Positions 1 through 64,000 of a DNA stretch of 64,000 nucleotides are shown in pieces. The first letter of the stretch is position 1, and each line of letters begins with the position of its first letter. The stretch is taken from contig JBLDXI010000024.1 of NCBI GenBank assembly GCA_047495785.1, forward strand, positions 1,674,001-1,738,000. The letters are read 5' to 3'. Both the position numbers and the translations under genes were made by a program. The DNA comes from Lepidodermella squamata. Taxonomy: Eukaryota > Animalia > Gastrotricha. The notes beneath the pieces were generated by a model that saw only the letters and a program-made list of their open reading frames with translations, did not search any database and was not told the DNA's origin.

Positions 1-483
1 GCGACTCCGGGTGTCCATGTTTGGTGTCCCTCAAAACGCCTCTGAGTGATCCTTTGAGCGAAGCTCAGCGTCGATTCCAGGTCGCGTTCATTAGCATTCG
101 AATTTTCAAGTATTCTATGTGCCTGTTGTGTGCATCATAACATTGCAACAACACTTAACTGATGAAAACTGGCTACCCCAAGAGAAAGACGGTTCCCATC
201 GTTTTTCCCACTAGCGCTTAAAGGTAGTGTATAGTAGGCTTTGCTCGTCGCGTTAACTAGTCGAGTTGTTCGATGACATTTTGATGAAATTGATTAGAGT
301 CAAGCTCGATTTCAATCAACTTTATATGAAGACGAACATCAGACGAACAAGTGCCTGCTCAAACTTAGTGCGGTTCAAACGAAAAAGTGTCTTGGCAGGA
401 ATTAGCGATTTTCTAGCCCTGTTGCGTAATCGATTTTGGGCAAAAATCTATTAATTTTATGAAAATTTCGCCAAAATATATAT

Positions 484-518
484 AAATCTATGTCCTGCTC
501 GGGGCAGGACATAGATTT
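484..518. repeat. Perfect 15-bp inverted repeat (hairpin)
   Basis: aaatctatgtcctgc-tcggg-gcaggacatagattt. Confidence 0.8.
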
Positions 519-825
519 TATTTTATTTTGGCCATATTTTGTCGCTTTCAGCCAAATTTTATTAAAATTTGACAAAAAATTGTCCTAATAGAGGTCAAAC
601 AGGAAATTTAGATAACTTTTAATAAATTGGACGTCGATTTGGTCCAAAAATTATCGAATCTTAAATATTAAATAAAAATTTACCGAAAAACGGTAAAATT
701 TAAATATTGTTTAGCTCAAAACGACAGAATTTATTTAATTTCGGCTTTTAATAAAAACATTTACTTCGATCACATGGCTCTGAACATTCATTTTTTTAAT
801 TTAATTTTTTTTTTATAAAAATCAC

Positions 826-2995
826 CTTCGATTCGCACAACAGGTTCAGCTTTCGAAGCGACAAAATGTTGGCTCCAAGGTCCGACCGAAATTGCGTGTA
901 AGGTTAGGAAAGGTTCTTCTGGCGTTGAAGTCAGCGAATAAGGGTGATAGTCGCTGCAGTTGAAATCTGGCGAGCAAATTTGAACGTATTGCCCAGGTTT
1001 GTAGCTCATCGCCGTCGGTTTCTCGAGTTCGACTCGCAAAACTTCGGATGGCAGAATGTTTCGCGAAACGGCCTTGACATTGGAAAATCGATGCCGTAGG
1101 CAGAAAATTCTGTCGACGGCAAGCGTTAAAATCGACGCTGCGAGAAATGAGAAATGAGCGGCAAGCAATTGTTGTCTCGAGTAGCTGAGAACATGAAGCC
1201 CATGAAAAATCGCCAAGTTGGAAATCACAACAATTTCGGTTAGATTGAACGAATTTTTGGCAGAAGTCACGTTGAAAAGCGCAAAATAACAGCAAGAAAG
1301 GGCGAATCGCCATGTAACGGCACCATCGTCGTACTTTTGCAGAATGTAGCTGAGAAGAACGGCTAAAATCAACCAGGCGTGACAATGGATCAAGTTTTTT
1401 CGGAATGTCCCAAGCGAGGAAAACGGGAAAAAATATCTAGCGGTCGTATTCCGTAATTTCGACAGGAAAAATCGACAATTTGCTAGAATTAGAGTGCCGA
1501 AGGTCAAGCTGGATAAATTCAAGGTGGTTTGGCTAATGGAATTGAAGGTGACCGGGAACAACTCGAGGAAAATCAAAACAAAGCAAAAATTCGCGAAGAC
1601 GAGCGACCAGAAAAATTGGCGTTGAATCGAGAAAAATGTTGCCGCAAATCTATCTCCGTAATCTTCGTTCTCGCCAAGTATCAATCGATCTACAACTTCA
1701 GGCGCTTGGTCGCTGATTGGCGACGGTAAAATCGTAATCGGAGAGGGCGGTTCCAACTTTTGAGCGAAAATTCGGTCGAAATTCGCCTCGAAAATAGGCC
1801 AGAATTGCGGGAATGAAATTGAGAACGCAGTGTTTTTCAAAGTTGGAACTTGGCTGATTAATTGCTCGAAAAATTGACACATCGCCTTGTTATCGACTGA
1901 ATTCGGCGTGAGGGAGAAAACAAGCGCGGCTATTTCGTCATAGCTCAACATTCGGTCTTGGTTAGAATCGTTAAACATGAAGCTGCCCGATATTTGCTCT
2001 AAAAATTAATAATTAATTTTTTAATATTTCCAATTAAATTGTTAGTACCTTTGAGATTTTCTGTCGAGAACTGAACCATCCACTCTAGCAGAGATTGAAC
2101 CCGAATAAAGCCGTCATCATCATCGTCGAGCTGTTCGAAGGTTCGAAGCGTGTAGAAGTGTTTCGGCGTTGTTCGAAGTAAGAAGGAAAACTCGGCCCGA
2201 GAAATCAGCGAATTTTTCATCGAATTATTCTTCAATTTTGCAGCCAGTTCAGCTCGATCGCCTTTTAGAGCCAACCTCAGCCATTTGAGAAGCTTTTGTC
2301 GAAATTCCGTCAACGTAAATGAGCTTGAAAGCTGGAAAACATTTCAAAATTTGATTTTTAATTGGAATTTTTTTTGGAATTTTCACCAATTTTTTACGAT
2401 CGCAAGGATTTTCAAACCAATATCGGTAGCAATGGCCGAAAAGTGTGTTCAGCCGATGTTTGAAGATTGTTAAATCCTCCAAGTGATCGAACTGCAAAAC
2501 CAAATCAGCATTTTCCCCACGGCAATTGAGGGCGACGAGGCATTCCGCGACATTGAGCCGAAATGCGATTTGGCCAATTTTGATTCGGCTGGATTTCGCT
2601 TTTTTTACTTCACTTTCGTGGATTTTCTTCCAGTTTTCATCGCTCGAGTTGGCGATGATGTTATTCAAGCGTTCTTGCAGCTTGTCAGGAAATGCAATTT
2701 CGTCCGGAGAAAAGTTGATTCGTCGCAGAATCGCAGAATTTTCGTCCAGCAGGTCGATCACCCCGATTTGGTCGTCGAATTTCAGTGAAACCGATCGCCA
2801 CTCCTTGCCGCCGATGAATTCCGAAGCTTTCAACGGCCTTTCATCGCCATGATTGCCTGTTTCTGCCGGAAGAAGAGTGACACTCGGTGATCTTTTCCTC
2901 GTTTTCTGCCATTTTGTCGCTAAAATTGCCAAAAGCGTCCAGAAACCGGTTAGCATTAGTACCGCGATGATCATCTGCTGCTGCTCGACCGCCAT
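826..2995 (-). CDS. DUOX/NOX5-like NADPH oxidase homologue without a peroxidase domain (3'-partial; presumably continues beyond the window start)
   Basis: Exons about 2995-2387, 2331-2049, 1998-826 join in frame. N-terminal TM helix, cytosolic linker, two EF-hand-like loops (DDDDDGFI; DSNQDRML), a multi-TM region, then the NOX FAD-binding motifs YKPGQYV..C and HPYSLTS.P; donor GT after VRIEG. No NADPH-binding exon was found in 1-825. Confidence 0.75.
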
Positions 2996-3289
2996 TTCAA
3001 GTCAAGTAAACTCTTATGGCAAATAGATGTAATTGATTTTAAAAATAAGAGGTACGAAGCTCTTAGTGACCAGTTTTGTTTAACAGACATTTCATGCTTC
3101 TACTTGTCTCTGTTAGCTTTGCGATTTGTTACGCAACACAGCCGTGTGCCATTTGCGTTGGACGAAAAATGTGTCGCAAAAGTGATAATAAAAATTTTAA
3201 TCTGAGATAAAAAGAACATCGGATCTTGAAATCGGTCAAGGAAAACAAATGAAAAGGTAAATCCACAAAAAATCTAGAATTTTTCTCTC

Positions 3290-3560
3290 AAACTCTCGAA
3301 AAATTGAGGTTCCAGTACAACTTTCCCGATGTCGGGATTCCTTGATCGATGCTAATGACCCTATGACTGTTGAGTATTTTTTAGCTATCCTGTACCATCA
3401 GCTATATAGGTATATAAAGAATTTTGGAATTGTTGGTTTCGAAGACTGCTGACACCGGAAAAATCACTGATTTGTAAAATCGATAATTGGAATCGATATC
3501 GGCTATGTAAACAGTTTTATAAATTTTCACTGACCGCTAATTGCGTGACCCAGTTTCATA
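3290..3560 (+). repeat. Dispersed repeat; inverted copy at about 39620-39890
   Basis: ggaaaaatcactgatttgtaaaatcgataattggaatcgatatcggct matches the reverse complement of about 39695-39745 (intron of cyclase gene D). Confidence 0.65.
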
Positions 3561-3650
3561 AATTACCGCTGAAAGTTCAACCAAAACTCCGAAAAATCAC
3601 AAAACATTTTCTTTTTATTTTGATATTTTTTTCGAAAACCGTTTGAAAAA

Positions 3651-5287
3651 TCACATGAAGTAGAACGAGTCATTCATCCGTCCTGGCCTGAGGCCAAAAA
3701 CAGCCACTGGCCCTCCACTGCCGTTTTCGACCCGCAAATACGACAACACGCAGACGCCACCCTTGGTCGGAAATTTCGCCAAATCCTCGCCACCGCCGAT
3801 ATTTTCGATCGCAATCACGTCCGTACCAGCCAGGTAAACATGAGTCGGGTACAGCAGCTGCGATTCGAGCGAAAAATCGTCGATTAACAGGCTATCGATC
3901 GCGATGGCCGCAACTTTCCGCTCTTCAACCAAGTACCGAGCGCCATCAACTGACAGCCCTGGGAAATTTTTCGTGTATTTCTTCGGTGATTTCCAGTTAT
4001 CAGCGCCAAATCCGGTCACGAGAATGACCAAAGAATTGGACGGGATTGCGCCAAACCTTTTCTCCCATTCAGCCAGGTGTTGCGGTTCGATTGAAAAATT
4101 CGCTTTCCCGTTGTAGGGAATCTCAACTTTCAGGCAATGAAGCGGATCGTTAAGAACGCTGGGAAGGTGATTGATGTCATTTTTATCGGCGCCAAAGTGG
4201 TATGGAGCATCTGAATTCGCAAAAAATGTATTTAAAATAATTATTTATTTGAATTTATTTAAATTAATTATTTAAAATTTTTAATAAAAATTTAATTTAA
4301 ATTTGAAATAATTCCCAGAATTAATTTTTTACCTATGTGGGTGCTGAAATGGTCGAAAAATGCCAATCGCTTCGCATCGATGATTTTCGGATGGAAAACG
4401 TAGGGCGCGATCGGAACTTGTTCCGGCGGTCCGAATTCGTGGCTTAGCACTACGTCAGATTTTTTGAGGCAGCGATGCGTGACCGATTTCGTCCCAGGCG
4501 GGTAGACCACCAGATCGGCCAGGTTGATTTTCCGCGGCGGTCTCATAGCTCGCATCGAATCTGGCAGGGACGTCTCGGTTTTCAACGGTGTGAACACGAA
4601 TTTGAAGGCGTAGTACAGTTCGTCCTGTTCGTAGCCGAGGTGTTGGTACTGGTTACTACTGGGTCGAACCAGGTTGTCGAAGAAGGGCGTTCGATGCCGG
4701 ATCAAACTGTCTCGCATTGCGTCGGGCACTTTGGCATCGGAAAACCACCCTGTTGCAGCTTTTCGACTCGCTAAAGCTCGGAAAATTGATCCATCGTTGA
4801 GTTTCGTCAAATCACGGCCGAGAAATAGGACCAGCATATTCATCTTTACCTAGTTTTTTAAAATAATTTAAAAAATTTAAATTAAATTTAAAAAATTTCT
4901 TACTTCATTATGGAGCTTTTTCCTGACGGTTCCGATATCTGTTTCTCGAATGAAAATTGTTTCAATACAGCCCTGCATAGGTACTACAGGTAACATGTCC
5001 GGCTGTGTCCAAGTTGTGACCTTGTTTTGGCGAGGATCTACGCTGAGAATCGTCTCGGTGAACACCATGCGACCTTTATCGGTTTCGTTCATCCATTGGC
5101 TGTGATTGGCAAACACTTGCATGCCAACTTCGACGATGCTGCAATCGCTGCATTCTGATGTCTGGTTCCGGATGACTGCGCCTAGTCTGAGGCCGGTGGT
5201 TGCCAGCAGCGATGAAGGGTGGGCTGTTCGGGATTTTGCGGATGAACCGCCAACTATGGCTAAGATTACTAAAAGGCTCGAAAACAT
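3651..5287 (-). CDS. Secreted Cyclase-family metal-dependent hydrolase (kynurenine formamidase/isatin hydrolase-like), gene A
   Basis: Exons 5287-4904, 4849-4333, 4210-3651. Signal peptide MFSSLLVILAIVGGSSA; motif HFSTHI|DAPYH (HxGTHxDxPxH) split by an intron; FPGLS, AIAIDS, H..L....IENI, GSGGPV. No hydrophobic C-terminal tail. Confidence 0.85.
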
Positions 5288-5476
5288 TGCAAGTTGTGCC
5301 TTGATAGTGAATTGAGCTAAATTCAGGTTTGACCGTGAAAGAATAAAAAATTCACCACGCAGTTTTACTGGGTCACTATTGCGTAACAAACAAACTTCTT
5401 AAGACAAAGCAAGTGTTGCATTGTGATTTTACAAGAAAGCATCAACCGAAAAGTTGCAGTTGCGAATTCGAGATGA

Positions 5477-6140
5477 TTAAGTTTCCATCCAATGTGAATG
5501 CGTATCGATAGCCTCGATGAACGAGAGGAATGATTTGATCCGTGCGAAAGTTATCGGTCTGTTGTACCATCCATCACAACTTGGAATAAGTGAAGGAACG
5601 CCAACCAGTACCCATCGTCCGCTGTCATCAACTTGACAGACCAGAGGAGCGCCACGGTCACCAATACAGGCGTCATGGCGCCACCAATCACGTTTGTATT
5701 CATTTTCGTCTGCAATAGCGCAGATCTCATTTTCAGTGAGCTTATCCTATTTCATGAGATGAAATATTTTAATATTTGCACCTCTAAAATTGAAGTTCCA
5801 ACAGTAAATTCAAGCCTTCTAGGGATAACGTAAATGTTGAAATACTACCCAGGGCTGCCAGATTTTCAATGACCAAACTATTCGAGATGGGCTAATAGAA
5901 AAAAGTTGACATCAAGATGGGCTACTATTCGCGAATGGGCTAGTATTTGAACGTTTACGGTAATTTTCGAGTTTTTACGATTCCGAAAATAAAATAAATG
6001 ACAATTTACCTTTATTTCGTCTTCGAAATTTCCGCATCTCTTGTTGCTGATCGTTCTAACACTCATTTGCCTCAATTCACCACCTGCAGGAAAGCCACCT
6101 AGGCTATATCCTGTGACAAAGCACCGGTATATGCTCGTTG
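5477..6140 (-). pseudogene. 5'-truncated serine protease homologue (paralogue of 22089-24249)
   Basis: Two exons: YRCFVTGY..ELRQMSVRTISNKRC and DKLTENEICA..ACIGDRGAPLVC..YNRPITFARI. The upstream exons are absent, replaced by repeat sequence. Confidence 0.75.
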
Positions 6141-6489
6141 CATATAGCAAAAATCAAATAAGATCATAGTATTTTTCTCGGAATTTTACGGCGTAAAATA
6201 AACATTTATACCGTCCTGAAAGACTCTTAAAATCTTTCAAGAAACAAGATAACTTCAAGAAAATTTTAAAAAAGTTAGAAAAAAACCGTCTCACGAGACG
6301 GGACTCATTCGATAGAGGAGCGCCTCTAGTTTTCCGGAAAATTTATTTGAAATTTATTGGAAATGAAATATTTTCTCTGGGAATTTTAGAAAATAGTTAA
6401 AAATCGGAAAAATTACAATTTCGAAGAAATGTTCACAACAGCAGACGCTGTGCTGTCGATGCGCGAGAACTTGCAATATAAGTAGTAGC

Positions 6490-7430
6490 GAAATTGTTCT
6501 TTTGCAAGATTCTCCAACCTTCTCTGGCGGCAACATGGCTCAAGTTTAACTGTGAGCTGAAACAGCCGAGTGCTGTCGATATGCCATCGGCTCTCGCGTT
6601 CATTTTTTTCATTTTTTTCTATTTATTAAGGCACTTTCTTCGCCGCCGCTGCCGCGTTATTTTAGAAGCGTGCAGTAGATTATCGCGGCGAGTTTCCACA
6701 CCAAAAATGTGGTTCTGAGTGGGGAGGTATGTGACTGAGTTGGCGAAGATGCAAAAGGTTTTGCGCCATTTGTTGCTATTGTAGGCGACTCATTTTCGTG
6801 CCCACCCCGCGTTGTGTAGATGCCGTCACGTGATGGATGCGAGTGTGCACGGAATGCGACTGTTTTTGACGGCACTAACATATGTATTTTCAAGCCCGCT
6901 TCATCTGTGAGCTGACGCAGCCGAGTGCTCATGATGAGCCATCTTTGGTATGCCATTATACCAGCGGCACTCACGTTTATTTTTTCTACTTTTTCCAATT
7001 ATCACGACATTATTTGTTAACTCAGCCGCCGCTGTCTTGTTTCTATTCCAGGCAAGTCATCACGGCGCACGGCGCCCACTCCACTACTTGCCTTATCCTT
7101 GGTTAAAGTGAGGGTGGCCATTGCGCCAACTTTGAACTATAGACTAGACTAACTATAGTTGGTTATCGTTGGTGTGCCGTCACTACACGAATTCATTTTT
7201 TTCTACGTTGACTAATTATAAAGACGTATACCTCTGCCACCGCTGCCGATTAAATTTAACCGCGTGCACTAGGTTCACCCTGGTGAGTGCCCACACGAAA
7301 TGCCGTTATTTTTGGAGCTAAAATGTTCAAGCCTGGTTCCCAGATATGGACGCGCCATTGTGTATGATGAAAATATTTAGACTCAGCTAATTAGGTGCAC
7401 GAGGAAAATCGTCACGTATATGTTGTACGC
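6490..7430 (+). repeat. About three degenerate tandem units of a 300-350-bp dispersed repeat family
   Basis: Recurring tgagctga..cagccgagtgc and ttcattttttt..cgccgctgccg blocks; further copies at about 14740-15060 (+) and 17090-17500 (-). Confidence 0.7.
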
Positions 7431-8050
7431 CTATAGAGGATCTAAGCTTATACGGTATAGGCTTAAGCCTATACGGGATAAGCAATATTTTAAACTGTCA
7501 TAGCGGCCAAACCGTCAGGGTGACTATCGATCATCATATATCAATCGATTGCTGTAATTAAGGGCTATCGATTGATGCCAAATCGAATTCCGCGCGGCAC
7601 ACTCAGGGTCAAGTTTTGGCCAAAAAACGCAAATTTTCCGCATTTTTTCAACTTTGAAGGCAAAAATCATATTTCTAAAAGTTCCGCGCGGAATTCGATT
7701 TGGCACCAATCGATAGCCCTTAATTACAGCAATCGATTGATATATGATGATCGATAGTCACCCTCACGGTTTGGCCATTGTTTCGGTTGAATACAATGCT
7801 CATACCCTAAAGGCTTAAATACCGTATAGGCGTACAACATATACGTGACGATTTTCCTCGTGCACCTAATTAGCTGAGTCTAAATAGTCTAAAACTGAGT
7901 CTAGGACTACTTGGTTACAGTTGATATATACAACATATATATCAACTGTAACCAAGTAGTCCTAGCCTAGTTCAAAGTTGGCGCAATGGCCTCCCTCACT
8001 TTGACCAAGAATATGGCATGTGGACGGCGTGTCGACTTGCCTGGAATAAT
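7045..8050. mobile_element. Nested foldback/MITE complex
   Basis: Inverted-repeat pairs about 7097-7140/7968-8012, 7373-7435/7826-7887 and 7505-7597/7684-7776, plus a perfect 30-bp-arm hairpin at 7901-7965. Confidence 0.75.
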
Positions 8051-8228
8051 GAGATTAATGCTTTTTTCTCATCATCAACTTAAGGCGTGATCCAGCATGA
8101 ACCATCCGAAATGGCTTTTAATCTTTATTATTTTATTTTAAACTAATGTAAAGGAGTCGATCGATATATCGATATTAATAAGGAAATTTTCTCAAATTAA
8201 TGTTGTTTTTGCGGGAAATAAACCAGTG

Positions 8229-10650
8229 TTAAGCTGTCAGAACCTTAGAGGCCAATTCTTTGATCACACTCCACGCGTATTCTATGTCCTGTTCGGAGGT
8301 TTTCGCAGCACAAATCGCCAGTCTCAGCATGAATTTCCCCTGCGTCAGAGCATTTCTTAATTTAATTTACTTTTTTCGCAGACGATGTTTTTACCTGACT
8401 TTCGTCGGAACCAAGTGAATTCGTCCATCGCTCGTAAGCCTTGTAAAGAGATTCGGTAGGCCCATTGACGTCACCATCGCTAACTTCAATCAATCGGAAG
8501 CAAACCAGTCCCATCGTGACCTCTGCCGTTATCTCAAATCGTTTGTCAGTTTTCAGCTTATTTTCGAAAGAATGAGCTAGTTCAATCTGCTTTCTGATAT
8601 AATTCTATGCAGCAGATGTAGGGATAAAAAGACAAACTGTAAAGGTGAAAAACCTGAATTCCTCGAACTCCGAACAATCGAAGGACAAAGAAGAGCTTCA
8701 ACGCTCTGAATCTACGTTAGAGGCACATTTTCAGGCCCGCCTAAGTTTCCTCCACGCGCGCACTCTGATTGGTCGGCCACGCGCTCAATGAATGATAAAG
8801 GCTAACTTTCGAATTTACCGGCGGTTTTTATATCGAAATGAAATTCATTAAATTTGGAATCGATTGAATATGGGGTTCTCGCTCGAAAAATGTAAAGCGA
8901 AAATGTTTTACGTGCATTCAAATTAATGCGCGCACGCACTAGTAACTTGTGAGCGCGCGCGTTAACGAAAATTCAGACGACAAATTTTCATCACACGTAA
9001 AACATTTTCGCTTTACATTTTTCGAGCGAGAACCCCATATTCAATCGATTCCAAATTTAATGAATTTCATTTCGATATAAAAACCGCCGGTAAATTCGAA
9101 AGTTAGCCTTTGTAATTGCCGCGCGCGGTTTTAAAATACTAAAAACCATGTGGAGGCACGACTTAAACTTGTGCGCGCGCAATTCTGCAAGTCCCAACGA
9201 TTCATTAAATTTCAATTTCAAATACTTAATACATTCCATACGAATTTTAGATAAGAATATTCAGTTTTTACTGCTCTGTCCAATGTGCTATAATGATCGT
9301 GGACGAATTTAATTTTAAAAATAAATTGGGGTATAATTCGGGAATTTGTTAGCTCGCGTTGTGCGCGCGCTCACACGTGTTGCGCAATCGCACGCACAAA
9401 TCGCCAGCCAATAGGAGCGAGCGCGTGGAGGAAACTTAGGCGGGCCTGAAAATGTGCACGTTAGAGAGGGATTTGCCAATGCCGATAGTCCGGAATTGGT
9501 GTTTCAAGTACAGATGAGGGTCGACATTGAACGCATCCACCGTTATGAGCAAGAATGACAGCAACAACAAAATCTCAAGAAATCTCAACTGACCACTTGT
9601 GAAGCATCTTTGAACCACATGGCAGAGCAGTCGAAGTTAACTAGCATCCATTTGTGAGGGTTGAAGTTGAACGAGTCGGCGAATTCGACGCCTTTTAAAT
9701 AATGCCGATATTCCGGACAACAGAACGCACTACCAGCATAAGCGGCATCAACATGCAGCCAAATAGGTGTTTCGCACTTCTCATTGAATTCAGCGACAAT
9801 CCTGCCGATTTCCAACAAATTGTCAAAGGCACAGGTACTAGTCGTGCCAAGCGTTGCAACAACGTAAAAAGGAACATGACCCTGAGCTTTAACAGACTCA
9901 ATTGCTTGTTTCAGGGCTTCACCTCGCATTGACCCTTCGTCGTCACTCGGGACTTTCACGAAATGTTGGATGCAGCCCATCAAACCAGCTCGTTCAACAC
10001 TGGAGTGAGCCTGGTCCGAGCAGAAAGCGACCAATTTATCGATAACTCCACCTGCTGTCAAGTTGGGATTGAGTTCTTTTTGCTGGGCTATAGCTCTGCT
10101 GCGAGCAGCCAAAAGCGCTGTGAATGTTGCTTCACTTGCTGTTCCGTGAATTATGCCACCACCTTTCTGCCCAGAACTGAACAAGAAATATCCCGGGAGT
10201 TGCAACATTTTCGCCAACCAGTCCATCATAACCGTATCCAGCTAATTTTAGTTAGAGAAAAAATGTAATTAAGATATGTTGGTAAAGTGTATGTCAAGAT
10301 TTAGATGAACTCAAATTGCTAACCTCAGTGAAGCTCGGCGAGGAGGCCCATAAAAATCCTATGCAACCAATTGCATCTGACAGAATGTCAGCAATAATCG
10401 CCGGATAAGAGTTGGCCGTTTGGAAATAGGCGAAAAACCTTGTATAGAACAAAGCATTTGGTTAGTTTCATTGAAACCTTAACAAATGAACCTACTTTGG
10501 GGAATGCCAATGAACTACTCCAGGTAGTATCACTCGATTAATATCCTCCATCTCAGCTTCGAAACTATCAGGTTCTTGTGGAGCTTCCGATGGTAACTGT
10601 GGAGTCAGAAATCTAGGCTTCAGATCGGTTGGGAAAACTGGTCTTCAAGA
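8229..10650 (-). pseudogene. DDC: Aromatic L-amino acid (DOPA) decarboxylase pseudogene
   Basis: Motifs [36 protein letters not shown] (PLP lysine), DAFNVDP.LYLKH, PDYRHWQIPL, RRFRALKL, LVCFRL. Lesions: TAA in place of Gly in PL[G]RRFR; a 735-bp element inserted at the same site; frameshifts at about 9496 and 8445; acceptor AG>CG at about 9541; no intact start. Confidence 0.9.
8723..9457. mobile_element. Non-autonomous DNA transposon (Mutator-like MITE) inserted in a DDC exon
   Basis: TIR gcacattttcaggcccgcctaagtttcctccacgcgc at both ends; 9-bp target-site duplication acgttagag (8714-8722 and 9458-9466); internal perfect inverted repeat of about 118 bp (about 8797-8914/8994-9111). Confidence 0.9.
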
Positions 10651-11028
10651 CCTTCAGTGTTAGGCCTTCAAGTAAAAACTGGTTACTGAAGCTAAAGATG
10701 AAAGAATGTGTATTGTCGTTTGAGGACGAAGTACAGTGAGTGCTTAAGGTATGCAAAAGGTATGATATTATTAAAATATTAAAGCACGAGCAGTCTACGC
10801 CAGCGCTCCTCTTCGCCGTAATCTTGTGAGCGAGTTTTAATTTAAATTTTAATGAAAAAGCTATTTGTTGACAAATTCCCATCGTTAATTCAGATAGAAT
10901 ATAAAGTATAAAATACGAATTCCTCAAAACACCATACCTACTCATTTTTATTGCGTTTTTCAGAAGCCATTCGTAAGTCGTTTGTCAAAAGTAAGCTAGT
11001 AGAGAGAAAGTGAGCTAGTTGATAAAGG

Positions 11029-12863
11029 ATGAGAAGGGCCGGTGAATCAGCTGTTTCAGAGCAAAAAGTGGGAAGCTGGACTTTCTATCTGATCTACTGC
11101 AATGTTTCGATCGTTCTTGGCTCTTCGTTCCTATTTGGTTACAATCTCGGTAACAATTTGTTTTGAAAAATCGTTTCAGGGCTAATATTTGAAAATACCC
11201 CATGACAGGCGTGATAAATGCCCCGTTTGAAGTTATGAATAACTACGTCAACCAGTCATTTGCGAGAACTGGTCAAATTTTGTCAAGCGCTGAACTTAAT
11301 TCGAACTGGTCTGCTATAGTCGCTTTGTACCTAATTGGCGGCATCATCGGATCAACATGGATTCCAGTCAAAATTTCAAGCAAATTTGGAAAGTGAGAAT
11401 AATTTCGAAAATATTTGCACAACAACGTTTAATAATTATTCAATTTATAAGGAGGAATTCTTTAATTTTGGGATCTGCTATTGGGTGCGCTGGCGCTGTG
11501 ATCTTGTTTGTGACACCCTGGACTGAGAGCCACATTCCACTGTACATTGGAAGGACGGTGCTAGGATTTCAAGCTGGTTTCACACTGGTGATCGCGCCTT
11601 CGATAATTATAGAGCATGCACCAGGCAGATTGAGAGGCATTCTCGGCAGTTTCATCGGCATCGGAATTAGCCTCGGTCTGCTCGTTTCAAACATTCTGGG
11701 TCTCAGTTTTGTGCTAGGCAAAGAGTCGACGTGGCAATATTCATTTCGTAAATTTGAAAAAATAATTCTTATTTGAATCACAGTATATTTCTTTCAAGTA
11801 TTCGAACTTGGCATATATCTAATGGATGGAGCTGCCTTGTTTCTTGTCGTCGAAAGTCCTAGAGCTTTAATTGACCAGGGCAAGGAGGACCAAGCTATTG
11901 AAGGTAAAATATCTCACTTATTATTGCAATGAGATGGCGTATCAACACCTGTTTTCAGCCTTGAAAAAGCTTCGTGGAAGATCGGCGAAAGAAATCGAAG
12001 ATGAGCTGACGGAATTGAAAGAAATTTCAGCAGCCGAGGCGGAGGTCGAATTAGTTTCAATCAAAGCCATTTTCAAAAATCGCGCACTATGGTGGCCTCT
12101 AATTATCGTCGTGAATATGCTTATATGCGCTCAACTGACCGGTCTAGCCCCGGTTTTTTTCTATGCAGCCAACGTACTCTACTCCGCTGGTTTACCTTCT
12201 GACATGGCAGGGCTCGCGAATTTTGGCGTATCAGTCGCAAATCTCATCGGAAACATCCTCAATGCGGTAATCATCGATCGAGTTGGCCGGCGTCCTTTGA
12301 TGATCATCGGACTGCTCGGCACTTCTCTGGCTCAAATTTTGCTGGTCATCGTTTTGAGCTATAACGTAAATATTTCAGCTCCAAAAAATATTCGACCAGG
12401 ATTTTTTAAAAAAAACTTTCCCCATTCTCAGGAAAATTTCAAATTTTCTTTTCATGAAACATTTTTACAGGTTTTCCAAGCGAGCATTTTGGGTTTTGCT
12501 CTGTTTCACCTGTTTTTTGCGTCTGGACCAGGGCCGATACCTTGCTTCATCGCTGCTGAATTATTCGATCAAAACGCGCGACCAATGGGGATGAGCGTGT
12601 CAATGTTCGCTAGTTGGTCTTGCAACATCATCAGCAGCTTCATTTTCCCCGCCATGCAGATCACAATCCACCAGTATTCCTTCCTGCCTTTCGCTGCCGT
12701 TGCTGCTCTTGAATGTTTGTTTTGCCTGCTTTTCCTACCGGAAACAGGCGTCGGTTTGACAGATGTTACGTCAGCGGCCGAACGGTACTCTCCTGGGCGC
12801 CCGCTTATTCAACTGAAACTGGGCTGCAAAAATCGGCAGAAAGAGGACAACTTGCCATATTAA
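11029..12863 (+). CDS. SLC2/GLUT-family MFS sugar-porter homologue
   Basis: Six exons splice in frame from ATG 11029. Motifs FGYNLG|VINAP, KFGK|RNS, EHAPGRLRG, VESPR, IDRVGRRPL, GPGPIP, AELFDQNARP, LPET. Confidence 0.88.
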
Positions 12864-13149
12864 GTGTTCCTGTCGCATATATTGCTTATGATGATAAATT
12901 CTAACATTGGCTGAAACTCCGGGGCTTATTTTAATTCATTTTCAAATAAAACATACGGTTCATTGCACTTGTAACCTGTTGGCTAGAAAACACAGGGCAC
13001 GATGCATGATTATCAATAAAGGTTTGAGGAAATCGGATTGAAATTGGAAGTTCCCATGGGGTTGCAGTTACACTAACGAAACGCCGGTTACGCCGGCACC
13101 GGTTATTCCGCTCGCCTCGCACATAAACGCCGGCTGACGTTGCAAATCT

Positions 13150-13275
13150 ACAGAAACTCGGCGATTTATGTGGCGGAAACCACCGGAGGACATAGGGCCG
13201 AATACGCGTGGAGTGTGTGATCAAAGAATCGGCCTCAAAGATTCTGACCGTGTAGTAACACTGGTTTATTCCTAC
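13150..13275 (+). pseudogene. Relic of a second DDC last exon, inverted relative to 8229-8340
   Basis: gaatacgcgtggagtgtg(tg)atcaaagaatcggcctcaaagattctgac..taacactggtttatt closely matches the DDC 3' end (EYAWSVIKELASKVLT*); similarity resumes at about 13826 (tttatttcccgcaaaaa). Confidence 0.7.
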
Positions 13276-15142
13276 ATGCGCATGGTAAAATTTAGCCATT
13301 GGGAAATTGAATTTATCTATGGCTACAATTAATTTCTCTATGGCATGATACTGCCACAAATTTGGGCAGCATTTTGCTCAGAATTAGCCTCAAAACCCCC
13401 CATATTAACAAAAATGTGACAAAATGAGGCAATAACGAGGTCGTCGAAATCTCTTGCTGTTTGCCGTCGCGATGCAGATCCGGTTTTCTTCTCGAATTCG
13501 CGGTTTTGAGCAGCAACGGAAATTCAGCGACTAGCCATAGCAACGCTAGAGGCGACGACGACTGGTTTCTCGGCGGGTATTCGACCGGCAAAATTGACCA
13601 AAATCCATGGTTAATTTCCGCCGCGACCTGGATACCATTTTGCAGCGAGCGGATGGCTTCTGTTATTGCCAGTCTTCCAAAAGCCGCGAGCTGCGATACA
13701 GATGCATTGATTTCTGCGTGAACCCAGCTGAACCCCTCTCTGAAACCCCTCGACTCGTTTGGCTGCGCCCGGGGTTTCAGATCGGGAGGAAATTTCATTT
13801 CTCTATGGCTAGCTATAGAATAATCCTTTATTTCCCGCAAAAACTACATCAGCTTTGAAATTTTATATTCTAAATTACTCCCATGAATGTCCCTAAGATT
13901 CTTCCTCACTTATATCACCGACAAAATTTAGTTAAACAATTTTAGGGGCTCAGCATTCAGATCTGAATTCAGCTTTTCTAGTTTTTCCTCGCGACAGTTT
14001 TTGCAGCACAAAAATCACGCACTCCGCCTGTATAAGTCTGGGTGGATAGGACGAATTCGGCCGGTTTAATTGAATTTCAATGTCGTCGTCATTTTTCATT
14101 TCCAACTCTGAAAAATTTACACAGAGGTCAATGAGACTATGACGGACACGGTGGTCTTTTTTGTCAGATCAAAAAATGCTTAGAAACCTATGCAATTTTA
14201 AGTTGAAAAAATCGAAATTTCATTCTCAGGTTGACTATTTTCATATTGCAAGTATGTCCTGACAATGCAAACGGTGTCCCGGTCTCAAAACCTTGTAGCC
14301 AACATCAAAATGCAATATTCCTCAGGAGGGCGATCAACAATTCATCAAATTCAACTTTCTGCGAATTTTCAATGTCGAAATTCCAAAATCGTCCTTCCCG
14401 CCGTGAAAGGATTAATTTGAGAGAATTTTGTTCATTCATATTGATCAACCCCTTTGCATTAGTTGAAATAAAATAAACCTTCAATCAAATTATAATTAAA
14501 CGCCATTTCGGGTGATTCAGCAGTACCACGCCTGAACTAGATGATGACACTAAGGTGCGCGTTCGAAGCACAGACAATTGACACGACAAAGCCAGTCTTA
14601 TATATTATCACTGCTACCTGCTATCTACTGCCACGATGATAAAAAAATGCTAGTTTTTTCTACTCACAAAAAGCTTGAAGCGCATGTTCCTATTCCAAGC
14701 ATTACGGCACCGACTTTAGTACATACTTATTCTTGGTTTAATTGAGGGAGCCCACTGCGCCTATTTTGAACCACGCTAGACTAGTTGGTTATTGTTGGTA
14801 TGCAGTCAGCACGCAAATTCTTTGTTTTCTGCGCTGACTAAATATCAAGAAAGATAAGCCATCATTAATATGCTTTCGGTAATCGCGTAAATTTTTTTCT
14901 AATTTGCCTAATTACCAAGACACATACCTTCACCGCCGCTTCCGAGTTATTCTGGCGGACACGCCACTGTACGATGGTATGATGACAGTCCCCAGAGCCG
15001 CTAATTAAGTGCACGAAGAAATTCGTCAAGTATGCGCTTGGCGCATATATAAACAGCGCGACCTTTGTCAATTTCCCAGTATTACCGCAAACTTCGCGTA
15101 TATCTTTGTATGATTTCATCACGAAGCTCAAACGTTGGTTCA

Positions 15143-16606
15143 ATGTGCGAAAACAGATGCGTTTTTCTTATCGAAGGCGTCGAACAACCAGCAAAAGCTC
15201 TCGGCTGTATATACAGCGCCATTAAGGAGATCAATGGTGCCGAAGTCGAGCGACTGGAAATTCGAAATAACAAATTCCACCAAAGCAAGCGCGACTTCTT
15301 GGTCGAAACTAAATTCTATAGCAAAGAATCGTGCGATGGCCAAGAGTTGCTGGATGCTTTGAGGAACTGTAAGATTGATTCACATATCGAATTAATATCG
15401 TCGAAAAATTCAATTGCAACCGAGCATTGGTACCCGAAAGACATTTCTGAGTTGGATAAATGTCTCGAGTGCGTAACGAAATTCGACCCGACGGAGGATT
15501 CTGGTCATCCAGTAAGTGGCTAAGATATTCCAATTCTTGGTTAATTTGTTAAATTTCAGGGATTCCATGATAGTAATTACCGTGCCCGCAGAAATGCGAT
15601 TGCCAACATCGCTTACACCCATAAAACGTAACTAATTCATCTTAATCTACAGAATCCTACTTCATTGTAATTTTCAGGGGATCTCCGATACCTCGAGTTG
15701 AATTCACCCGCGATGAGGTATCAACCTGGTGTATGGTGTATTCTAAGCTAAAAGAGCTGCACAAGACGCATGCTTATTCCGGATTTATCCGCGTCTTCAA
15801 CCTAATGGAGAAAGAAGGCATCTACGCGCCCGAGTTCATTCCTCAGCTCGAAGACGTCTCGAGTTTTCTGAAGAGGCAGACTGGGTTTCAACTACGACCT
15901 GTCTCTGGCTTGCTGTCATCACGACACTTTCTTTATAGCTTGGCTTACCGCGTATTCATGTGTACCCAATATATTCGGCATCCATCTTCGCCACATCATA
16001 GCCCGGAACCGTGAGTTTCTCCTCGGTAATTCCGATTGACCTGAACAAATAATTTTTTCCTAGAGATTGCATTCACGAACTCCTGGGCCATGTTCCAATG
16101 CTTGCCGATGCTGATTTTGCTGATTTTTCGCAAGAAATCGGAATAGCCTCCCTCGGCGCATCAGATGACGAAATCGAGAAGCTCTCAACGGTAATAATTT
16201 ATTAGTAATGATAAATTATGCTCTGAATTGTTTTATTAATCAGCTCTACTGGTTTACGGTGGAATTCGGTCTATGCCGAGATGAAGCTGACGACGGAAAT
16301 GTCAAGGCCTTTGGCGCCGGGCTGCTGTCTGCCTTCGGCGAGTTGCAGCATGCATTATCTGGCAAGCCTGAGATTCGAGAATTCGAGCCTTCTAAAGTCG
16401 CAGTTCAAAAGTATCAAGACGCTGAATACCAGGCGGTCTACTTTGTCTGCGATTCAATCGAAAAGATGAAACAAAGGTTTCGCGGATACGTGCAAGAAAA
16501 TTTCCCAAATCTCGGAAGAGAAGAGCAAAAAGAAAGGTCAGAAAAACCGGCTGCTACGGTCATTTACTATCCTATACTCTGCGACGAACCAGTTCTATAC
16601 TTTTGA
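15143..16606 (+). CDS. TH: Tyrosine 3-monooxygenase (tyrosine hydroxylase)
   Basis: Exons 15143-15511, 15560-15627, 15678-16010, 16064-16190, 16244-16606 (alternative ATG at about 15110). ACT-like N-terminus; iron ligands in HELLGH and VEFG; TH-type features ELDKC..VTKFDP, HSPEP, HVPML, EKLSTLYWF, YQD..YQ. Confidence 0.88.
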
Positions 16607-16828
16607 ATGATGACTTAAAGAATATTATTCGAAATGGCGATGATTTATTATTATATCTATCTATCCAAGTGTTAATCATGCGATGGTTTTTTCAGTGGAT
16701 GATATATAAACATTGTAATAAATATTCTATAAAATAATAAACAAAAATATGCTTATCCATAGTCGTTGTTGATTCCGTTTCAATAATATGGGGCTCTCTG
16801 CAAGCAAAACATCGAACAATGTTGCAGT

Positions 16829-16855
16829 AATCGAATCGAATCGAATCGAATCGAA
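16829..16855 (+). repeat. (AATCG)n microsatellite
   Basis: aatcgaatcgaatcgaatcgaatcgaa. Confidence 0.8.
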
Positions 16856-17089
16856 CAAAACACAATCGAAAAATCTTAAGACAAATCGTAAAAAGTGCAT
16901 TTTTTTTCTTGCGAATATTCTCACATTCAACATTCGAATTTGTACTTGAAATTTCAGGTGAAAACTGAGATATCGAGAAAAATCACGCTGCTTTTACTTG
17001 TCCGAATCGCATACCTTGGCGAAGTTCTTCGTGTTCCGAATTACCGGCTCTACGGATTGTCATCATGTTATGGCGCGTTTATTCGGGAA

Positions 17090-17500
17090 AGAGCTTTAAA
17101 ATACTTCAGCGCCGACAAAATTACTCGCATTCCATGTACACTCGCCTCCATCATGTGACGGCTTCTACACATCGCACGATAATGAGTGGCCCAGAATAGC
17201 AACAAATAGCGATGAAAGTTTTGCATCTTCGCCAACTCAGTCACATACCTCCCCACACAGAACCACATTTTTGGTGTGGACACTCGCTGCGATAATATAT
17301 TGCACGTTTCTAAAATTACTCGGCAGCGGCGGCGAAGATATTAATTGTCTTGATCTTGATAATTGAGAAGAAAAAAATGAACGTGAGTGCCAATGGCATA
17401 CCAAAGATGGCTTATTAACGGCACTTGGCTGTTTCAGCTCACAGTTGATGGCGCTGCGGCCTCCTTTAATAGCGCAGTAATATACCCAGGAAGTAAAACA
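17090..17500 (-). repeat. Inverted copy of the 6490-6860 repeat, abutting the acetyltransferase start
   Basis: ttttgcatcttcgccaactcagtcacatacctcccc..cagaaccacatttttggtgtgga is the reverse complement of about 6695-6757. Confidence 0.8.
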
Positions 17501-17503
17501 TAG

Positions 17504-18133
17504 ATGGCGAATCACCAGTTTTTTGTCAAAACGTTGACTCGCGATCGCCTCGATGAGGCTGCCAATGTGTTGGCGAACTCATTTATGCAGAATCACATTC
17601 CCACGATCCACCTCAAACAATTTACTCCCGACAAGTTCCCTATATTTGTCCGCGATTTCATCATCGAGGCATGCATCGATCAACATGTTAGCGTTTTCAT
17701 TGAAGACTCTGCTGGTAAAATGCTTGGCGTTGCTGTCTCGGAGATATGGAATATCGAGGAGAATCCTTCTCTGCCTGATCAAGACGAAGAGATGTTTATC
17801 TTGATGGGAGAACTCCAAAAATTGTTGCCGCCAGAGATGGTTGCAGAATCTTGCAAAGGCACAATTTTGCATATCAGCATGGTCGCGACTCGCGTTGGCG
17901 AACATGGCCGAGGTGTCGCGACTCTACTAATAAAATCAATGGTCGAATTCGCACTGAAGAATCAATTCAAATACGTCTTCGGCGATTGTACATCGGCTGA
18001 GACGCAACACATATTTTTGGACAAATCGGGCTTCGCGAACGCTGGGGAAATCTTGTACGATACATTCAGCGAGAAGCTCAAGGGCTGCCCTGGCAAAATT
18101 GTTTTAGCCGTCAAGAAATTGGTCCAAAATTAG
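17504..18133 (+). CDS. GNAT acetyltransferase, arylalkylamine (dopamine) N-acetyltransferase-like
   Basis: Single-exon 209 aa. Acetyl-CoA motif ATRVGEHGRGVATLLI preceded by LHISMV and followed by GDCTSAETQHIF..SGF, the layout of insect Dat/AANAT-like enzymes. Confidence 0.75.
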   Translation: MANHQFFVKTLTRDRLDEAANVLANSFMQNHIPTIHLKQFTPDKFPIFVRDFIIEACIDQHVSVFIEDSAGKMLGVAVSEIWNIEENPSLPDQDEEMFILMGELQKLLPPEMVAESCKGTILHISMVATRVGEHGRGVATLLIKSMVEFALKNQFKYVFGDCTSAETQHIFLDKSGFANAGEILYDTFSEKLKGCPGKIVLAVKKLVQN

Positions 18134-18892
18134 GCTATCGGAATTGTACCATGGAGGATAACTATGCGACCCAAGGAAGCACTTGACACAGTAACAACTT
18201 GATTCATGAAAATTATCGATGCTATCATGAATAAAGCTATACTCTTAGCGATACGCCAAAACAACCACTTTGATGACGCATTGGATCGTACTTTTAGGAG
18301 CCTAGCGTAATGTTGAATTACGCTCGGCTGTTTTGAGCATTGATTGTAATTTACATTTACGTTCAAGCGTCCATAAAACTATATTAATGGTATAATGGTT
18401 GTCTAGGCGCGTCGCTAACGATAAAGTAAAAATCGAATATAGCAGTAAAGTTACGGAATAAAATAAGCTAACTTATTTTTAAGAAATATTGGGCATGACC
18501 GAAATAATAAAGGGCGGGGGCAAAGGTAACTCAAAATAACGAAGAGCAGAAACATATTAGTAGGCAGGGGCTTGTCACTTGCATGTCCTCCATGATAGAC
18601 ATAATAGACTACAGATCACCTGCTCACGAGAAAATTGCTAGCCCGTGTCAAGATCTGAAACTGCAATATTTTACGTCACCAGGTGAAGTAGCCACCCGAA
18701 ATCACTTGTCACTTGTGTAGATTTTGCCGTATTTTTTTATAGTGAAGTTGACAAGTGATTTTCAGGTCACGCGACCAAGAAGCAAAAACTCTTGATGAAT
18801 AATTTCGGCACACATAAATGTACTAGCGTGTCAGATCTCTCTTTTCATTCATCTATGCTGCGATCTAATTTGCACTGATACAAGTTGTTGTA

Positions 18893-21043
18893 ATGTTATC
18901 GAACTTTTGTATCTGTGCTGTTTTGTTGGCTGGGTTTCAACTAGCAGCCAGCAATATTGTCCCTTCGTCGAAACAAGCTCTGAACCGTTACCAGCTTGGT
19001 TTTATTCTGAATAAGAAGTCAATTCAGGGCAGCAATCTCGATTTCTCGTCCTTCGAATATTTCCGAAGTGATGGCGAGAAGAGCACGATGCGAAACATGA
19101 CCGCAACGGTGGACGTTAACTCGGTCAGCACCGGCAACAACTACGGCGTTACAACCTACACGACCTCAGTGAAATTGAGCGAGCCGCCGAAGCCCGATGA
19201 CGATTTCAGCGGCCTTGTTGAGAGCCATTACTGTCTCAAGACCTTCATCGGAACCTTCGACGACCTAATTTCTTTTTATGACAAGGTAAAGCACATATTG
19301 GTAGCGGCCGATTAAGTCTGATTTAGACTATTAAAGGTGACAAGTGACAATGAAAATCGGGTCTTAAATAATGTTTTTATTAAATTATTGACAAAAGCGT
19401 ATGACATCTATCACTGCCATCTTCAACTGACATTAAAAAATGTACCAGCGATAATTTTTATTAGTTCAATCGATCCCAGCCAAAATTGTGTGAATATCAC
19501 GAATCGTTTCTTCAACCCATTTGCATTATTGAAGTTCTGGGGCATTTTTTTAATTTTTACTCATTTATTACTCCATTTTTCGACAACGAATGAGATTATT
19601 TTTTCATAAAAAATCAACTAAAAGTTCAACTCTAATGTGATTTCCAGGTGAGGTCCTCGGTCCACCTTCCATATTTTGAATTTTCTATTCGTTTTTATTT
19701 CGGGTTATGGGTATCCCAGCTCTTGGTAGAGAATGTCAATTCAAAGTATTCGATTTCATTCTCGCGTTGCCTCATATTCATTAATTTTCAATAAAAAAAA
19801 CTTTTTTTAATAACGTGATCAGCTATCGCCGGTAATAACCGAGTCTACTCCTATGCAATACGTCCTGTTCATTATCACAGAGAAGTTTGACTCGTCAAAG
19901 TTCAGCGGCAAAGTACTTGCAGCAGCCAATGATAAGAATTACGTCAGGCTTACTCTCGGTTTCGTCCGCAACATCGGCAGGCTGTCGCAGTCAGACCGCG
20001 ATTCCATCATTCACGCCAGGATTCCGTTCTTCGAAAATCTCGTCCTGAAGCAGTCGGAAGATCTTGAAAACACAGATTTGCCTATCTACGCCTTCTCTCA
20101 CGTTTTCAGCTTGTTCAAGAACTACAGTTCGGTTTTCAAAAGCGAAACTGAAACGAAAGAGGAAGACGGCTTTCTGCTCTCTGTTGTCAATCTCGCCGAC
20201 GTCGTGTTGTTCGAAGCTGACGATAAATTGGAAAGCTACTGCAACAATCCCAAGAAGGACGTCTCCGTTCTGAGCCACCGCCTTAATACTGACAACTACC
20301 CGATGGCCGCTGGACTTCGCCGGCCGTCGGTGAAAATTGAAGTTCCGACCAAGGGAACCTGGCTGACGTTCGCCGGCCAGACTGGCACGCACCTGACTGC
20401 GCCCTTCCACTTCGATGAAAAAATGTCGAAAACCGCTGATTTGCCGAAGAAAACTTTCTTCGCACCCTGCGTCCGCATCAAGATTCCTTACTCATCGCTT
20501 GCTGAGAATAAAATCACCGTGTCTTTGATCAAGGATGCTGTTATGACCAGCAGCATTCCCAATGACGCCATCTTCGTGATTCACACCGAATTCGGCGAAG
20601 ACCATTGGATTCATGAGCCCGAAGCCTACAACACCGATTTTCCGGTTTTGGAAGAAGAAGCCGCCAAATACTTGGTTGAAGAGTACCAAGTAGCTGCTAT
20701 TGGCATTGACTCGCCGTCGCTGGATGATGGCAAGGATAATAAGTTCAAGACTCACGGTTATTTGGCTTCGAAGAACATTCCGACCCTGCTGAATCTCCGC
20801 CTGAGCGACTCGCTGATTGCTGAAAATGGCGCCCGTTGCGTGTTGACCTACCTGCGATCTGTCGATGGTACCGATGCTCCCCTGGGTCTGTTTGCTTTGA
20901 ATGGCTACGACTCGACGACTGTCTCGCCGATCGCGAGGTCAGTTGCCCCGAAAGCTCTTACTGAGGCCAAGGTGACGCTAACAACCGCTGATTCGACCTC
21001 GAGCACTTCAACTGTTTCACCGATCAGCTCTTCGACTGAAAAG
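18893..21043 (+). CDS. Secreted Cyclase-family protein, gene B (inactive motif; inverted duplicate of gene F with a decayed 3' end)
   Basis: Exons 18893-19285 and 19823-21043. Signal peptide; QTGTHLTAPFH in place of HxGTHxDxPxH; long near-identical stretches with 46612-48690; the terminal GPI exon survives only as a fragment at about 21225-21310. Confidence 0.8.
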
Positions 21044-21428
21044 GTACACTTTTATTTCAATATATTTTAACATTAGGCTAACATTTCTCTGAAAAATGCT
21101 TTGATTGTTGAATTTTCTGAAATTTTGTTTTTCATGACTAGGCTCAACCTGAACTTGAAGCTTCAGCACAGATCAATGTTGATGAACTATTGGAAAATGC
21201 TTCGGTGCTAGTTTTAATGCCGCTACGACGACTATTACAACACGCAAGCTCGAGTCCCCTGTTGTCGAAGCTGATAGGCAAAACCGCTGAATAATGACAA
21301 GTTGATAATGTAACCGGTGAGACCCGAAATTATCCGCCCGAATGGGTTAATAAATTGAAATGCTTCTGAAATTAATTTAAGTAAAACAAACCCAAGAATC
21401 ATAACATTTTATTGGGTTTTTTGAAAAT

Positions 21429-21500
21429 ATGAAAATTCTTGCGATTATCGCGGCTATTTTGGTCGCCATGGACGCAGAAGATGCGAAGCCGAAGCGTTTC
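21429..21500 (+). pseudogene. Relic of the 5' end of cyclase gene E
   Basis: atgaaaattcttgcgattatcgcggctattttggtcgcc.. encodes MKILAIIAAILVAMDAEDAKPKRF, against MKVLAIIAAIFVAINAADVNPIKPKRY at 45367. Confidence 0.75.
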
Positions 21501-21773
21501 CTATCATTTTCCGGCATTTCGTAGGCGAAAATCGTGTTTTGACCTTCCAGTTCCCCAAGTTCAACGGTAAATAATGAAAATTAAATGGGAGATCTACATT
21601 GGTATTAGACTAATCTGAAAGATTACAACAGTTTGACTTGGTGGCGCTACATTACATAGTCAGAAAGCAGTGGCAGCAGACCTTACCTACATCAGTATCA
21701 TAGAGTTGGTAGAAATTCATAAAAGAGTTCCTTACATGTAGCGAGGGAAAGAAATTAGCATCAGCAGCCAATC

Positions 21774-21826
21774 TCACGATCATGAGCAAATCGATTCATG
21801 GCCAATCGATTTGCTCATGATCGTGA
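21774..21826. repeat. Perfect 23-bp inverted repeat with a 7-nt loop
   Basis: tcacgatcatgagcaaatcgatt-catggcc-aatcgatttgctcatgatcgtga. Confidence 0.85.
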
Positions 21827-22088
21827 CATGTTATCTTTTAGCGGAAGTTTGACAGTTTCCTCTTCTCGTTTAAAGTGCACAATCTCATCGGCTATAATAT
21901 TGACCCTGTGGATGTATTTAAAATGTAACATTCAGCGTGCTGGTTTATTAGGTAAAAATTCGAAATTGCCAACAGCCAAAAGCATGTACAGTGTGATTTT
22001 ATTGTGAGATAATTACATATATCAAACAAACATCATCTCAACTTGTTTCAAACTGAAAAATCAAGTAAAGTTTGCATCCAGTTAAAGC

Positions 22089-24249
22089 TTATTTGTTGGT
22101 ATCGGTAGATATTTCCTCAATGAAAGAGAGGAATCGGTTGATCCGTGCGAAAGTTATCGGCCTGTTGTACCATCCATTACAACTGGGAATAAATGAAGGA
22201 ACACCAGCCAGTACCCATCCTCCGTTTTCATCAACTTTACAGACTAGAGGGGCACCGATGTCACCAAGACAAGCGTAATTGCGTTGAGGATCATATTTGT
22301 AGTATGGCTGTTCTCTTGCAATTGCGCAGATCTCATTTTCAGTGAGCCGATCCTGTTTCAGAAGAGGAAAGTGACTATACAGGGCAACGCAGAAGTTGTG
22401 CTGAAGACGCAATTCCTACATTTTTGTCATCGTCAGGAATCATTAGGCATTAGGACCAATGGATTTCCTGTTACATACTCTGACACTTCTTCAACTTCAT
22501 ATTACGTGAAAATTCAGAAGTTCATCAGGGAATGGATTGGCTATGTGATTCCTAATGATGGAAAAAATGATGTTAGGAATGGCGTCTTTAACATAACTCC
22601 TGCCTCGCCCTGTAAATATTTGCATCAATAAAATTGAGGTTCCAGCAATATATTTAAGCATTGCTAAAATGTTTTTATTTTGTCGCGAAATTTCGTGCTT
22701 CAGAAAAGTAGGTGATTTGCGCTATGATACAGGACGTTGATACTGGTTCTGCAGACCGTGATATGCCTGCAGTTTACGTATGATCTGCAGACGTAAACTA
22801 ACTCTGGATATCCCAAAATACGCGTAATGGTGAAATCTATCGGTTAGGCATACAATTCTAAGATAATTAAGATAATTAAGATATCAAGGATGGCGCTAAA
22901 CTCGAGAAAGCATATTTTGGTGAGATGGACGCTCAATGTAATGCTGAAACCCCGAATTCAAGGTTTACACCTTTGGCGCAACTAAGGAATACGTTGAACA
23001 ACAAGAAATCGTAAATAGAATAACAATGAAATGAGGAAGCATCAGAGCGTATTATACCTACTTGTATTTCCTGCACGAGAGTCTCGCACCTCTTGCTGCT
23101 GATCGTCGCAACTTTCATTTGTTCCAATTCTTCAGAACCTCGGAGGAAGTCACTAGCTAGGCCAAATCCTGTGACAAAGCACTGATAAGATGAGTTTGGG
23201 CGAAGCCTGGGGGACCTTGTGCGAAGGAAGACGTCTCCGAACAAGCAAGCAGGCTGGATTCGATCGTTAAAAGAGGCCCCGGGAAGCTTCAATACGATGA
23301 CTGCTATTCCCGGTAGAGATTCATATGAATGGGGAGAAACCATGATTTTTTCTGCCGCCAGCATTGCTCCGGTCGTATTCAATTGATGAAGGCCTGCCCT
23401 TATTTCCAACTTTGACGCATTGCGCGGTGTTGAACGAAAACAATTGGCCGAGGTGACAACAAGGCGAGGTGAAATTAAAGCTCCACTGCAAATATGACTG
23501 CCATTGTATCGTATCGAAATATGCCACGGCCATGAGTGAGGTCGGCTCACGACAATTGCGTCGACTTTAGGAATAATGCCGAATATATGACCAAAGTGAC
23601 CGCCACCACTGAACTTATTTGTTTCATGATCTTGCATGACATAATCATAAGAGAAATCACGATTAGCCGCGCGACGAAGCATCTTGCGACTTTTTGAACC
23701 ATTGAGGCCTATAGGTTTTATAACGGGCTTCCCACAATTTAGTTCGTTGCCAGTCCAGCTCGTTGATGATTTGTTGCATCGTATCGGTTCCAAATCAGCT
23801 TTAAAACCATTCACAACCGTCGCGTTGCTGGAGTAACGTCTGAAGATCACAGAAATTTGATTGGTCGATGATTTTATCGGACTGGAGATTGAGGAGTTGC
23901 AGGCCGAAAAAATAAGCTGCTTGGTCCCATTTCCATAGACGTCATAAACTTGTAAGGAATTACTCGAACATTTTTTGCTAGGCGAAATGCCTGAATAGCC
24001 TTTAATACCAGAGATAGTGCGAAGGAGAATACATGAAATTTTACCTGTCAAAGTGAACTCAATGCAGAAACCTTTTGGGTTGGAAAAAGACCACAGAAAA
24101 ATCTCATTTGCAACCCGAAATTGTGGCGCAACATTGCTGTTTGGATAACCAAATGTAATTTTTCGATCGGGATACCCACGTGCATTTCCCACATTAATCT
24201 GGATAGCAAGCAAAAGTGGCAATATTTTGTAATATTTGACCGTAATCAT
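22089..24249 (-). CDS. Secreted CUB-like domain plus trypsin-fold serine protease homologue (catalytically inactive)
   Basis: Signal peptide; CUB-like C..S.PIKSSTNQISVIF..NGFKA; CGKP; SRPHSWPWHISI..HICSGALI..VTSANCF (His>Asn); last exon about 22352-22089 with CLGDIGAPLVC (Ser>Ile). Confidence 0.8.
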
Positions 24250-25623
24250 TTCAATTAAAAGCTGGAGATTCAAGCCGGAGACTTAAGTGTTTAGTTCAAG
24301 GTTCAACAAGATCCATCGGGAGCTATAGGTTTGAACGAGCACCATTTGGTATTTGTATAAGCTATTTTCGCAGTTATCGAGTCTGTAGGCGGCCAGATTA
24401 TAGTCATAACAATTGTTTCTATTTGCATGATGCAGTCTCACCCTAAGCAAACACTGCCCCAATATTTTCAAAAGAAAAACTCAATAGTGGAGTATTGACC
24501 ATAAATTTCGGTTTTCTACATAACTTATAGGCATTTAGTAAGGTTAACCAAGGTTTCCAGTTGCTAGTTGAGTAAATCTTCAGGGGAAATGAGGAGAAGA
24601 ACAGGAGTTTTGCTCCGAAATCTAGCTGCTTTCTTTGCCATAAGGCCTGGCAGAAGATTATAAGGCTCTTTCGTTATATTTCGGACGCCGAATCATGTGC
24701 AATCAGCAGTTATAAATAGCTTTTTTAGCTGGATCGACCACGTGACCAAAATTTCAATTATGTTTCCAGGTCAAATTGTCACTCCTGCTCGGTCCAGCGG
24801 TTCAGTTAAATTCGAGACTCAGCTCTCTCTATTCAAGCGAGCGGCGGGCTGTTTCATTGCGGAGAATGACCATCTTTTGTCTTGTTTTCACGCGTTCCAA
24901 TAAAACTATCATCAAAATACACGCGACATTCATATGCTACCCTCCCGCTACATCTGCCATTTTCAATATAAATTCTCTATTGTATCACAAAAATTATTTT
25001 TGCGAAACAAAATACAGAATAAAACTTCATACTTTAGATAAAAGCATCATGCTTTCGATTCCAAGCAGCCTTTTATTTTTCACCAGCAAAGGAGGAATTA
25101 TTAAGCAATCGAAGCATCGGACTATCGCACTGGCAATTGGCTCGATTTTTCTCTTCAGCACCCTAAGCGGACCGATTTATAGTCAATCGATGTCGAAAGG
25201 CCACAAGTCTTTTCACTGTCCGGTTCGTGAATCGATTATCGATTATTAGGCAATTTCAATTCTGTTTATTCTTTTCAAGAATTCACCAACTCACAGGCGA
25301 CAATGCGATACCGTGGCGTCCGGTTACACCTGGCGCGATTTTTGCGATAGGCCTTGAAATTCAACTGAACCTAACCCTTGATCAGCACCGTGATCGCCTG
25401 ACACTTCACTCGTTCGATTGTTGTTACTCTTATTTTTGAAGCTGCTATCGGCCGGAGCAAATTGAAACGATGATCTACTCTAAATGTCGATCCTGACATT
25501 CAATTTTTATTTTTATAAATGCGTAATAAACAGTCGTTGTTACAATTTAGTGCATGTAATATTCCATGGTGTGAATATCCAAAGTAAGAAATGTGAACAA
25601 ACAATGCAAGTGTGGCAGTGATT

Positions 25624-27095
25624 TTAGATGGTGCCTTCAATAATTGAGCTAATGAAGTGAGAGAACTTGCCGAGTCGCGTAAATATGCCCACGTTTTTTT
25701 GGCGGTCGGAATAGCGAGAAAAGATTCCCATCAATTCCCAACGCCCATTTTCCGCTTTTGTCCTGCATAGCAACGGGTTTCCTGTTTCGCCAACTTCGCG
25801 AAGACGGGAACTTGCAGCGCAGATCAAGTTTTGTGAGATGCCATCCTATATGGAAATAACATGTACCTTTCAAACGATAATTTCAATATCAAAAATAACC
25901 TCAGTTCTATAGCTATAGCCTCTGTTCGCCTTAGTGCATTCTTCGGGGCTCAATGTTTGAACACGAGTTTGCGATAATTCTTTTTCAAAATAATAACCGA
26001 ATCCAATTACGAAGCAAATTGAATTATTTTTAGGAATGCTGTTGACTTTAGCAGGCAAACAAACCGGTTGTATGATATCATTATATGAGAACCATGGAGG
26101 AAGAATTCGAATTACAGCTATATCATGAGCCGCGTCAACTCTGCCTTTCCGATATAAGTTGCGGTTGTAGCAAATGCGTTGAACTGGCTGCTTCGACGTT
26201 CTTTCGCTCAAATATTTTTCAAGGTGAATACCGGCCCATATTTCGTAATCCTCCGGATCTGCTGTTGATGAAGCGAAACAATTTGCTGCAGTTATGACAT
26301 GACGCCTAGAAACCAATGTTCCTCCGCAAACGTGGCTGCCATTGAACCGAACAGATACATACCATGGCCAAGAGTGAGGACGGGCGAAATATCCACCTAC
26401 TAACCTACCGTCGATTTTCATCGTTTCATCATATAGGTCGTAATCACGAGGTTTATCAGGTTGCCGTTTGACTCGGTTCACTCTGTTCAGCTGATAATCC
26501 ATTCCGTCGTATGGCTCAATTATAGGCTTGCCGCATGATTCCTCGAATTCATTAGACCAACTCGTTGCATTGCGGTATTTCGAAGAATTATTGGAGCAAT
26601 TTTCGTGAATCAACTCAGCTCGAAACGCCATTGGCCCAGCGGAGTTGGAAAATTGCGGAGTTTTAAATTCGACGAGTAATCCGGTATTGGGTGGTAGAAA
26701 AATCGGCGGTTCCGGTGTAGGAATAGAATCGCACGCTTTAAAGATAAGCTTATCTAGTCGATGAATTGGACCCTCGTAAACTCTTGCGTAAACTGACAAC
26801 CAGCCTCGCGAGCAACAGCCATTTTCTCCATCAATATCTAGGTCTGAAAATTGAGCAATAAAATAACTGAAGATTTTACTAAAAACTTTCAGTCCTTACT
26901 TAGTAATTTGAAGCTAACGCAAACATCGGATGAATTATCGACCTGGAAACTCCACGAGAAACGGCGAGAAGCTTGGTAAGATTCATTTCCAATCGGATAT
27001 TCAATCAGTACCCGCTTACCGATGTAGCTACCCAAGCTTGGCAACAAAAATTGGAGTACAATTATTGATAGACTGCAGATGAACGAATACCACAT
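25624..27095 (-). CDS. Secreted CUB-like domain plus trypsin-fold serine protease homologue (catalytically inactive)
   Basis: Three exons. Signal MWYSFICSLSIIVLQFLLPSLG; RVKR; RLVGGYFARPHSWPW; ITAANCF (His>Asn); HDIAVI; GETGNPLLC (GDSGGP lost). Confidence 0.8.
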
Positions 27096-27641
27096 CGTCT
27101 CATGAAATTCTCAGTGATGCATATGCAAAAGTCCAAAGATTTTGGAGCGCCGTATGTAGAAATCCATGCATCACCTGGGTTTTACTGTCAGCATAAGTAA
27201 TACGTAAGATGTCAGCTGGAAATTCTGGAATTTGCTTTGCAGTGCTGTAGTAAAAAGTAAAAGTGTGGCGAATGGAGACTCGGCAGGCTGGCTCCAACAA
27301 TTCATATATTACGGATACAGCATTGTTTTCTATTTCATTGTCTTCTCATTGGGATCGATAACATAGTAATTCGAACATCGAACGAAGCGGGCTCGACTGA
27401 AGTTGGATATGGCCAATGAGCGACTATAGAAACTTTTATCAGGTCATCGCCAACGAAAGATAACAGTGGAAAAATAAAATTGATTGATATTGAGTGAATA
27501 TTTCATCCAAAAATCAGTCTATAATTTAATACCTTGGTCGGAATAAAATAACGTCCATTAATTCTAATAAAATTCTTTCAAAAATTCAAAAATTAATTAA
27601 ATTAATTAAAAAAAATTAAAAAAAAATGAAGGAGCTCTTAA

Positions 27642-28598
27642 AGGTGGATTCACTAATGTGCGAATTTTCGGATACGAATATTTCGCATACGACCGTCGCA
27701 CTGTCGGGTGCGAAAATCGCATCGTTGTTCATATTCTATCCGACGTTGTCGCGTGTCGTACCGTCGCATCACCGTTTCGTACGACAGTCGCGCCGAGTGT
27801 TCATAAACGCTAGTCAGAGAACAATGTGCGCGTGCGACAAGATTCGACTAGGGCGCGCGCACTGAAACAATGGATTTTGTCGCATGGACCTGGCCTGTCG
27901 CATCGCACGCGCGATTTTGGTGGAATTTCGCGTGTGCGACACGACAGCTTAGAATCGTCCGACAGCAGATAAAACAACGTCCTAGTTCGGTCCACTTCAA
28001 GCGCGCAATCGAAGTATAACAGTGGACAGTGGACTTGTGCGCGAAACCTGGAGGAATAGACAACGCACTATATAAGCACTCTATAAGGCGCGAAACACCA
28101 CATCAAAATTTTTAACAAAACGGTGGCCGCGCGCACTAATGTCAAAAGGCTAATTTCGAAAACAATAGCGGCTTTTATACCAAATTAAAACTGAAACAAT
28201 TCTCTATCAAATGACCACGAATTTCATCCTTAATAAATTTAAATAAAAAAGTTGTTAGCGCCCTCAATAGTCCGCGAGGTGGTGCCGTGCTAGGTGAAAA
28301 TAATTAAATTATCAAATTTCGATGAAAATACGCGGAAATAGGGTAACTGATGTCGAAAATAACGATTTTTCTGGTTAAAAACTTAGTTGGACAAGTTTTT
28401 TGCAAATTTGGTTTCCTTTCATATAAAAATTAGCCGCGCGCGACACTGTCTCATCGCCCGCGCGTGTCATTGTTTTGTGCGCATACGACTGTGACTATCC
28501 CTCGGCTGTCGTCCGCGGATTTGATGCGACAGAGCTGCGACTGTCGCATGCGACGGTACGACACGTGTCGTACCTGTCGCACATTAGTGAATCCACCT
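27642..28598. mobile_element. Non-autonomous PIF/Harbinger-type MITE (Tourist-like)
   Basis: 22-bp TIR aggtggattcactaatgtgcga; TAA target-site duplication on both sides; many subterminal tgtcgca/tgcgac motifs. Confidence 0.85.
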
Positions 28599-29656
28599 TA
28601 AGGCATGATTTTCCGGAATCACAGGTTATTAATTTCAAGTAAAAGTAATAACTATTTTTATCGCTTTTTATCGTTGATTTGTTGGGGCCTGTTGGGGCCT
28701 GAGTCCGAATTTGTCCGAATTTTGTGAGACGAATTCGGGCGGGTAACGGTGATTTACCACTCCGCAGTCGTGCCGCTCTAAAACGTGCTCGCATCCGTCG
28801 TTCAATGCAAGTTCAAAAAATAATAACGGATCTCGTATCGTTGCCATTTGACCGCCAGGATTGGGGCGCTGGATTTACAAATCGGGTAGGGTGTTGGTTG
28901 TAAGACGGTCGAAGTCCGGCGGCCCAAGCCCGACAGCCCGAGTGCGGTGCGCTTTGCGAAAAATTCATTGCTTAAAATTTGAGTATTTATAAATCTGCTT
29001 ACGTCGACTTTCTCTCTCTTTTCAGCTTTTATTCAGTTTGAATCAGCATTTATTAGGCAATTCAAATTTTTGTTTATTAGGTACCATTTTTTCTCCTTTA
29101 AAATCAACAGAGATAAAGGGAGATCAGTCGATAAATATGTAAGCGATAAGCCGCCCAATATCACAAATGCGGCGATAAGGGCGCCGCCGCTAGGGCGGCA
29201 AAAGACAAATACGCGCAATGTCCTTATAGAGTGCCAAATCGAGACAAAAAGGCGCCGCTTATCGGGTCTCATTTTCACTCAACTTTGAACTGATGTCGTA
29301 ATCCGAACAATGAAAGAAGAGGAGCCGGTTATCTAGGACAAAGGGTCTGCGTCATCTAATATCTAAGTAATAGGTGTTTTTGGAAGATAACGGGCTAAGA
29401 TATACGTGATAACAACATTACGTAAACAAACAAAAGTTTCTTGAGAAGCTACTTTGCAAAATGATAAGAAACCAGCATGTTGCGCAATCAAGGGTTAATA
29501 TAACCACCCTCAATTCTGCCCCAACGTATAACCTATAATCTCCAAATTCCGGGCACTCTAGGCCATTTTCAGAGCATTTTAGGTCTGCCCCTCCTAGATA
29601 GACACCTTTTATGACCAAATTAATTTTGTTTTATGCGCTTATAGAACTTATTCATT

Positions 29657-30759
29657 ATGGGTGGAACATACTCTCACGAAACTTTGTATTCAAGCAACAC
29701 GGACAAAAATGGAGACAGCTATTATGCCACTTTTGACACTGGAGTGTTCGCCCAAGGATCATTCCGCTACGCTTTTAAAGGAAATTTCAAAGGTCGTGGT
29801 GGGACTTACAAAGGACCATGTGTAGTAAAGGCTTTCAAGAAGAATTCTCCAAAGGTTTTCGACGCCTGGGTTCCTGACTTGAAGGTAGCGGAAAAAGCCT
29901 TGAAGTTTGCTAAGCATTTCAATGAAACCGCTTTGCCCAGGTTGAATTGTGAGCCAAAGCGTTCTATTGACGTGATGATACCTTTAATTTGTAAAATGGA
30001 GGCGTGGCTTGGTGGATTTTACTTCCTATGGGCATTTGGTGGCGATGATACCTATGTTAAGATCGGAGAATACGTTGCTGTAGAGCCGTTTCTTGAAGGT
30101 GAATACCTAAAATTCAACAGCAATGGCGGCTATGAAGTTTCGGGAAACGTTTCCAAGTTGATGCCAGCATTCACCCATTGGACGTTCGAGCAAAGCCAAC
30201 ACACTTTCATGATTAACGATCTTCAAGGTAAGCTCAACATAATTTTTATTTTTATTTTTATAAAGAGATATATATATATATATATACCGTTTTATTGATT
30301 TTCGACCCAACCAATGCTCTTAAATTTTTCTGCACTTTTCTTCACTGAAGTAAGGGACTTTCGCCATACCAATTTCGTATTCTTTCGTATTTTTTCGTAT
30401 TTTTCGTATTCGGTCATTTCGTGGATTATAGTAGACTAATATAATTTAATCTATCGCATTCAGGTGTGAAAGCCGATGACAAGTATTTGCTAACCGACCC
30501 GATGGTTCACTCGGTTGAACGTTTATATCGGCGATGCGAAGCAGATCTTGGCATCGTAGGCATGGAAATGGTGATGAAGGCGCATCGTTGCAACGTGATA
30601 TGTGAACAACTCGGCTTGCCAAAACATAATTTACCATATCAGCCTGGCAAGAAGAGGACAAGCTACAATTTCGACTTGACGTTCGAAGAGCAAGAACGTA
30701 ACCGATTACAACGGTCACCTTACTTCAGAGTTGGACAAATGCCGGCGATTTTTGAATGA
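29657..30759 (+). CDS. Alpha-type protein kinase (eEF2K/MHCK family), single domain
   Basis: Exons 29657-30227 and 30464-30759. FAQGSFRYAFKG, VVKAFK, VEPFLEGEYLKFNSNGG, AFTHWTF, DLQG|V, LTDP, DLG..G, HRCNVIC zinc site. Confidence 0.9.
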
Positions 30760-32228
30760 ACCAAAATATACCTACGACACATTGCATGCATTTATAGTAT
30801 AAAAGAATCGTTTTTCTCCGTCATTTGGAAAAAACTTCGATATTATTCATTTCTGATTCGTATCATCTACTTCTCAGTACACATACTCATGATCTAAAAT
30901 TTAGGTATTGTTCTCAACTTTCATTTTTACCAACGATTGCCCGATAATATTTCGCTTGTCTAATTCCTCCAATTGTGAAAAAATCAAATGATGCTCAAAA
31001 GGAAAAAGTGCTTGCAATCAAAGACATGACCTAGGGGCCTTTGTATATGTAGCTTTGTATTATGTTGTACCTATGCTTTACGTTTATTATTCATATTAAA
31101 TTTTCCTTAAATAAATCTTTTTGCGAAAATGGATATAATTAATATAATCATATTTTTTTATTGGAAAACGCGTGAAAACGACGCAAATGTAGATGGCCGC
31201 ATTCTCCAGAAAAAACAATGCGGCCTTCCTGAAAATGGAGCCGAGCCTGGAGTTTAACCGATAAGAGATAAGAGAATAAATTCATTTTGAATTTCAATTG
31301 AAATTTTGCCGCGTGATCATCGATCGAGCTGACAAGCTCGTGTGGGTGCTTCCCATTTGCCCGCAGCCAATTCGCCCGGACTCCCCGGGGTCTAGCCTAC
31401 CGCCACTTGAAACGCTCGAGCCTCCGGGAATAATGATATCACCCATACATCGCCCAGGGTGAAAAGCGTGGGTCGTTCGCAACTCGATAGGCAATCCTTC
31501 GAAAAACAATTCAAATAAATCCGAGTCCGACGATATCGATCACCTGCTGGACATTTTTGCCGCTGCCAAAGATGAAAATGAGAATAACGACCCGAATATT
31601 GCGAAATTTAGCCTCCTAGATGGGACATTCAAAACTGCTCAAGGGGATGATTATTTCTGAAATCAACCTGTGAATCTTGAAAGGTCTAAGACCATGCTAC
31701 TCTACAAGATCGGAGTGTAAAAAAAATGCGAATAATTTCGGAGCAGGCGTGGTGATTAGTGACCTTTAACCTTTCAGTATTGTCATGTCTTGTCTTAGGG
31801 CCGATAAATAAAGAACGGGTCCACGCGGACACAATTTTCACGTGAATTGAACTGTAATCGTCACGCCGCCGATTTTTAATGCTGGATTTATAAACGACTT
31901 CGGACGGCCATCCGAAGTTCGGACGGCCGAAGTTGCGTAATACGCTCCGAAGTTGGGCGCGCGCACGTCCGAAGAACGAGATCGTCATTTATAAACGCGC
32001 ACAACTTCGGACGACGCGAGCGACGCGAGAACAATAGGGCGCGCCGAAGTATCCGAAGTGCGAGAACAATAGACTTCGGACCGCCGTGCTTCGGACAGGC
32101 CGTACGAAGCGTCCGAATCCGAAGAGCCGAAGTTACACGCAATACAAAGCCAGTCACTCATTTTAATTACCGCAATATACGTTTTAATTATCGCAAACAA
32201 AATAAACAAAAAGCGCCTTAAAACATGT

Positions 32229-33346
32229 TTATTTCAGCTTGTGCCTAATAACATCAAGAATATCGAAGGTTAGCAAAGAAATTTCAGAGGGAGAAAGAGT
32301 CGAATGTTCAATCACAGATAAAACAGTTGAAAAATGTTCGTTGATAATGCGGCGCCGTTCACTAACGGCCGGCTGTTCAGTCGCGACAAGAGTCTGCATA
32401 ATGGCCGCGATGTTGGGATCGACGCCGTTGTCGCTGTTGCTGCCCGCCTTCCGCTTCCTCGAACCGGCCGGTGTCGGAGTTGAAGCGGCCGAAGCGGGTG
32501 TTGAGCCGGAAGTTGATACTTGAGTTGCTTGACTTTCGAGGAAGGGTAGATCGTCATCGGGCGCGGGTGTGCTTGCACCGGAACTCGGCACGGACGCAGC
32601 CGAATCAGGCCTTGCACGCGGATCACCGGGTAAGTTCGACTTGGTGCTGTAAAAAAATAAGAAAAAAAATTAGAAAAAAATTATTAAAACAAAATTATCA
32701 AAATTATCAAATTAACACACCTTGTTTTGTAAATGATTGTGTCAGCCAAGAAGGTCATTGCCAAGTAATACGGAAACCCGCCCGACTTCGATTCGTCGGG
32801 GTTGGCGGCGGAACCGCTGGCCGTGCGCGTCTTGTGAGCTTTCGAGAACCGGTCGCGTAGATCGTTGCAAATGTCGCAGACGTCTTTGGCGGTGTACGGT
32901 CGCGACGGCTCCTTCGAAGTGGCCGGCATCCAGGGCAGACGAACAGCCAGCTCATTCCACAGCTTCGACCTGTGAACGCTGTCCTTGTAGAGAGCGTCCT
33001 TCGTGTTCCAGAGCGGCGGGTGGTATTTAACGAAATTGATGATGTCGATATTGACGGCGTGCTTGTGTTCGGGTAGACTCAGCACCGGCGACGAAATAGT
33101 CGAATGGCTGGCCTCGGCTTGCTTGGCAGGGTGGTACGACAGCGACTGGCTCGACTGTGGATAAGACGGCTGGCTCGGCTGTGAGTAGGGCGGCTGACTG
33201 CTCGAAATTTGCGAAAAAACCGGCTGGGTGTTCGGAATCGGCGAATAAACAGGCTGGCTGTCATCGAACTGACCCGAGACTTGCTCCGCTTGGCTTGAGC
33301 TTTTGCCGTTTTGCTGCGGTGCTGTTGACGGGAAACACTGCTCCAT
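32229..33346 (-). CDS. Harbinger ORF1 MADF/Myb-SANT DNA-binding protein
   Basis: Exons 33346-32721 and 32646-32229. IINFVKYHPPLWNTKDALYKD..R.KLWNELA..LRDRF (MADF); basic RKRK; C-terminal BESS-like helix. Confidence 0.8.
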
Positions 33347-34206
33347 TACGAAGCCGGCCCACTCTGGCAGCGAGTACTATAACTATAAGGTAAAAATAAT
33401 ATTTTTGGAATTCTTTAAAAATTTAAAAAAAATTGGAATTTTGAAATTTTCCAAAAATATGATTATATGAAAAAATTTGAAAAAAAATTATTTACTCACA
33501 TTTTTTATTTCCGTTTTTTATATTTTTATAGGGAACTTACTCGATCGTCCTAATGGCCATCGTTGACGCTAAATATCGCTTCACCTTAGTCGACGTTGGT
33601 GCCCCTGGTCGATTCAGCGACGGCGGCGTGTTTCAGCAAAGCGGCCTTTTCGACTACTGCAATAAAACAATACCTACCGAGGTGTATAATCTGCCCCAAA
33701 TCGAGCCGCATCACCGGCCGCTAAAGGCGAATCATTTTCTCGTCGGCGACGCGGCCTTCGGGCTGAATTGGAACTTGATGTCGCCGTTCCCCGGCCAAAC
33801 CACCGGTAATTTGTCGGCTGTCAAAGAAACGTTCAACTATCGGCTTTCAAGAGCGCGCCGAGTTGTAGAAAATGCTTTTGGTCTCGCCGCCGCCCGCTTC
33901 CGACTTCTACGCAAGCTCATGGAGCTTTCGCCGGAAATGGCTCAAGAAGCAGTCCTTGCGATAACAGTGCTGCATAATTTTGCGATGGCCGAAGTTTCCT
34001 CGTACGCGATCTCTGAACGTGAGGCCTGGGCTACCTACGAAGAAATGGCCCGCGAAAATGCCATCGGCAACTTTCAACCGGCTTGCCAGCGTACCCGGAA
34101 AGAATTGCAGGCCGGCGAAAAACTGCGCGGCAATCTCGCCTCGTTTTTCCTCACCGAAAAGGGCGCTGTGCCGTGGCAGGCAGAAATGCTAAACCAAAAA
34201 TTCTAA
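33300..34206 (+). pseudogene. Harbinger DDE transposase (HARBI1-like), N-terminus deleted
   Basis: Exon to 33389 (CCGAVDGKHCSITKPAHSGSEYYNYK), intron, exon from 33532 (GTYSIVLMAIVDAKYRF..SDGGVF..VGDAAF..FNYRLSRARRVVENAFG). In-frame stop just upstream at about 33270. Confidence 0.85.
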
Positions 34207-35226
34207 TAAACTTGTTCGAATGTTTTTTTTCATGAAATTTACATGCTTATGATCGTCTTGATGCGATGAGGTAGCTGGTTTCACAATAAATAAGAAATTT
34301 TATCTCCCGCGTTTTTTTAATGCCGACCCTGAAGAAAAATGTTAAAAATGTTGTAGTCACACACCTGGCTCGCGCCGCACGAAGCGCTATTGTTTTCAGC
34401 CGCGCACTTCGGACAACTTCGGAGAGAGAACAATAGAAACATCGGACGAAATTCGCCGCACTTCGGAGCTGATAAGACGTCCGAAGTTACGCACATGGGC
34501 TCCGAAGTTCGGATACGCCCGTCCGAACCGAAGCGCCGTCCGAAGTGTTTATAAATCCAGCATAAGAAGACACGTGATGATGAAGTCGCAACTATATTTA
34601 TCGCCGATCATCACAATTTAGTGGTCAAAACCTCGAAACATCAACAATTTTATAACTTATTCGCACCATGACATCGACATCGCGATTTTACTTGCGTGAG
34701 ATGTACTCGAAATTACGGCCAACTAGCAGCAAGCCGAGGAAAATCGCGTTAGTTGTCGCTTGTTCCATTATGGCAGCTGCAGTGATGGCTGAGGCATTTC
34801 AAAACCGGCCAATTCTAACTAGCCGTCGTGGCTCGTTCCACCAGGTAAGCCACTGTTGTTTATTTTTCAAAAATTATTTAGAAAAAAATATTTGATGCAG
34901 AATTCGTTCGGCCGCCAGAAAAGACCAGCAATCTCAAACTGCTCCATAGCGTGAAAAAATGGCTATTACGATTCGTTACCTCGCAAACCATTCAATCTAT
35001 CGATCAATTTTTGAACTTTTTCAATGTAAAAATTGTATCTGTTTTAATAAAATTGATTGTTGGGAAGGCACCGAAATTCAACACCGTAAAAAAATTGTCT
35101 AAAACCTCGGATTTTATTTCCAATTTCAAGAATAATAATTGTTGCACATGTCACAGATTCGATGATATTATAAAAGCATTTCAATTACAAAAAAGCGTTC
35201 GATTATTGAAGCAGCCATCAGCAGGT

Positions 35227-38200
35227 TTAGAAGAATCGCAACCAAGCCAACGCGATCAGGTTGATGAAAACCGACGGCAAGGCCATCGATGCGCCGCTCT
35301 TCGGCTCGACCGGTTTCGCGGGAACTTCAAGCGGCTTGATAACCCGCGGCGACTCCTTCAACATGCCGAAAATCGCAACCGGGCTGCCTCCGCTTTTCTC
35401 CAATCGCAAATAGGCCAGCGTGCAATAGGCCGAGCCGTCATTTGTCAGCTTATCCAGCTCACCGCCGACATTTTCAAACTGAATGATACCTCGCTCGGAC
35501 AGGTAGACATGAACCGGGTAGTTGTTGTTCATCGCCGTCGCGTAGTCTTCAGTCAACAGGCTGTCGATGCCAATTGCTACGACTTTACGATCTTCAACCA
35601 AGAACTGGGCACCCTCGAGCGATAGACCAGGGAAATTCTTTGCGTAAACCTCCGGCTTGTCCCAGTTTTTCAGGCCGAAACCAGTCGATAGGATGACGAG
35701 CGATTTTTCCGGAATTTTCACGCCGGTTCTCGTTTCCCAGTCGACGAGGTGCTGCTTCATGATTGAAAAGTTGTCCCTATCGCCGTAAGGTACATCGACC
35801 CGGAGGCAGAGAGGCCGTTCCAGAACATCAGGTAACTCAAGCGTATCACCCTTGCCGGCATCTGTGTGGCCAGGCGTGTCGAGATGAGTGCCGTAGTGGT
35901 CGTAGAAAACCAGTTTCTTGCCGTTTTCAGTCAAAGTAGGGCGAGAGATGTTGGAACGAATCGGAACCTTCTCAGCCGGGCCCCAGTTATAGCTCAGCGA
36001 GATGTAGTTATTCTTCGAACAACGATCGACTACGTCACTGTCTCCAGCATCGAAAACGACAACATCACCGAGATTAACGCGACGAGGTGGCTGCATCGAT
36101 TTCACAGAATCGCCCAGGGAAGAGCCGTCAGCCATCGGGGCGAAGTTGAACTTGAAGCCGTAGTACAGCTTGTTTTCATCGATGTCATCCTCGTCGAAGT
36201 TGTGCTCGGGCCGGTGCAGGTTTTCAATCACGGTCATTTTAGCGTCGAGCAGCTTGTTGCGAATGTCGTCCGGCAGCTGAACTTCGTCGAAAAAGCCGAG
36301 ACACAGCTTCTTTGACGCGGCTTCCTTGATCAACTCGGGGTCGTGCAATTTGGCGAGGTCAGTCGTCAAGAAAAGCACCATTGTCTCTTCGTGAATCTGT
36401 CAAAAAATATAAAGAAGTCTTCAATTTCTTCAATTTTTGAATGTAAATTTAAAAAATTTGAAATTTAAAATTTCGATTTAAAATTGAAATTTTTTTTAAT
36501 TGTTTTATTTTTGAAGTTTTTTATTTTGTTAAATTTTTTTAGTCTAACCAACTCAAATGTCGAAGCTGTTAATTTTTGAAATTTTTTGAAATTTTGTAAT
36601 TTGAAATTGAAGTTTGAAATTTGAAACTAAACATTTTTGAATTTTGAATTTCTTTAAGGCTCAAAATTAGCTACCTCTTGAAGCCTTTTCCTGATAGTCG
36701 TCAGCTCAGTAGTCTTGATGAATCGGGTTTCAACACAGCCCTTGGTCCAGAACATTGGGAAGTCCATCGGCATGCTGAAAGTCGTCACCTTATTCAACGA
36801 CGGATTGACTCCAATCGTGATTTCGTTGAACTTCAGCTTGTTCTTCTCTTGCGGCGAAGTTTTGAACACGTCCATCATAACTTCTCGCAGCGAGCAATCG
36901 CAGCGTTCACCCTGGTGGCGGATCACGCGACCGAATTGCCAGCGCTGGTTCGAATCGCTGCTGGCTTTAGCTCCAATTCCGGAGAATGTTTCCTTGATTT
37001 TCGTGCCGACAGACGAGATTTTATCCGTGGCCATTGTGACGATCGACTTGCTTTCTTCCGGCTTCTTCTCTTCCGGCTTCTTCTCTTCAGTTTTGACACC
37101 TGTTGGCTGGCTTTCAACAACCGGCTTTTTCTCCTCGGTTTTGACAACAACGCCGCTCATATCCATATGGTCGTAGTTGGGTAGCCCGAAAACTGCGAGT
37201 GGCGACGAGGTTCCGCCGACAACGCGAAGGTAAGTGAAAACGCAACGAGAGCCGACATCTGGGAACTTTTCAGCGCCATCGAAACGCAGATTGACGAAGC
37301 TGGGGATGTTCTTGCTGGCTAGGTAGCCGTGCGATGGCCAAAGATTCTTGCTCGACTTGGAATAATCATCAAGCGTCATGCCTAAAAATTGGAAAAAATC
37401 GTTAAAAAAAATGTCGAAACAATTCAGGCAAAAAATTATATACAAAATTAAAAATTTAACAATTTAAATTATAATTAAAATAATTTCAAAAATGTTTAAA
37501 TTTCAAATTTTTCAAGGTTGACTTACTGTCAATGCCGACCGCAACAGCCTTGCGCTCTTCAACCAGCCATCTTAAAGCATCAACATCGATTCCGGGGTAG
37601 TCCTTGACGTACTTATCAACTGTAGACCACCGCTTGCCAAAGCCAGTATTGATCAAAATCGAACTGTACTCAGGAATGTGGATATTCTTATCCTTTTCCC
37701 ACTGCTCGAGATGGCCGCGAGTGACCATGTAATTCGCAGTTTCGCCGAATCGGACGTTGATGCAAACGCAGGGCGAGAAGAAGAAATCATTGTTGAGATT
37801 GGCGACATTCGCTTGGCTTTTATCGAATCGATACGGCGCAATCAAACTCGACCCAGTTTGGCCTGAGAATCGCAGCCAATGTTCGCTGTTCGTCTCGTTT
37901 CCAACCGTGATTTTGCGCTCGGATAACCGCGGCAGTTCGAAGCCTTGAAGTAGTGGCACGTTCTCGGACAACATATTCCGGCCGAAGCTGACGATTTCAT
38001 TCGCTTTTTCCTGGCAGAATTTGTTCAGCTTTTCATCGCCCTCGAACAGAACCATGTCAGCGAGATTGACAAGCGCCTTCAGCTGAACCTTTTCGTTGCT
38101 GTAGATCGACGTAGCATTCGAAAACGGCATGAAGATCAGCTTGAAACCGTGGTATTTTTTGTCGGATTTAACAATGGTCAGCAGGTCGATTTCGGCTGGC

Positions 38201-38874
38201 AGATCGATGTTTTCGATGAACGGAATGTGGTCGTTGACCAACGACTCTCGGCAACTGTTTTCAAGCGGCTTGAGGCGCTTCAGAAATCCGATCTTAACCT
38301 TCTTCTCGCGCAGTTGCATCCGAATGTTGGTGTTCATTTTCGATTCGACAATATCGTTCGACATGATCAGCAAACAGTCTTCGGGAATCTATCGAAATTT
38401 CAAAATTTTAAATAAAATTTCAATTTTTCAATAATTTTTTCAACAATTTCAGATTAATTTTGCATGCAAATTTTGACGAACCTTCTCTTTTGTGGCCAAG
38501 TCTTCAAAGGCCAGAAACTTGACGCAGAAGCAGCCGCGTTGATGGTCTTCAATCAGCTTGGTGTAGTCAGTTCCCTTGTAATCGCTCGGAATCGGGATGG
38601 TCACCATAGTTCGCCGGTACCGCATTGGGTCGATGCCGATATTGATGTACTTGCCAAGCATTTTCGCCGTTTCATTTCCGGCCTTGTAGTAGTCGACCAA
38701 ATCGCCGGCATGTTCCAGCAAAACGCCGTCACCCTCGTCCGACTTGATCTCGGAGCCAAGTTGGAACCGCTTCGGTTTCGTCGCCGATAGTGGCTTCATT
38801 TCGACCTCGCCGGTCGCGCCCACCAGCGTTGTCACGGCAGCAAAACATATCAACAATTTTGCGAAAAGTTGCAT
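35227..38874 (-). CDS. GPI-anchored two-module Cyclase-family protein, gene C (module 1 inactive, module 2 intact)
   Basis: Exons 38874-38482, 38388-37527, 37381-36675, 36396-35227. Signal peptide; QTGSSLIAPYR (dead); KTEEKKP linker repeats; HYGTHLDTPGH and HVYL..FENV (intact); tail KSGASMALPSVFINLIALAWLRFF. Confidence 0.85.
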
Positions 38875-39148
38875 CCTTCCGCTTTGGAAATAAAATGTAT
38901 GTATGTATGTAGATTGATTTGTTTGAAAAATGATAATTCTCAACCCGAAATCGCCGGCTTATAAAGGGAACCAATCATTATTATTATTATAGATTGCGCA
39001 ATAACAATTCGATTGTTTAAAAACCGTGACGTAACGTAGTTTTATTAGCTTGAAAAAAATCGATTTGTATTAAAATTCAGTTTGAAACGATGAGCAGATC
39101 ATAGCCATGGTTATTGTTTCAGTTCTTATAGTTGATAAATTACTTTGA

Positions 39149-42100
39149 TTAAAATCGAACGAAATAGACCAAAAACAGGGCGACAATGCCGGTGAAAACG
39201 TAAGGAGCCGCGTTCGAGCCTTCGTTGCCTTGCTTAGTTGCCAGAGTTTCGACTTCAACAGCCAGCGACGGGCGGGAGGTTGGGAGATCGGGTAGGCCGA
39301 ACAAGGCAACCTGAGCTGCGGTTCCTTTCTGGTAGCGGATGTAGGACATGACTGCCCGACCGCCGAATCCGTTCAGGTAGTCGAGATCGCGGCCGATGTT
39401 GACAAAGGTGATGACTTTTTGACTGGCCAGGTATTCATGGGTTGGGAATTTGCCTTGGTTAGCGAGCTTGAAGCTGTCGAGAGCCATGCCTTATTATAAA
39501 AAAAATTCAGAGTAAAACTGAAATTTGGTGTGCGGAGTGGAAACCCTAAATTGAGGGTTCAGCATCAAATTTGAGGCTCCAGCACCCATAGCACTCGATT
39601 TTCCCAAAATATGGTTTTCGAGTTTCAAGTAATCCCAAGAATCACTATTTTTCATTATGATCGATGACTTTACGAGTTTTACTCCAGCCTTCAGAGCCGA
39701 TACCGATTCCAAGTATCGAATTTGCAAATCAGTGATTTTTCCGATATCAGAAGTTATGGAAGCCAGCAATCGCAAATTTTCATTATACCCCTATTCTTTA
39801 GGGTATCAGGTAGCTAGAATAAATATTCCCAAGGTCATGGAGGGGTCCAATTTCGATCAAGAAAAGAGTCGGAAAACTTGAGAGTACCTCGTTTGTGGGC
39901 CACAGAAATCGCATAAAAACCGTAGCAGCACAATTGTGGCGCAAATATTTGTTTGCACTGGGTCAAAATAATAATATGACTCACTCGTACAAATCGCGCG
40001 CTTAACTAGGTCAGGTCATTCGATTTAATGATGATTTTAGCAAAAAGAGAAGCTGAGAAAAAGTCGTCGTGCTTAATGACGAACCTGAGGAACCTCAATT
40101 TTCAACCCAATTAAATTTGAACTTACTATCGATGCCGATAGCAATCGCTTTTCGTTCCTCAACCAGAAACTTGGCAGCCTCGAGCGAAAGGCCCGGGAAA
40201 TTGACCTGATACACCGAGGGTAACAGCCATTTATTGCCATGATCGGTATCGATAACAATCAAAGCGTAGTCTGGGATTGTTTGCTTGGTTTCCTTCTCGA
40301 ATTTCTCGATATCTTCACGCTTGATCGAGTAATCAGGCCCAGCCGGGATCTTCACCTTGACCAGCACTGGGTTATCGAAATAGGTCGGCACTTTCGTAGT
40401 GTCGAAGGCGTTTGAGAAGTAGTGGAAGGGCGCGTCGAAATGCGTGCCAAAGTGGTCGGAGAATCGAATTTTATCCGAATCGTTGACTCGAGTCGGCGCG
40501 ATGACGCCCTGGAAAACGGGGATTTTTTCGGCCGGGGCGAAGTTCTGGCTCAAAACTCGGACACCCTCCCACGCGTTCGGCTTCGAGCAACGGGCGTAGA
40601 CCTCGGCAGTCCACGGCTGGTTGTCGAAAACGACCAAATCCGCCAGGTTGATGTTGCGCGACGGGTTCATCTTCAACGAGCGAAGCAGCGACGTTTCTTC
40701 CTTCATCGGCGCGAAAACAAACTTGAAGCTGTAGTACACCTTGTCCTCGGAGATTTTGTCGTCGTTGAACACGCCGTCTTCAGGCCGGGCCAGGTTTTCG
40801 AAGAAAGAAATGCCGGCTTTGACGAAATCGTTCTGCAGATTGGTCGGCAGTTTTGATGAACCGAAAAATCCGACGGTGATCTTCTTATCAGCGAGGGTCT
40901 TGATGATTTCGCCGGTTAGAGCTGTCGAAAGGTCCCAGGCCATGAAAATCACAATGTTACCGGGTTTGACCTGGAAAAAGAGACAAAAAACAATTCTTGA
41001 TTGTAATTTTATTCAAATAAATTTTTTTCATTAATCAATTTAAATAAAAACATTCCCGGTTTAGCGAGTGATAGCGGCTGAAAATACATTTTTTCTCAAT
41101 TTTTGAAAAAAAATCTGGGAAATTTAGAGGCATATAAATTTGCTAATGAGCGTCCAAAATGACCTACTAATTATTCACCTTTTTATGCGAACATATTTTA
41201 AATTTCCAAAAATCAGGGAAAATTCGGAAAATCGCAGCAGCTGGAAATTTTGGTCCAAATTTTTTTAATTGAAAATTCAGTTTTTTGTAATTTTCAAATG
41301 ATCTATTTACCTGGCTAAGCTTTGCCTTGATCACAGCCGAATCGACAGATTTGATGAAATAGGTTTCCAGGCACCCTGCAATGGCTTTGCTAGGCAGATG
41401 AGCGCCGTGATCTTCCGCCTTCAACGGAGTCGTGAACGTAGTCACCTTGTTCTTCGTCGGATCAACCGTCAACTCGACTTCATTCGCCAACAAGCGATCT
41501 TTCAAAACCATCGCCAACTTTTGAGTGCTAACCGGGTGAACATCGATATCAGCGTTCTTCTTGATAACCGCGCCGAGTTGCCAACGGGCTGAAACCGAAG
41601 GCCCGGTTTCTTCGGATGAAACGTCGTAATTCGGCAGGGCGTAGATTGCGACGGGAGACGCGAGGCTTTCAGCAATTCGAAGCGGCGCGATGATACAACG
41701 GGCACCAGCTACGTTTTCCGGGAAGGTCGAATCCTCGATCCGGACATTGGCTAGAACTGGAATGTTGCGCTCGGCGAGGTAGCCATGAGCTGGGTACTTA
41801 TTTCCGACACCATCGTCGAGCTGCATGGTATCAATACCGATAGCAATTGCCTTTTTCTGCTCAACCAAAAATCGCGCAGCATCGGCCTCAAGAACCGGGT
41901 AGTTCGAGCCGTAAACATTCGCGTTGTTCCAATATTTCACGCCGAAACCAGTGTCGAGGAAAATGATTGACTTGTCAGAAATCGATCGCTTCGCAACGAG
42001 GTCTTCAATCATTTTCGCCGTGATTTTTTGGGTATTCGCGGGAATTTTCACGCGAACACACGGCGCGAAATAGGTGTTATCGGGCAATCGCGATACGGTT

Positions 42101-43022
42101 GGCTTGTCAAGGTCGAATCGCTTCGGCGCCACGACGTGAGTGCCGGTTCGGCCGGAGAATTTCAGCCAATTTTCACCACTGACTTTGCTACCAGCGAACC
42201 TAGCGCGTTGAACATCGCTTGGCACCGGGTAATTATCGCTGAGAATGTTTTGCGTCAAAATCTGAACCCGACGCTCGGCGCAGTGCTTCGTCATTCTTTC
42301 ATCGGTTTCGAACAGGGTCAAATCAATCAAATTGACTGAAATATCGCCGTTCGAGGTCGTGACCGAGGTGCCGTTTTTGAATGGCGAGAAGACGAATTTG
42401 AACGCGTAGAGAATTTTAGTCGACGCCTTGGTAAGATCGAGACTGGCTGGAATTTCGACATTTTCAATCAGATCGATGCCACTTTCGATGAGCAGCTTTC
42501 GCGAGGCCGAGTCGATAGGGAAAGCCTTCTGAATGGCAAAGGTGAAGCGGCGGCGGGCTGATTTCAGCTTATTCAACAGATTCGCATCGAAATAACGTGA
42601 GTCGAAGCTGTCCGTGAACAGGATGAAAGATCCGATTGGAAGCTGGTAAAAGGTTCAATAAATAAAATCGAGCTTCAAAAAATGTAAATTACATTATCGA
42701 TGTATCCTGCAACTTCCTTGAAACCAAGTACGAGGGTCTTGATGCAGCCTTCGCTTCTAATTCGTTCAGCGATGTTCGACCCGGAAATTGTTGAAAAGGT
42801 CGTGAACTTGTATGTTTCGAAATAATCGATGCCGACTGATATTTCGGCCTTAGCCATCATGCCCTTGGCATCGCCGGCCTTTTTGTACTCAACTGGCGGC
42901 TGAACTTCAGTTACTGAACCTTCTCCACTACCAATAACGCGGCTCAGGGAGTAACGACGCGGCAAAGTATTGTTCGCGTTGGCGAAACAAAACAGCGTTA
43001 AAATTAAAATTAAAATGTTCAT
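39149..43022 (-). CDS. GPI-anchored two-module Cyclase-family protein, gene D
   Basis: Exons 43022-42693, 42642-41311, 40970-40127, 39489-39149. Signal peptide; RTGTHVVAPKR (dead), then HFGTHFDAPFH; tail GSNAAPYVFTGIVALFLVYFVRF. Confidence 0.85.
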
Positions 43023-43118
43023 GGTATAAAAAATGTTCTAAAAAAAGTAAAAAAATCCAGCTTAATCTCGTCTTCCAACTTTACTCATAACTCTTCACAA
43101 AAATATGTGTTTCATCAC

Positions 43119-45367
43119 TCAAATACGGCTGAAGAAATAGGCGAAAACAACAGCAAAAATGCTGCTAAAGATGGATGCATTCACGGCGCCTGAGCTTGAT
43201 TTGCCAGTTGAAGCCTGAGTGCTGAGCGAGCCATCAGGCAGGGCGAAAATAGCGGCCTCGGCAGCGGTGGTTTCGAAGCGCAGGTACGAGATGACGCACT
43301 GGCCCTTGATTTTGTCACCCAGAGGCGCGAAATCGAGGTTCAGAATGGCGGGAATGTTCTTGCTGGCCAGGTAACTGTGAACTGGGTAGGTTTTCGGGGC
43401 ATCGAGCGAAATCGAGTCGATACCGATAGCTTTCGCTTGCATGGATTCGACCAAATACTTGGCGGCCTCCATATCAAGAGTCGGGTACGAGGTCAAGTAA
43501 GTGGGGTTTCCCCAGAAGTTGGCGCCATTGGTCGTGTCGAGGAAAATGATCGATCCGTGCACAAGCTTTCAGGTTCAGAAAAAAATGTGAAATGTAAATA
43601 TATTGTTTACCAATATTCGCAAGCAAAAAATCCATCAGATCAATTTTTTTTTGAGATGCAACTCAAGAAATTGTACCAAATAAAATTGCACCTTCATCAG
43701 AAAAGAGCGCCAGGTGGGGCAATTTTACCATTTCACTCACCGCCTGTTTTATTTCACAGCTTGAAAAATGGTACATTTTCTTGGGACGCGTCTCATTTAG
43801 CGCGCGCGGGAAAATTCTACATCTTTTGGTAGCATAAATTGCAAAGTAAAATAAATATTCAATATACTAATGAAACAAATACCGTAATGGGTCCTAAATA
43901 TGGACAAAACACGATTTTCAATTAAAAAAATGGCTTTCATCGTCCGAAGAAAGGGAAAAAAATGACAAAGCTTCGTCCGAGAAATCTGGATGGGCAGGTA
44001 AATTTTGGAGAATCTAGGAGCCCACCTTGATTTAAAAAAAATCTCGCATAAATTTGAACACGTCATTTTCATACGCTAAACTTAGAACTCAGTCAAATTT
44101 TATTTCCTGTTGCGCCCAGGAGGCGATTTATTTTTCGGAGAAATATGCCAATTTTTAGATATATTCGAGGCCCAAGTTCAAAGTGCCCAAATTTAGGGTG
44201 ACCAAATTTTTGACCCATTACGGTAATTTATTAAGATCGATGAAAATTATGATTAAATTTTACCTTGTTCTTAGCGTCATAATCTTCAAGCATTTTCTTT
44301 GTGATGACGAAATTTCCCTGCTTGTAGGGCGGAGTAATCTTGATGATGACGTAGTTGCCGAAAACGCCGTCATCCGACAAGCCGGTGACGTTGGGCAGGG
44401 AGGCACCGAAACGGCTCGGGGCTGCGATGTAGGTACCAAGGTCGGTCGAGAACTTCAGGAACTTGCCGTCATTGTCATACTGCGGGCGAATGGTGCTATC
44501 GGTGACAGGGTACGTTTCCTTGGTGACAATGTCGCGATTGAGGACAGCAACGCTCGTCTTCTTATCATTGCAGTACTTTTCCAACTTCTTGGTCTCATCA
44601 TCGATAAGGACAACATCGACGAGATTGATCGTAGCCTTGTAGTCCTTCTTCGAGTCGAACTTGTAAACCGAGGTGTTGTTCTGGAAGAAGTTGGCGACGT
44701 ACTTGAACGCGTAGTAGCTCTTTGTCTTGTCAACGATGCTGATCGGGACGTCGAGATTGCGGATGAAGGCAATGTTCTTATCTTCGAGTTCCTTGCGAAC
44801 CTTATCGGACAGAGGTTTCAGCGTCTTCTGGAAGCCTAGAATAATGTCCTTGCCCTTGATCACCTTGAGTTGATCCTCGAACTCCTTCTCATCAACGTCT
44901 TTGGTCAAAATGACGATAGACTTTTCGAAGGTCTGTATAACGAATAAATTGAATTTTAATTTCACATTTTTATGAAGTTTTACCTGCTTATTTGTCGCAT
45001 TGGTGACCTGCTTTGATAATTCTTCCAGGCTCATGAATCGGGTTAGGACACAGCCGTCGGTTTTATCGACCTTGCCCTTGTAGTCGGACGGGGCGCTGAA
45101 GGTCAAAGTAGTCAAACCGCGGTTCTTCTTCTCGTCATCGAGCTCCTTGCCTTCCCCGATAGCAACGCTAACATTGCTGGCAAAAACGGTAAATGCAATC
45201 GAGGAATCCGCGGGCTTGTAGGCAAGCGGGACACGATCGATCCTGGACCCATCAGTGTTCATGTTTTTCATCATAGAGCTGATAGGATAACGCTTCGGCT
45301 TTATCGGATTTACATCTGCCGCGTTGATAGCGACAAAAATGGCCGCGATAATCGCAAGAACTTTCAT
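43119..45367 (-). CDS. GPI-anchored single-module Cyclase-family protein, gene E (inactive motif)
   Basis: Exons 45367-44984, 44932-44264, 43565-43119. Signal peptide; DLGTYIAAPSR; AIGIDS; tail SSGAVNASIFSSIFAVVFAYFFSRI. Confidence 0.85.
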
Positions 45368-45683
45368 ACTTTCAAAAAATCTAAAAATAATAATTGATTC
45401 TTAAAATTTTTTATTAAATCCATTTCAGATATTATAGAGTTTTTTAGTTGTTATAAGCCATCCAGGCGTGATGAGTCTCACCGGTTTTACATTTTATCAG
45501 CTCTATTAAAAGCAACAAGTGTAGAATTTTTCCTGTTTAAAGAGGTCTTACTCTGTTTTTTTTCTGAGACTTTCGATATAGTATTTATGAATCATAGTAA
45601 TAATATTTAAATCATAGAATTCTTTTTACAGTGTTCAAAGTGCTGAATAATAATTTTTGAGTCACTGAAGGCTTCTATAGGCT

Positions 45684-48600
45684 TTAGATAAAGGCAAGAC
45701 GGGCTAGCAAAGCTGAGACCAAGACGACGGCCATCGAAGGCATCGAAGCAACACCGGCGCTCTTCGTCTTCGACTTGTCGTTGTTCATCGTGCTTGGGTC
45801 TTGCTTATCGGCCTCGGCGACTGGAGGCTCGAGCTTGCGAGTAGTAGTCGTCGTAACGGCCACTTTTTTAGGCGTCACGGTGGTAGTAGCCTGGGCCGTT
45901 GTTGTTTCAGGCTTGGTTGGCTATATTTATAAAATGATATTAAAATTAGTACCGAACTATTTTCAAATATTCCAATTTGATCGATTATAAAAGCTCGATA
46001 TTTATATTGATTTATCATAAATAAGCTAAAAAAAGTTTGCTGGGATAGAACTTTTTTGTAGGTTATGAGATGTGAGAACGCGTGTCATCATCATTCATGC
46101 AATGATGAATCACGCCGATCATCGGCTCAATCACGCAAATCACAACAGATAGTAAAACTTGGATTCGCCATTCACAAAACTTAAAGCCCAGAATTTGTTG
46201 GCAAAATCTTATATTTTCCTTTCCCTATTGACTCGCGATATTTCGATAGAGAAATAATTGGGATGCAAGAATTCGAAAACCCCATATTTTTATCCCTTCC
46301 CATGCGGAGCAAATCCAGTATCAAGTTGGTCACGTGACCTTACCTGATGTCACACCTGAGCGGTTATCTCGTGAACGTTGATAGCTAGGATGCCGCTCTC
46401 AAAGAAAAAAATCATCGGCGTGATGATATCTACCTTAAGACTCGACAGGCTGTATGAAAATCATCTGTGCTGAAGCCTCAAATTTAGGGTGCATACCTAG
46501 CCCTTCACTGCGATAAGAAATTTCGGGAAATAAAATAAATTTAGCCAAAAATGGTTTTGAACGATTTTTTGCTTGGGATATATTGAAAACTGAAATGATA
46601 AATATTTGTACCTTTTTCGTCGACGAGATAGTCGTGGTTCCAACTGTTGTCGAGGTCATAGTCGTGGCAGCTTGAGTAGTAGTAGTAGTAGTAGTCGAGG
46701 TTGTCGGTGAAACAGTCGAAGTGCTCGAGGTAGAATCGGTCGTCTTTTCAGAATCAGAGACAGGCGAACCCGAAATAGTCGTCGTGCTCACAGCAGTCGT
46801 AGGTGGCATTCCAGTCGTCGATTCGGACCTGGACAGCGGCGTGACCGTGGTTGAATCAGCGGTTGTTAGCGTCACCTTGGCCTCAGAAAGAGCTTTCGGG
46901 GCAACTGACCTCGCGATCGGCGAGACAGTCGTCGAGTCGTAGCCATTCAAAGCAAACAGACCCAGGGGAGCATCAGTGCCATCGACAGATCGCAGGTAGG
47001 TCAACACGCAGCGGGCGCCATTTTCAGCAATCAGCGAGTCGCTCAGGCGAAGATTCAGCAGGGTCGGAATGTTCTTCGAAGCCAAATAACCGTGAGTCTT
47101 GAACTTATTATCCTTGCCATCATCCAGCGACGGCGAATCAATGCCAATAGCAGCTACTTGGTACTCTTCAACCAAGTATTTAGCGGCGTCTTCTTCCAAA
47201 ACCGGAAAATTGGTGCTGTAGGTTTCAGTCTCGTTAATCCAATGATCTTCGCCGAATTCGGTGTGAATCACAAAGATGGCATCTTTGGGAATGCTGCTGG
47301 TCTTAACGGCATCCTTGATCAAAGACTTGGTGATTTTATTCTCACCAAGCGATGAGTAAGGAATATTGACGCGGATGCAGGGTGCGAAGAAAGTTTTCTT
47401 CGGCAAATCAGCGGTTTTCGACATTTTCTCGTCGAAGTGATAAGGTGCGGTCAGGTGCGTGCCAGTCTGGCCGGCGAACTTCAGCCAGGTGCCCTTGGTT
47501 GGAGTTTCAATTCTCATCGACGGCCGGCTAAGTCCAGGAGCCATCGGGTAGTTGTCAGTATTAAGGCGGTGGCTCAGAACGGAGACGTCCTTTTTGGCCT
47601 TGCTGCAGTAGCTGCTCAACTTATCGTCAGCTTCGTACAACACAACATCGGCGAGGTTGACGACAGTGAGCAGAAAGCCACCCTCCTCTTTCGGTTCGGT
47701 TTCGGTTTTGAAGACCGAAGTGTTATTCTTGAAGAAGCTGAAAACGTGAGAGAAAGCGTAGATAGGCAGCTTGGTGTTTTCAAGATCTTCCTGCTGCTTC
47801 AGGTCGAGATTTTCGAAGAACGGAATCTTGGCGTGGGTGATGGAATCCCGGTCTAACTGTGACAGTCTGCCGATGTTGCGGACGAAACCGAGCGTCAACC
47901 TGACGAAATTCTTATCTTTGACTTCCCCAAGCACTTTGCCGGTGAACTTTGCCGAGTCAAACTTCTCTGTGATAATGAACAGGACGTAACGCACTGGAGT
48001 AGACTCGGTTATTACAACTGGCAGCTGCAATACAGATCGCGTTATTTTAAAGAGAATAAACAAAAAAATTAGTTAAAGCTTAATTAAGGAATATTGAGAC
48101 AACAGGAGACAACTGAGAACAAAAAATTGACAAATTAAATTATTTGTATTATTTTTGAATTTTCTACCAAGAGCTGGGAAATCGATAACCGAAACCAAAA
48201 ATAAATGGAAAATTCTAAATACAAATTGTTAAATAGTTAATAATCGTTAAATAGTCTAAATCCGACTTGATCGGCCCGCTACCAATATGTGTTTTACCTT
48301 TTCATAAAAAGAAATAAGGTCGTCGAAGGTTCCGATCTTGGTCTCGAGACAGTAATGGCTCTCAACAAGGCCGCTGAAATCTTCATCAGGCTTCGGCGGC
48401 TCGCTCAGGTGCACTGAAGCTGTATAGGTTGTAACGCCGTAGTTGTTGCCGGTGCTGACCGAGTTAACATCCACCGTGGCAGTCATGCTTCGCATCGTGC
48501 TTTTCTCGCCATCACCTCGGAAATATTCAAGGGTCGAGAAATCGACATTGCTGCCCTGAATTGACTTCTTATTCAGAATAAAACCAAGCTGGTACCGGTT

Positions 48601-48690
48601 CAGAGCTTGTTTCGACGAAGGGACAATATTGCTGGCTGCCAGCTGAAACCCAGCCAACAAAACAGCGCAGGTAAAAAAGTTCGATAACAT
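45684..48690 (-). CDS. GPI-anchored Cyclase-family protein with a Ser/Thr mucin-like stalk, gene F (inactive motif)
   Basis: Exons 48690-48298, 48024-46612, 45920-45684. QTGTHLTAPYH; long Thr/Ser-rich region; tail SAGVASMPSMAVVLVSALLARLAFI. Confidence 0.85.
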
Positions 48691-49662
48691 TACAATTGCT
48701 TATCTGTGTCTCAGATTTTTACAGTAAGGAAATAGGATATAGGAAGACTCGAAATAATATTTGGCGAACAAAGTCGAGAAATATGGCGCTGCGGCCTCAA
48801 GTCGGCGAGTTCGCACGCGACCAATCATTCTAGGCGCGCGACTAGTCGATTACGTAACACGTTTAACGCGCACTTTTACACATGGAATGAATCACCGGGG
48901 CGCCATAATATCAACATTTTTTTACTAGGAAAATTATCGCCAAAAAACGTAGATGAAATTGACTGTTCATGTATGAATCACACTTTTAATGGTTTAATGG
49001 TTTAAAATTATTTTACATAATTTATATGGTTCATTTTCTTAAATAATTCACACAATCACACCAGATGATTTCTTAAGGTGGAACTTTTGAAAAGCTTATT
49101 TTTGCAGTACTACCAAAGAACGCCTATATTTTCCATAAAAACCATTTTTACCTACACAAAATAAATCCAAGCCGCAGGCAAGGCCGTTTAGGTGGAATTT
49201 ATTCACATAATTCCTCCACTTGGTAGAATATATGTATACATAATTTTTTGCAGTAGCTACGCATCAGGATAATTTTAATATAGCCCAAGCATTTCCTGCC
49301 TTGTAATGAATTCTATTGTCATTTTATTCTGGAATTTAAAATGTGGGACATGAGGATATGTCCGCCAAACTTTTCATGTCTAAACTGTTTGAATCTGGCA
49401 TAGTTGGTTCTTCTATAAAAAATCCGGGTCGGCACTTCAGGTCTTCATTATTTCTTCTCTCGCAGCTCACTTTCCATCGGGTGACTTTATCAAAATAAAA
49501 ATAAATAAAAGAGTTAATCATTCAATCAGCTTTATTCCTTTCTTTTATCCGAGTTTGTATGAAATTATAGAAAATTTTTATAGAGAGTTTTGATTATTTT
49601 TTCGCGACGAATAATTCAAATATTTTTTTACAATTATTTTACAATAAATATAGGTAAAGCAC

Positions 49663-52146
49663 TTAATTTGATGCTGTAATAAAATCGATGCATAAATGGC
49701 AGGGCAGTAGAAATAATAAGGTAGAAATAATAAATTGGTACACGATAATAAGGCTGTGTTGTTGTTCGAGGCGGAATAGTTTGTGAGAGGAGAAACCGGA
49801 GGAAGAAGCTAGGTCGGCATCGGTGTGGCCGAATACGGCCGCCGGCGACCCGGTGCCCTTTTCAGCGCGAAAAAACACCACAAGACACACACCGCCCTGT
49901 TCAGGGAAGCGTGACAGCGACGCCGTGGCCAAATTAACAACGGCTATTGCGTCATTTTGCGCCAACAGCAAATGCGACGGAAATGAATTACTCGATACCA
50001 GCCGGGTGTTGTCCAACCACGGGCTATCAATACCGACCCCGATGACCTTGCGCTCTCGTAGTAGCCAATCGATATCGCGCGAATCTACACCAGGGTGATC
50101 TATTACGTAATCGGCTGGTTTGTCCCACTTAGCGCCATGACCTGTTTCAATCAGGACAATCGACTCATCCGGGATAGTCCGATTAAGCCGCTTCTCCCAA
50201 CGATTGAACAGCCCGAGAGATACCGAACCGTTTAAAATCGGCTGATTATCTGCGATTTTAACGCATGGCGCTAAAGAATACCGAGGCGGTAATGAGTCGG
50301 TAGAATACCCGGTATAAATGAAGTGGTAGGGTGTATCGATATGCGTCCCGTAATGATCGGAAAAATTCAACCAGTCATAAGATTTCCCTTTCGACGAAGC
50401 TTTGTGCCGTAGAAAAGGCCTCGTGACGCCCTGATGTGATATCGGTATTGTTTCCGGGTAAAAATCGTGGTTTAGGATGAACGGATTGCCTTCAGCGCGT
50501 TTCGAGCACATTTTTTTAAGGTCGCCAGTCGCTGTAAGCAGACTGACCTCAGCTAGATTAACGAACTCCATGTAAGCTCCAGGTTGCGTCCGGGATGTCC
50601 GATTGTCGAATGGCGCAAATACCATGATGTAGCCGTAGTAAGTGACGCCGCCTTGCGTGACGTCGAGGTTGTCGGGTATTGCTAGGTTGTCGAGGATCGA
50701 AATGCCGCGTGAGTATAGGTCGCTTCTCAGGCCCTCGGCTATGGGGCGGTTTTTTCGCAGGAAACCGGTTATCACACGCCGTTGAGCTAAGAAGTCGATG
50801 AAGTCAGCTGACATTGTTTCGACCGCGAACCCAAATATCACCATTAGGTCACCCGGCGTCTAATAAAATAGAAGAAAAAAAATAGTTTTCGATATAATAT
50901 TATGCATTTTTCATTCAAGTTTTCCTACAAACCCAACTTTCTGATGTTAGGAAACGAAATTGTTTTAGATAATTTACGTTCAGCGTACATAAAAATAAAA
51001 AATAAATAAAAAAATAAAAATAAAAAAGATGGGCCTGTCCGGGATTTGAACCCGAGACCTCTCGCACCCAAAGCGAGAATCATACCCCTAGACCAACAGG
51101 CCGCGTGATAATTGAAAGGCCATAACTCCTTTATGACGCGAGTGCAATGCGTACGTCACTCTTGCAGAGAAAGCAAACAATGGGCACGCAGGTATAAAGT
51201 CATAATGAACATGAGCACAGACTCTCATCTTCTAGCTACAATCATAGAGCACAGCGAATTGCAAATTTCAAGAACAAGATGTGCACCCGAAATTAAAATG
51301 AAAATTTGAGCAAAAATTTTAAGAAGGATTTTTTACTATTTTACGAATCAATCAAAGCAGAAAAATGTTATTTGCTTCTAGACAATTTCCCAATGAAGAA
51401 ATATGATCGCCTAATTCGATCAAAATTAAATTTAAAAAATTATCCCGAAGCAATTCAAACAGGCCTTGAAAACTAGCCTCAAGTTGACAATAGCGTTAAA
51501 TCAAGAGCAAAAAATTTGTTATTTTATAGCGCAGAAAGTAGACTGCTCACCGTATTTCTTTCCTTTAACATGATTTAATAATAATTTTCATTCAATTTTC
51601 CGGAAAATTGCTATTACTTACGCTTAAAAACTGATTAGTTATCCGATCAGCAGTGACCATCGGCTCGTTGTCGAGAACGTACGTCGTGACGCAGCCTTTC
51701 GCCGAAAACGACGGCGGCTCACGGCCGGAAAACGTCGTATGCCTCTCGTCCGAGTCTGAATCGCTCGACCCGGTATTTATCACCAGGTTATTCACAATCA
51801 ACCGCGCCATGCCGTCATCGCCAACACGCGGCTCTACAACATGTTCGAAAACCGCGCAGACATCACTTTCGCTGTAATTGTAAATCATGAGACCCATGTC
51901 GAATCTCTGCAACTGCTGCTGTTGTTCCTCGAGGGCGTTAGCAGGCGGTAACACGACGCGAGACACGAAATAGTCGTCATCTTCGTCGCCGAACGTGGCG
52001 TCGTAGAATAGGCGCGTTTCGTCGACCTGCGCGTTTTTCGGCGGCGCCGACAGAGGTTGCGAATTGGCGATAAATTGCGACTGGTAAACTATTAAATCGA
52101 TTAAAATTAGCGGGAAAATCGAAATCACGCATTTGCTGCCTCTCAT
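49663..52146 (-). CDS. Secreted or membrane-anchored Cyclase-family protein, gene G
   Basis: Exons 52146-51622 and 50859-49663. Signal peptide; HYGTHIDTPYH; HPGVD; GVGIDSP; GTGSPA; hydrophobic C-terminal segment. Confidence 0.85.
51031..51102 (-). tRNA. tRNA-Pro: tRNA-Pro (anticodon UGG), inside the intron of gene G
   Basis: Reverse complement GGCCTGTTGGTCTAGGGGTATGATTCTCGCTTTGGGTGCGAGAGGTCTCGGGTTCAAATCCCGGACAGGCCC folds as a cloverleaf: anticodon arm CTCGC-TTTGGGT-GCGAG, T-loop GTTCAAA. Confidence 0.96.
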
Positions 52147-52855
52147 CGCCAGCTGATCAATGTTTCACATGAAAAAATTAGCCTTTCATTGCCTAGAAAA
52201 ATGGTAATAAAATGGAATTAAATCACTTTCATTCCGCTGAATCATCAGGGAATAGTACTTTTTAAGCAAAGACTGAATGCTTGCGAGTATCATCTATTGT
52301 TCTTGGTCCTATATGTATGCAGTTTTTCGGATTTCGCAGAGTAAACTCAGCCACCTTAATGTTGACCCTGAGCATATACTTTCGAAACTAACACCTTAGC
52401 ACTTGCAATGTTTTTCAGCAAATACCTAGTGAAGATTACAATGTTTCCATGAGCCCCATTATATCCTATGCGTATAGCTTCAAAATTTATAAAATATTCC
52501 AGAAGCTCCGATTCCTGAATTGCACCAAAATGAGGGACAATAACATCGCGATCTCATCACTCGAAATTCAGGTGAGAGCTTTTAAAACTATTTACAAAAA
52601 TGACCATTAGTACAATAAAGTAATCAATAAAAAGCATTAAAAAACGATAGATGCGGTGCCGCGCTTGGCACTTGTCAGCTATAAATTTCGCAAAAAAATT
52701 TCTGATCGAACCTATCAATGAGAGAAATCTGTGTAATTTATGCTAATGATAGGCACGTTTTTATAGGTATCGAAATTTTTTTACATTATCGAATTACCCA
52801 TCGGTGGGCGATTTTATAATAAGCGCAGATTTTTCTAATGTTGATGGGCAATAAA

Positions 52856-52918
52856 TGATAACACTATTAGCCAAGTAGCATTCTTACAGCCGCGTGATAA
52901 TATGATAATAGATGATAA
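52856..52918. promoter_or_regulatory. Cluster of four TGATAA (GATA) sites upstream of the cyclase array
   Basis: TGATAA at 52856, 52895, 52903 and 52913, about 0.7 kb 5' of the gene G start. Confidence 0.35.
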
Positions 52919-55550
52919 AGATGCGCTCATCTCGTCTTTCTAATAACAAAACAAAAGACGAGAGAGAGCGCGCGCATTAAGGCGGGTGTCTGCTGCGCTT
53001 GCGGGGCTTTCTTAACCGCGCGCGAATTTTCGGCCATGGATCCCCCTCTCAACGCGGCACATACATATAATACAGAATGATACAACGCGCCAAGTAGCAA
53101 AGGCGGCGGCTATTAGCAGCTCGCAAACAACAAACATTTGAAAAACATTTGCCTCTACTATTAAAAACGCGTTTTCGCCGCAAAAGTCAGTAGTCACACG
53201 CCGCCACTTTAAATACTGCAATAGAATACCGATGATGATAATGTTTCAACGCAGATTAATAATAACAACAATAATACCTTTTTATCTATAATTTTCTGCA
53301 AAACATTGAAAACGCTTATAGGTATTTCGGTAGGGTAGGTATGGATTTTAGAGAACGCACTACTATCTATTATTTTACCCCGAAAATAGCCCGCGGCTGG
53401 GCGATGATATTATTATTACCTCCCATTCGCGCAAGTATCGATGAGCTCTTCAGAAGAAGTAGAACCAAGGCGCCGATATGTTGATATTGGTCGACATCGC
53501 AAAATAAAGCGCGTGCGCGCGCGCAAACAATTAACGCTCACCGCCTTAAAAACTTCCCGCACGCTCTCATGCGCAAATTATTCGCACAGCTGTATATTAG
53601 GAACAAAAGCCGAAAATTACTAATAAATAATGCCAACCAATACTCTGAATTTCAGGTGTCTGCTTGGCAGATCGGTGGCTCTACTACTAATGAATCGATA
53701 ATAGTATACCTATAGAGCTGAAAGGATTAGTCCGCGGCAGAAGCGAAAAGTAAATTTCAGCATTAAATCGCAAATATTTCGAAGTAAATACAACTAGTAA
53801 ATAAAGCGCATGTCCCGTGTATTGTTTAAACTGACGCAGCTAAAAAACCAGTTAGCCATGAAAAGAACGTGTAAACAATGCGCAAAATCGAAGCTAAATA
53901 GGAAAAAATCGGTTTCGCTCGCGCGATGTTATCTAGAACTCGACTATTTTTCGGTGCCCTGTCTAGTACTTCGGAATAAATAGAGGCCGACGACAAACTA
54001 TTTTTTACAGCGGCTATTCACGATCAATCATCACCTGCATTCATCAGCAGCGATTGCTATTATGATATTGATGACGGCCTGCTATTATTGCTATTTAATT
54101 TGCGCCCAGTTGTTATGATGCGCGTTTGCGGTGCCATTCGTGCGTAAAAATGAATTGCGCGTGCCTCTCGGATTTTGACTCCGGCTGACTGGGGAAAGGT
54201 CAATAGCCACCACGCTGTGAGTGACCGCAATTCGCGGCCACGGACCATTAGCCGATATAAGATGTACGTGTTGTTGATACCTCCCTAATGAAATAAGTAA
54301 TTAGCCGATCTATGACACTGCTGTAAAAATTATGGCACAATATTTAGTTTAAAAAGAACGAAATGATTACGCTTATATCATTCATACGATCTTACAAGCC
54401 AAATATAGCTAAGAAAAATTGCAGGCCCTCGAAAGCTTGAAAGAGCTATTAGGCTCGTTTTCTCGGGCGGCTGTGATAATTCAAAATCGATAAATTCGTC
54501 TGAAAAAATTCGCATATACCTCAAAATGAATTGATTATTTTTCAAAAAAAACCGGCACGCTCTCATGAAATAATAACAACTGTGATACGGTAATTTGATA
54601 CAAAAGATCTTATTCTTTTGTTTACTATTTTTATGGCCGGAATATTCTGCAGTTTAACACACCATGGGTGCGTCTCGAAATCTCAAGAGTCCATATTCTT
54701 GTTACTTATCAGAAGTGCGCGCTGGTGGCGAAAATCTCACGCGCATCTCACGTTTCACAAATAAGAAAAATCTGCACCCGCGGCTATAAAGAAAATAAGA
54801 GACACGACCTTGAATCCTTATCAAAAATTTTATTCCATCTTCTCTCAACAAAATGCGTTATTATAACGAGCAAAAATTATGACTGAAATATTATGGCTAT
54901 ATCAATTGTTCACGGATTGTATATAAATATATATTACTAACAATGCGTAGTTGGTTACATTTGTTCGCTACAATTCGGGCATTTTCAATGCTGCATCAAC
55001 CCAACTCTAGAATAAAAAAGATATCATCATTATTTTTGAGACGAAAAATTCGTCTTTTCACTAGGATAAAAAATCTCCACACGAAAAAAACCAAAACAAC
55101 AACTCGACTTGGATAACAAGAGATGGAGATACAAATAGTGTCAGACTGAAAAAAAATTATAACTAGACGAGATTCACAAAAATTACGTCAGATTCATTTT
55201 CCACTCAAATTTACAAAATTAACAGCAGTTTTTTTTAGGTATAATTATGCGAAGATATATAGAAAAAAGTGATAGTCAGATTCAATATTAATTTCTCTAT
55301 AGACCAGAAAAATACGAGGAATCATATAGGTATGATAAAATACATCGGGATATAATTTGACTATTTACTGTAGAAAAACACAAAATTCGTCGTTAAAATT
55401 GGCATGTTTCGTGTAACGTTTTTTCTCACTCAGGTATGATATATTGGATGACGCAGTGATGTGTGTGTTTGGCGCTAAATATTTGAAAATATTATCGAAG
55501 AAATTAAATCACAAAACTGCAAGAGAGCTGAAACGACAAACGAAAATTAT

Positions 55551-58500
55551 TCAAAAATTCAGCAATTTTTTCACTTGAAATTGAAACAGCGATTTTTTAA
55601 CTTGAAGCGCACTAGGCCGCGCATCCGGAGATTCTTGCCACAGCTCCTCGACTATCCGACTCAGCGTCGTGATGACGTGGTGATGATTCGAGTCGATACT
55701 GTTCGGAGGTTCGCGGAACCGGCTGGGTATAGTCGGGCGGCGTTTTTCGACGCAAACCACGCGATGCATGTCCCTCGGGTTCGGGTCCGGCCCGATGCCG
55801 AACTCCATGAAAGGCAGGTCGATAGGATCAGCCGGGGCTGTCACCGGGTCGATTTCGGTGCGCCGTAGAATCTCCCAGAAAACGAGACCACAGGCGTACA
55901 GGTCAGCAGCCGTAAACGAGGTAAACCGGTCACTATTGAAAGAATTCTCCAGCAATTCGTTAGCCATATACCTAAAAATAGGAAAAACATTTAAGGAGGA
56001 TCGAAAAGTATTTTCGATTTATGTATTTTCGTGGATCGCATTTTTTTCGTTTTCTCGATTTCTTTGAGTGTATAAGTAAGAAACGTGAGCTGGGCAATTT
56101 TTTTCCAATTCTTTTCCATATTTTTGTCAACAACGTTCTGGGCTTTCTGCTATTAAGCTTATCAGCGAAATCTTCCCCGGAACGCAACTTTTAAGGTTGC
56201 GAGTGGCGCATTTAAGACTACGGTGGGTATTTATCGCCAGTTAAATTGCTAAAATTCTCCCCTCAAGATCGCCGACCGCCCCAACATCGCACTGTTCTAC
56301 GACTACTTCAGACGAAACTTCATTGGGTATCATGATCATGGATATCAAGTTATGAAATTGAAACTAGAAAATAGGCTTGATCAGTTTCCAGGCAACGACT
56401 GCCTCGATCGGACGTGTCATTCGAAGGTTGGCATTTCGCAATCCTCGCGCTGTTTCGGCGTCAAACCTGAATTTTTCTTGTTTCTAGAAAAACTGCGTAA
56501 CGAAGCCAACTGACCTGGGCAAACGGTCGCACTGCATCGCAATAGAGCCCAGGTGCAACGATACAGACGCGCAGATTACGCCGCCTTGGATGCTGCGCTT
56601 CTGAATTTTTTCAAGGCACAAGTTCGCGAGAACATATCGGCTCACATTCAATATCGTCGACGTCAAATGAAAGCGGGTAAATGCCCCTTGGAACCACCTA
56701 CACAAGCTACACCAGAGTCGACCCTAGACTCCAGTAAATGTAAGCCGATCGCCCTGCTAGGGACGATAACCGAGCTGAGAGGATTTATTTCGACATTCAA
56801 GGTGCCTATGATTTGGAGGCCATAACGCGATAAAAAGTATTCCTTGAAATTCGACCAAAAAAACTGGAAATGACAAATGTCCAATAACAGTTTCATCGCT
56901 GGAGGCCTACAACGTCCACTTGTTCGCCCTGCACTCACGTTGTGCCAATGTTTTCGAATAAAAATTGACAAAATCGATGGCGTATCTGTTGAAATAGGAC
57001 GCTAACATAGCGCAGCCACTTTTGACCGAGGCGGGGAAAGTCTCAATAAAGAGGCCGTGAAGGGAACAATTGAACGCGACCGGTTTTTTTGGTTTCGAAA
57101 CTCAGCCTCGGGAAGGTTAAGGTTAGCCTCAGCTTAATACAACAGGTACAGCAATAAGTAAATTGGCTCGGTTATCTGGAATAATAAGCTCCACCTCAAA
57201 GTCATAAATCAAAGCTCATTTCTCGCACCAACACCATCACAAGAAGTCTGAATATTCCAAGTTGAATTTTTTCAAATTAAATTAAATTTTTTTAATTTAA
57301 AATTTAAATTCAATTTAAATTTAATTTCAAATTTGATTAAAATGGTTATTATTTCCGAAATTTAAATTTTTCTTGGAATAGCCAATTTGTGGCTAATTTT
57401 CCCAGCTTGATTTTTACATGATCCCATATTTTTTATTGTCTCCAAGTAAAATGAATAAATTGCGACTTACCGACGAGTTCCAACGCAATACTGAGAAGAG
57501 GCAGGTGATTGTTCCATTTTATTTGAGACAGACGAATACGTGACGGCGAAGCCAAAGTCGGCGAGGCAACACGTGAGATTGTCCTTGACGAGAACGTTGC
57601 GCGACTTCAGATCGCGGTGCGCAATCGCCGGCTTGCCCGGCGTGCCGCTCATTTCCAGGTGCAGGTGCGACAGGCCGGCCACCATTGAGTACATGAGCTT
57701 GACGGCGGCCTGGAGGTTCACGCTGTGCTGCGACAGGAAATCGAACAGTGAGCCGTTCGCGTGGTATTCAGTGACCAGCCACAGCTCCGTGGCGAGGCCG
57801 TTGTCCTTCGAATCCGCGCCTCGGAATGCTAGAATGTTCTCGTGCTGCATGCCGTGCGTCGTGTAGATTTGCCGCTCGCGGATCCACGCGCCTTCGTCAC
57901 GTGACGAGAAAATTTTCACCGCAACTTGATCGCAAAACTAAGAAAAAGATGGAAAAAACATTATTTCACCGATTTTTTTTTCAATTTTTTCAATTGTAAA
58001 AATCAGTTTAATTATAGAAAATTATCTAATCGAATTTGTCCATGGATTACCCTCATTACCGTTCATCATAATATTAAATTGCGCTCCTTCGATAGAGTTA
58101 GCGTAAATGGTCGAATTAAACCGACCGAGCCACAAAGGTCAGGGTCACCCTACACCTTACAAGCAAACCCCCTCGGTGGGCGGATCATCGGCTTTTCGAA
58201 AAGTGAAGTTTTACTTCCAGCAGGGGAATCAGGCGGTGGCGTCTAACCGGTACCAGTTGGATACCAGAGCGCCCAAATCGGCCGTTCTACAGTCGGCCTT
58301 GGCTCGTACCTCCACCTACCCCGGAAATTGTCGAAAGCAGACGAAGAACATCTCAGCTTCAGCTCCGCGATCTTGCACAAATTCCCGAAGTCTCAAATAA
58401 CGAAGTTGGCTCAGAAAACTTTCGCGGCGAAGTTTGATATTGGAGACCAGCAAGCTGTCCTCAAGTTCCGGGAAAAGTTCCGGGAATTCATGACGCGACC

Positions 58501-61500
58501 TTGCTGAAGTCTGTGGATAACATCAGTCTCTCACCTAGCCAGCCGATGGACCCACCACGACTTTTCATTTCATAGTTATTCGAGCTTGGAGTTTTTCTCG
58601 CGAAAATGAGCAAATCCAGGTTATCGAGTGCAAACACCCAAGTGTTGAATAAATTACACGGTTCACGCATCGCAGTTCAAAGGTTTCCGGGTCACTTAAC
58701 GTTTCCTCTTCATGAATATCATTTTGATCACGTGATTTAAAAAGCCACAAAATGTACCAAATCATACCATTTTATATGTATTTGCGGTAAATTATCATAG
58801 CTAAATTGAATAATAATGCCGCGAATTCCTCAATCACGTGAGCTTCAGGGAAGGTTGCAGAGAAACTGAGAGTAAAATTTTTAGCACCAGAAGATTTTCA
58901 ACTTTTTGACCAAGTTAATATAATCAACCCCCAAAATATGTTGATGGCCCAAGGACTCATAATTATGATCGATTTATGCTAGGGTATCTATATCAGCCTT
59001 AGACAGTGAGACGATCGCAACGGGTTCTCCCTTACTTAAGGAGGCTGGAATCATCCCGTTTTCTTGAAATTCACAAGAAAACCGTTCAAAGCTAAGAATC
59101 GGCTTTCGTCCTTTTCTAGATTTTCTAGAAATTCGCGAAAAGCCTCCTTTACTTGCTACAGATCTGATACAAATTTGCATAAAATCTGAAATTTTCCATT
59201 TGAATCTAAAAAAATAGGAAAAACATACCATTTCGCCGCGATGAACCGTGCCATATCGTCCACGGCCGATGATTTCATGCAGGCGAATTTGATACGCCAT
59301 GGTGCGCCTTCCAAGTGCCGGATTTCCCTTGCCGGAGCCGGAATCTGTTGTCGACTCGCTAATCATGTCAACCACGCAATCCGTCTGCGGTGACGCTGCA
59401 GCCATCCGGTAACTAAGACCCAAAGTCGCGTTGATATTATTATTATGCGACACGCTCATCATCGAAAACGACGAGCTTTGATTGCTAGGATGCGTAGTTC
59501 TCTGCGGCATCGCCGCGTTCTGCTGTTGCCCCAGCGGTGTTCGCTGATTATTCCCAGTCGAACTTTTCAGATTAGAATAACCGCTATCAGTTACCGACGA
59601 GCTGTTATTTAGGCTGGTATTCTGCTGCTGGTTCGGCTGAACCTCGACGAGCACATTCATCGGCCGGCTGTGGTTAGACACCTCGAGGAATGGCTGCCGC
59701 GACGATGCCTCACTCTGGCGCGACCGGCTCCGCTCCGCCGTCTGTCTCGCCTCGCTGCAGCTGCACAAACAGTGAGCAGGATTGAATAGCCGCCCTAGGA
59801 ACAACTTCCATGCGGAGACGGAGCAGTGGTGCACTTGCCGCGTGTAGATGAGGGCGACGCCGAGTAGGCATATCGCAACAACGATTGGCACGCTGAGTAT
59901 CACGATGAATTGAACGAGGGTCAAATCGCCAACCATATGCACAGCTAATCGAAAAAAATAAGGATTCAAATTACTCGAAAAAACACGATATTTTTAAGCG
60001 TCGATATTGCCAAAAAATAAAGCTAGCGGAAATAATATTTTCATCGAATGAAATTTGAGAGCTTGAAATAGTAGAGTCACATTTTTAAAAACAACACGCG
60101 TTAGAGTGAAATGCATAGAAACTGAAGCCAAGTGTTTTTTTAGACGACAATATATCTACCCGACACCTTGATAACATCGGGAATTCGAACCAACCTGAGG
60201 CAACGATTGAGCTCTTTTCCTCAATAATAGGAGGCGGAATGGCTGTTTCAAAGTCTTCGACAGCTTTTACTAAATGGCCAATGAGAGATTTGAAGTAAAA
60301 TCGATAATTGGTAGCGGAACCTGCTTTGCCTAAATTTCGGATAATTTCGGGTATTTTAGGATCAAAATTAATGAAAATTACCGTAGGATTATTTTTAATT
60401 TCCTGTGTTCCCTGTCCCTCAAGACAATTTTCGAGAACTATAAAATGAGTTTACATTTTACATCAAGCTTTCAAATTAAAAAATCACGGAATCAGGTCAC
60501 AATCCAGTTCAAAAAATTGCAGGATATCAAATTTTATTTAATTCATGTTTATATAAACATCGGGTGTACTTAGATCTCTAGCTACAAAGTTGAATAGTAA
60601 TTTTCCCACGGTTCCAAAGAGAATAAATAACAAATTTACGCCAATAAAATGATTTTTGATAAAATGTAGTATGCAGTCCAATCGAAAAATTGCTGAAGAA
60701 TCAAACCTGGAGTGAGCGATTTGCAGTATTCGGTAATGCTCGAAAATATCGCTACTTGATAGCCGCCAGCTTTGACTTGATTAGCCGAGTAATTGCAAAG
60801 CTCGGGTACGATTTTCGGCTGGATATCAACCATTGTCCAGTTGTTACACAGCGACTCGCCGCAGCAGTGCATGACGAAGATCACATCGCCTGCGCCTCCG
60901 CCGCCGAAAGCGCCGGACGAGTGGGTTATTACAGGCTGAGGGGTTGACTGAAGGGATAAACTGCTACATCTGTAACACAATTACGAAATTTGTGCATTTT
61001 TCATCACCGATAATTGACAGGTTGTAAGTTTTCGGATAATTCAATTAAATGACGCTAAGGGCCTAAAGACAATTCTTCATTCATGCTTCATTTTTGTCTT
61101 AGTTGGCTTTTTTGCGCCAAATTTCTGATTAATTCAATTAAATATCCGCTCGTAAAAAATGTAAGACGGACTTTTTGAACAACTCTGTTATTCAGAATTG
61201 AATAATCCGTTCAATTTCCTAGAAAACCCAGAATTAAACGCGCTGGCCAAAAAAAATCATTAAAAAATTCCCAAAAAATTTGAAAAATTGCAAAAAGTAA
61301 TGATATGCAAACTCGAACTCGAAATTCCACGACATAAGCGGAGCGAGAAATTCCTGCGAAAAGATATTTCACGCATTGTGTTCAATGAAGGCCCAGAATT
61401 TTTAGAAATATTCCACAATAATTTCCAGAATCCTATTGAGATTCAGCAGGGAAAATTTTCGAAACTTAATCTTCGCTACATTTTTTAACACAAATCCTAT

Positions 61501-61893
61501 ACCCTAGAGCAGCTCAAATTATGAAAATACTTCAAAATTGAAAAAAATTTAGAGATATATTTACCCTTGATGTTCGAGGGTGACCATGTTGTCCTTGGCA
61601 TGGAACCAGAAGTTGGCTCGGCAACATCCATGCACTGACTTGCAAGTTGGCGAATCGGCCGAGCAGTTGAGCGCGCGATGCGGCCGCGAGCCACACGAGC
61701 AAAATATCGGTTCCGGCTCAACCAACGGTACGGTGTAACTCGCAGTTGTCGCTTGACTCTCATCAATCAGCTGCACCGACACTAGAAAGGTCACCAGGAA
61801 CAACAGGTGCAGCAGGTGCAACAGCGTAGGTTTGCTCTGTATTCGGAAACGATTGGCAACGATCACGTCGCAAAGGTACGGGGAGTAAGCCAT
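55551..61893 (-). CDS. TGF-beta/activin type I receptor Ser/Thr kinase (ALK4/5/7, Baboon-like)
   Basis: Exons about 61893-61565, 60970-60760, 59945-59229, 57937-57471, 55971-55551. Signal peptide, Cys-rich ectodomain ending CCGESLCN, TM helix, GS box TTDSGSGKG, IGRGRYG, VAVKIF, L45 loop ADSKDNG..TELW, KPAIAHRDLKSRN, ADFG, VGTRRYMA, ARPSALQVKK. Confidence 0.9.
56280..56700 (+). mobile_element. Possible decayed pogo/Tigger-like transposase fragment in the receptor intron
   Basis: RYRRADYAALDAALLNFFKAQVREN resembles a CENP-B-type HTH; no termini found. Confidence 0.3.
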
Positions 61894-64000
61894 GTTAGCG
61901 GGAATATTAGCGCAATTGAATGAGAGGTGATGACAGGTTGCTGTTGACCAGAAAAAATCATTCAATTGCAGCTTCAATCAAAACAAAGCTCGGAAGTGAA
62001 TGGCAGGCAAATTTGTCTTCAAAATTTAAGCATTAAAAACATTAACCGGCTGTCTTCACATGACATTAATTCTAATAATAAAGAACATAGGGTGGAAAAA
62101 CAGGAAAATTAGTGACGAAACTGAACAAGTGGAAAAAGGAAGGGGCGGTGTAAATAACAGAATAGGAAGTATATAAGAAAAATGCAGCATTTTCCTTACA
62201 GTTGAAGATGCGTATTCATGCGTATAAAAATCGGCTGTGCTAACGGAAAAAGGGGCGAGCATGCGGTTTATATTGTAACTAATAAAACGTGCCTGTAGTA
62301 ACAACATGCAGCGATCTTCGTTGTTATTTGGATGTGCGAACGGATGCAAATAAAAAAATTACAACCAGCGCCCTATTAGTATTATTATTATCAAGCATTA
62401 CGGGAACTCGCTGCCTTTTTCATGTTAGGTTTTTTCGCATTTTTTATTACCGCTATACACACTCAAAGAACACCCTACACAAAACAACAATCATCAGGGG
62501 GTTTATATCGCTAGCATTATTTGGACAGGCGTTGCTAGCTCGGCACGTGGCTCGTGCACCCTGTAATAATAATATTAATTTGGTGTTCATTAGCCACATC
62601 TACGTGAATACACCCTGAATAGGAGGCGAACACGGGGCATTTCACGGGCCTAAGAGAGCCCGCGCGCGCTCGCGTCAGCTGTTGCCGTGCTCAGCGGCTG
62701 CGACTCGAGCCGAAAAGACACGCTGATCGTAATAATTCCGAAATAGTAGTAATACTACACCATAAAAATGCGGACAAGCTGTGCTGGCATTTTTTGATAT
62801 TATACGTACATCACACCCACACCAGAAAATAAAAACAGCGCATTTCGTCGACACTCTCGGGCAGCTGCGATGATTAGGATCGCACAAAATATGTTCGAAA
62901 TAATAATTATAACAGAATCACCAGCCAAAAAAATGCGGCTCACCTTATTTTGTAGGAAACTACGCTTTCCAGTCACGCGCTAATTAAGCAATTTTTTACA
63001 CCCAGAATCGCTTCCTTTTCTCCCTAGATTTTCTTGTTAGTAGTGTTAATAAAGTAGTTCACCACACAAACGATGTAAAACAAATTGAATTTCAGTTATC
63101 CGTTTTTTATATCATTTTTACTCTTCAAAACAAGAGTCGTCATCATTATCATCGCAACCGAATTTCCGAACATCGAATGACAACGATGTTAATTTTGTTT
63201 ACAACACTATTATCAAGATATTCGGGGTTAGTTGTGTACACATTCAAGTAGAAAAAAACCGTTAACAACCAGCTTTCACATTATTTTTAACAATAAGCGT
63301 TTGCAACACACATGAACGATGAAAAACGCGACACAAAAAAACGAGAACTGACCAGCCATGGAAATTTTGTACATATTTACACATTCATAATCAGCTATTA
63401 TTTACAAGTTTCGTTCCTTTCGCTGTTTCGTCGAAAGAGTGATATAATAACTAGCTGATCTTCAGTCGAAAACGAGGAGGTATTCTTCGGGTCAATATTT
63501 CCACGCATTTAATTTAATATTAACTTTTCTTTCGGTTGATAGTAAAAATATATTTAATATTAGTCTGCCGATGTCTCTTTTAAGAGCCACTACCACTACT
63601 CTCGACTGATGAGTGACGTCAAGAGTTCCGAAATGTTTCGAAAAAAAAACGATTTCATATGCACGTCTAATTTTTAGGGAGAGAAAATCGAAATATAATT
63701 GCCATGATTAAGTAAACTCACGAGCGATCGATACATGCTCCTGTAAAGCTGCATTCATTTTTTCAAGATAGTTTTTTTGATGAAAACCAATGATGTCAGT
63801 ATTGGCGAGTATACATGAACAGTGAAACATTAAAGGAAACATAACTAGCTTTGCTTGTAAATATATATATAACTTTCAACGCAATAAGTAATACAAAAGT
63901 ACCCGAAGAAACAGAAGAAAGAGATTTGTTAGTGTTAGTTTAAACATATCTACCGATAGTTTTGAAGCTTTCCAATTCTGTAGAAAACATTGTCTGATTT

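Follow-up and report, generated by a model that had tools for sequence, protein, structure and literature searches.

The window analysed here, a stretch of DNA of 64,000 nucleotides, carries four confirmed genes at 8.2-18.1 kb: a DDC-type decarboxylase, a GLUT/SLC2-like transporter, a TH-type hydroxylase and a GNAT (Table 1). The sequence-only reading had placed these genes within 10 kb without any unrelated gene between them. This physical cluster proved to be real, and its spacers hold only transposon and repeat DNA (repeats and elements with terminal inverted repeats, TIRs). Both sides of the cluster are flanked by tandem arrays of PF04199 cyclase-family genes. The genome of this animal is compact.

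Table 1. Features of the cluster and of the duplicated DNA around it (positions in the window)
Feature	Position	Strand	Remarks
GNAT coding relic, left arm	6488..6535	-	48 nt, residues 107-121; 90% identical to 17823-17870, inverted
Spacer element, left-arm copy of the DNA just upstream of GNAT	6548..6895	-	77.5% identity over 369 nt to 17093-17446, inverted
TIR element	7086..8021		between DDC 3' flank and spacer; 54-nt terminal inverted repeats, nested 138-nt and 85-nt inverted repeats
DDC-type aromatic-L-amino-acid decarboxylase pseudogene	8232..10644	-	Pfam and PDB matches, multiple lesions
Non-autonomous TIR transposon, 735 bp	8723..9457		inserted inside DDC coding exon
GLUT/SLC2-like major-facilitator transporter	11029..12863	+	about 6 exons; head-to-head with DDC pseudogene
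Relic of second DDC copy	13133..13270	+	last exon, stop codon and start of 3' flank, frame broken; 79% identity to 8217-8319, inverted
High-copy repeat DNA	13288..14470		between transporter and TH; many internal joints in X2 contigs
Inverted repeat bracketing TH, left member	14979..15095		of 119-nt pair; 74% identity, E 3e-12
TH-type tyrosine 3-monooxygenase gene	15110..16606	+	exons 15110-15511, 15560-15627, 15678-16010, 16064-16190, 16244-16603, then stop
Inverted repeat bracketing TH, right member	16948..17066		partner of 14979-15095
Spacer element, right-arm copy, directly upstream of GNAT	17093..17446	+	inverted match to 6548-6895
GNAT, Dat/aaNAT/A654L fold group	17504..18133	+	intronless, 209 aa; weak Pfam match, profile and fold matches
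Collinear inverted match	8319-8217 with 13160-13270		
Collinear inverted match	8201-8069 with 14411-14547		
Collinear inverted match	8013-7939 with 14728-14801		
Collinear inverted match	6895-6548 with 17093-17446		
Collinear inverted match	6535-6488 with 17823-17870		

The TH gene matches Pfam Biopterin_H, and in both of its catalytic exons the PDB matches ranked TH above PAH and PAH above TPH. The iron ligands (HELLGH and the Glu of YWFTVEFG) and the TH-type Asp (in KYQDAEYQ) are present, and the catalytic core is intact. Its introns are 48-53 nt long with GT-AG ends. The C-terminus is ambiguous: the unspliced reading has no tetramerisation helix, and an alternative 56-nt GT-AG intron (16537-16592) would shift the stop to 16735-16737.

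The decarboxylase exon 9588-10241 matched Pfam Pyridoxal_deC (1e-80), and the closest solved structure to the gene was DOPA decarboxylase (1js3, 1.8e-82). This central exon is intact and keeps the PLP lysine in NPHK. That this copy is a pseudogene, as had been proposed, was borne out by several independent lesions. The transposon inside the coding exon has 55-nt terminal inverted repeats (89%) and an internal 124-nt inverted repeat, and it is flanked by the 9-bp target-site duplication ACGTTAGAG at 8714-8722 and 9458-9466. When the element and one target-site duplication were removed, an in-frame TAA stood at the Gly of PLGRRFR. One frameshift, with loss of about 9 residues, lies between LYLKHQ and DYRHWQIPL (near 9490-9505), and a second near 8440-8460. 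No AG acceptor was found ahead of the segment VDAFNVDP, and the N-terminus is unrecognisable, with stops where the first ~30 residues are expected. No other DDC-like locus with a body exists in the window. Because this decarboxylase is dead, the locus alone is unable to perform the three consecutive pathway steps.

The transporter matched Pfam Sugar_tr, with profile positions 16-440 covered across its exons, and its closest solved relatives were GLUT3, GLUT1 and GLUT4. It shares the Sugar_tr domain and the GRR, ESPR, GPGPIP and PETG motifs with the class I/II hexose transporters GLUT1, GLUT3, GLUT4 and GLUT5. In contrast, FFE.GPGPIPW of the GLUTs reads FFASGPGPIPC here (Glu to Ala, Trp to Cys), and QQLSGIN reads AQLTGLA. 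The replaced Glu and Trp contact glucose in GLUT1 and GLUT3, and it is plausible from these residues that the protein carries a substrate other than glucose. The suggestion that it serves specifically to export an N-acyl catecholamine was not supported, as it is a GLUT-family protein with no catecholamine link. Monoamines are moved by carriers of other families (SLC18, SLC6 and SLC22), and GLUT-type proteins are not known to carry them.

The GNAT belongs by fold to the group of insect Dat and aaNAT. Its family profile matched PBCV-1 A654L (3qb8, 7e-45), Aedes aaNAT2 (4fd5, 4e-28) and Drosophila Dat (8e-22). The AF2 model had a pLDDT of 93.7, and its top Foldseek matches were 3qb8, Dat, the Ebony C-domain and aaNAT2 (TM 0.76-0.82). 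Compared with the insect enzymes (Drosophila Dat 3te4 and 5gi5, Aedes aaNAT2 4fd5; TM 0.76-0.79, profile E 1e-21 to 4e-28), it has in common the acetyl-CoA motif, here GRGVA, and the C-terminal (S/T)xxx(S/T)QH.F..K.GF region. However, the identity is 12-19%, the protein falls in another subfamily, and the catalytic Glu of the Dat motif F..(D/E)EP (E47, for which E47N and E47D structures exist) is replaced by His or Ile (FMQNHIP).

A new finding of this analysis is that the locus is the remains of an inverted segmental duplication. The duplicated unit ran from the DDC 3' end through a spacer to the GNAT, and five inverted matches between the two arms are collinear. The left arm has kept the multi-lesion decarboxylase pseudogene while its GNAT was reduced to 48 nt, of which 11 of 15 residues were matched by tblastn. 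The right arm has the intact GNAT, with the decarboxylase reduced to the last exon; this relic translates as EYAWSV and as VIKESASKILTV followed by a stop, in two different frames. TH lies within the right arm, flanked by the 119-nt inverted repeats. A contig of X2 joins 17446 to 17823 across 12 intervening letters and reproduces exactly the left-arm junction from spacer to GNAT relic. Shorter copies of the spacer element occur at 6901-7007 and 14854-14951. The spacer element may thus be a low-copy repeat, in which case the main evidence for duplication is the last-exon relic of DDC with its 3' flank, together with the fragment of the GNAT. A single terminus related to the TIR element at 7086..8021 is found in the right arm at 14704-14850. 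Since the spacers between the DDC and GNAT relics are collinear, the adjacency of decarboxylase and then GNAT is probably older than the duplication.

Read evidence came from contigs of two runs, X1 (a probable RNA run) and X2, with at least 90% likeness to the window. In an X1 contig, TH has lost the intron 16191-16243 by splicing; at this level of likeness, the spliced TH and the GNAT coverage in X1 may both stem from paralogues rather than from this copy. X2 is possibly the run behind the window assembly and is therefore not independent. The X2 depth, 92-107 in unique flanks, reached 176-336 over TH exons 3-5, 188-297 over GNAT and 244-318 in the last exon of the transporter. Two different 352-nt GNAT contigs were also found in X2. 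The raised depth (2-3.5 times the baseline over coding parts) and the two distinct GNAT contigs indicate that paralogues at no less than 90% identity exist, which backs the earlier idea of several paralogous copies, this one among them. For the transporter, a divergent copy was seen in both X1 and X2, with 11 synonymous and 11 non-synonymous codon differences. Over the repeat DNA at 13288-14470 the X2 depth rose to 1600-10300 versus a baseline of ~95 (25-100 times single-copy), and a Pfam search assigned no family to its ORFs.

The linkage of TH, the DDC-type gene and GNAT is real and non-random: four gene slots hold three enzymes of the same pathway that share no homology, which would be very unlikely by chance if the genes were unlinked. 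Part of the co-occurrence is accounted for by segmental duplication. The cluster copy at 8.2-18.1 kb is a rearranged, half-decayed duplicate and belongs, in degenerate form, to a recurrent family of clusters. The most probable account, a little better than even, is that the locus is a rearranged and partly decayed copy of a lineage-specific catecholamine-pathway neighbourhood, composed of TH, a GLUT-like carrier, a DDC-type decarboxylase and a Dat/A654L-type N-acetyltransferase. In such a neighbourhood, tyrosine would be converted to L-DOPA by TH (with Fe and tetrahydrobiopterin), L-DOPA to dopamine by an AADC, the middle step that is missing from this copy, and dopamine with acetyl-CoA to N-acetyldopamine by the GNAT. 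Decarboxylase and acetyltransferase would have been adjacent before the duplication, and this ancestral adjacency is consistent with the two enzymes working as a pair, the GNAT acetylating the amine product of the decarboxylase. If TH and GNAT still cooperate, they would need an AADC encoded elsewhere.

A rival reading, that TH, GNAT and transporter still form a working module, co-expressed and making and handling an N-acyl catecholamine with the decarboxylase supplied in trans from a paralogous cluster, is possible but doubtful. Local loss of DDC would then cost nothing, because the step is redundant. The frames of TH and GNAT are open, the GNAT model is confident, and the four TH variants in X2 are all synonymous. 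X1 contigs cover exons of TH, GNAT and the transporter, whereas X1 depth is nil in the TH-GNAT intergenic bins. However, the X1 contigs over GNAT differ by ~7% from the window and may come from a paralogue. The co-expression is putative, and the missing GNAT catalytic Glu and the GLUT type of the carrier also speak against such a module.

The label "AANAT-like" given to the GNAT held for its fold and superfamily but not for its nearest relatives. The best single match was 34% identical (E 1.7e-18), and the closest homologues lie on intron-free, giant-virus-like contigs beside genes for DNA polymerase B, RNA polymerase, Erv1, Nudix and DnaJ; one relative is on an IMG/VR contig. PBCV-1 A654L, the nearest characterised protein, was the top match by single sequence (4.5e-10), profile and fold (TM 0.78/0.82), and it is described as a polyamine acetyltransferase (Charlop-Powers et al. 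2012, as reported in PMC7019647). It is conceivable, if unlikely, that the GNAT is unrelated to catecholamines and only a neighbour of TH, being an A654L-type polyamine/diamine acetyltransferase that was possibly acquired from a giant virus or from the lineage of its host. Its lack of introns (versus 4-6 introns in neighbouring genes) and a quick tree, which groups it with the giant-virus-like-contig relatives and not with a mite homologue, agree with this. On the other side, the GNAT shares just 27-34% identity with those relatives, and its long branch sits in a clade with moderate support (SH-aLRT 89 and 86, none starred). Identity to A654L itself is only 24%, and the window gene has an altered EP motif and adjoins TH in an animal chromosome. 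Structure titles place both arylalkylamine and polyamine enzymes among the insect members of the fold group, so the substrate is not readable from the family. The pairing with a DDC-type decarboxylase before the duplication also speaks against this reading.

That metabolic gene copies were merely moved by segmental duplication in a duplication- and transposon-rich region, leaving a neighbourhood without pathway meaning, is improbable: the block is embedded in the cyclase-family arrays, TIR elements and high-copy repeats are abundant and two pieces of the cluster are relics, but TH, the DDC-type gene and the Dat-fold enzyme represent three consecutive steps, and decarboxylase and GNAT were apparently neighbours before the duplication.

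The putative decayed catecholamine-pathway neighbourhood can be compared with two animal gene clusters. The fly Ddc cluster was reportedly described in 1995 (Genetics 141:629, cited in PMC2120908). It is said to be, like the window cluster, a dense neighbourhood, with many genes around Ddc that affect catecholamine metabolism and cuticle formation. Unlike the window cluster, it contains, to our knowledge, neither TH (pale) nor a dopamine N-acetyltransferase gene and does not consist of consecutive pathway enzymes; nor do we know of it as repeated paralogous units. The oro pathway of sponges is an animal biosynthetic gene "bundle" (Kim et al., J Am Chem Soc 2026, PMC12833800). It is shared by the species that make the product, and five of its proteins were validated biochemically, whereas the window cluster has one dead gene and enzymes of predicted function. 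The oro genes lie scattered among unrelated ones over a large region (PMC12833800), while those of the window cluster are packed into 10 kb.

The linkage of TH, DDC, the GLUT/SLC2-like transporter (the carrier) and the GNAT is real, and chance is an implausible cause of it. The block lies in gene-dense, intron-bearing animal sequence with about 42% G+C and introns of 48-80 nt. No unrelated gene was found between its four members, in agreement with the sequence-only reading. A gene concealed in the gap at 12.9-15.0 kb was ruled out, since this gap consists of a high-copy repeat and a DDC relic. The reads evidence came from contigs only, which were taken from two sequencing runs (X1 and X2) and matched to the window at a likeness of at least 90%. 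The X2 depth over 13288-14470 was 1600-10300 versus 92-107 on the unique flanks, so this stretch is a high-copy repeat. Both it and 18213-18400 are present at very high copy, up to about 100 times the single-copy depth in X2, and many internal rearrangement joints were seen in the contigs.

Features of the locus in their order along the window, followed by the matching segments of the inverted duplication
Feature	Position, or left arm (strand)	Right arm (strand)	Identity	Remark
NOX-like gene with EF-hand	788-2995 (-)			FAD_binding_8 2.4e-10; weak EF-hand in upstream exon 1999-2313
PF04199 'cyclase'-family gene	3651-5389 (-)
Repeats
DDC pseudogene	8232-10644 (-)
Carrier	11029-12863 (+)
Repeats
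TH	15110-16606 (+)
GNAT	17504-18133 (+)
Second PF04199 cyclase-family gene	18893-21070 (+)			beyond GNAT
Two trypsin-like genes, alpha-kinase, MADF/Harbinger element				next, past 18893-21070
6-7 additional cyclase-family genes, tRNA-Pro, TGF-beta-receptor-like gene				farther on
DDC last exon and stop	8319-8217 (-)	13160-13270 (+)	79%	local alignment to 13133
DDC 3' flank	8201-8069 (-)	14411-14547 (+)	73%
TIR element terminus	8013-7939 (-)	14728-14801 (+)	81%
Spacer (element just upstream of GNAT and its left-arm copy)	6895-6548 (-)	17093-17446 (+)	77.5%
48 nt of GNAT coding sequence	6535-6488 (-)	17823-17870 (+)	90%	right copy within GNAT

The block is bracketed by two mirrored PF04199 (kynurenine-formamidase-like) genes. 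The right one shares 92% identity over its N-terminal part (18888-19335) with 48247-48695 in the large downstream array. The PF04199 cyclase family hydrolyses aromatic amides, so a tie to N-acyl aromatic amines is conceivable. No usable match came from searching the Atlas with the adjacent cyclase-family protein. Three direct-orientation matches (73-81% identity) were found between 5512-6124, left of the block, and 22115-23182, which lies between the right-hand cyclase gene and a trypsin-like gene. They may be either a further duplicated segment or a common repeat. The NOX-like gene is of the NOX5/DUOX-like NADPH-oxidase type, and in some animals such oxidases power the cross-linking of tyrosines in extracellular matrices. 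At 32684-34206 a MADF-domain ORF adjoins a DDE_Tnp_4 (Harbinger/PIF-type) transposase ORF, with a local G+C peak of 49%.

The family of the decarboxylase is still clear. A 218-codon open stretch at 9588-10241 (-) matched Pyridoxal_deC at 1e-80 (Pfam), and its best solved relative is the DOPA decarboxylase 1js3 (1.8e-82). Pig and human DOPA decarboxylase (about 1e-80) came ahead of histidine and tyrosine decarboxylases. The PLP-binding Lys is retained (NPHKW). The three minus-strand frames were read and searched by tblastn with nine non-human AADC (DDC-type decarboxylase) fragments, which showed that the gene shifts frame repeatedly. The exon encoding WQIPLGRRFR is interrupted by a 735-bp TIR element, whose terminal inverted repeats are 55 nt long and whose target-site duplication is 9 bp (ACGTTAGAG). 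After the element and one target-site duplication were excised in silico, a TAA remained at the Gly position of this motif. LYLKHQ and DYRHWQIPL lie in separate frames with about nine loop residues absent between them, and a second frameshift falls between TESLYKAY and DGRIHLVPTK. No AG acceptor precedes the VDAFNVDP segment, and stops occur where the first 30 or so residues are expected, with no N-terminal exon. Small introns were rejected as the cause of the frame breaks because there is no room for them and the family sequence resumes directly in the other frame. These lesions bear out the earlier view that this DDC copy is a pseudogene. A protein search with the DDC exon, whose length window left out full-length proteins, returned only fragments of at most 62% identity and no close paralogue. 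Non-autonomous TIR elements with long nested inverted repeats occupy 8723-9457 and 7086-8021, and the 23-nt terminus of the former occurs within the 64-kb window only at its own two ends.

With its decarboxylase dead, the locus is unable alone to run Tyr to L-DOPA to dopamine to N-acetyldopamine. The sequence-only reading had proposed a cluster for these three steps; the adjacency of the genes stands, but the middle enzyme is lost here. We consider the locus to be probably, if only just, a degenerate copy from a family of recurrent catecholamine-pathway clusters.

TH has five exons and four GT-AG introns (48, 50, 53 and 53 nt), and Biopterin_H was matched in two of the exons (Pfam 4.5e-40 and 3.5e-31). 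Its 2-His-1-Glu iron triad is complete: exon 4 carries HELLGH and exon 5 the Glu of YWFTVEFG. Both large catalytic exons ranked TH above PAH and PAH above TPH with a margin of 4-10 orders of magnitude (8.6e-32, 1.6e-27 and 1e-25 for exon 3; 9.4e-28, 8.7e-21 and 7.7e-18 for exon 5). The TH-type Asp is also conserved (QKYQDAEYQ versus QPYQDQTYQ in human TH); it corresponds to rat D425, the residue that determines tyrosine specificity. The ranking in two exons and this Asp ruled out PAH or TPH. The match to human TH ends 48 residues short of the human C-terminus. The unspliced frame ends at 16603, and a candidate 56-nt GT-AG intron would extend it to 16734, adding a 19-letter helix-like segment; none of the RNA contigs extends over this end of the gene. 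All of the four listed differences between TH and X2 contigs are synonymous.

TH and GNAT may still be a working module with AADC provided in trans. X1 is a 2015 run and was guessed to be RNA. Its contigs lie over TH, GNAT and the last carrier exons and are absent from the TH-GNAT intergenic bins. One of them skips exactly the TH intron 16191-16243 (GT..AG), so X1 contains spliced RNA from this TH or a close paralogue. The X1 contigs on GNAT differ from the window by about 7%, and thus possibly originate from a paralogue. We regard a module still at work here as somewhat unlikely, and a degenerate cluster member as the better description.

The carrier was earlier suggested to export an N-acyl catecholamine. 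This suggestion found no support: the match is to the GLUT family, and no tie to catecholamines was found. The carrier exons cover positions 16-440 of Sugar_tr, the best solved relatives are GLUT1, GLUT3, GLUT4 and GLUT5, and the family motifs are present. In TM7, QQLSGIN is changed to AQLTGLA with loss of the first Gln and the Asn, and in FFE.GPGPIPW the Glu is replaced by Ala and the Trp by Cys (alignment with GLUT4 and GLUT3). The Gln-Gln and Asn of TM7 and the Glu and Trp of TM10 are glucose-contacting positions in GLUT1/GLUT3. Since these positions are altered, the substrate is possibly not glucose, and the carrier could be a member of the GLUT family that transports something other than hexoses. 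Compared with a divergent contig copy, it shows 11 synonymous and 11 non-synonymous codons.

GNAT is a single 209-codon ORF whose Pfam match is barely detectable. A phmmer search against solved structures gave 4.5e-10 for A654L, the acetyltransferase of PBCV-1 (3qb8), and only 0.25 for mosquito aaNAT2, an insect arylalkylamine N-acetyltransferase. An exhaustive search of 1.84 billion representatives returned 82 matches, the best with 34% identity (E 1.7e-18). A word-indexed protein search gave no match, and a 28-sequence profile gave only six distant proteins; exact look-up found no record, and a metagenome scan found no close relatives. No related species appeared in the word-indexed search, the exact look-up, the metagenome scan or the protein search with the DDC exon. 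The profile built from the window protein and 27 matches reached A654L at 7e-45 and Aedes aaNAT2 at 4e-28, followed by the Drosophila dopamine N-acetyltransferase Dat (about 1e-21), the Ebony C-domain (2e-11) and the fly N-acetyltransferases for polyamines and agmatine (about 1e-10). The best fold matches (Foldseek) of the AlphaFold model (pLDDT 93.7) were the same proteins, with TM of 0.76-0.82; against Dat, aaNAT2 and Tribolium AANAT the TM was 0.76-0.79.

The acetyl-CoA motif GRGVA is intact in GNAT. At the F..(D/E)EP motif it reads FMQNHIP, aligned by the profile with FFKDEPL of Dat, and the column is acidic in 24 of the 27 aligned relatives (23 Glu, 1 Asp). Glu47 is the catalytic Glu of this motif in Dat and is mutated in several structures; its slot in GNAT is His31 or Ile32, depending on gap placement. 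A His serves as base in vertebrate AANAT, and by analogy one might conjecture the same for the His of GNAT.

Outside this genome, the A654L family has been seen mainly in giant viruses. The nearest GNAT relatives with readable context are on intron-free contigs (loci L003-L007, from metagenomes and Logan), where the neighbours are giant-virus-like: DNA polymerase B, an RNA polymerase subunit, Erv1/Alr, Nudix, DnaJ pairs and SNF2 helicase. One relative was on an IMG/VR contig (viral scan with a 6-sequence alignment). From these neighbourhoods, the A654L-type acetyltransferase seems to be widespread in uncultured giant viruses. A quick IQ-TREE ML tree, which was limited to matches of 150-280 aa and so omitted P0131, P0145, P0168 and P0173, placed GNAT apart from the mite homologue, in a group of 14 rows that also holds P0124 and P0127, both of giant-virus context. 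This group is sister to the A654L-like group, with moderate support (SH-aLRT 89 and 86) and a long branch, and no starred set of the tree includes GNAT. These results suggest that GNAT lies, unexpectedly, on a branch of the Dat fold group that is associated with viruses. The label 'AANAT-like' holds at the level of the fold group; within it, the giant-virus-like context of the nearest relatives, the quick tree and the replacement of the catalytic Glu of Dat point elsewhere. The substrate may be either an arylalkylamine or a polyamine. GNAT might also have no relation to catecholamines at all. We judge this unlikely, and continue to read GNAT as part of a degenerate catecholamine-pathway cluster.

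Self-comparison of the window sequence revealed an inverted segmental duplication, with the DDC pseudogene in its left arm and the intact GNAT in its right arm. The relic at 13133-13270 translates to EYAWSV and to VIKESASKILTV followed by a stop, in two separate frames. The left-arm GNAT relic reads MLPPEKVGESCKRTI versus LLPPEMVAESCKGTI in the intact gene. An X2 contig with the joint 17446>17823 and 12 letters between reproduces the left-arm junction exactly, which speaks for the assembly, with the caveat that the assembly may itself derive from X2. A GNAT deletion allele was rejected for this joint, which equals the left-arm relic. TH is located inside the right arm, between the 3' flank and the spacer, with one member of a 119-nt inverted repeat pair on each side (14979-15095 and 16948-17066, 74% identity); self-comparison within the window detected no TH relic in the left arm.

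The ancestral unit would have been a DDC-type gene followed by GNAT about 1 kb downstream. This unit would have been copied in inverted orientation, and complementary parts then lost from each copy; TH would either have belonged to the ancestral unit and been lost from the left arm, or have arrived later in the right arm. Duplication and complementary loss of a DDC-GNAT unit is probably the simplest reading of the two arms. By this comparison, the DDC-GNAT adjacency appears to predate the local duplication, which is the window's best argument for a functional pairing. That the block is a neutral by-product of duplication is very unlikely in our view, for all the duplicated and broken pieces around it, given an adjacency that seems to be older.

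The X2 depth over TH exons 3-5, GNAT and the last carrier exon was 2-3.5 times that of the flanks. Two distinct 352-nt contigs on GNAT had 0 and 29 differences, so copies of at least 90% identity exist elsewhere. Both observations support the earlier suggestion that this locus is one of several paralogous copies. In conclusion, the window as we read it probably shows a cluster family that turns over through duplication and decay.

Birth-and-death cluster dynamics have been described for plant and fungal clusters. We tentatively suggest, while holding it doubtful, that at least three clusters of TH, GLUT-like carrier, AADC and GNAT constitute an animal biosynthetic cluster for an N-acyl catecholamine, with tailoring by an A654L-family acetyltransferase, and that the window is a snapshot of its birth and death. 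Birth and death would here consist of inverted duplication, reciprocal gene loss and transposon hits. Animals rarely have non-homologous genes for successive metabolic steps in tight clusters, and most known cases were described only recently. If the suggestion is true, it would mean a type of cluster new to animals and made up of neurotransmitter-pathway genes: a compact array, present several times over in one genome, of the first two catecholamine enzymes, an N-acetyltransferase and a carrier. It would also hint that a dopamine derivative is used in bulk outside neurons, for example in tanning, adhesive or defence.

Our literature searches found no report of a TH-DDC-AANAT linkage. The Drosophila Ddc cluster is near in concept to the TH/DDC/GNAT block, and reportedly contains neither TH nor Dat. 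The nearest concept is that of the biosynthetic 'bundles' of sponges, in which primary-metabolism genes have been gathered and repurposed (PMC12833800).

Follow-up and report, generated by a model that had tools for sequence, protein, structure and literature searches.

In a 64,000-nucleotide stretch of Lepidodermella squamata DNA (the window), a tandem array of five genes and two outlying genes encode proteins of the Cyclase family (PF04199), which combine motif-intact modules with modules devoid of the metal site. As a whole, the evidence favors, with moderate confidence, an old and clade-restricted subfamily of secreted PF04199 proteins, in which the array members would be GPI-tethered and the chains would consist of pseudo-dimeric units, four of them active and five pseudoenzymes. 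To our knowledge, the family is known almost solely from small soluble microbial enzymes.

Gene models and RNA support

The array occupies positions 35227-52146 on the minus strand and comprises seven PF04199 modules in five intact, intron-containing genes (g1 to g5). Gene A (3651-5287) and gene B (18893-21070) are located outside, giving nine modules in seven genes for the window, in agreement with the module count of the original prediction. The animal has small introns; models were built with GT..AG introns, and the sole stop in each is terminal.

Gene g1 (49663..52146, minus strand; exons 52146-51622 and 50859-49663; 573 aa) encodes a predicted signal peptide, a degenerate cyclase-fold domain, one motif-intact module and a long hydrophobic C-terminal tail. 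In g2 (45684..48690, minus strand; exons 48690-48283, 48024-46612 and 45920-45684; 685 aa), the putative signal peptide and the degenerate domain are followed by the metal-less module GQTGTHLTAPYH, a Ser/Thr-rich stalk of ~150 aa and a GPI-like tail. Its first donor (48283 or 48298) and the junction 46612|45920 are predictions only. The same holds for the junctions of g3 (43119..45367, minus strand; exons 45367-44985, 44932-44264 and 43565-43119; 499 aa), which include an in-frame intron of 51 nt (GTAAAA..ACAG) placed where the paralogues splice. The g3 product comprises a predicted signal peptide, a degenerate domain, the metal-less module TDLGTYIAAPSR and a GPI-like tail. Two units are present in g4 (39149..43022, minus strand; exons 43022-42693, 42642-41311, 40970-40127 and 39489-39149; 948 aa), the metal-less g4a GRTGTHVVAPKR and the intact g4b DHFGTHFDAPFH, followed by a GPI-like tail. 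Gene g5 (35227..38874, minus strand; exons 38874-38482, 38388-37527, 37381-36675 and 36396-35227; 1043 aa) also has two units; the metal-less g5a GQTGSSLIAPYR is connected by a Lys/Glu/Pro-rich linker to the intact g5b DHYGTHLDTPGH, and a GPI-like tail terminates the chain.

Gene A (3651..5287, minus strand; exons 5287-4904, 4849-4333 and 4210-3651; 486 aa) encodes a predicted signal peptide, a degenerate domain and the intact-type module DHFSTHIDAPYH, without a hydrophobic tail. Gene B (18893..21070, plus strand) is a recent inverted copy of g2, metal-less and with a degraded stalk/tail exon. It lies within a rearranged inverted duplication and shares 91-92% nucleotide identity with the g2 exons (blastn). 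Genes A and B flank a cluster of tyrosine hydroxylase, DOPA decarboxylase and arylalkylamine N-acetyltransferase genes in the same window.

Spliced contigs from runs X1/X3 support the junctions 38482|38388, 36675|36396, 41311|40970 and 40127|39489. The runs were taken as RNA from their intron-free joints, and the contigs cover only positions 35200-41199. They define the introns 40971-41310 and 39490-40126 of g4 as well as 38389-38481 and 36397-36674 of g5, and g5a is joined to g5b by splicing. Three of the four junctions connect pieces of the two-module genes; the splicing of g4 and g5 is regarded as established.

Cyclase modules and metal site

A Pfam hmmscan search with the long ORFs of the minus strand detected PF04199 in seven modules (gathering threshold 23.1 bits). 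Six modules scored 67-89 bits (E 1e-18 to 4e-25), while the g3 module is divided by an intron into exon parts of 19.3 and 29.1 bits. The E values were 1e-21 for g1, 7e-21 for g2, 3e-18 and 4e-25 for g4, and 3e-21 and 1e-22 for g5. A phmmer comparison with isatin hydrolase A (5nnb) yielded an E value of 3e-10. The sole module modelled, g5b, gave an AlphaFold structure with a pLDDT of 78.6 and isatin hydrolase as top Foldseek fold match (5nna, 8f9x and 4j0n, E ~2e-15; with 4co9 and 3krv down to 1e-8; target TM 0.68-0.78). Profile and fold (E 2e-15 against 5nna) support the assignment to the Cyclase family made originally. The fold, a distorted beta-barrel bearing a helical face, and the family are shared with KynB and the isatin hydrolases IHA and IHB (4co9, 4cog, 5nna, 4j0n), whose His-x3-His-x-Asp-x3-His metal and proton-relay motif matches the intact modules.

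The motif H-x-G-T-H-x-D-x-P-x-H is intact in g1 (50329-50364), g4b (40428-40463) and g5b (35872..35907, all minus strand), and in gene A with Ser for Gly. It is lost in g2 (47443-47478), g3 (44417-44452), g4a (42124-42159) and g5a (37834-37869) on the minus strand and in gene B (gB; 20369-20404) on the plus strand, where substitutions affect two to four of the four key residues. All window modules retain the second His and Asp. Motif scan and alignment bear out a mixture of intact and metal-less (pseudoenzyme) modules, with four motif-intact and five lost; judged by sequence, the family label fits all nine modules and the enzyme label only g1, g4b, g5b and gene A.

In the characterised enzymes, His69, His73 and Asp75 are Mn ligands, and His79, His207 and Asp193 form the proton relay. 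Glu172 of BaKynB, in a conserved I(L/I)E, supports the second zinc and is KynB-specific, while GLQC or GLAS at the Gln219 position is the signature of isatin hydrolases (PMC6117287). In the alignment, g5b (QFEN) and gene A (AIEN) alone have the KynB-type Glu. Its position is occupied by Val, Leu or Ala in the remaining modules, with Val in both g1 and g4b. The GLQC/GLAS signature is absent from the intact modules, in which the aligned position reads FENV, IENI, FVNI or VVNL; g1 and g4b consequently carry neither the KynB Glu nor the isatin hydrolase motif.

Degenerate domains and metal-less modules

Every module is preceded by a domain of ~200 residues, bringing the unit to about 450 residues. 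The domain gave no Pfam match in hmmscan. The copy between the two g5 modules was located by alignment; its first half reads RWQFG ... GCVETRFI (36675..36953, minus strand), and its second half is encoded by about 100 codons at the start of the following exon (36396-36097, minus strand). A structure was modelled on the corresponding region of the gene A orthologue (P0008:72-282), not on window sequence, with a pLDDT of 82 and low confidence over the first 60 residues. PF04199 structures made up all ten top matches of this model in the PDB (Foldseek, best E 1.6e-4). The six best matches in VIA-align wide were all cyclase-family members (Z 8.8-9.5, next match 5.7), and the ESM Atlas shape search returned the Cyclase family as best match (TM 0.54/0.64). 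TM-scores of the structure comparisons were modest (0.36-0.56). According to the model, the preceding domain has a degenerate cyclase fold. Its descent from a cyclase domain is likely, though not proven, because the profile-profile match in hhalign is weak (probability 8%, P 0.004). Identity between orthologues amounts to 50-65%, equal to that of the catalytic domain.

KynB is dimeric, and the partner subunit contributes to the active site (PMC4243253). Since bacterial kynurenine formamidase and isatin hydrolase are homodimers with partner-built active sites, each unit probably imitates the dimer of the family within one chain.

The metal-less modules appear as one old, conserved, monophyletic clade in the IQ-TREE phylogeny (support 100/99; window family 100/100), and therefore the loss of the metal site would be older than the species split. 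The clade seems to be kept by selection, and functional pseudoenzymes are proposed.

Two objections concern these folds. The ~200-residue region might be an unrelated swivelling beta/beta/alpha-type domain, and the units would then be no pseudo-dimers. This is unlikely, as PF04199 members came first in three independent structure libraries, separated by a clear gap from the next fold, and the alignments are full-length (model 1-211 versus chain 1-200). The swivelling-domain proteins LD-carboxypeptidase, RraA and DRTGG also match (Z 5-5.7), and the missing Pfam match, the uncertain first 60 residues and the low hhalign probability would suit such a domain; the weak hhalign match nevertheless runs colinear with the structural alignment, and tandem two-cyclase proteins of other animals, including one from Lingula with a degenerate first domain, took the same route. 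Decay into pseudogene material, the other objection, would account for the missing catalytic ligands of g2, g3, gB, g4a and g5a, for the lacking tail exon of gB within its rearranged duplication, and for the absence of close orthologues of g2, g3 and gB among the matches. It is very improbable in view of reading frames intact throughout, a dN/dS of 0.31 between g2 and gB (dS 0.21), and the high support of the dead-module clade. In addition, RNA contigs cover g5a and show its splicing to g5b, the g5a orthologue (module 1 of P0006, 50% identity) has lost the metal site in the same way, and P0017 (33% identity to g4a) is also metal-less and belongs to the dead-module clade.

Predicted secretion, relatives and descent

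The signal peptides of the original prediction correspond to putative signals in 7/7 genes, called by a hydropathy heuristic. Every N-terminus has an h-region that is hydrophobic, with Kyte-Doolittle means of 2.2-3.4 over the best 10 residues; that of g1 includes an Asp. The five array genes encode a small-residue site followed by a hydrophobic tail of 14-25 residues. In g2-g5, small residues of the SAG/SSG/SNA/SGA type precede a spacer of 5-8 residues and a hydrophobic end of 14-17 residues; 0-7 residues lie beyond the best 12-mer, and the hydrophobic end is within 0-3 residues of the stop. The g1 tail, about 25 residues with 4 residues after it, is less typical and might instead span the membrane as a helix. 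By the same heuristic, no hydrophobic C-terminal tail is present in genes A and B. The claimed tails are thus putative for g2-g5, weak for g1, and absent from genes A and B; signal-peptide and GPI calls derive from hydropathy and residue heuristics. Similar tails occur in the orthologues P0001, P0006 and P0009, and P0008 is tail-less like gene A. Most likely, the five array proteins are GPI-anchored on the outer membrane face.

Bacterial KynB, IHA and IHB are homodimeric, soluble proteins of the cytoplasm with 200-260 residues, whereas the window proteins are predicted to be secreted, probably lipid-anchored, and comprise 490-1040 residues. They also differ in the degenerate fold copy added before each module and in the loss of the metal ligands from over half of the modules. 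The Arabidopsis CYCLASE1 group represents eukaryotic, secreted, single-domain PF04199 members; we know of neither a GPI tail nor a pseudoenzyme tandem among them.

A signal peptide, a cyclase domain and a GPI-like tail are predicted in priapulid (Priapulus XP_014681467), mollusc (Patella XP_050411847, Pecten XP_033731480, Haliotis), millipede, brachiopod, hemichordate, amphioxus (Branchiostoma CAH1258016) and sea-anemone (Exaiptasia XP_020903586) proteins. A lineage-specific, cell-surface-tethered form, as initially envisaged, is not supported, since the same architecture is common across invertebrates. The predicted 'isatin hydrolase-like' or 'kynurenine formamidase-like' proteins, for example those of Patella, Pecten, Priapulus, Branchiostoma and Exaiptasia, resemble the window proteins in the signal-like N-terminus and the small-residue site with hydrophobic tail. 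They are, however, single-domain proteins of ~290 residues without the degenerate domain and group apart from the window family in the tree. They are uncharacterised; a literature search found the name only in a study of growth and metabolic responses in shrimp. Two cyclase domains in tandem occur in proteins of Lingula anatina (XP_013407427, XP_013417957) and Glandiceps talaboti (XP_077991362), which share with the window family a signal peptide, two cyclase folds per chain and a hydrophobic tail. In XP_013417957 the first domain lacks the metal motif, a parallel to the dead-then-active order of the window. Unlike in the window, the cyclase HMM recognises both domains, and according to the tree the duplications are independent. 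No four-fold chains were seen among these tandem proteins.

Orthologues of g1, g4, g5 and gene A were found at 43-60% identity in related organisms represented by metagenomes or transcriptomes. P0001 and its upstream ORF (in L001) are 50-54% identical to g1, and a TGF-beta receptor gene adjoins both loci. The likely g4 orthologue in L005 is divided between the adjacent ORF calls P0017 and P0009. The g5 orthologue P0006 is an uninterrupted ORF of 1045 aa on a Logan contig, and P0008 is 60% identical to gene A. The layout of a pseudoenzyme and an active module in one gene is conserved between species and backed by spliced RNA contigs. This layout and the degenerate cyclase-fold domain before every module are clade-specific. 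The array paralogues are only 25-45% identical to one another; by sequence they are old, with g2/gB as sole recent duplicate pair. An expansion in the sense of a recent burst is contradicted by these identities and by the orthologues in related organisms.

With regard to anchoring, type I or tail-anchored membrane proteins, or plainly secreted ones, would fit the length of the g1 tail with its 4 following residues and the tail-less genes A, B and P0008. For g2-g5 this is doubtful: a hydrophobic end of just 14-17 residues that close to the stop, small-residue triplets (SAG, SSG, SNA, SGA) ahead at the usual distance, and a position after Ser/Thr-rich stalks with no cytoplasmic segment beyond argue for a GPI signal, and the same pattern is found in the orthologues as well as in further cyclase proteins from animals. 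With regard to origin, a recent horizontal acquisition from bacteria followed by amplification is highly improbable. Spliceosomal introns, signal peptides, stalks and GPI-like tails, a GC content resembling the surrounding sequence, an own long-branched clade with orthologues in related animals, and the secreted, tailed architecture of other animal proteins stand against it, even though the relatives characterised in most depth come from bacteria, the sequence search beyond one close match gave only bacterial-type kynurenine formamidases, and the family falls outside the other animal cyclases in the tree.

Proposed function

In the favored reading of an old, secreted and tethered subfamily, each protein would enter the secretory pathway, and the array proteins would be displayed on the cell surface via a GPI anchor, some of them on a Ser/Thr-rich stalk. 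Within a unit, the strongly degenerate, metal-less cyclase fold and the recognisable cyclase domain behind it would fold back as a single-chain pseudo-dimer. The second domain of g1, g4b, g5b and gene A keeps the metal ligands (His-His-Asp) as well as the proton relay (His/His/Asp), and for this reason these units are predicted to hydrolyse an amide, lactam or ester in a metal-dependent manner. As a dead unit is fused ahead of the active one in g4 and g5, their products would be four-fold chains with a single, membrane-adjacent catalytic centre.

A wider and tentative proposal is that GPI-tethered cyclase hydrolases constitute an unstudied class of animal ectoenzymes, ranging from cnidarians to amphioxus, here with two- or four-fold chains whose catalysis would be confined to the fold nearest the membrane. 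The dead folds might serve as integral partner subunits or as modules that hold a ligand. Digestion, detoxification and a surface coat, the roles put forward originally, are candidates only. Extracellular aromatic amides are possible substrates because genes A and B flank the tyrosine hydroxylase/DOPA decarboxylase/arylalkylamine N-acetyltransferase cluster; candidates would be N-acyl-arylalkylamines or tryptophan-derived formyl or lactam compounds. An extracellular site would be unusual for the N-formylkynurenine hydrolysis step of tryptophan catabolism, the reaction of KynB (EC 3.5.1.9).

Constructs addressing the dead partner are available in gene A or g1 (single active unit), g3 (dead only) and g5 (dead fused to active). 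Together with the named invertebrate proteins, the window suggests that animals widely use the cyclase family as a secreted, probably membrane-tethered protein, a form apparently unstudied. The subfamily would be a compact natural case of enzyme-to-pseudoenzyme evolution within one chain, in which a dimeric enzyme became a single-chain pseudo-dimer, the unit was doubled, and one monophyletic dead lineage has long been kept.

Cyclase-family genes and gene models

The window has a G+C content of ~42%, and introns are short with GT..AG ends, which marks it as part of an animal-type genome. Seven long minus-strand open reading frames (ORFs) within 35227-52146 match the Pfam family Cyclase (PF04199) in hmmscan. 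E-values are 1e-18 to 4e-25 for six of them; an intron interrupts the seventh. A motif scan and an ORF listing yielded two further copies, gene A (~3651-5287, minus strand) and gene B (18893-21070, plus strand). Gene models rest on open frames, canonical splice sites and alignment of the paralogues; each of the seven ends in its only stop codon. The array comprises five genes, numbered g1 to g5 from 52146 down to 35227. The genes g1, g2 and g3 encode one module each, g4 and g5 two each (g4a and g4b, g5a and g5b). A tRNA-Pro(TGG) gene at 51031-51102 (minus strand) sits within the first intron of g1 (762 nt) and has the same orientation as g1.

A phmmer search matched isatin hydrolase A (5nnb) with an E-value of 3e-10. 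The AlphaFold model of the single-exon module g5b (pLDDT 78.6) retrieved isatin hydrolases, a cyclase-phosphotriesterase and kynurenine formamidases in Foldseek at E 2e-15 to 1e-8. The Cyclase-family membership proposed in the original prediction is borne out by these fold matches and by the proposed comparison with PF04199.

Metal site

Isatin hydrolase A from Labrenzia binds its metal through His69, His73 and Asp75 and has a proton relay of His79, His207 and Asp193; its Gln219 is the counterpart of the conserved Glu172 in KynB (PMC6117287). Motif states of the modules were read from the alignment. His69, His73, Asp75 and His79 are intact in g5b, gene A, g1 and g4b. The KynB-type glutamate is present in g5b and in gene A, the latter with a Gly to Ser exchange in H-x-G-T-H, while g1 and g4b carry valine at this position. 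The other modules lack the glutamate: g2 and gene B have His73 and His79 only, g4a has His73 only, and g3 and g5a have none of the four residues. Equivalents of Asp193 and His207 are retained in all modules. The GLQC/GLAS signature of isatin hydrolases occurs in none of the window modules. Pseudoenzymes had been predicted, and metal ligands are indeed lost in g2, gene B, g3, g4a and g5a, termed dead modules here.

A probable degenerate cyclase domain before each module

Every module is preceded by ~200 residues without a Pfam match. The first piece of this region starts with R-W/F/Y-Q-L-G and ends with G-C-[ILV]-E-T-x-F-I; a small alpha/beta piece follows. The region was modelled for P0008, the gene A orthologue (60% identity), from 28 aligned family sequences. 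The resulting model reached a pLDDT of 82, the first 60 residues being poor. The ten best Foldseek hits in the PDB were all PF04199 structures (best E 1.6e-4). In a VIA-align search of 48,161 representative chains, the first six ranks went to cyclase-family structures (Z 8.8-9.5), with 151-171 residues aligned across the whole model; the next fold had a Z of 5.7. An ESM Atlas shape search ranked a 'Cyclase family protein' first (TM 0.54/0.64); the feature search of the same atlas with the degenerate domain as query gave no usable match. Profile-profile comparison of the degenerate and the cyclase-domain alignments was weakly positive (P 0.004, probability 8%) and colinear. Between orthologues the degenerate domain is 50-65% identical, the catalytic domain 49-64%. 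Judged from this model and these searches, the region quite likely arose by duplication of the cyclase domain and has since decayed.

The active site of KynB, an obligate dimer, is formed with a contribution from the partner subunit (PMC4243253). For this reason, a single-chain pseudo-dimer would be the natural reading of each unit of degenerate domain plus module, and the fold searches on the predicted structure support it. In the KynB dimer (4co9), the subunits meet through the beta2-beta3 and beta11-beta12 face.

Transcripts and splicing

Contigs of the sequencing runs X1, X2 and X3 were compared with positions 35200-41199. X1 and X3 contigs jump across introns bounded by CT..AC, the GT..AG of the minus strand, and leave these introns uncovered; for this reason, both behave as RNA assemblies. 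They back the junctions 36675|36396 and 38482|38388 in g5, and 40127|39489 and 41311|40970 in g4. At the last of these, an X3 contig continues past 40974 with a loose end that encodes DSAVIKAKLS, part of the upstream exon. One message therefore carries both units of g4, dead and active, and in g5 the exon that contains the linker and the last part of the dead module is spliced to the active module. Independently of X1 and X3, the g5 orthologue P0006 is an unbroken ORF of 1045 residues on a 3264-nt Logan contig (run SRR32069676). All junctions beyond these four are predicted. In the DNA-like run X2, depth rises to ~5500, versus ~70 elsewhere, at 39600-39799 inside the 637-nt intron of g4, with many contig breaks, which suggests a high-copy repeat.

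Targeting signals and distribution of the tailed architecture

A hydrophobic signal-like N-terminal segment is found in all seven proteins, in agreement with the secretion that had been predicted. In g2 to g5, a small-residue triplet (SAG, SSG, SNA, SGA) is followed, after a short spacer, by a C-terminal hydrophobic stretch of 14-17 residues that nearly reaches the stop. In g2, a Ser/Thr-rich stalk of ~150 residues precedes this ending. The g1 tail is longer and less typical, that of its orthologue P0001 more typical. Gene A and its orthologue P0008 have no tail. Gene B has lost the tail exon, of which a degraded trace is found at 21219-21285. From the sequence pattern, putative GPI-type anchoring is inferred.

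Tethering had been taken for lineage-specific, and this view is not upheld. Of 165 proteins (the best 150 profile-search hits plus cluster members), 47 carry a hydrophobic tail C-terminal to their last domain, and 29 of these 47 begin with a signal-like segment as well. The combination of signal-like start, cyclase domain and tail is common across invertebrates. Single-domain examples occur in Priapulus, Branchiostoma, Patella, Pecten, Haliotis, Exaiptasia and a millipede. Lingula and Glandiceps have tandem two-cyclase proteins with a tail. The first domain of one Lingula protein is degenerate, an independent instance of the dead-then-active order.

Relatives and phylogeny

An exhaustive profile search yielded 5759 cyclase-family proteins. 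It was needed to see the family, because a word-indexed protein search with the g1 module returned no more than one close relative plus four proteins of bacterial type. The extra domain is common to only ~13 cluster representatives of the exhaustive search, all ENA/JGI metagenome or Logan entries. A metagenome contig scan with alignment A4 gave only bacterial-like cyclases (23-38% identity) and no family member.

Best matches are P0001 for g1 (54% identity), the first and second module of P0006 for g5a (50%) and g5b (54%), P0008 for gene A, P0009 for g4b (43%) and P0017 for g4a (33%). An IQ-TREE phylogeny of 42 cyclase domains pairs g1, g5a, g5b and gene A with these matches and places g4b as sister to P0009 and P0011. 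P0017 falls inside the dead-module clade, paired with g3 and not with g4a (93/87 support), so the orthologue assignment of g4a is the least certain. Support is 100/100 for the family and 100/99 for one clade of all metal-less modules, nested in the tree as the sister group (97/88) of g4b, g5b and gene A. By this topology, the metal site was lost once, ahead of the species split, and the dead lineage has been retained since.

A recent expansion of the array finds no place in this tree. With g1, g5a and g5b paired with orthologues, the array consists of old paralogues rather than the products of a recent burst. In a related metagenome animal, the g1 orthologue likewise adjoins a TGF-beta type I receptor gene, and no array follows. 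The likely g4 counterpart is located elsewhere as the adjacent ORFs P0017 and P0009; the g1 and g4 orthologues are thus at separate loci. Some family members of this animal are intronless single ORFs of signal peptide, degenerate domain, cyclase domain and tail, at the metagenome loci L007 (10001-13512, two in tandem) and L010 (788-2254). Its DDX23 helicase resembles nemertean, mollusc, crustacean and insect counterparts to a comparable degree (67-74% identity) and points to no one phylum. Recent horizontal transfer and a reading of the metal-less modules and genes as decaying pseudogenes were also weighed and rejected.

Duplication and genomic neighbourhood

The genes g2 and B are a recent inverted duplicate pair (dS 0.21), and their dN/dS of 0.31 indicates purifying selection. 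An inverted segmental duplication (18888-21483, plus, versus 48695-45313, minus) spans g2 and the start of g3; gene B is its g2 copy. After gene B, the g3 signal-peptide exon is present as a degraded copy (MKILAIIAAILVAMDA..., 21405-21521), with 80% nucleotide identity over 21365-21483. Directly past the 3' end of g5, at 32684-34206, lie a MADF-domain-like ORF (minus) and a Harbinger-type DDE transposase-like ORF (plus). A transposon may have had a part in the assembly of the array.

Genes A and B flank an aromatic-amine gene cluster at 8229-18133, with DOPA decarboxylase-like, sugar-transporter-like, aromatic amino acid hydroxylase and arylalkylamine N-acetyltransferase-like genes. A functional link to the cyclase genes is conceivable, given that aromatic amides are substrates of cyclase-family enzymes. 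Two trypsin-family serine protease-like ORFs at 22933-26799 (minus), between gene B and the array, were read from translations only; the first one has a CUB-like N-terminal part in addition.

Implications

Within the library covered, a literature search found no study of animal cyclase-family proteins. What this analysis adds is a cryptic, probably degenerate cyclase fold that recurs in every unit, conserved chains of four folds in which dead and active units are joined, and a single old pseudoenzyme clade.

Follow-up and report, generated by a model that had tools for sequence, protein, structure and literature searches.

Predicted one-chain cyclase modules in an animal gene family, with a diverged N-terminal half as the proposed counterpart of a KynB-type dimer partner

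According to published descriptions, the KynB/isatin hydrolase fold functions exclusively in dimeric form, each pocket being completed by the partner. In this type of dimer, the partner lies against the beta1/beta11/beta12 face, the hairpins build a four-stranded sheet and residues of the partner line the pocket. For example, KynB (4CO9, 4COB and 4COG; relatives 1R61, 3KRV, 8HMO and 2B0A) is a cytosolic single-domain homodimer of about 205 aa with two active sites. It is an obligate dimer: its two subunits build one common sheet from their beta2-beta3 hairpins, and part of each pocket comes from the partner (PMC4243253). Isatin hydrolase (4J0N, 4M8D, 5NNA and 5NMP) is also a homodimer, with identical active subunits and without a tandem or a degenerate half, and the partner residues in its pocket have been called a hallmark of the fold (PMC6117287). 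In this study, we believe that modules of an animal gene family probably place two cyclase folds in one chain, namely a diverged N-terminal half without a metal site, which may act as the dimer partner, and a core that is visible to Pfam, and that this architecture was most likely inherited as a unit from a bacterial-type ancestor and did not arise in the animal. A literature search turned up no account of PF04199 proteins with a tandem or pseudo-dimeric arrangement.

Gene C, an intron-bearing gene of a small freshwater animal, lies on the minus strand of the window (the whole 64,000-nucleotide stretch of DNA that was analysed), and its second module (C2) corresponds to 35227-36940. Gene C begins with a signal peptide, followed by module C1 (38781-37131), which a Lys/Glu/Pro-rich linker connects to module C2 (36953-35323), and it ends with a hydrophobic GPI-like tail. 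Module C2 consists of approximately 213 residues without Pfam annotation, here called the N-half, followed by a Pfam Cyclase core of approximately 235 residues. Its parts were as follows:

36675..36953, minus strand: first exon piece of the C2 N-half, RWQFG ... GVNPSLNKVTTF ... GCVETRF ... RLQE (open reading frame and translation)
36397..36674, minus strand: GT..AG intron within the C2 N-half (sequence; X1 contig joint)
36043..36396, minus strand: second exon piece of the C2 N-half, with VLFLTTD, CLGFFD, VIENL, FKFNFAPM and the closing strand VNLGDVVVFDAG
35323..36042, minus strand: C2 cyclase core, Pfam PF04199, with intact HYGTHLDTPGH (35898-35866), VHVYLS, QFENV and GSPVAIFGM
35230..35322, minus strand: C-terminal Pro/Ser-rich stalk and hydrophobic tail (ALPSVFINLIALAWLRFF), from the translation

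The first exon piece had an HMM match with E 2.9e-28, was also present in family alignment A2, and is predicted to form the beta-rich start of the fold, hairpin included. The second piece is the beta-alpha-beta-alpha-beta-alpha-beta-beta part according to the AF2 secondary structure and the hhalign register, and the model ranges place the end of the N-half domain at about residue 213. Pfam Cyclase PF04199 matched the large C2 exon over residues 143-277 only (E 1.3e-22), and the HMM match, the metal motif and the fold all identify the C2 core as a member of this family. The tail that follows it looks like a GPI-anchor signal.

The initial annotation had read the N-half as an echo of the core, and the strings that it quoted were found on the minus strand, in the N-half at 36378-36358 (VLFLTTD), 36303-36286 (CLGFFD), 36231-36217 (VIENL) and 36156-36133 (FKFNFAPM), and in the core at 35697-35680 (VILSTG), 35577-35560 (AIGIDS), 35514-35497 (VHVYLS) and 35481-35467 (QFENV). 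The shared N-half motifs were present in C2 as RWQFG (36944-36930), NKVTTF (within 36812-36777), GCVETRF (36740-36720) and VNLGDVVVF (from 36078), and R[WYF]QLG, VTT, GC.ET.F, F.ENL and NLAD.V.F recurred in alignment A2 as family-wide features. The NLAD.V.F strand (model residues 211-225) precedes the start of the solved-cyclase alignment on the core, and structurally it resembles the final strand of the N-half, where it had been listed before.

The exons of gene C join in frame via GT..AG introns. One X1 contig skipped exactly from 36396 to 36675 (278 bases, CT..AC on the plus strand), the X1 depth over this C2 N-half intron was near zero, and the introns of gene C were nearly uncovered by X1 contigs. 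Our guess is that run X1 is RNA, and the skipping of introns matches RNA behaviour. The position of the C2 N-half intron (profile ~99/100, phase 0) was common to most modules. In the DNA run X2, the region 36445-36602 lacked 13 bases at 36600 and had loose ends as well as a 100-base skip (36473-36574), which suggests allelic or strain length variation in this AT-rich intron. The linker between C1 and C2 (36990-37130, minus strand) is a Lys/Glu/Pro-rich repeat (KTEEKKP...), in which a 3-base length difference at 37115 was seen in both sequencing runs. Several short X1 contigs in 35898-38175 had "opposite strands" joints approximately 100 bases apart; these are probably artefacts of short-contig assembly and not biology.

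Two mRNA-like related contigs, P0001 and P0002, had the same architecture and were intronless. P0001 (574 aa; source label "kynurenine formamidase") shared 57% identity with the second C2 exon, the one that encodes the remainder of the N-half together with the core, and P0002 (1045 aa) contained two modules in one open reading frame. P0001:76-530 was used as an unspliced stand-in for C2, and the window exons were entered as separate alignment rows.

The whole-module profile found nine modules in the window, spanning 3687-52164, and two more on the same contig 440 kb away (L001, G000:C24:2148000-2157999). After inspection of the upstream frames, both N-half pieces were present in 9/9 window modules. 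Module C1 and the modules of gene D were laid out as follows:

37131..38781, minus strand: module C1 of gene C, N-half 38467-38781 and 38071-38388, core 37525-38070 and 37131-37379
39275..42890, minus strand: gene D, modules D1 and D2
D1, minus strand: N-half 42708-42890 and 42340-42630, core 41617-42339, degenerate
D2, minus strand: N-half 41311-41592 and 40653-40970, core 40125-40652 and 39275-39487, intact DHFGTHFDAPFH

Among the 11 modules of the two loci, the core motif DH.GTH.D.P.H was kept in C2, D2, 5191-3687, 50823-49813 and L001b. It was degenerate in C1 (FSGQTGSSLIAPYRF), D1, 19895-20941(+), 47946-46909, 45106-43221 and L001a. The initial annotation had described every module as a degenerate cyclase fused to an intact one; the intact partner was confirmed for C2, D2 and some others, but not for C1, D1 and three more, whose cores have lost the metal motif. 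The later metal-ligand Glu (..ENxG) was present in only some of the motif-intact cores, and the N-half F(F/I)ENL in nearly all modules. The identity to orthologs was 57/38/28% for the N-half and 55/42/33% for the core, respectively, and these comparisons strongly support an N-half conserved about as well as the core. In module 5191-3687, an intron at 4217-4334 splits the metal motif (DHFSTHI / NSDAPYH). Further PF04199 matches lay elsewhere in the genome (at least 16 in all), mostly on contig C24 and including G000:C24:2315281-2495544; two identical weak partial matches were at C21:2368179 and C25:2431724.

The N-half was folded alone from alignment A2, which contained no core sequence. The mean pLDDT of this N-only model was 68.6, with 72 residues below 50; the first 56 residues were poor, and residues 57-178 were at 85-92. 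The top Foldseek matches in the PDB were 1r61, 4co9, 3krv, 8hmo, 2b0a, 4cob and 5nna (E between 8e-4 and 1e-2, prob 0.94-1.0). The VIA search, unbiased and run over 48,161 representatives, placed the cyclase-family chains 2b0a, 8hmo, 4j0n, 4co9, 8f9x and 5ibz at ranks 1-6. The cyclase family was thus the best match of the N-half modelled alone in both Foldseek and VIA, as the idea of a second cyclase had anticipated. The predicted model has the KynB-type fold, with a distorted barrel, three helices and a swivelling beta/alpha/beta core. We regard it as highly probable that the N-half is a cyclase-type fold without a metal site.

The sequence of the N-half is not recognized by Pfam. PF04199 gave no match on P0001:76-280 even at E 10 (gathering score 23.1 bits) and none on the window N-half exons, and the genome-wide PF04199 scan found cores only. 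A His-rich metal motif was not found in the N-half, where only the ...ENL strand is retained; the vestige could lie in either of two ambiguous registers, MMRFSEIGLTVDP or NKLTTFTQP against MMFFDHFGTHIDSP. With hhalign, the N-half scored 32.3 (P 4e-4, prob 35%, 98 columns) against a broad cyclase profile made of animal cores and bacterial cyclases (Neff 5.2). Against bacterial cyclases only, a template without animal sequence, the same register was obtained with P 1e-3 and prob 21%. The reversed control scored 12.2, the 100 block shuffles had a mean of 20.5 and a maximum of 25.7, and the 60 column shuffles had a mean of 11.2 and a maximum of 16.1, that is, the real score was reached by 0/160 shuffles. 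Against the animal cores alone the N-half was not significant (P 0.06-0.09). A single alignment to these cores had the proposed register, pairing VIFLTT with LVFLSTG, CLGFF with GIGIDS and FFENL with IIENI. The register put forward in the initial annotation reappeared in the profile-profile comparison with the Cyclase family, both with the broad and with the bacterial template. We take the hhalign signal as real but weak (prob 21-35%).

Several other searches with the N-half added nothing to this signal. The N-half profile found no cyclase among PDB sequences, hhalign scored no higher when the N-half was extended to the VNLAD strand, DSSP strings given as secondary structure contributed no score, and the -glob mode produced a meaningless end alignment. 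An exhaustive HMMER search with the N-half against 1.84 billion representatives yielded no more than five clusters, each consisting of N-half-plus-cyclase proteins. Homology of the N-half to the cyclase family appears quite probable.

The whole-module model had a pLDDT of 90.8 and a pTM of 0.90 and was built on the ortholog P0001 (50-63% identical), not on the window's own spliced protein. The hhalign register correctly paired at least five consecutive secondary-structure elements of this model:

N-half H86-95 with core H310-320
N-half E102-105 with core E328-333
N-half H116-124 with core H356-365
N-half E128-132 with core E370-373
N-half H139-147 with core H390-397
N-half E151-156 with core E401-404

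The N-half might instead be an unrelated swivelling beta/beta/alpha member (LD-carboxypeptidase C-domain, MccF, RraA or DRTGG-like) fused to a cyclase, which resembles it by convergence at the level of the fold. This seems improbable to us, because those families align over 90-135 residues, whereas cyclases align over 144-166, from one end of both chains to the other, because all cyclase-family representatives rank first, and because the P of 4e-4 to 1e-3 is specific to cyclase profiles and comes in the structurally correct register. Moreover, bacterial single chains with two bona fide Cyclase domains exist. It could also be argued that a shallow alignment and a mediocre model have produced a spurious similarity, and that the N-half has no definable relation to known folds; the N-half alignment has only 20 rows, many of them fragments (Neff 3.6), and the low mean pLDDT and the 72 poor residues of the N-only model agree with such a view. 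However, residues 57-178 are well predicted alone, the same elements exceed 90 in the whole-module model, and two aligners and a sequence-only method concur, which makes an artefact extremely unlikely. The structural match and the profile similarity of the N-half support the reading of a degenerate cyclase fold joined to a cyclase core, and with it the claim that genes C and D each carry four cyclase folds.

The model strongly supports a packing of N-half and core into one confidently predicted unit. The pLDDT of the N-terminal hairpin was 41-54 in the N-half alone and 81-94 with the core, at equal alignment depth. The motif VDPxxNxVTT of the N-half was kept where the core keeps DHxGTHxDxPxH and was changed in the dead-core modules of the C1/D1 type, a pattern that is confounded by paralog clades. 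The placement of the hairpin, this co-occurrence with its paralog confounding, and the roughly equal conservation of the two halves are indirect hints that the N-half is a fixed partner of the core. A two-chain ESMFold2 prediction with N-half and core as separate chains gave 0.00, in a run without family alignments in which the partner fold itself was uncertain, and this score was set aside.

The cyclase-type N-half may also pack elsewhere on the core, with a binding, scaffolding or regulatory role, and the core may then dimerise via the ancestral interface. What speaks for such an arrangement is that support so far is limited to the fold itself and to a joint pTM of 0.90, and that the dead-core modules keep a conserved N-half, whose role need not be catalytic. 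The hairpin that is confidently placed only with the core present, the confounded co-occurrence of VDPxxNxVTT with intact core metal motifs, and the description of pocket completion by the partner as a hallmark of the fold (PMC6117287) all argue against it, and we judge packing elsewhere to be unlikely. For the N-half as a replacement of the dimer partner, we lean slightly in favour.

If the N-half is such a partner, each module would be made of two KynB/isatin hydrolase type (swivelling beta/alpha/beta) folds in a single chain. The first approximately 213 residues would be a copy that has diverged strongly and no longer has the HxGTHxDxPxH metal site. The fold, the order of strands and helices, and some vestiges, among them the ...ENL strand, would be kept. 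This copy may stand in for the second subunit of the obligate KynB or isatin hydrolase dimer, with its beta-hairpin then contributing both to the shared sheet and to the core's substrate pocket. One chain would then have one working active site, and modules of the C1/D1 type would have none. We further speculated, with considerable doubt, that the dead N-half is a functional partner subunit whose hairpin and conserved VDPxxNxVTT segment line and tune the core pocket, and that the tandem array of nine modules, whose N-halves vary and whose cores are live or dead, encodes a diversified set of secreted, membrane-tethered amidohydrolases together with ligand-binding pseudoenzymes, all derived from a bacterial fused pseudo-dimer that this animal lineage took up.

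Relatives with two folds were found in bacteria. The whole module superposed on a bacterial PF04199 cluster of the ESM Atlas (565 aa) with a TM of 0.78 over 405 residues (rmsd 3.2, query 1-444). This cluster, labelled "putative cyclase family protein", has 98 members, with Planctomycetota commonest. A tandem Cyclase-Cyclase open reading frame of 556 aa was present in 2/151 sampled Acidobacteriota genomes (G006 and G132), and the proteins found were 75% identical to each other:

L004:913-2580, minus strand: acidobacterial tandem Cyclase protein (556 aa)
L005:379-2664, plus strand: acidobacterial tandem Cyclase protein

Their first domain has the degenerate motif NNTGTHLVGPRAFH, compared with HLATHMDGEKH in the second, and both domains are visible to Pfam. 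The Atlas cluster and the acidobacterial tandem frames suggest that fused double-cyclase proteins are a bacterial invention. Because the bacterial 565-aa cluster already matches both halves, the duplication or fusion event probably predates the animal lineage, and the animal module is a far more diverged form of the bacterial idea that was probably acquired, or inherited, in one piece. In sequence, bacterial cyclases are as close to the N-half as its own core is, and thus nothing points to a recent internal duplication. The old internal duplication proposed in the initial annotation and a fusion of two cyclase genes are both compatible with the two-fold module.

The other searches for bacterial relatives gave negative results. 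The N-half profile was not significant against the acidobacterial tandem family (P 0.37), and a collinear alignment of the whole module to this family was rejected since it was driven by the core only. A word search with the module profile for bacterial two-fold relatives returned only single-domain cyclases of 165-278 aa, and a related-locus search (alignment A5) returned one plain KynB-like gene of 213 aa. Sixteen long PF04199 open frames of Acidobacteriota were discarded as single-domain genes with a non-coding upstream frame. In ESM Atlas feature searches, the N-half gave no usable match, and the acidobacterial tandem protein gave single-domain clusters only, with no link to the 565-aa cluster.

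If the proposed architecture is true, a natural one-chain version with a dead half would show how a dimer becomes asymmetric. It would also account for 200 unannotated residues per module across an animal gene family and offer a convenient monomeric scaffold for the effect of the partner half on substrate choice. In annotation terms, every "Cyclase" gene here would hold twice the cyclase folds that Pfam reports, and there is a hint that bacteria were the source of the two-fold architecture as one unit.

Compared with KynB, the animal module would be a single secreted chain of two unequal folds that carries no more than one metal site, and its first fold is invisible to Pfam. The acidobacterial tandem is similar to the animal module in having two cyclase folds per chain with a degenerate first motif, and it is a direct precedent for a fused pseudo-dimer. 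In contrast to the module, it has about 280 aa per half and long insertions, and it is without a signal peptide or a GPI-like tail. The 565-aa cluster of the ESM Atlas, compared by shape only, fits the two halves of the module in a single superposition. A similar logic is known from the C1/C2 domains of mammalian class III adenylyl cyclase, in which a homodimeric ancestor was fixed in one chain and one site is dead. The module would follow the same pseudo-dimer logic, with an unrelated fold and unrelated chemistry.
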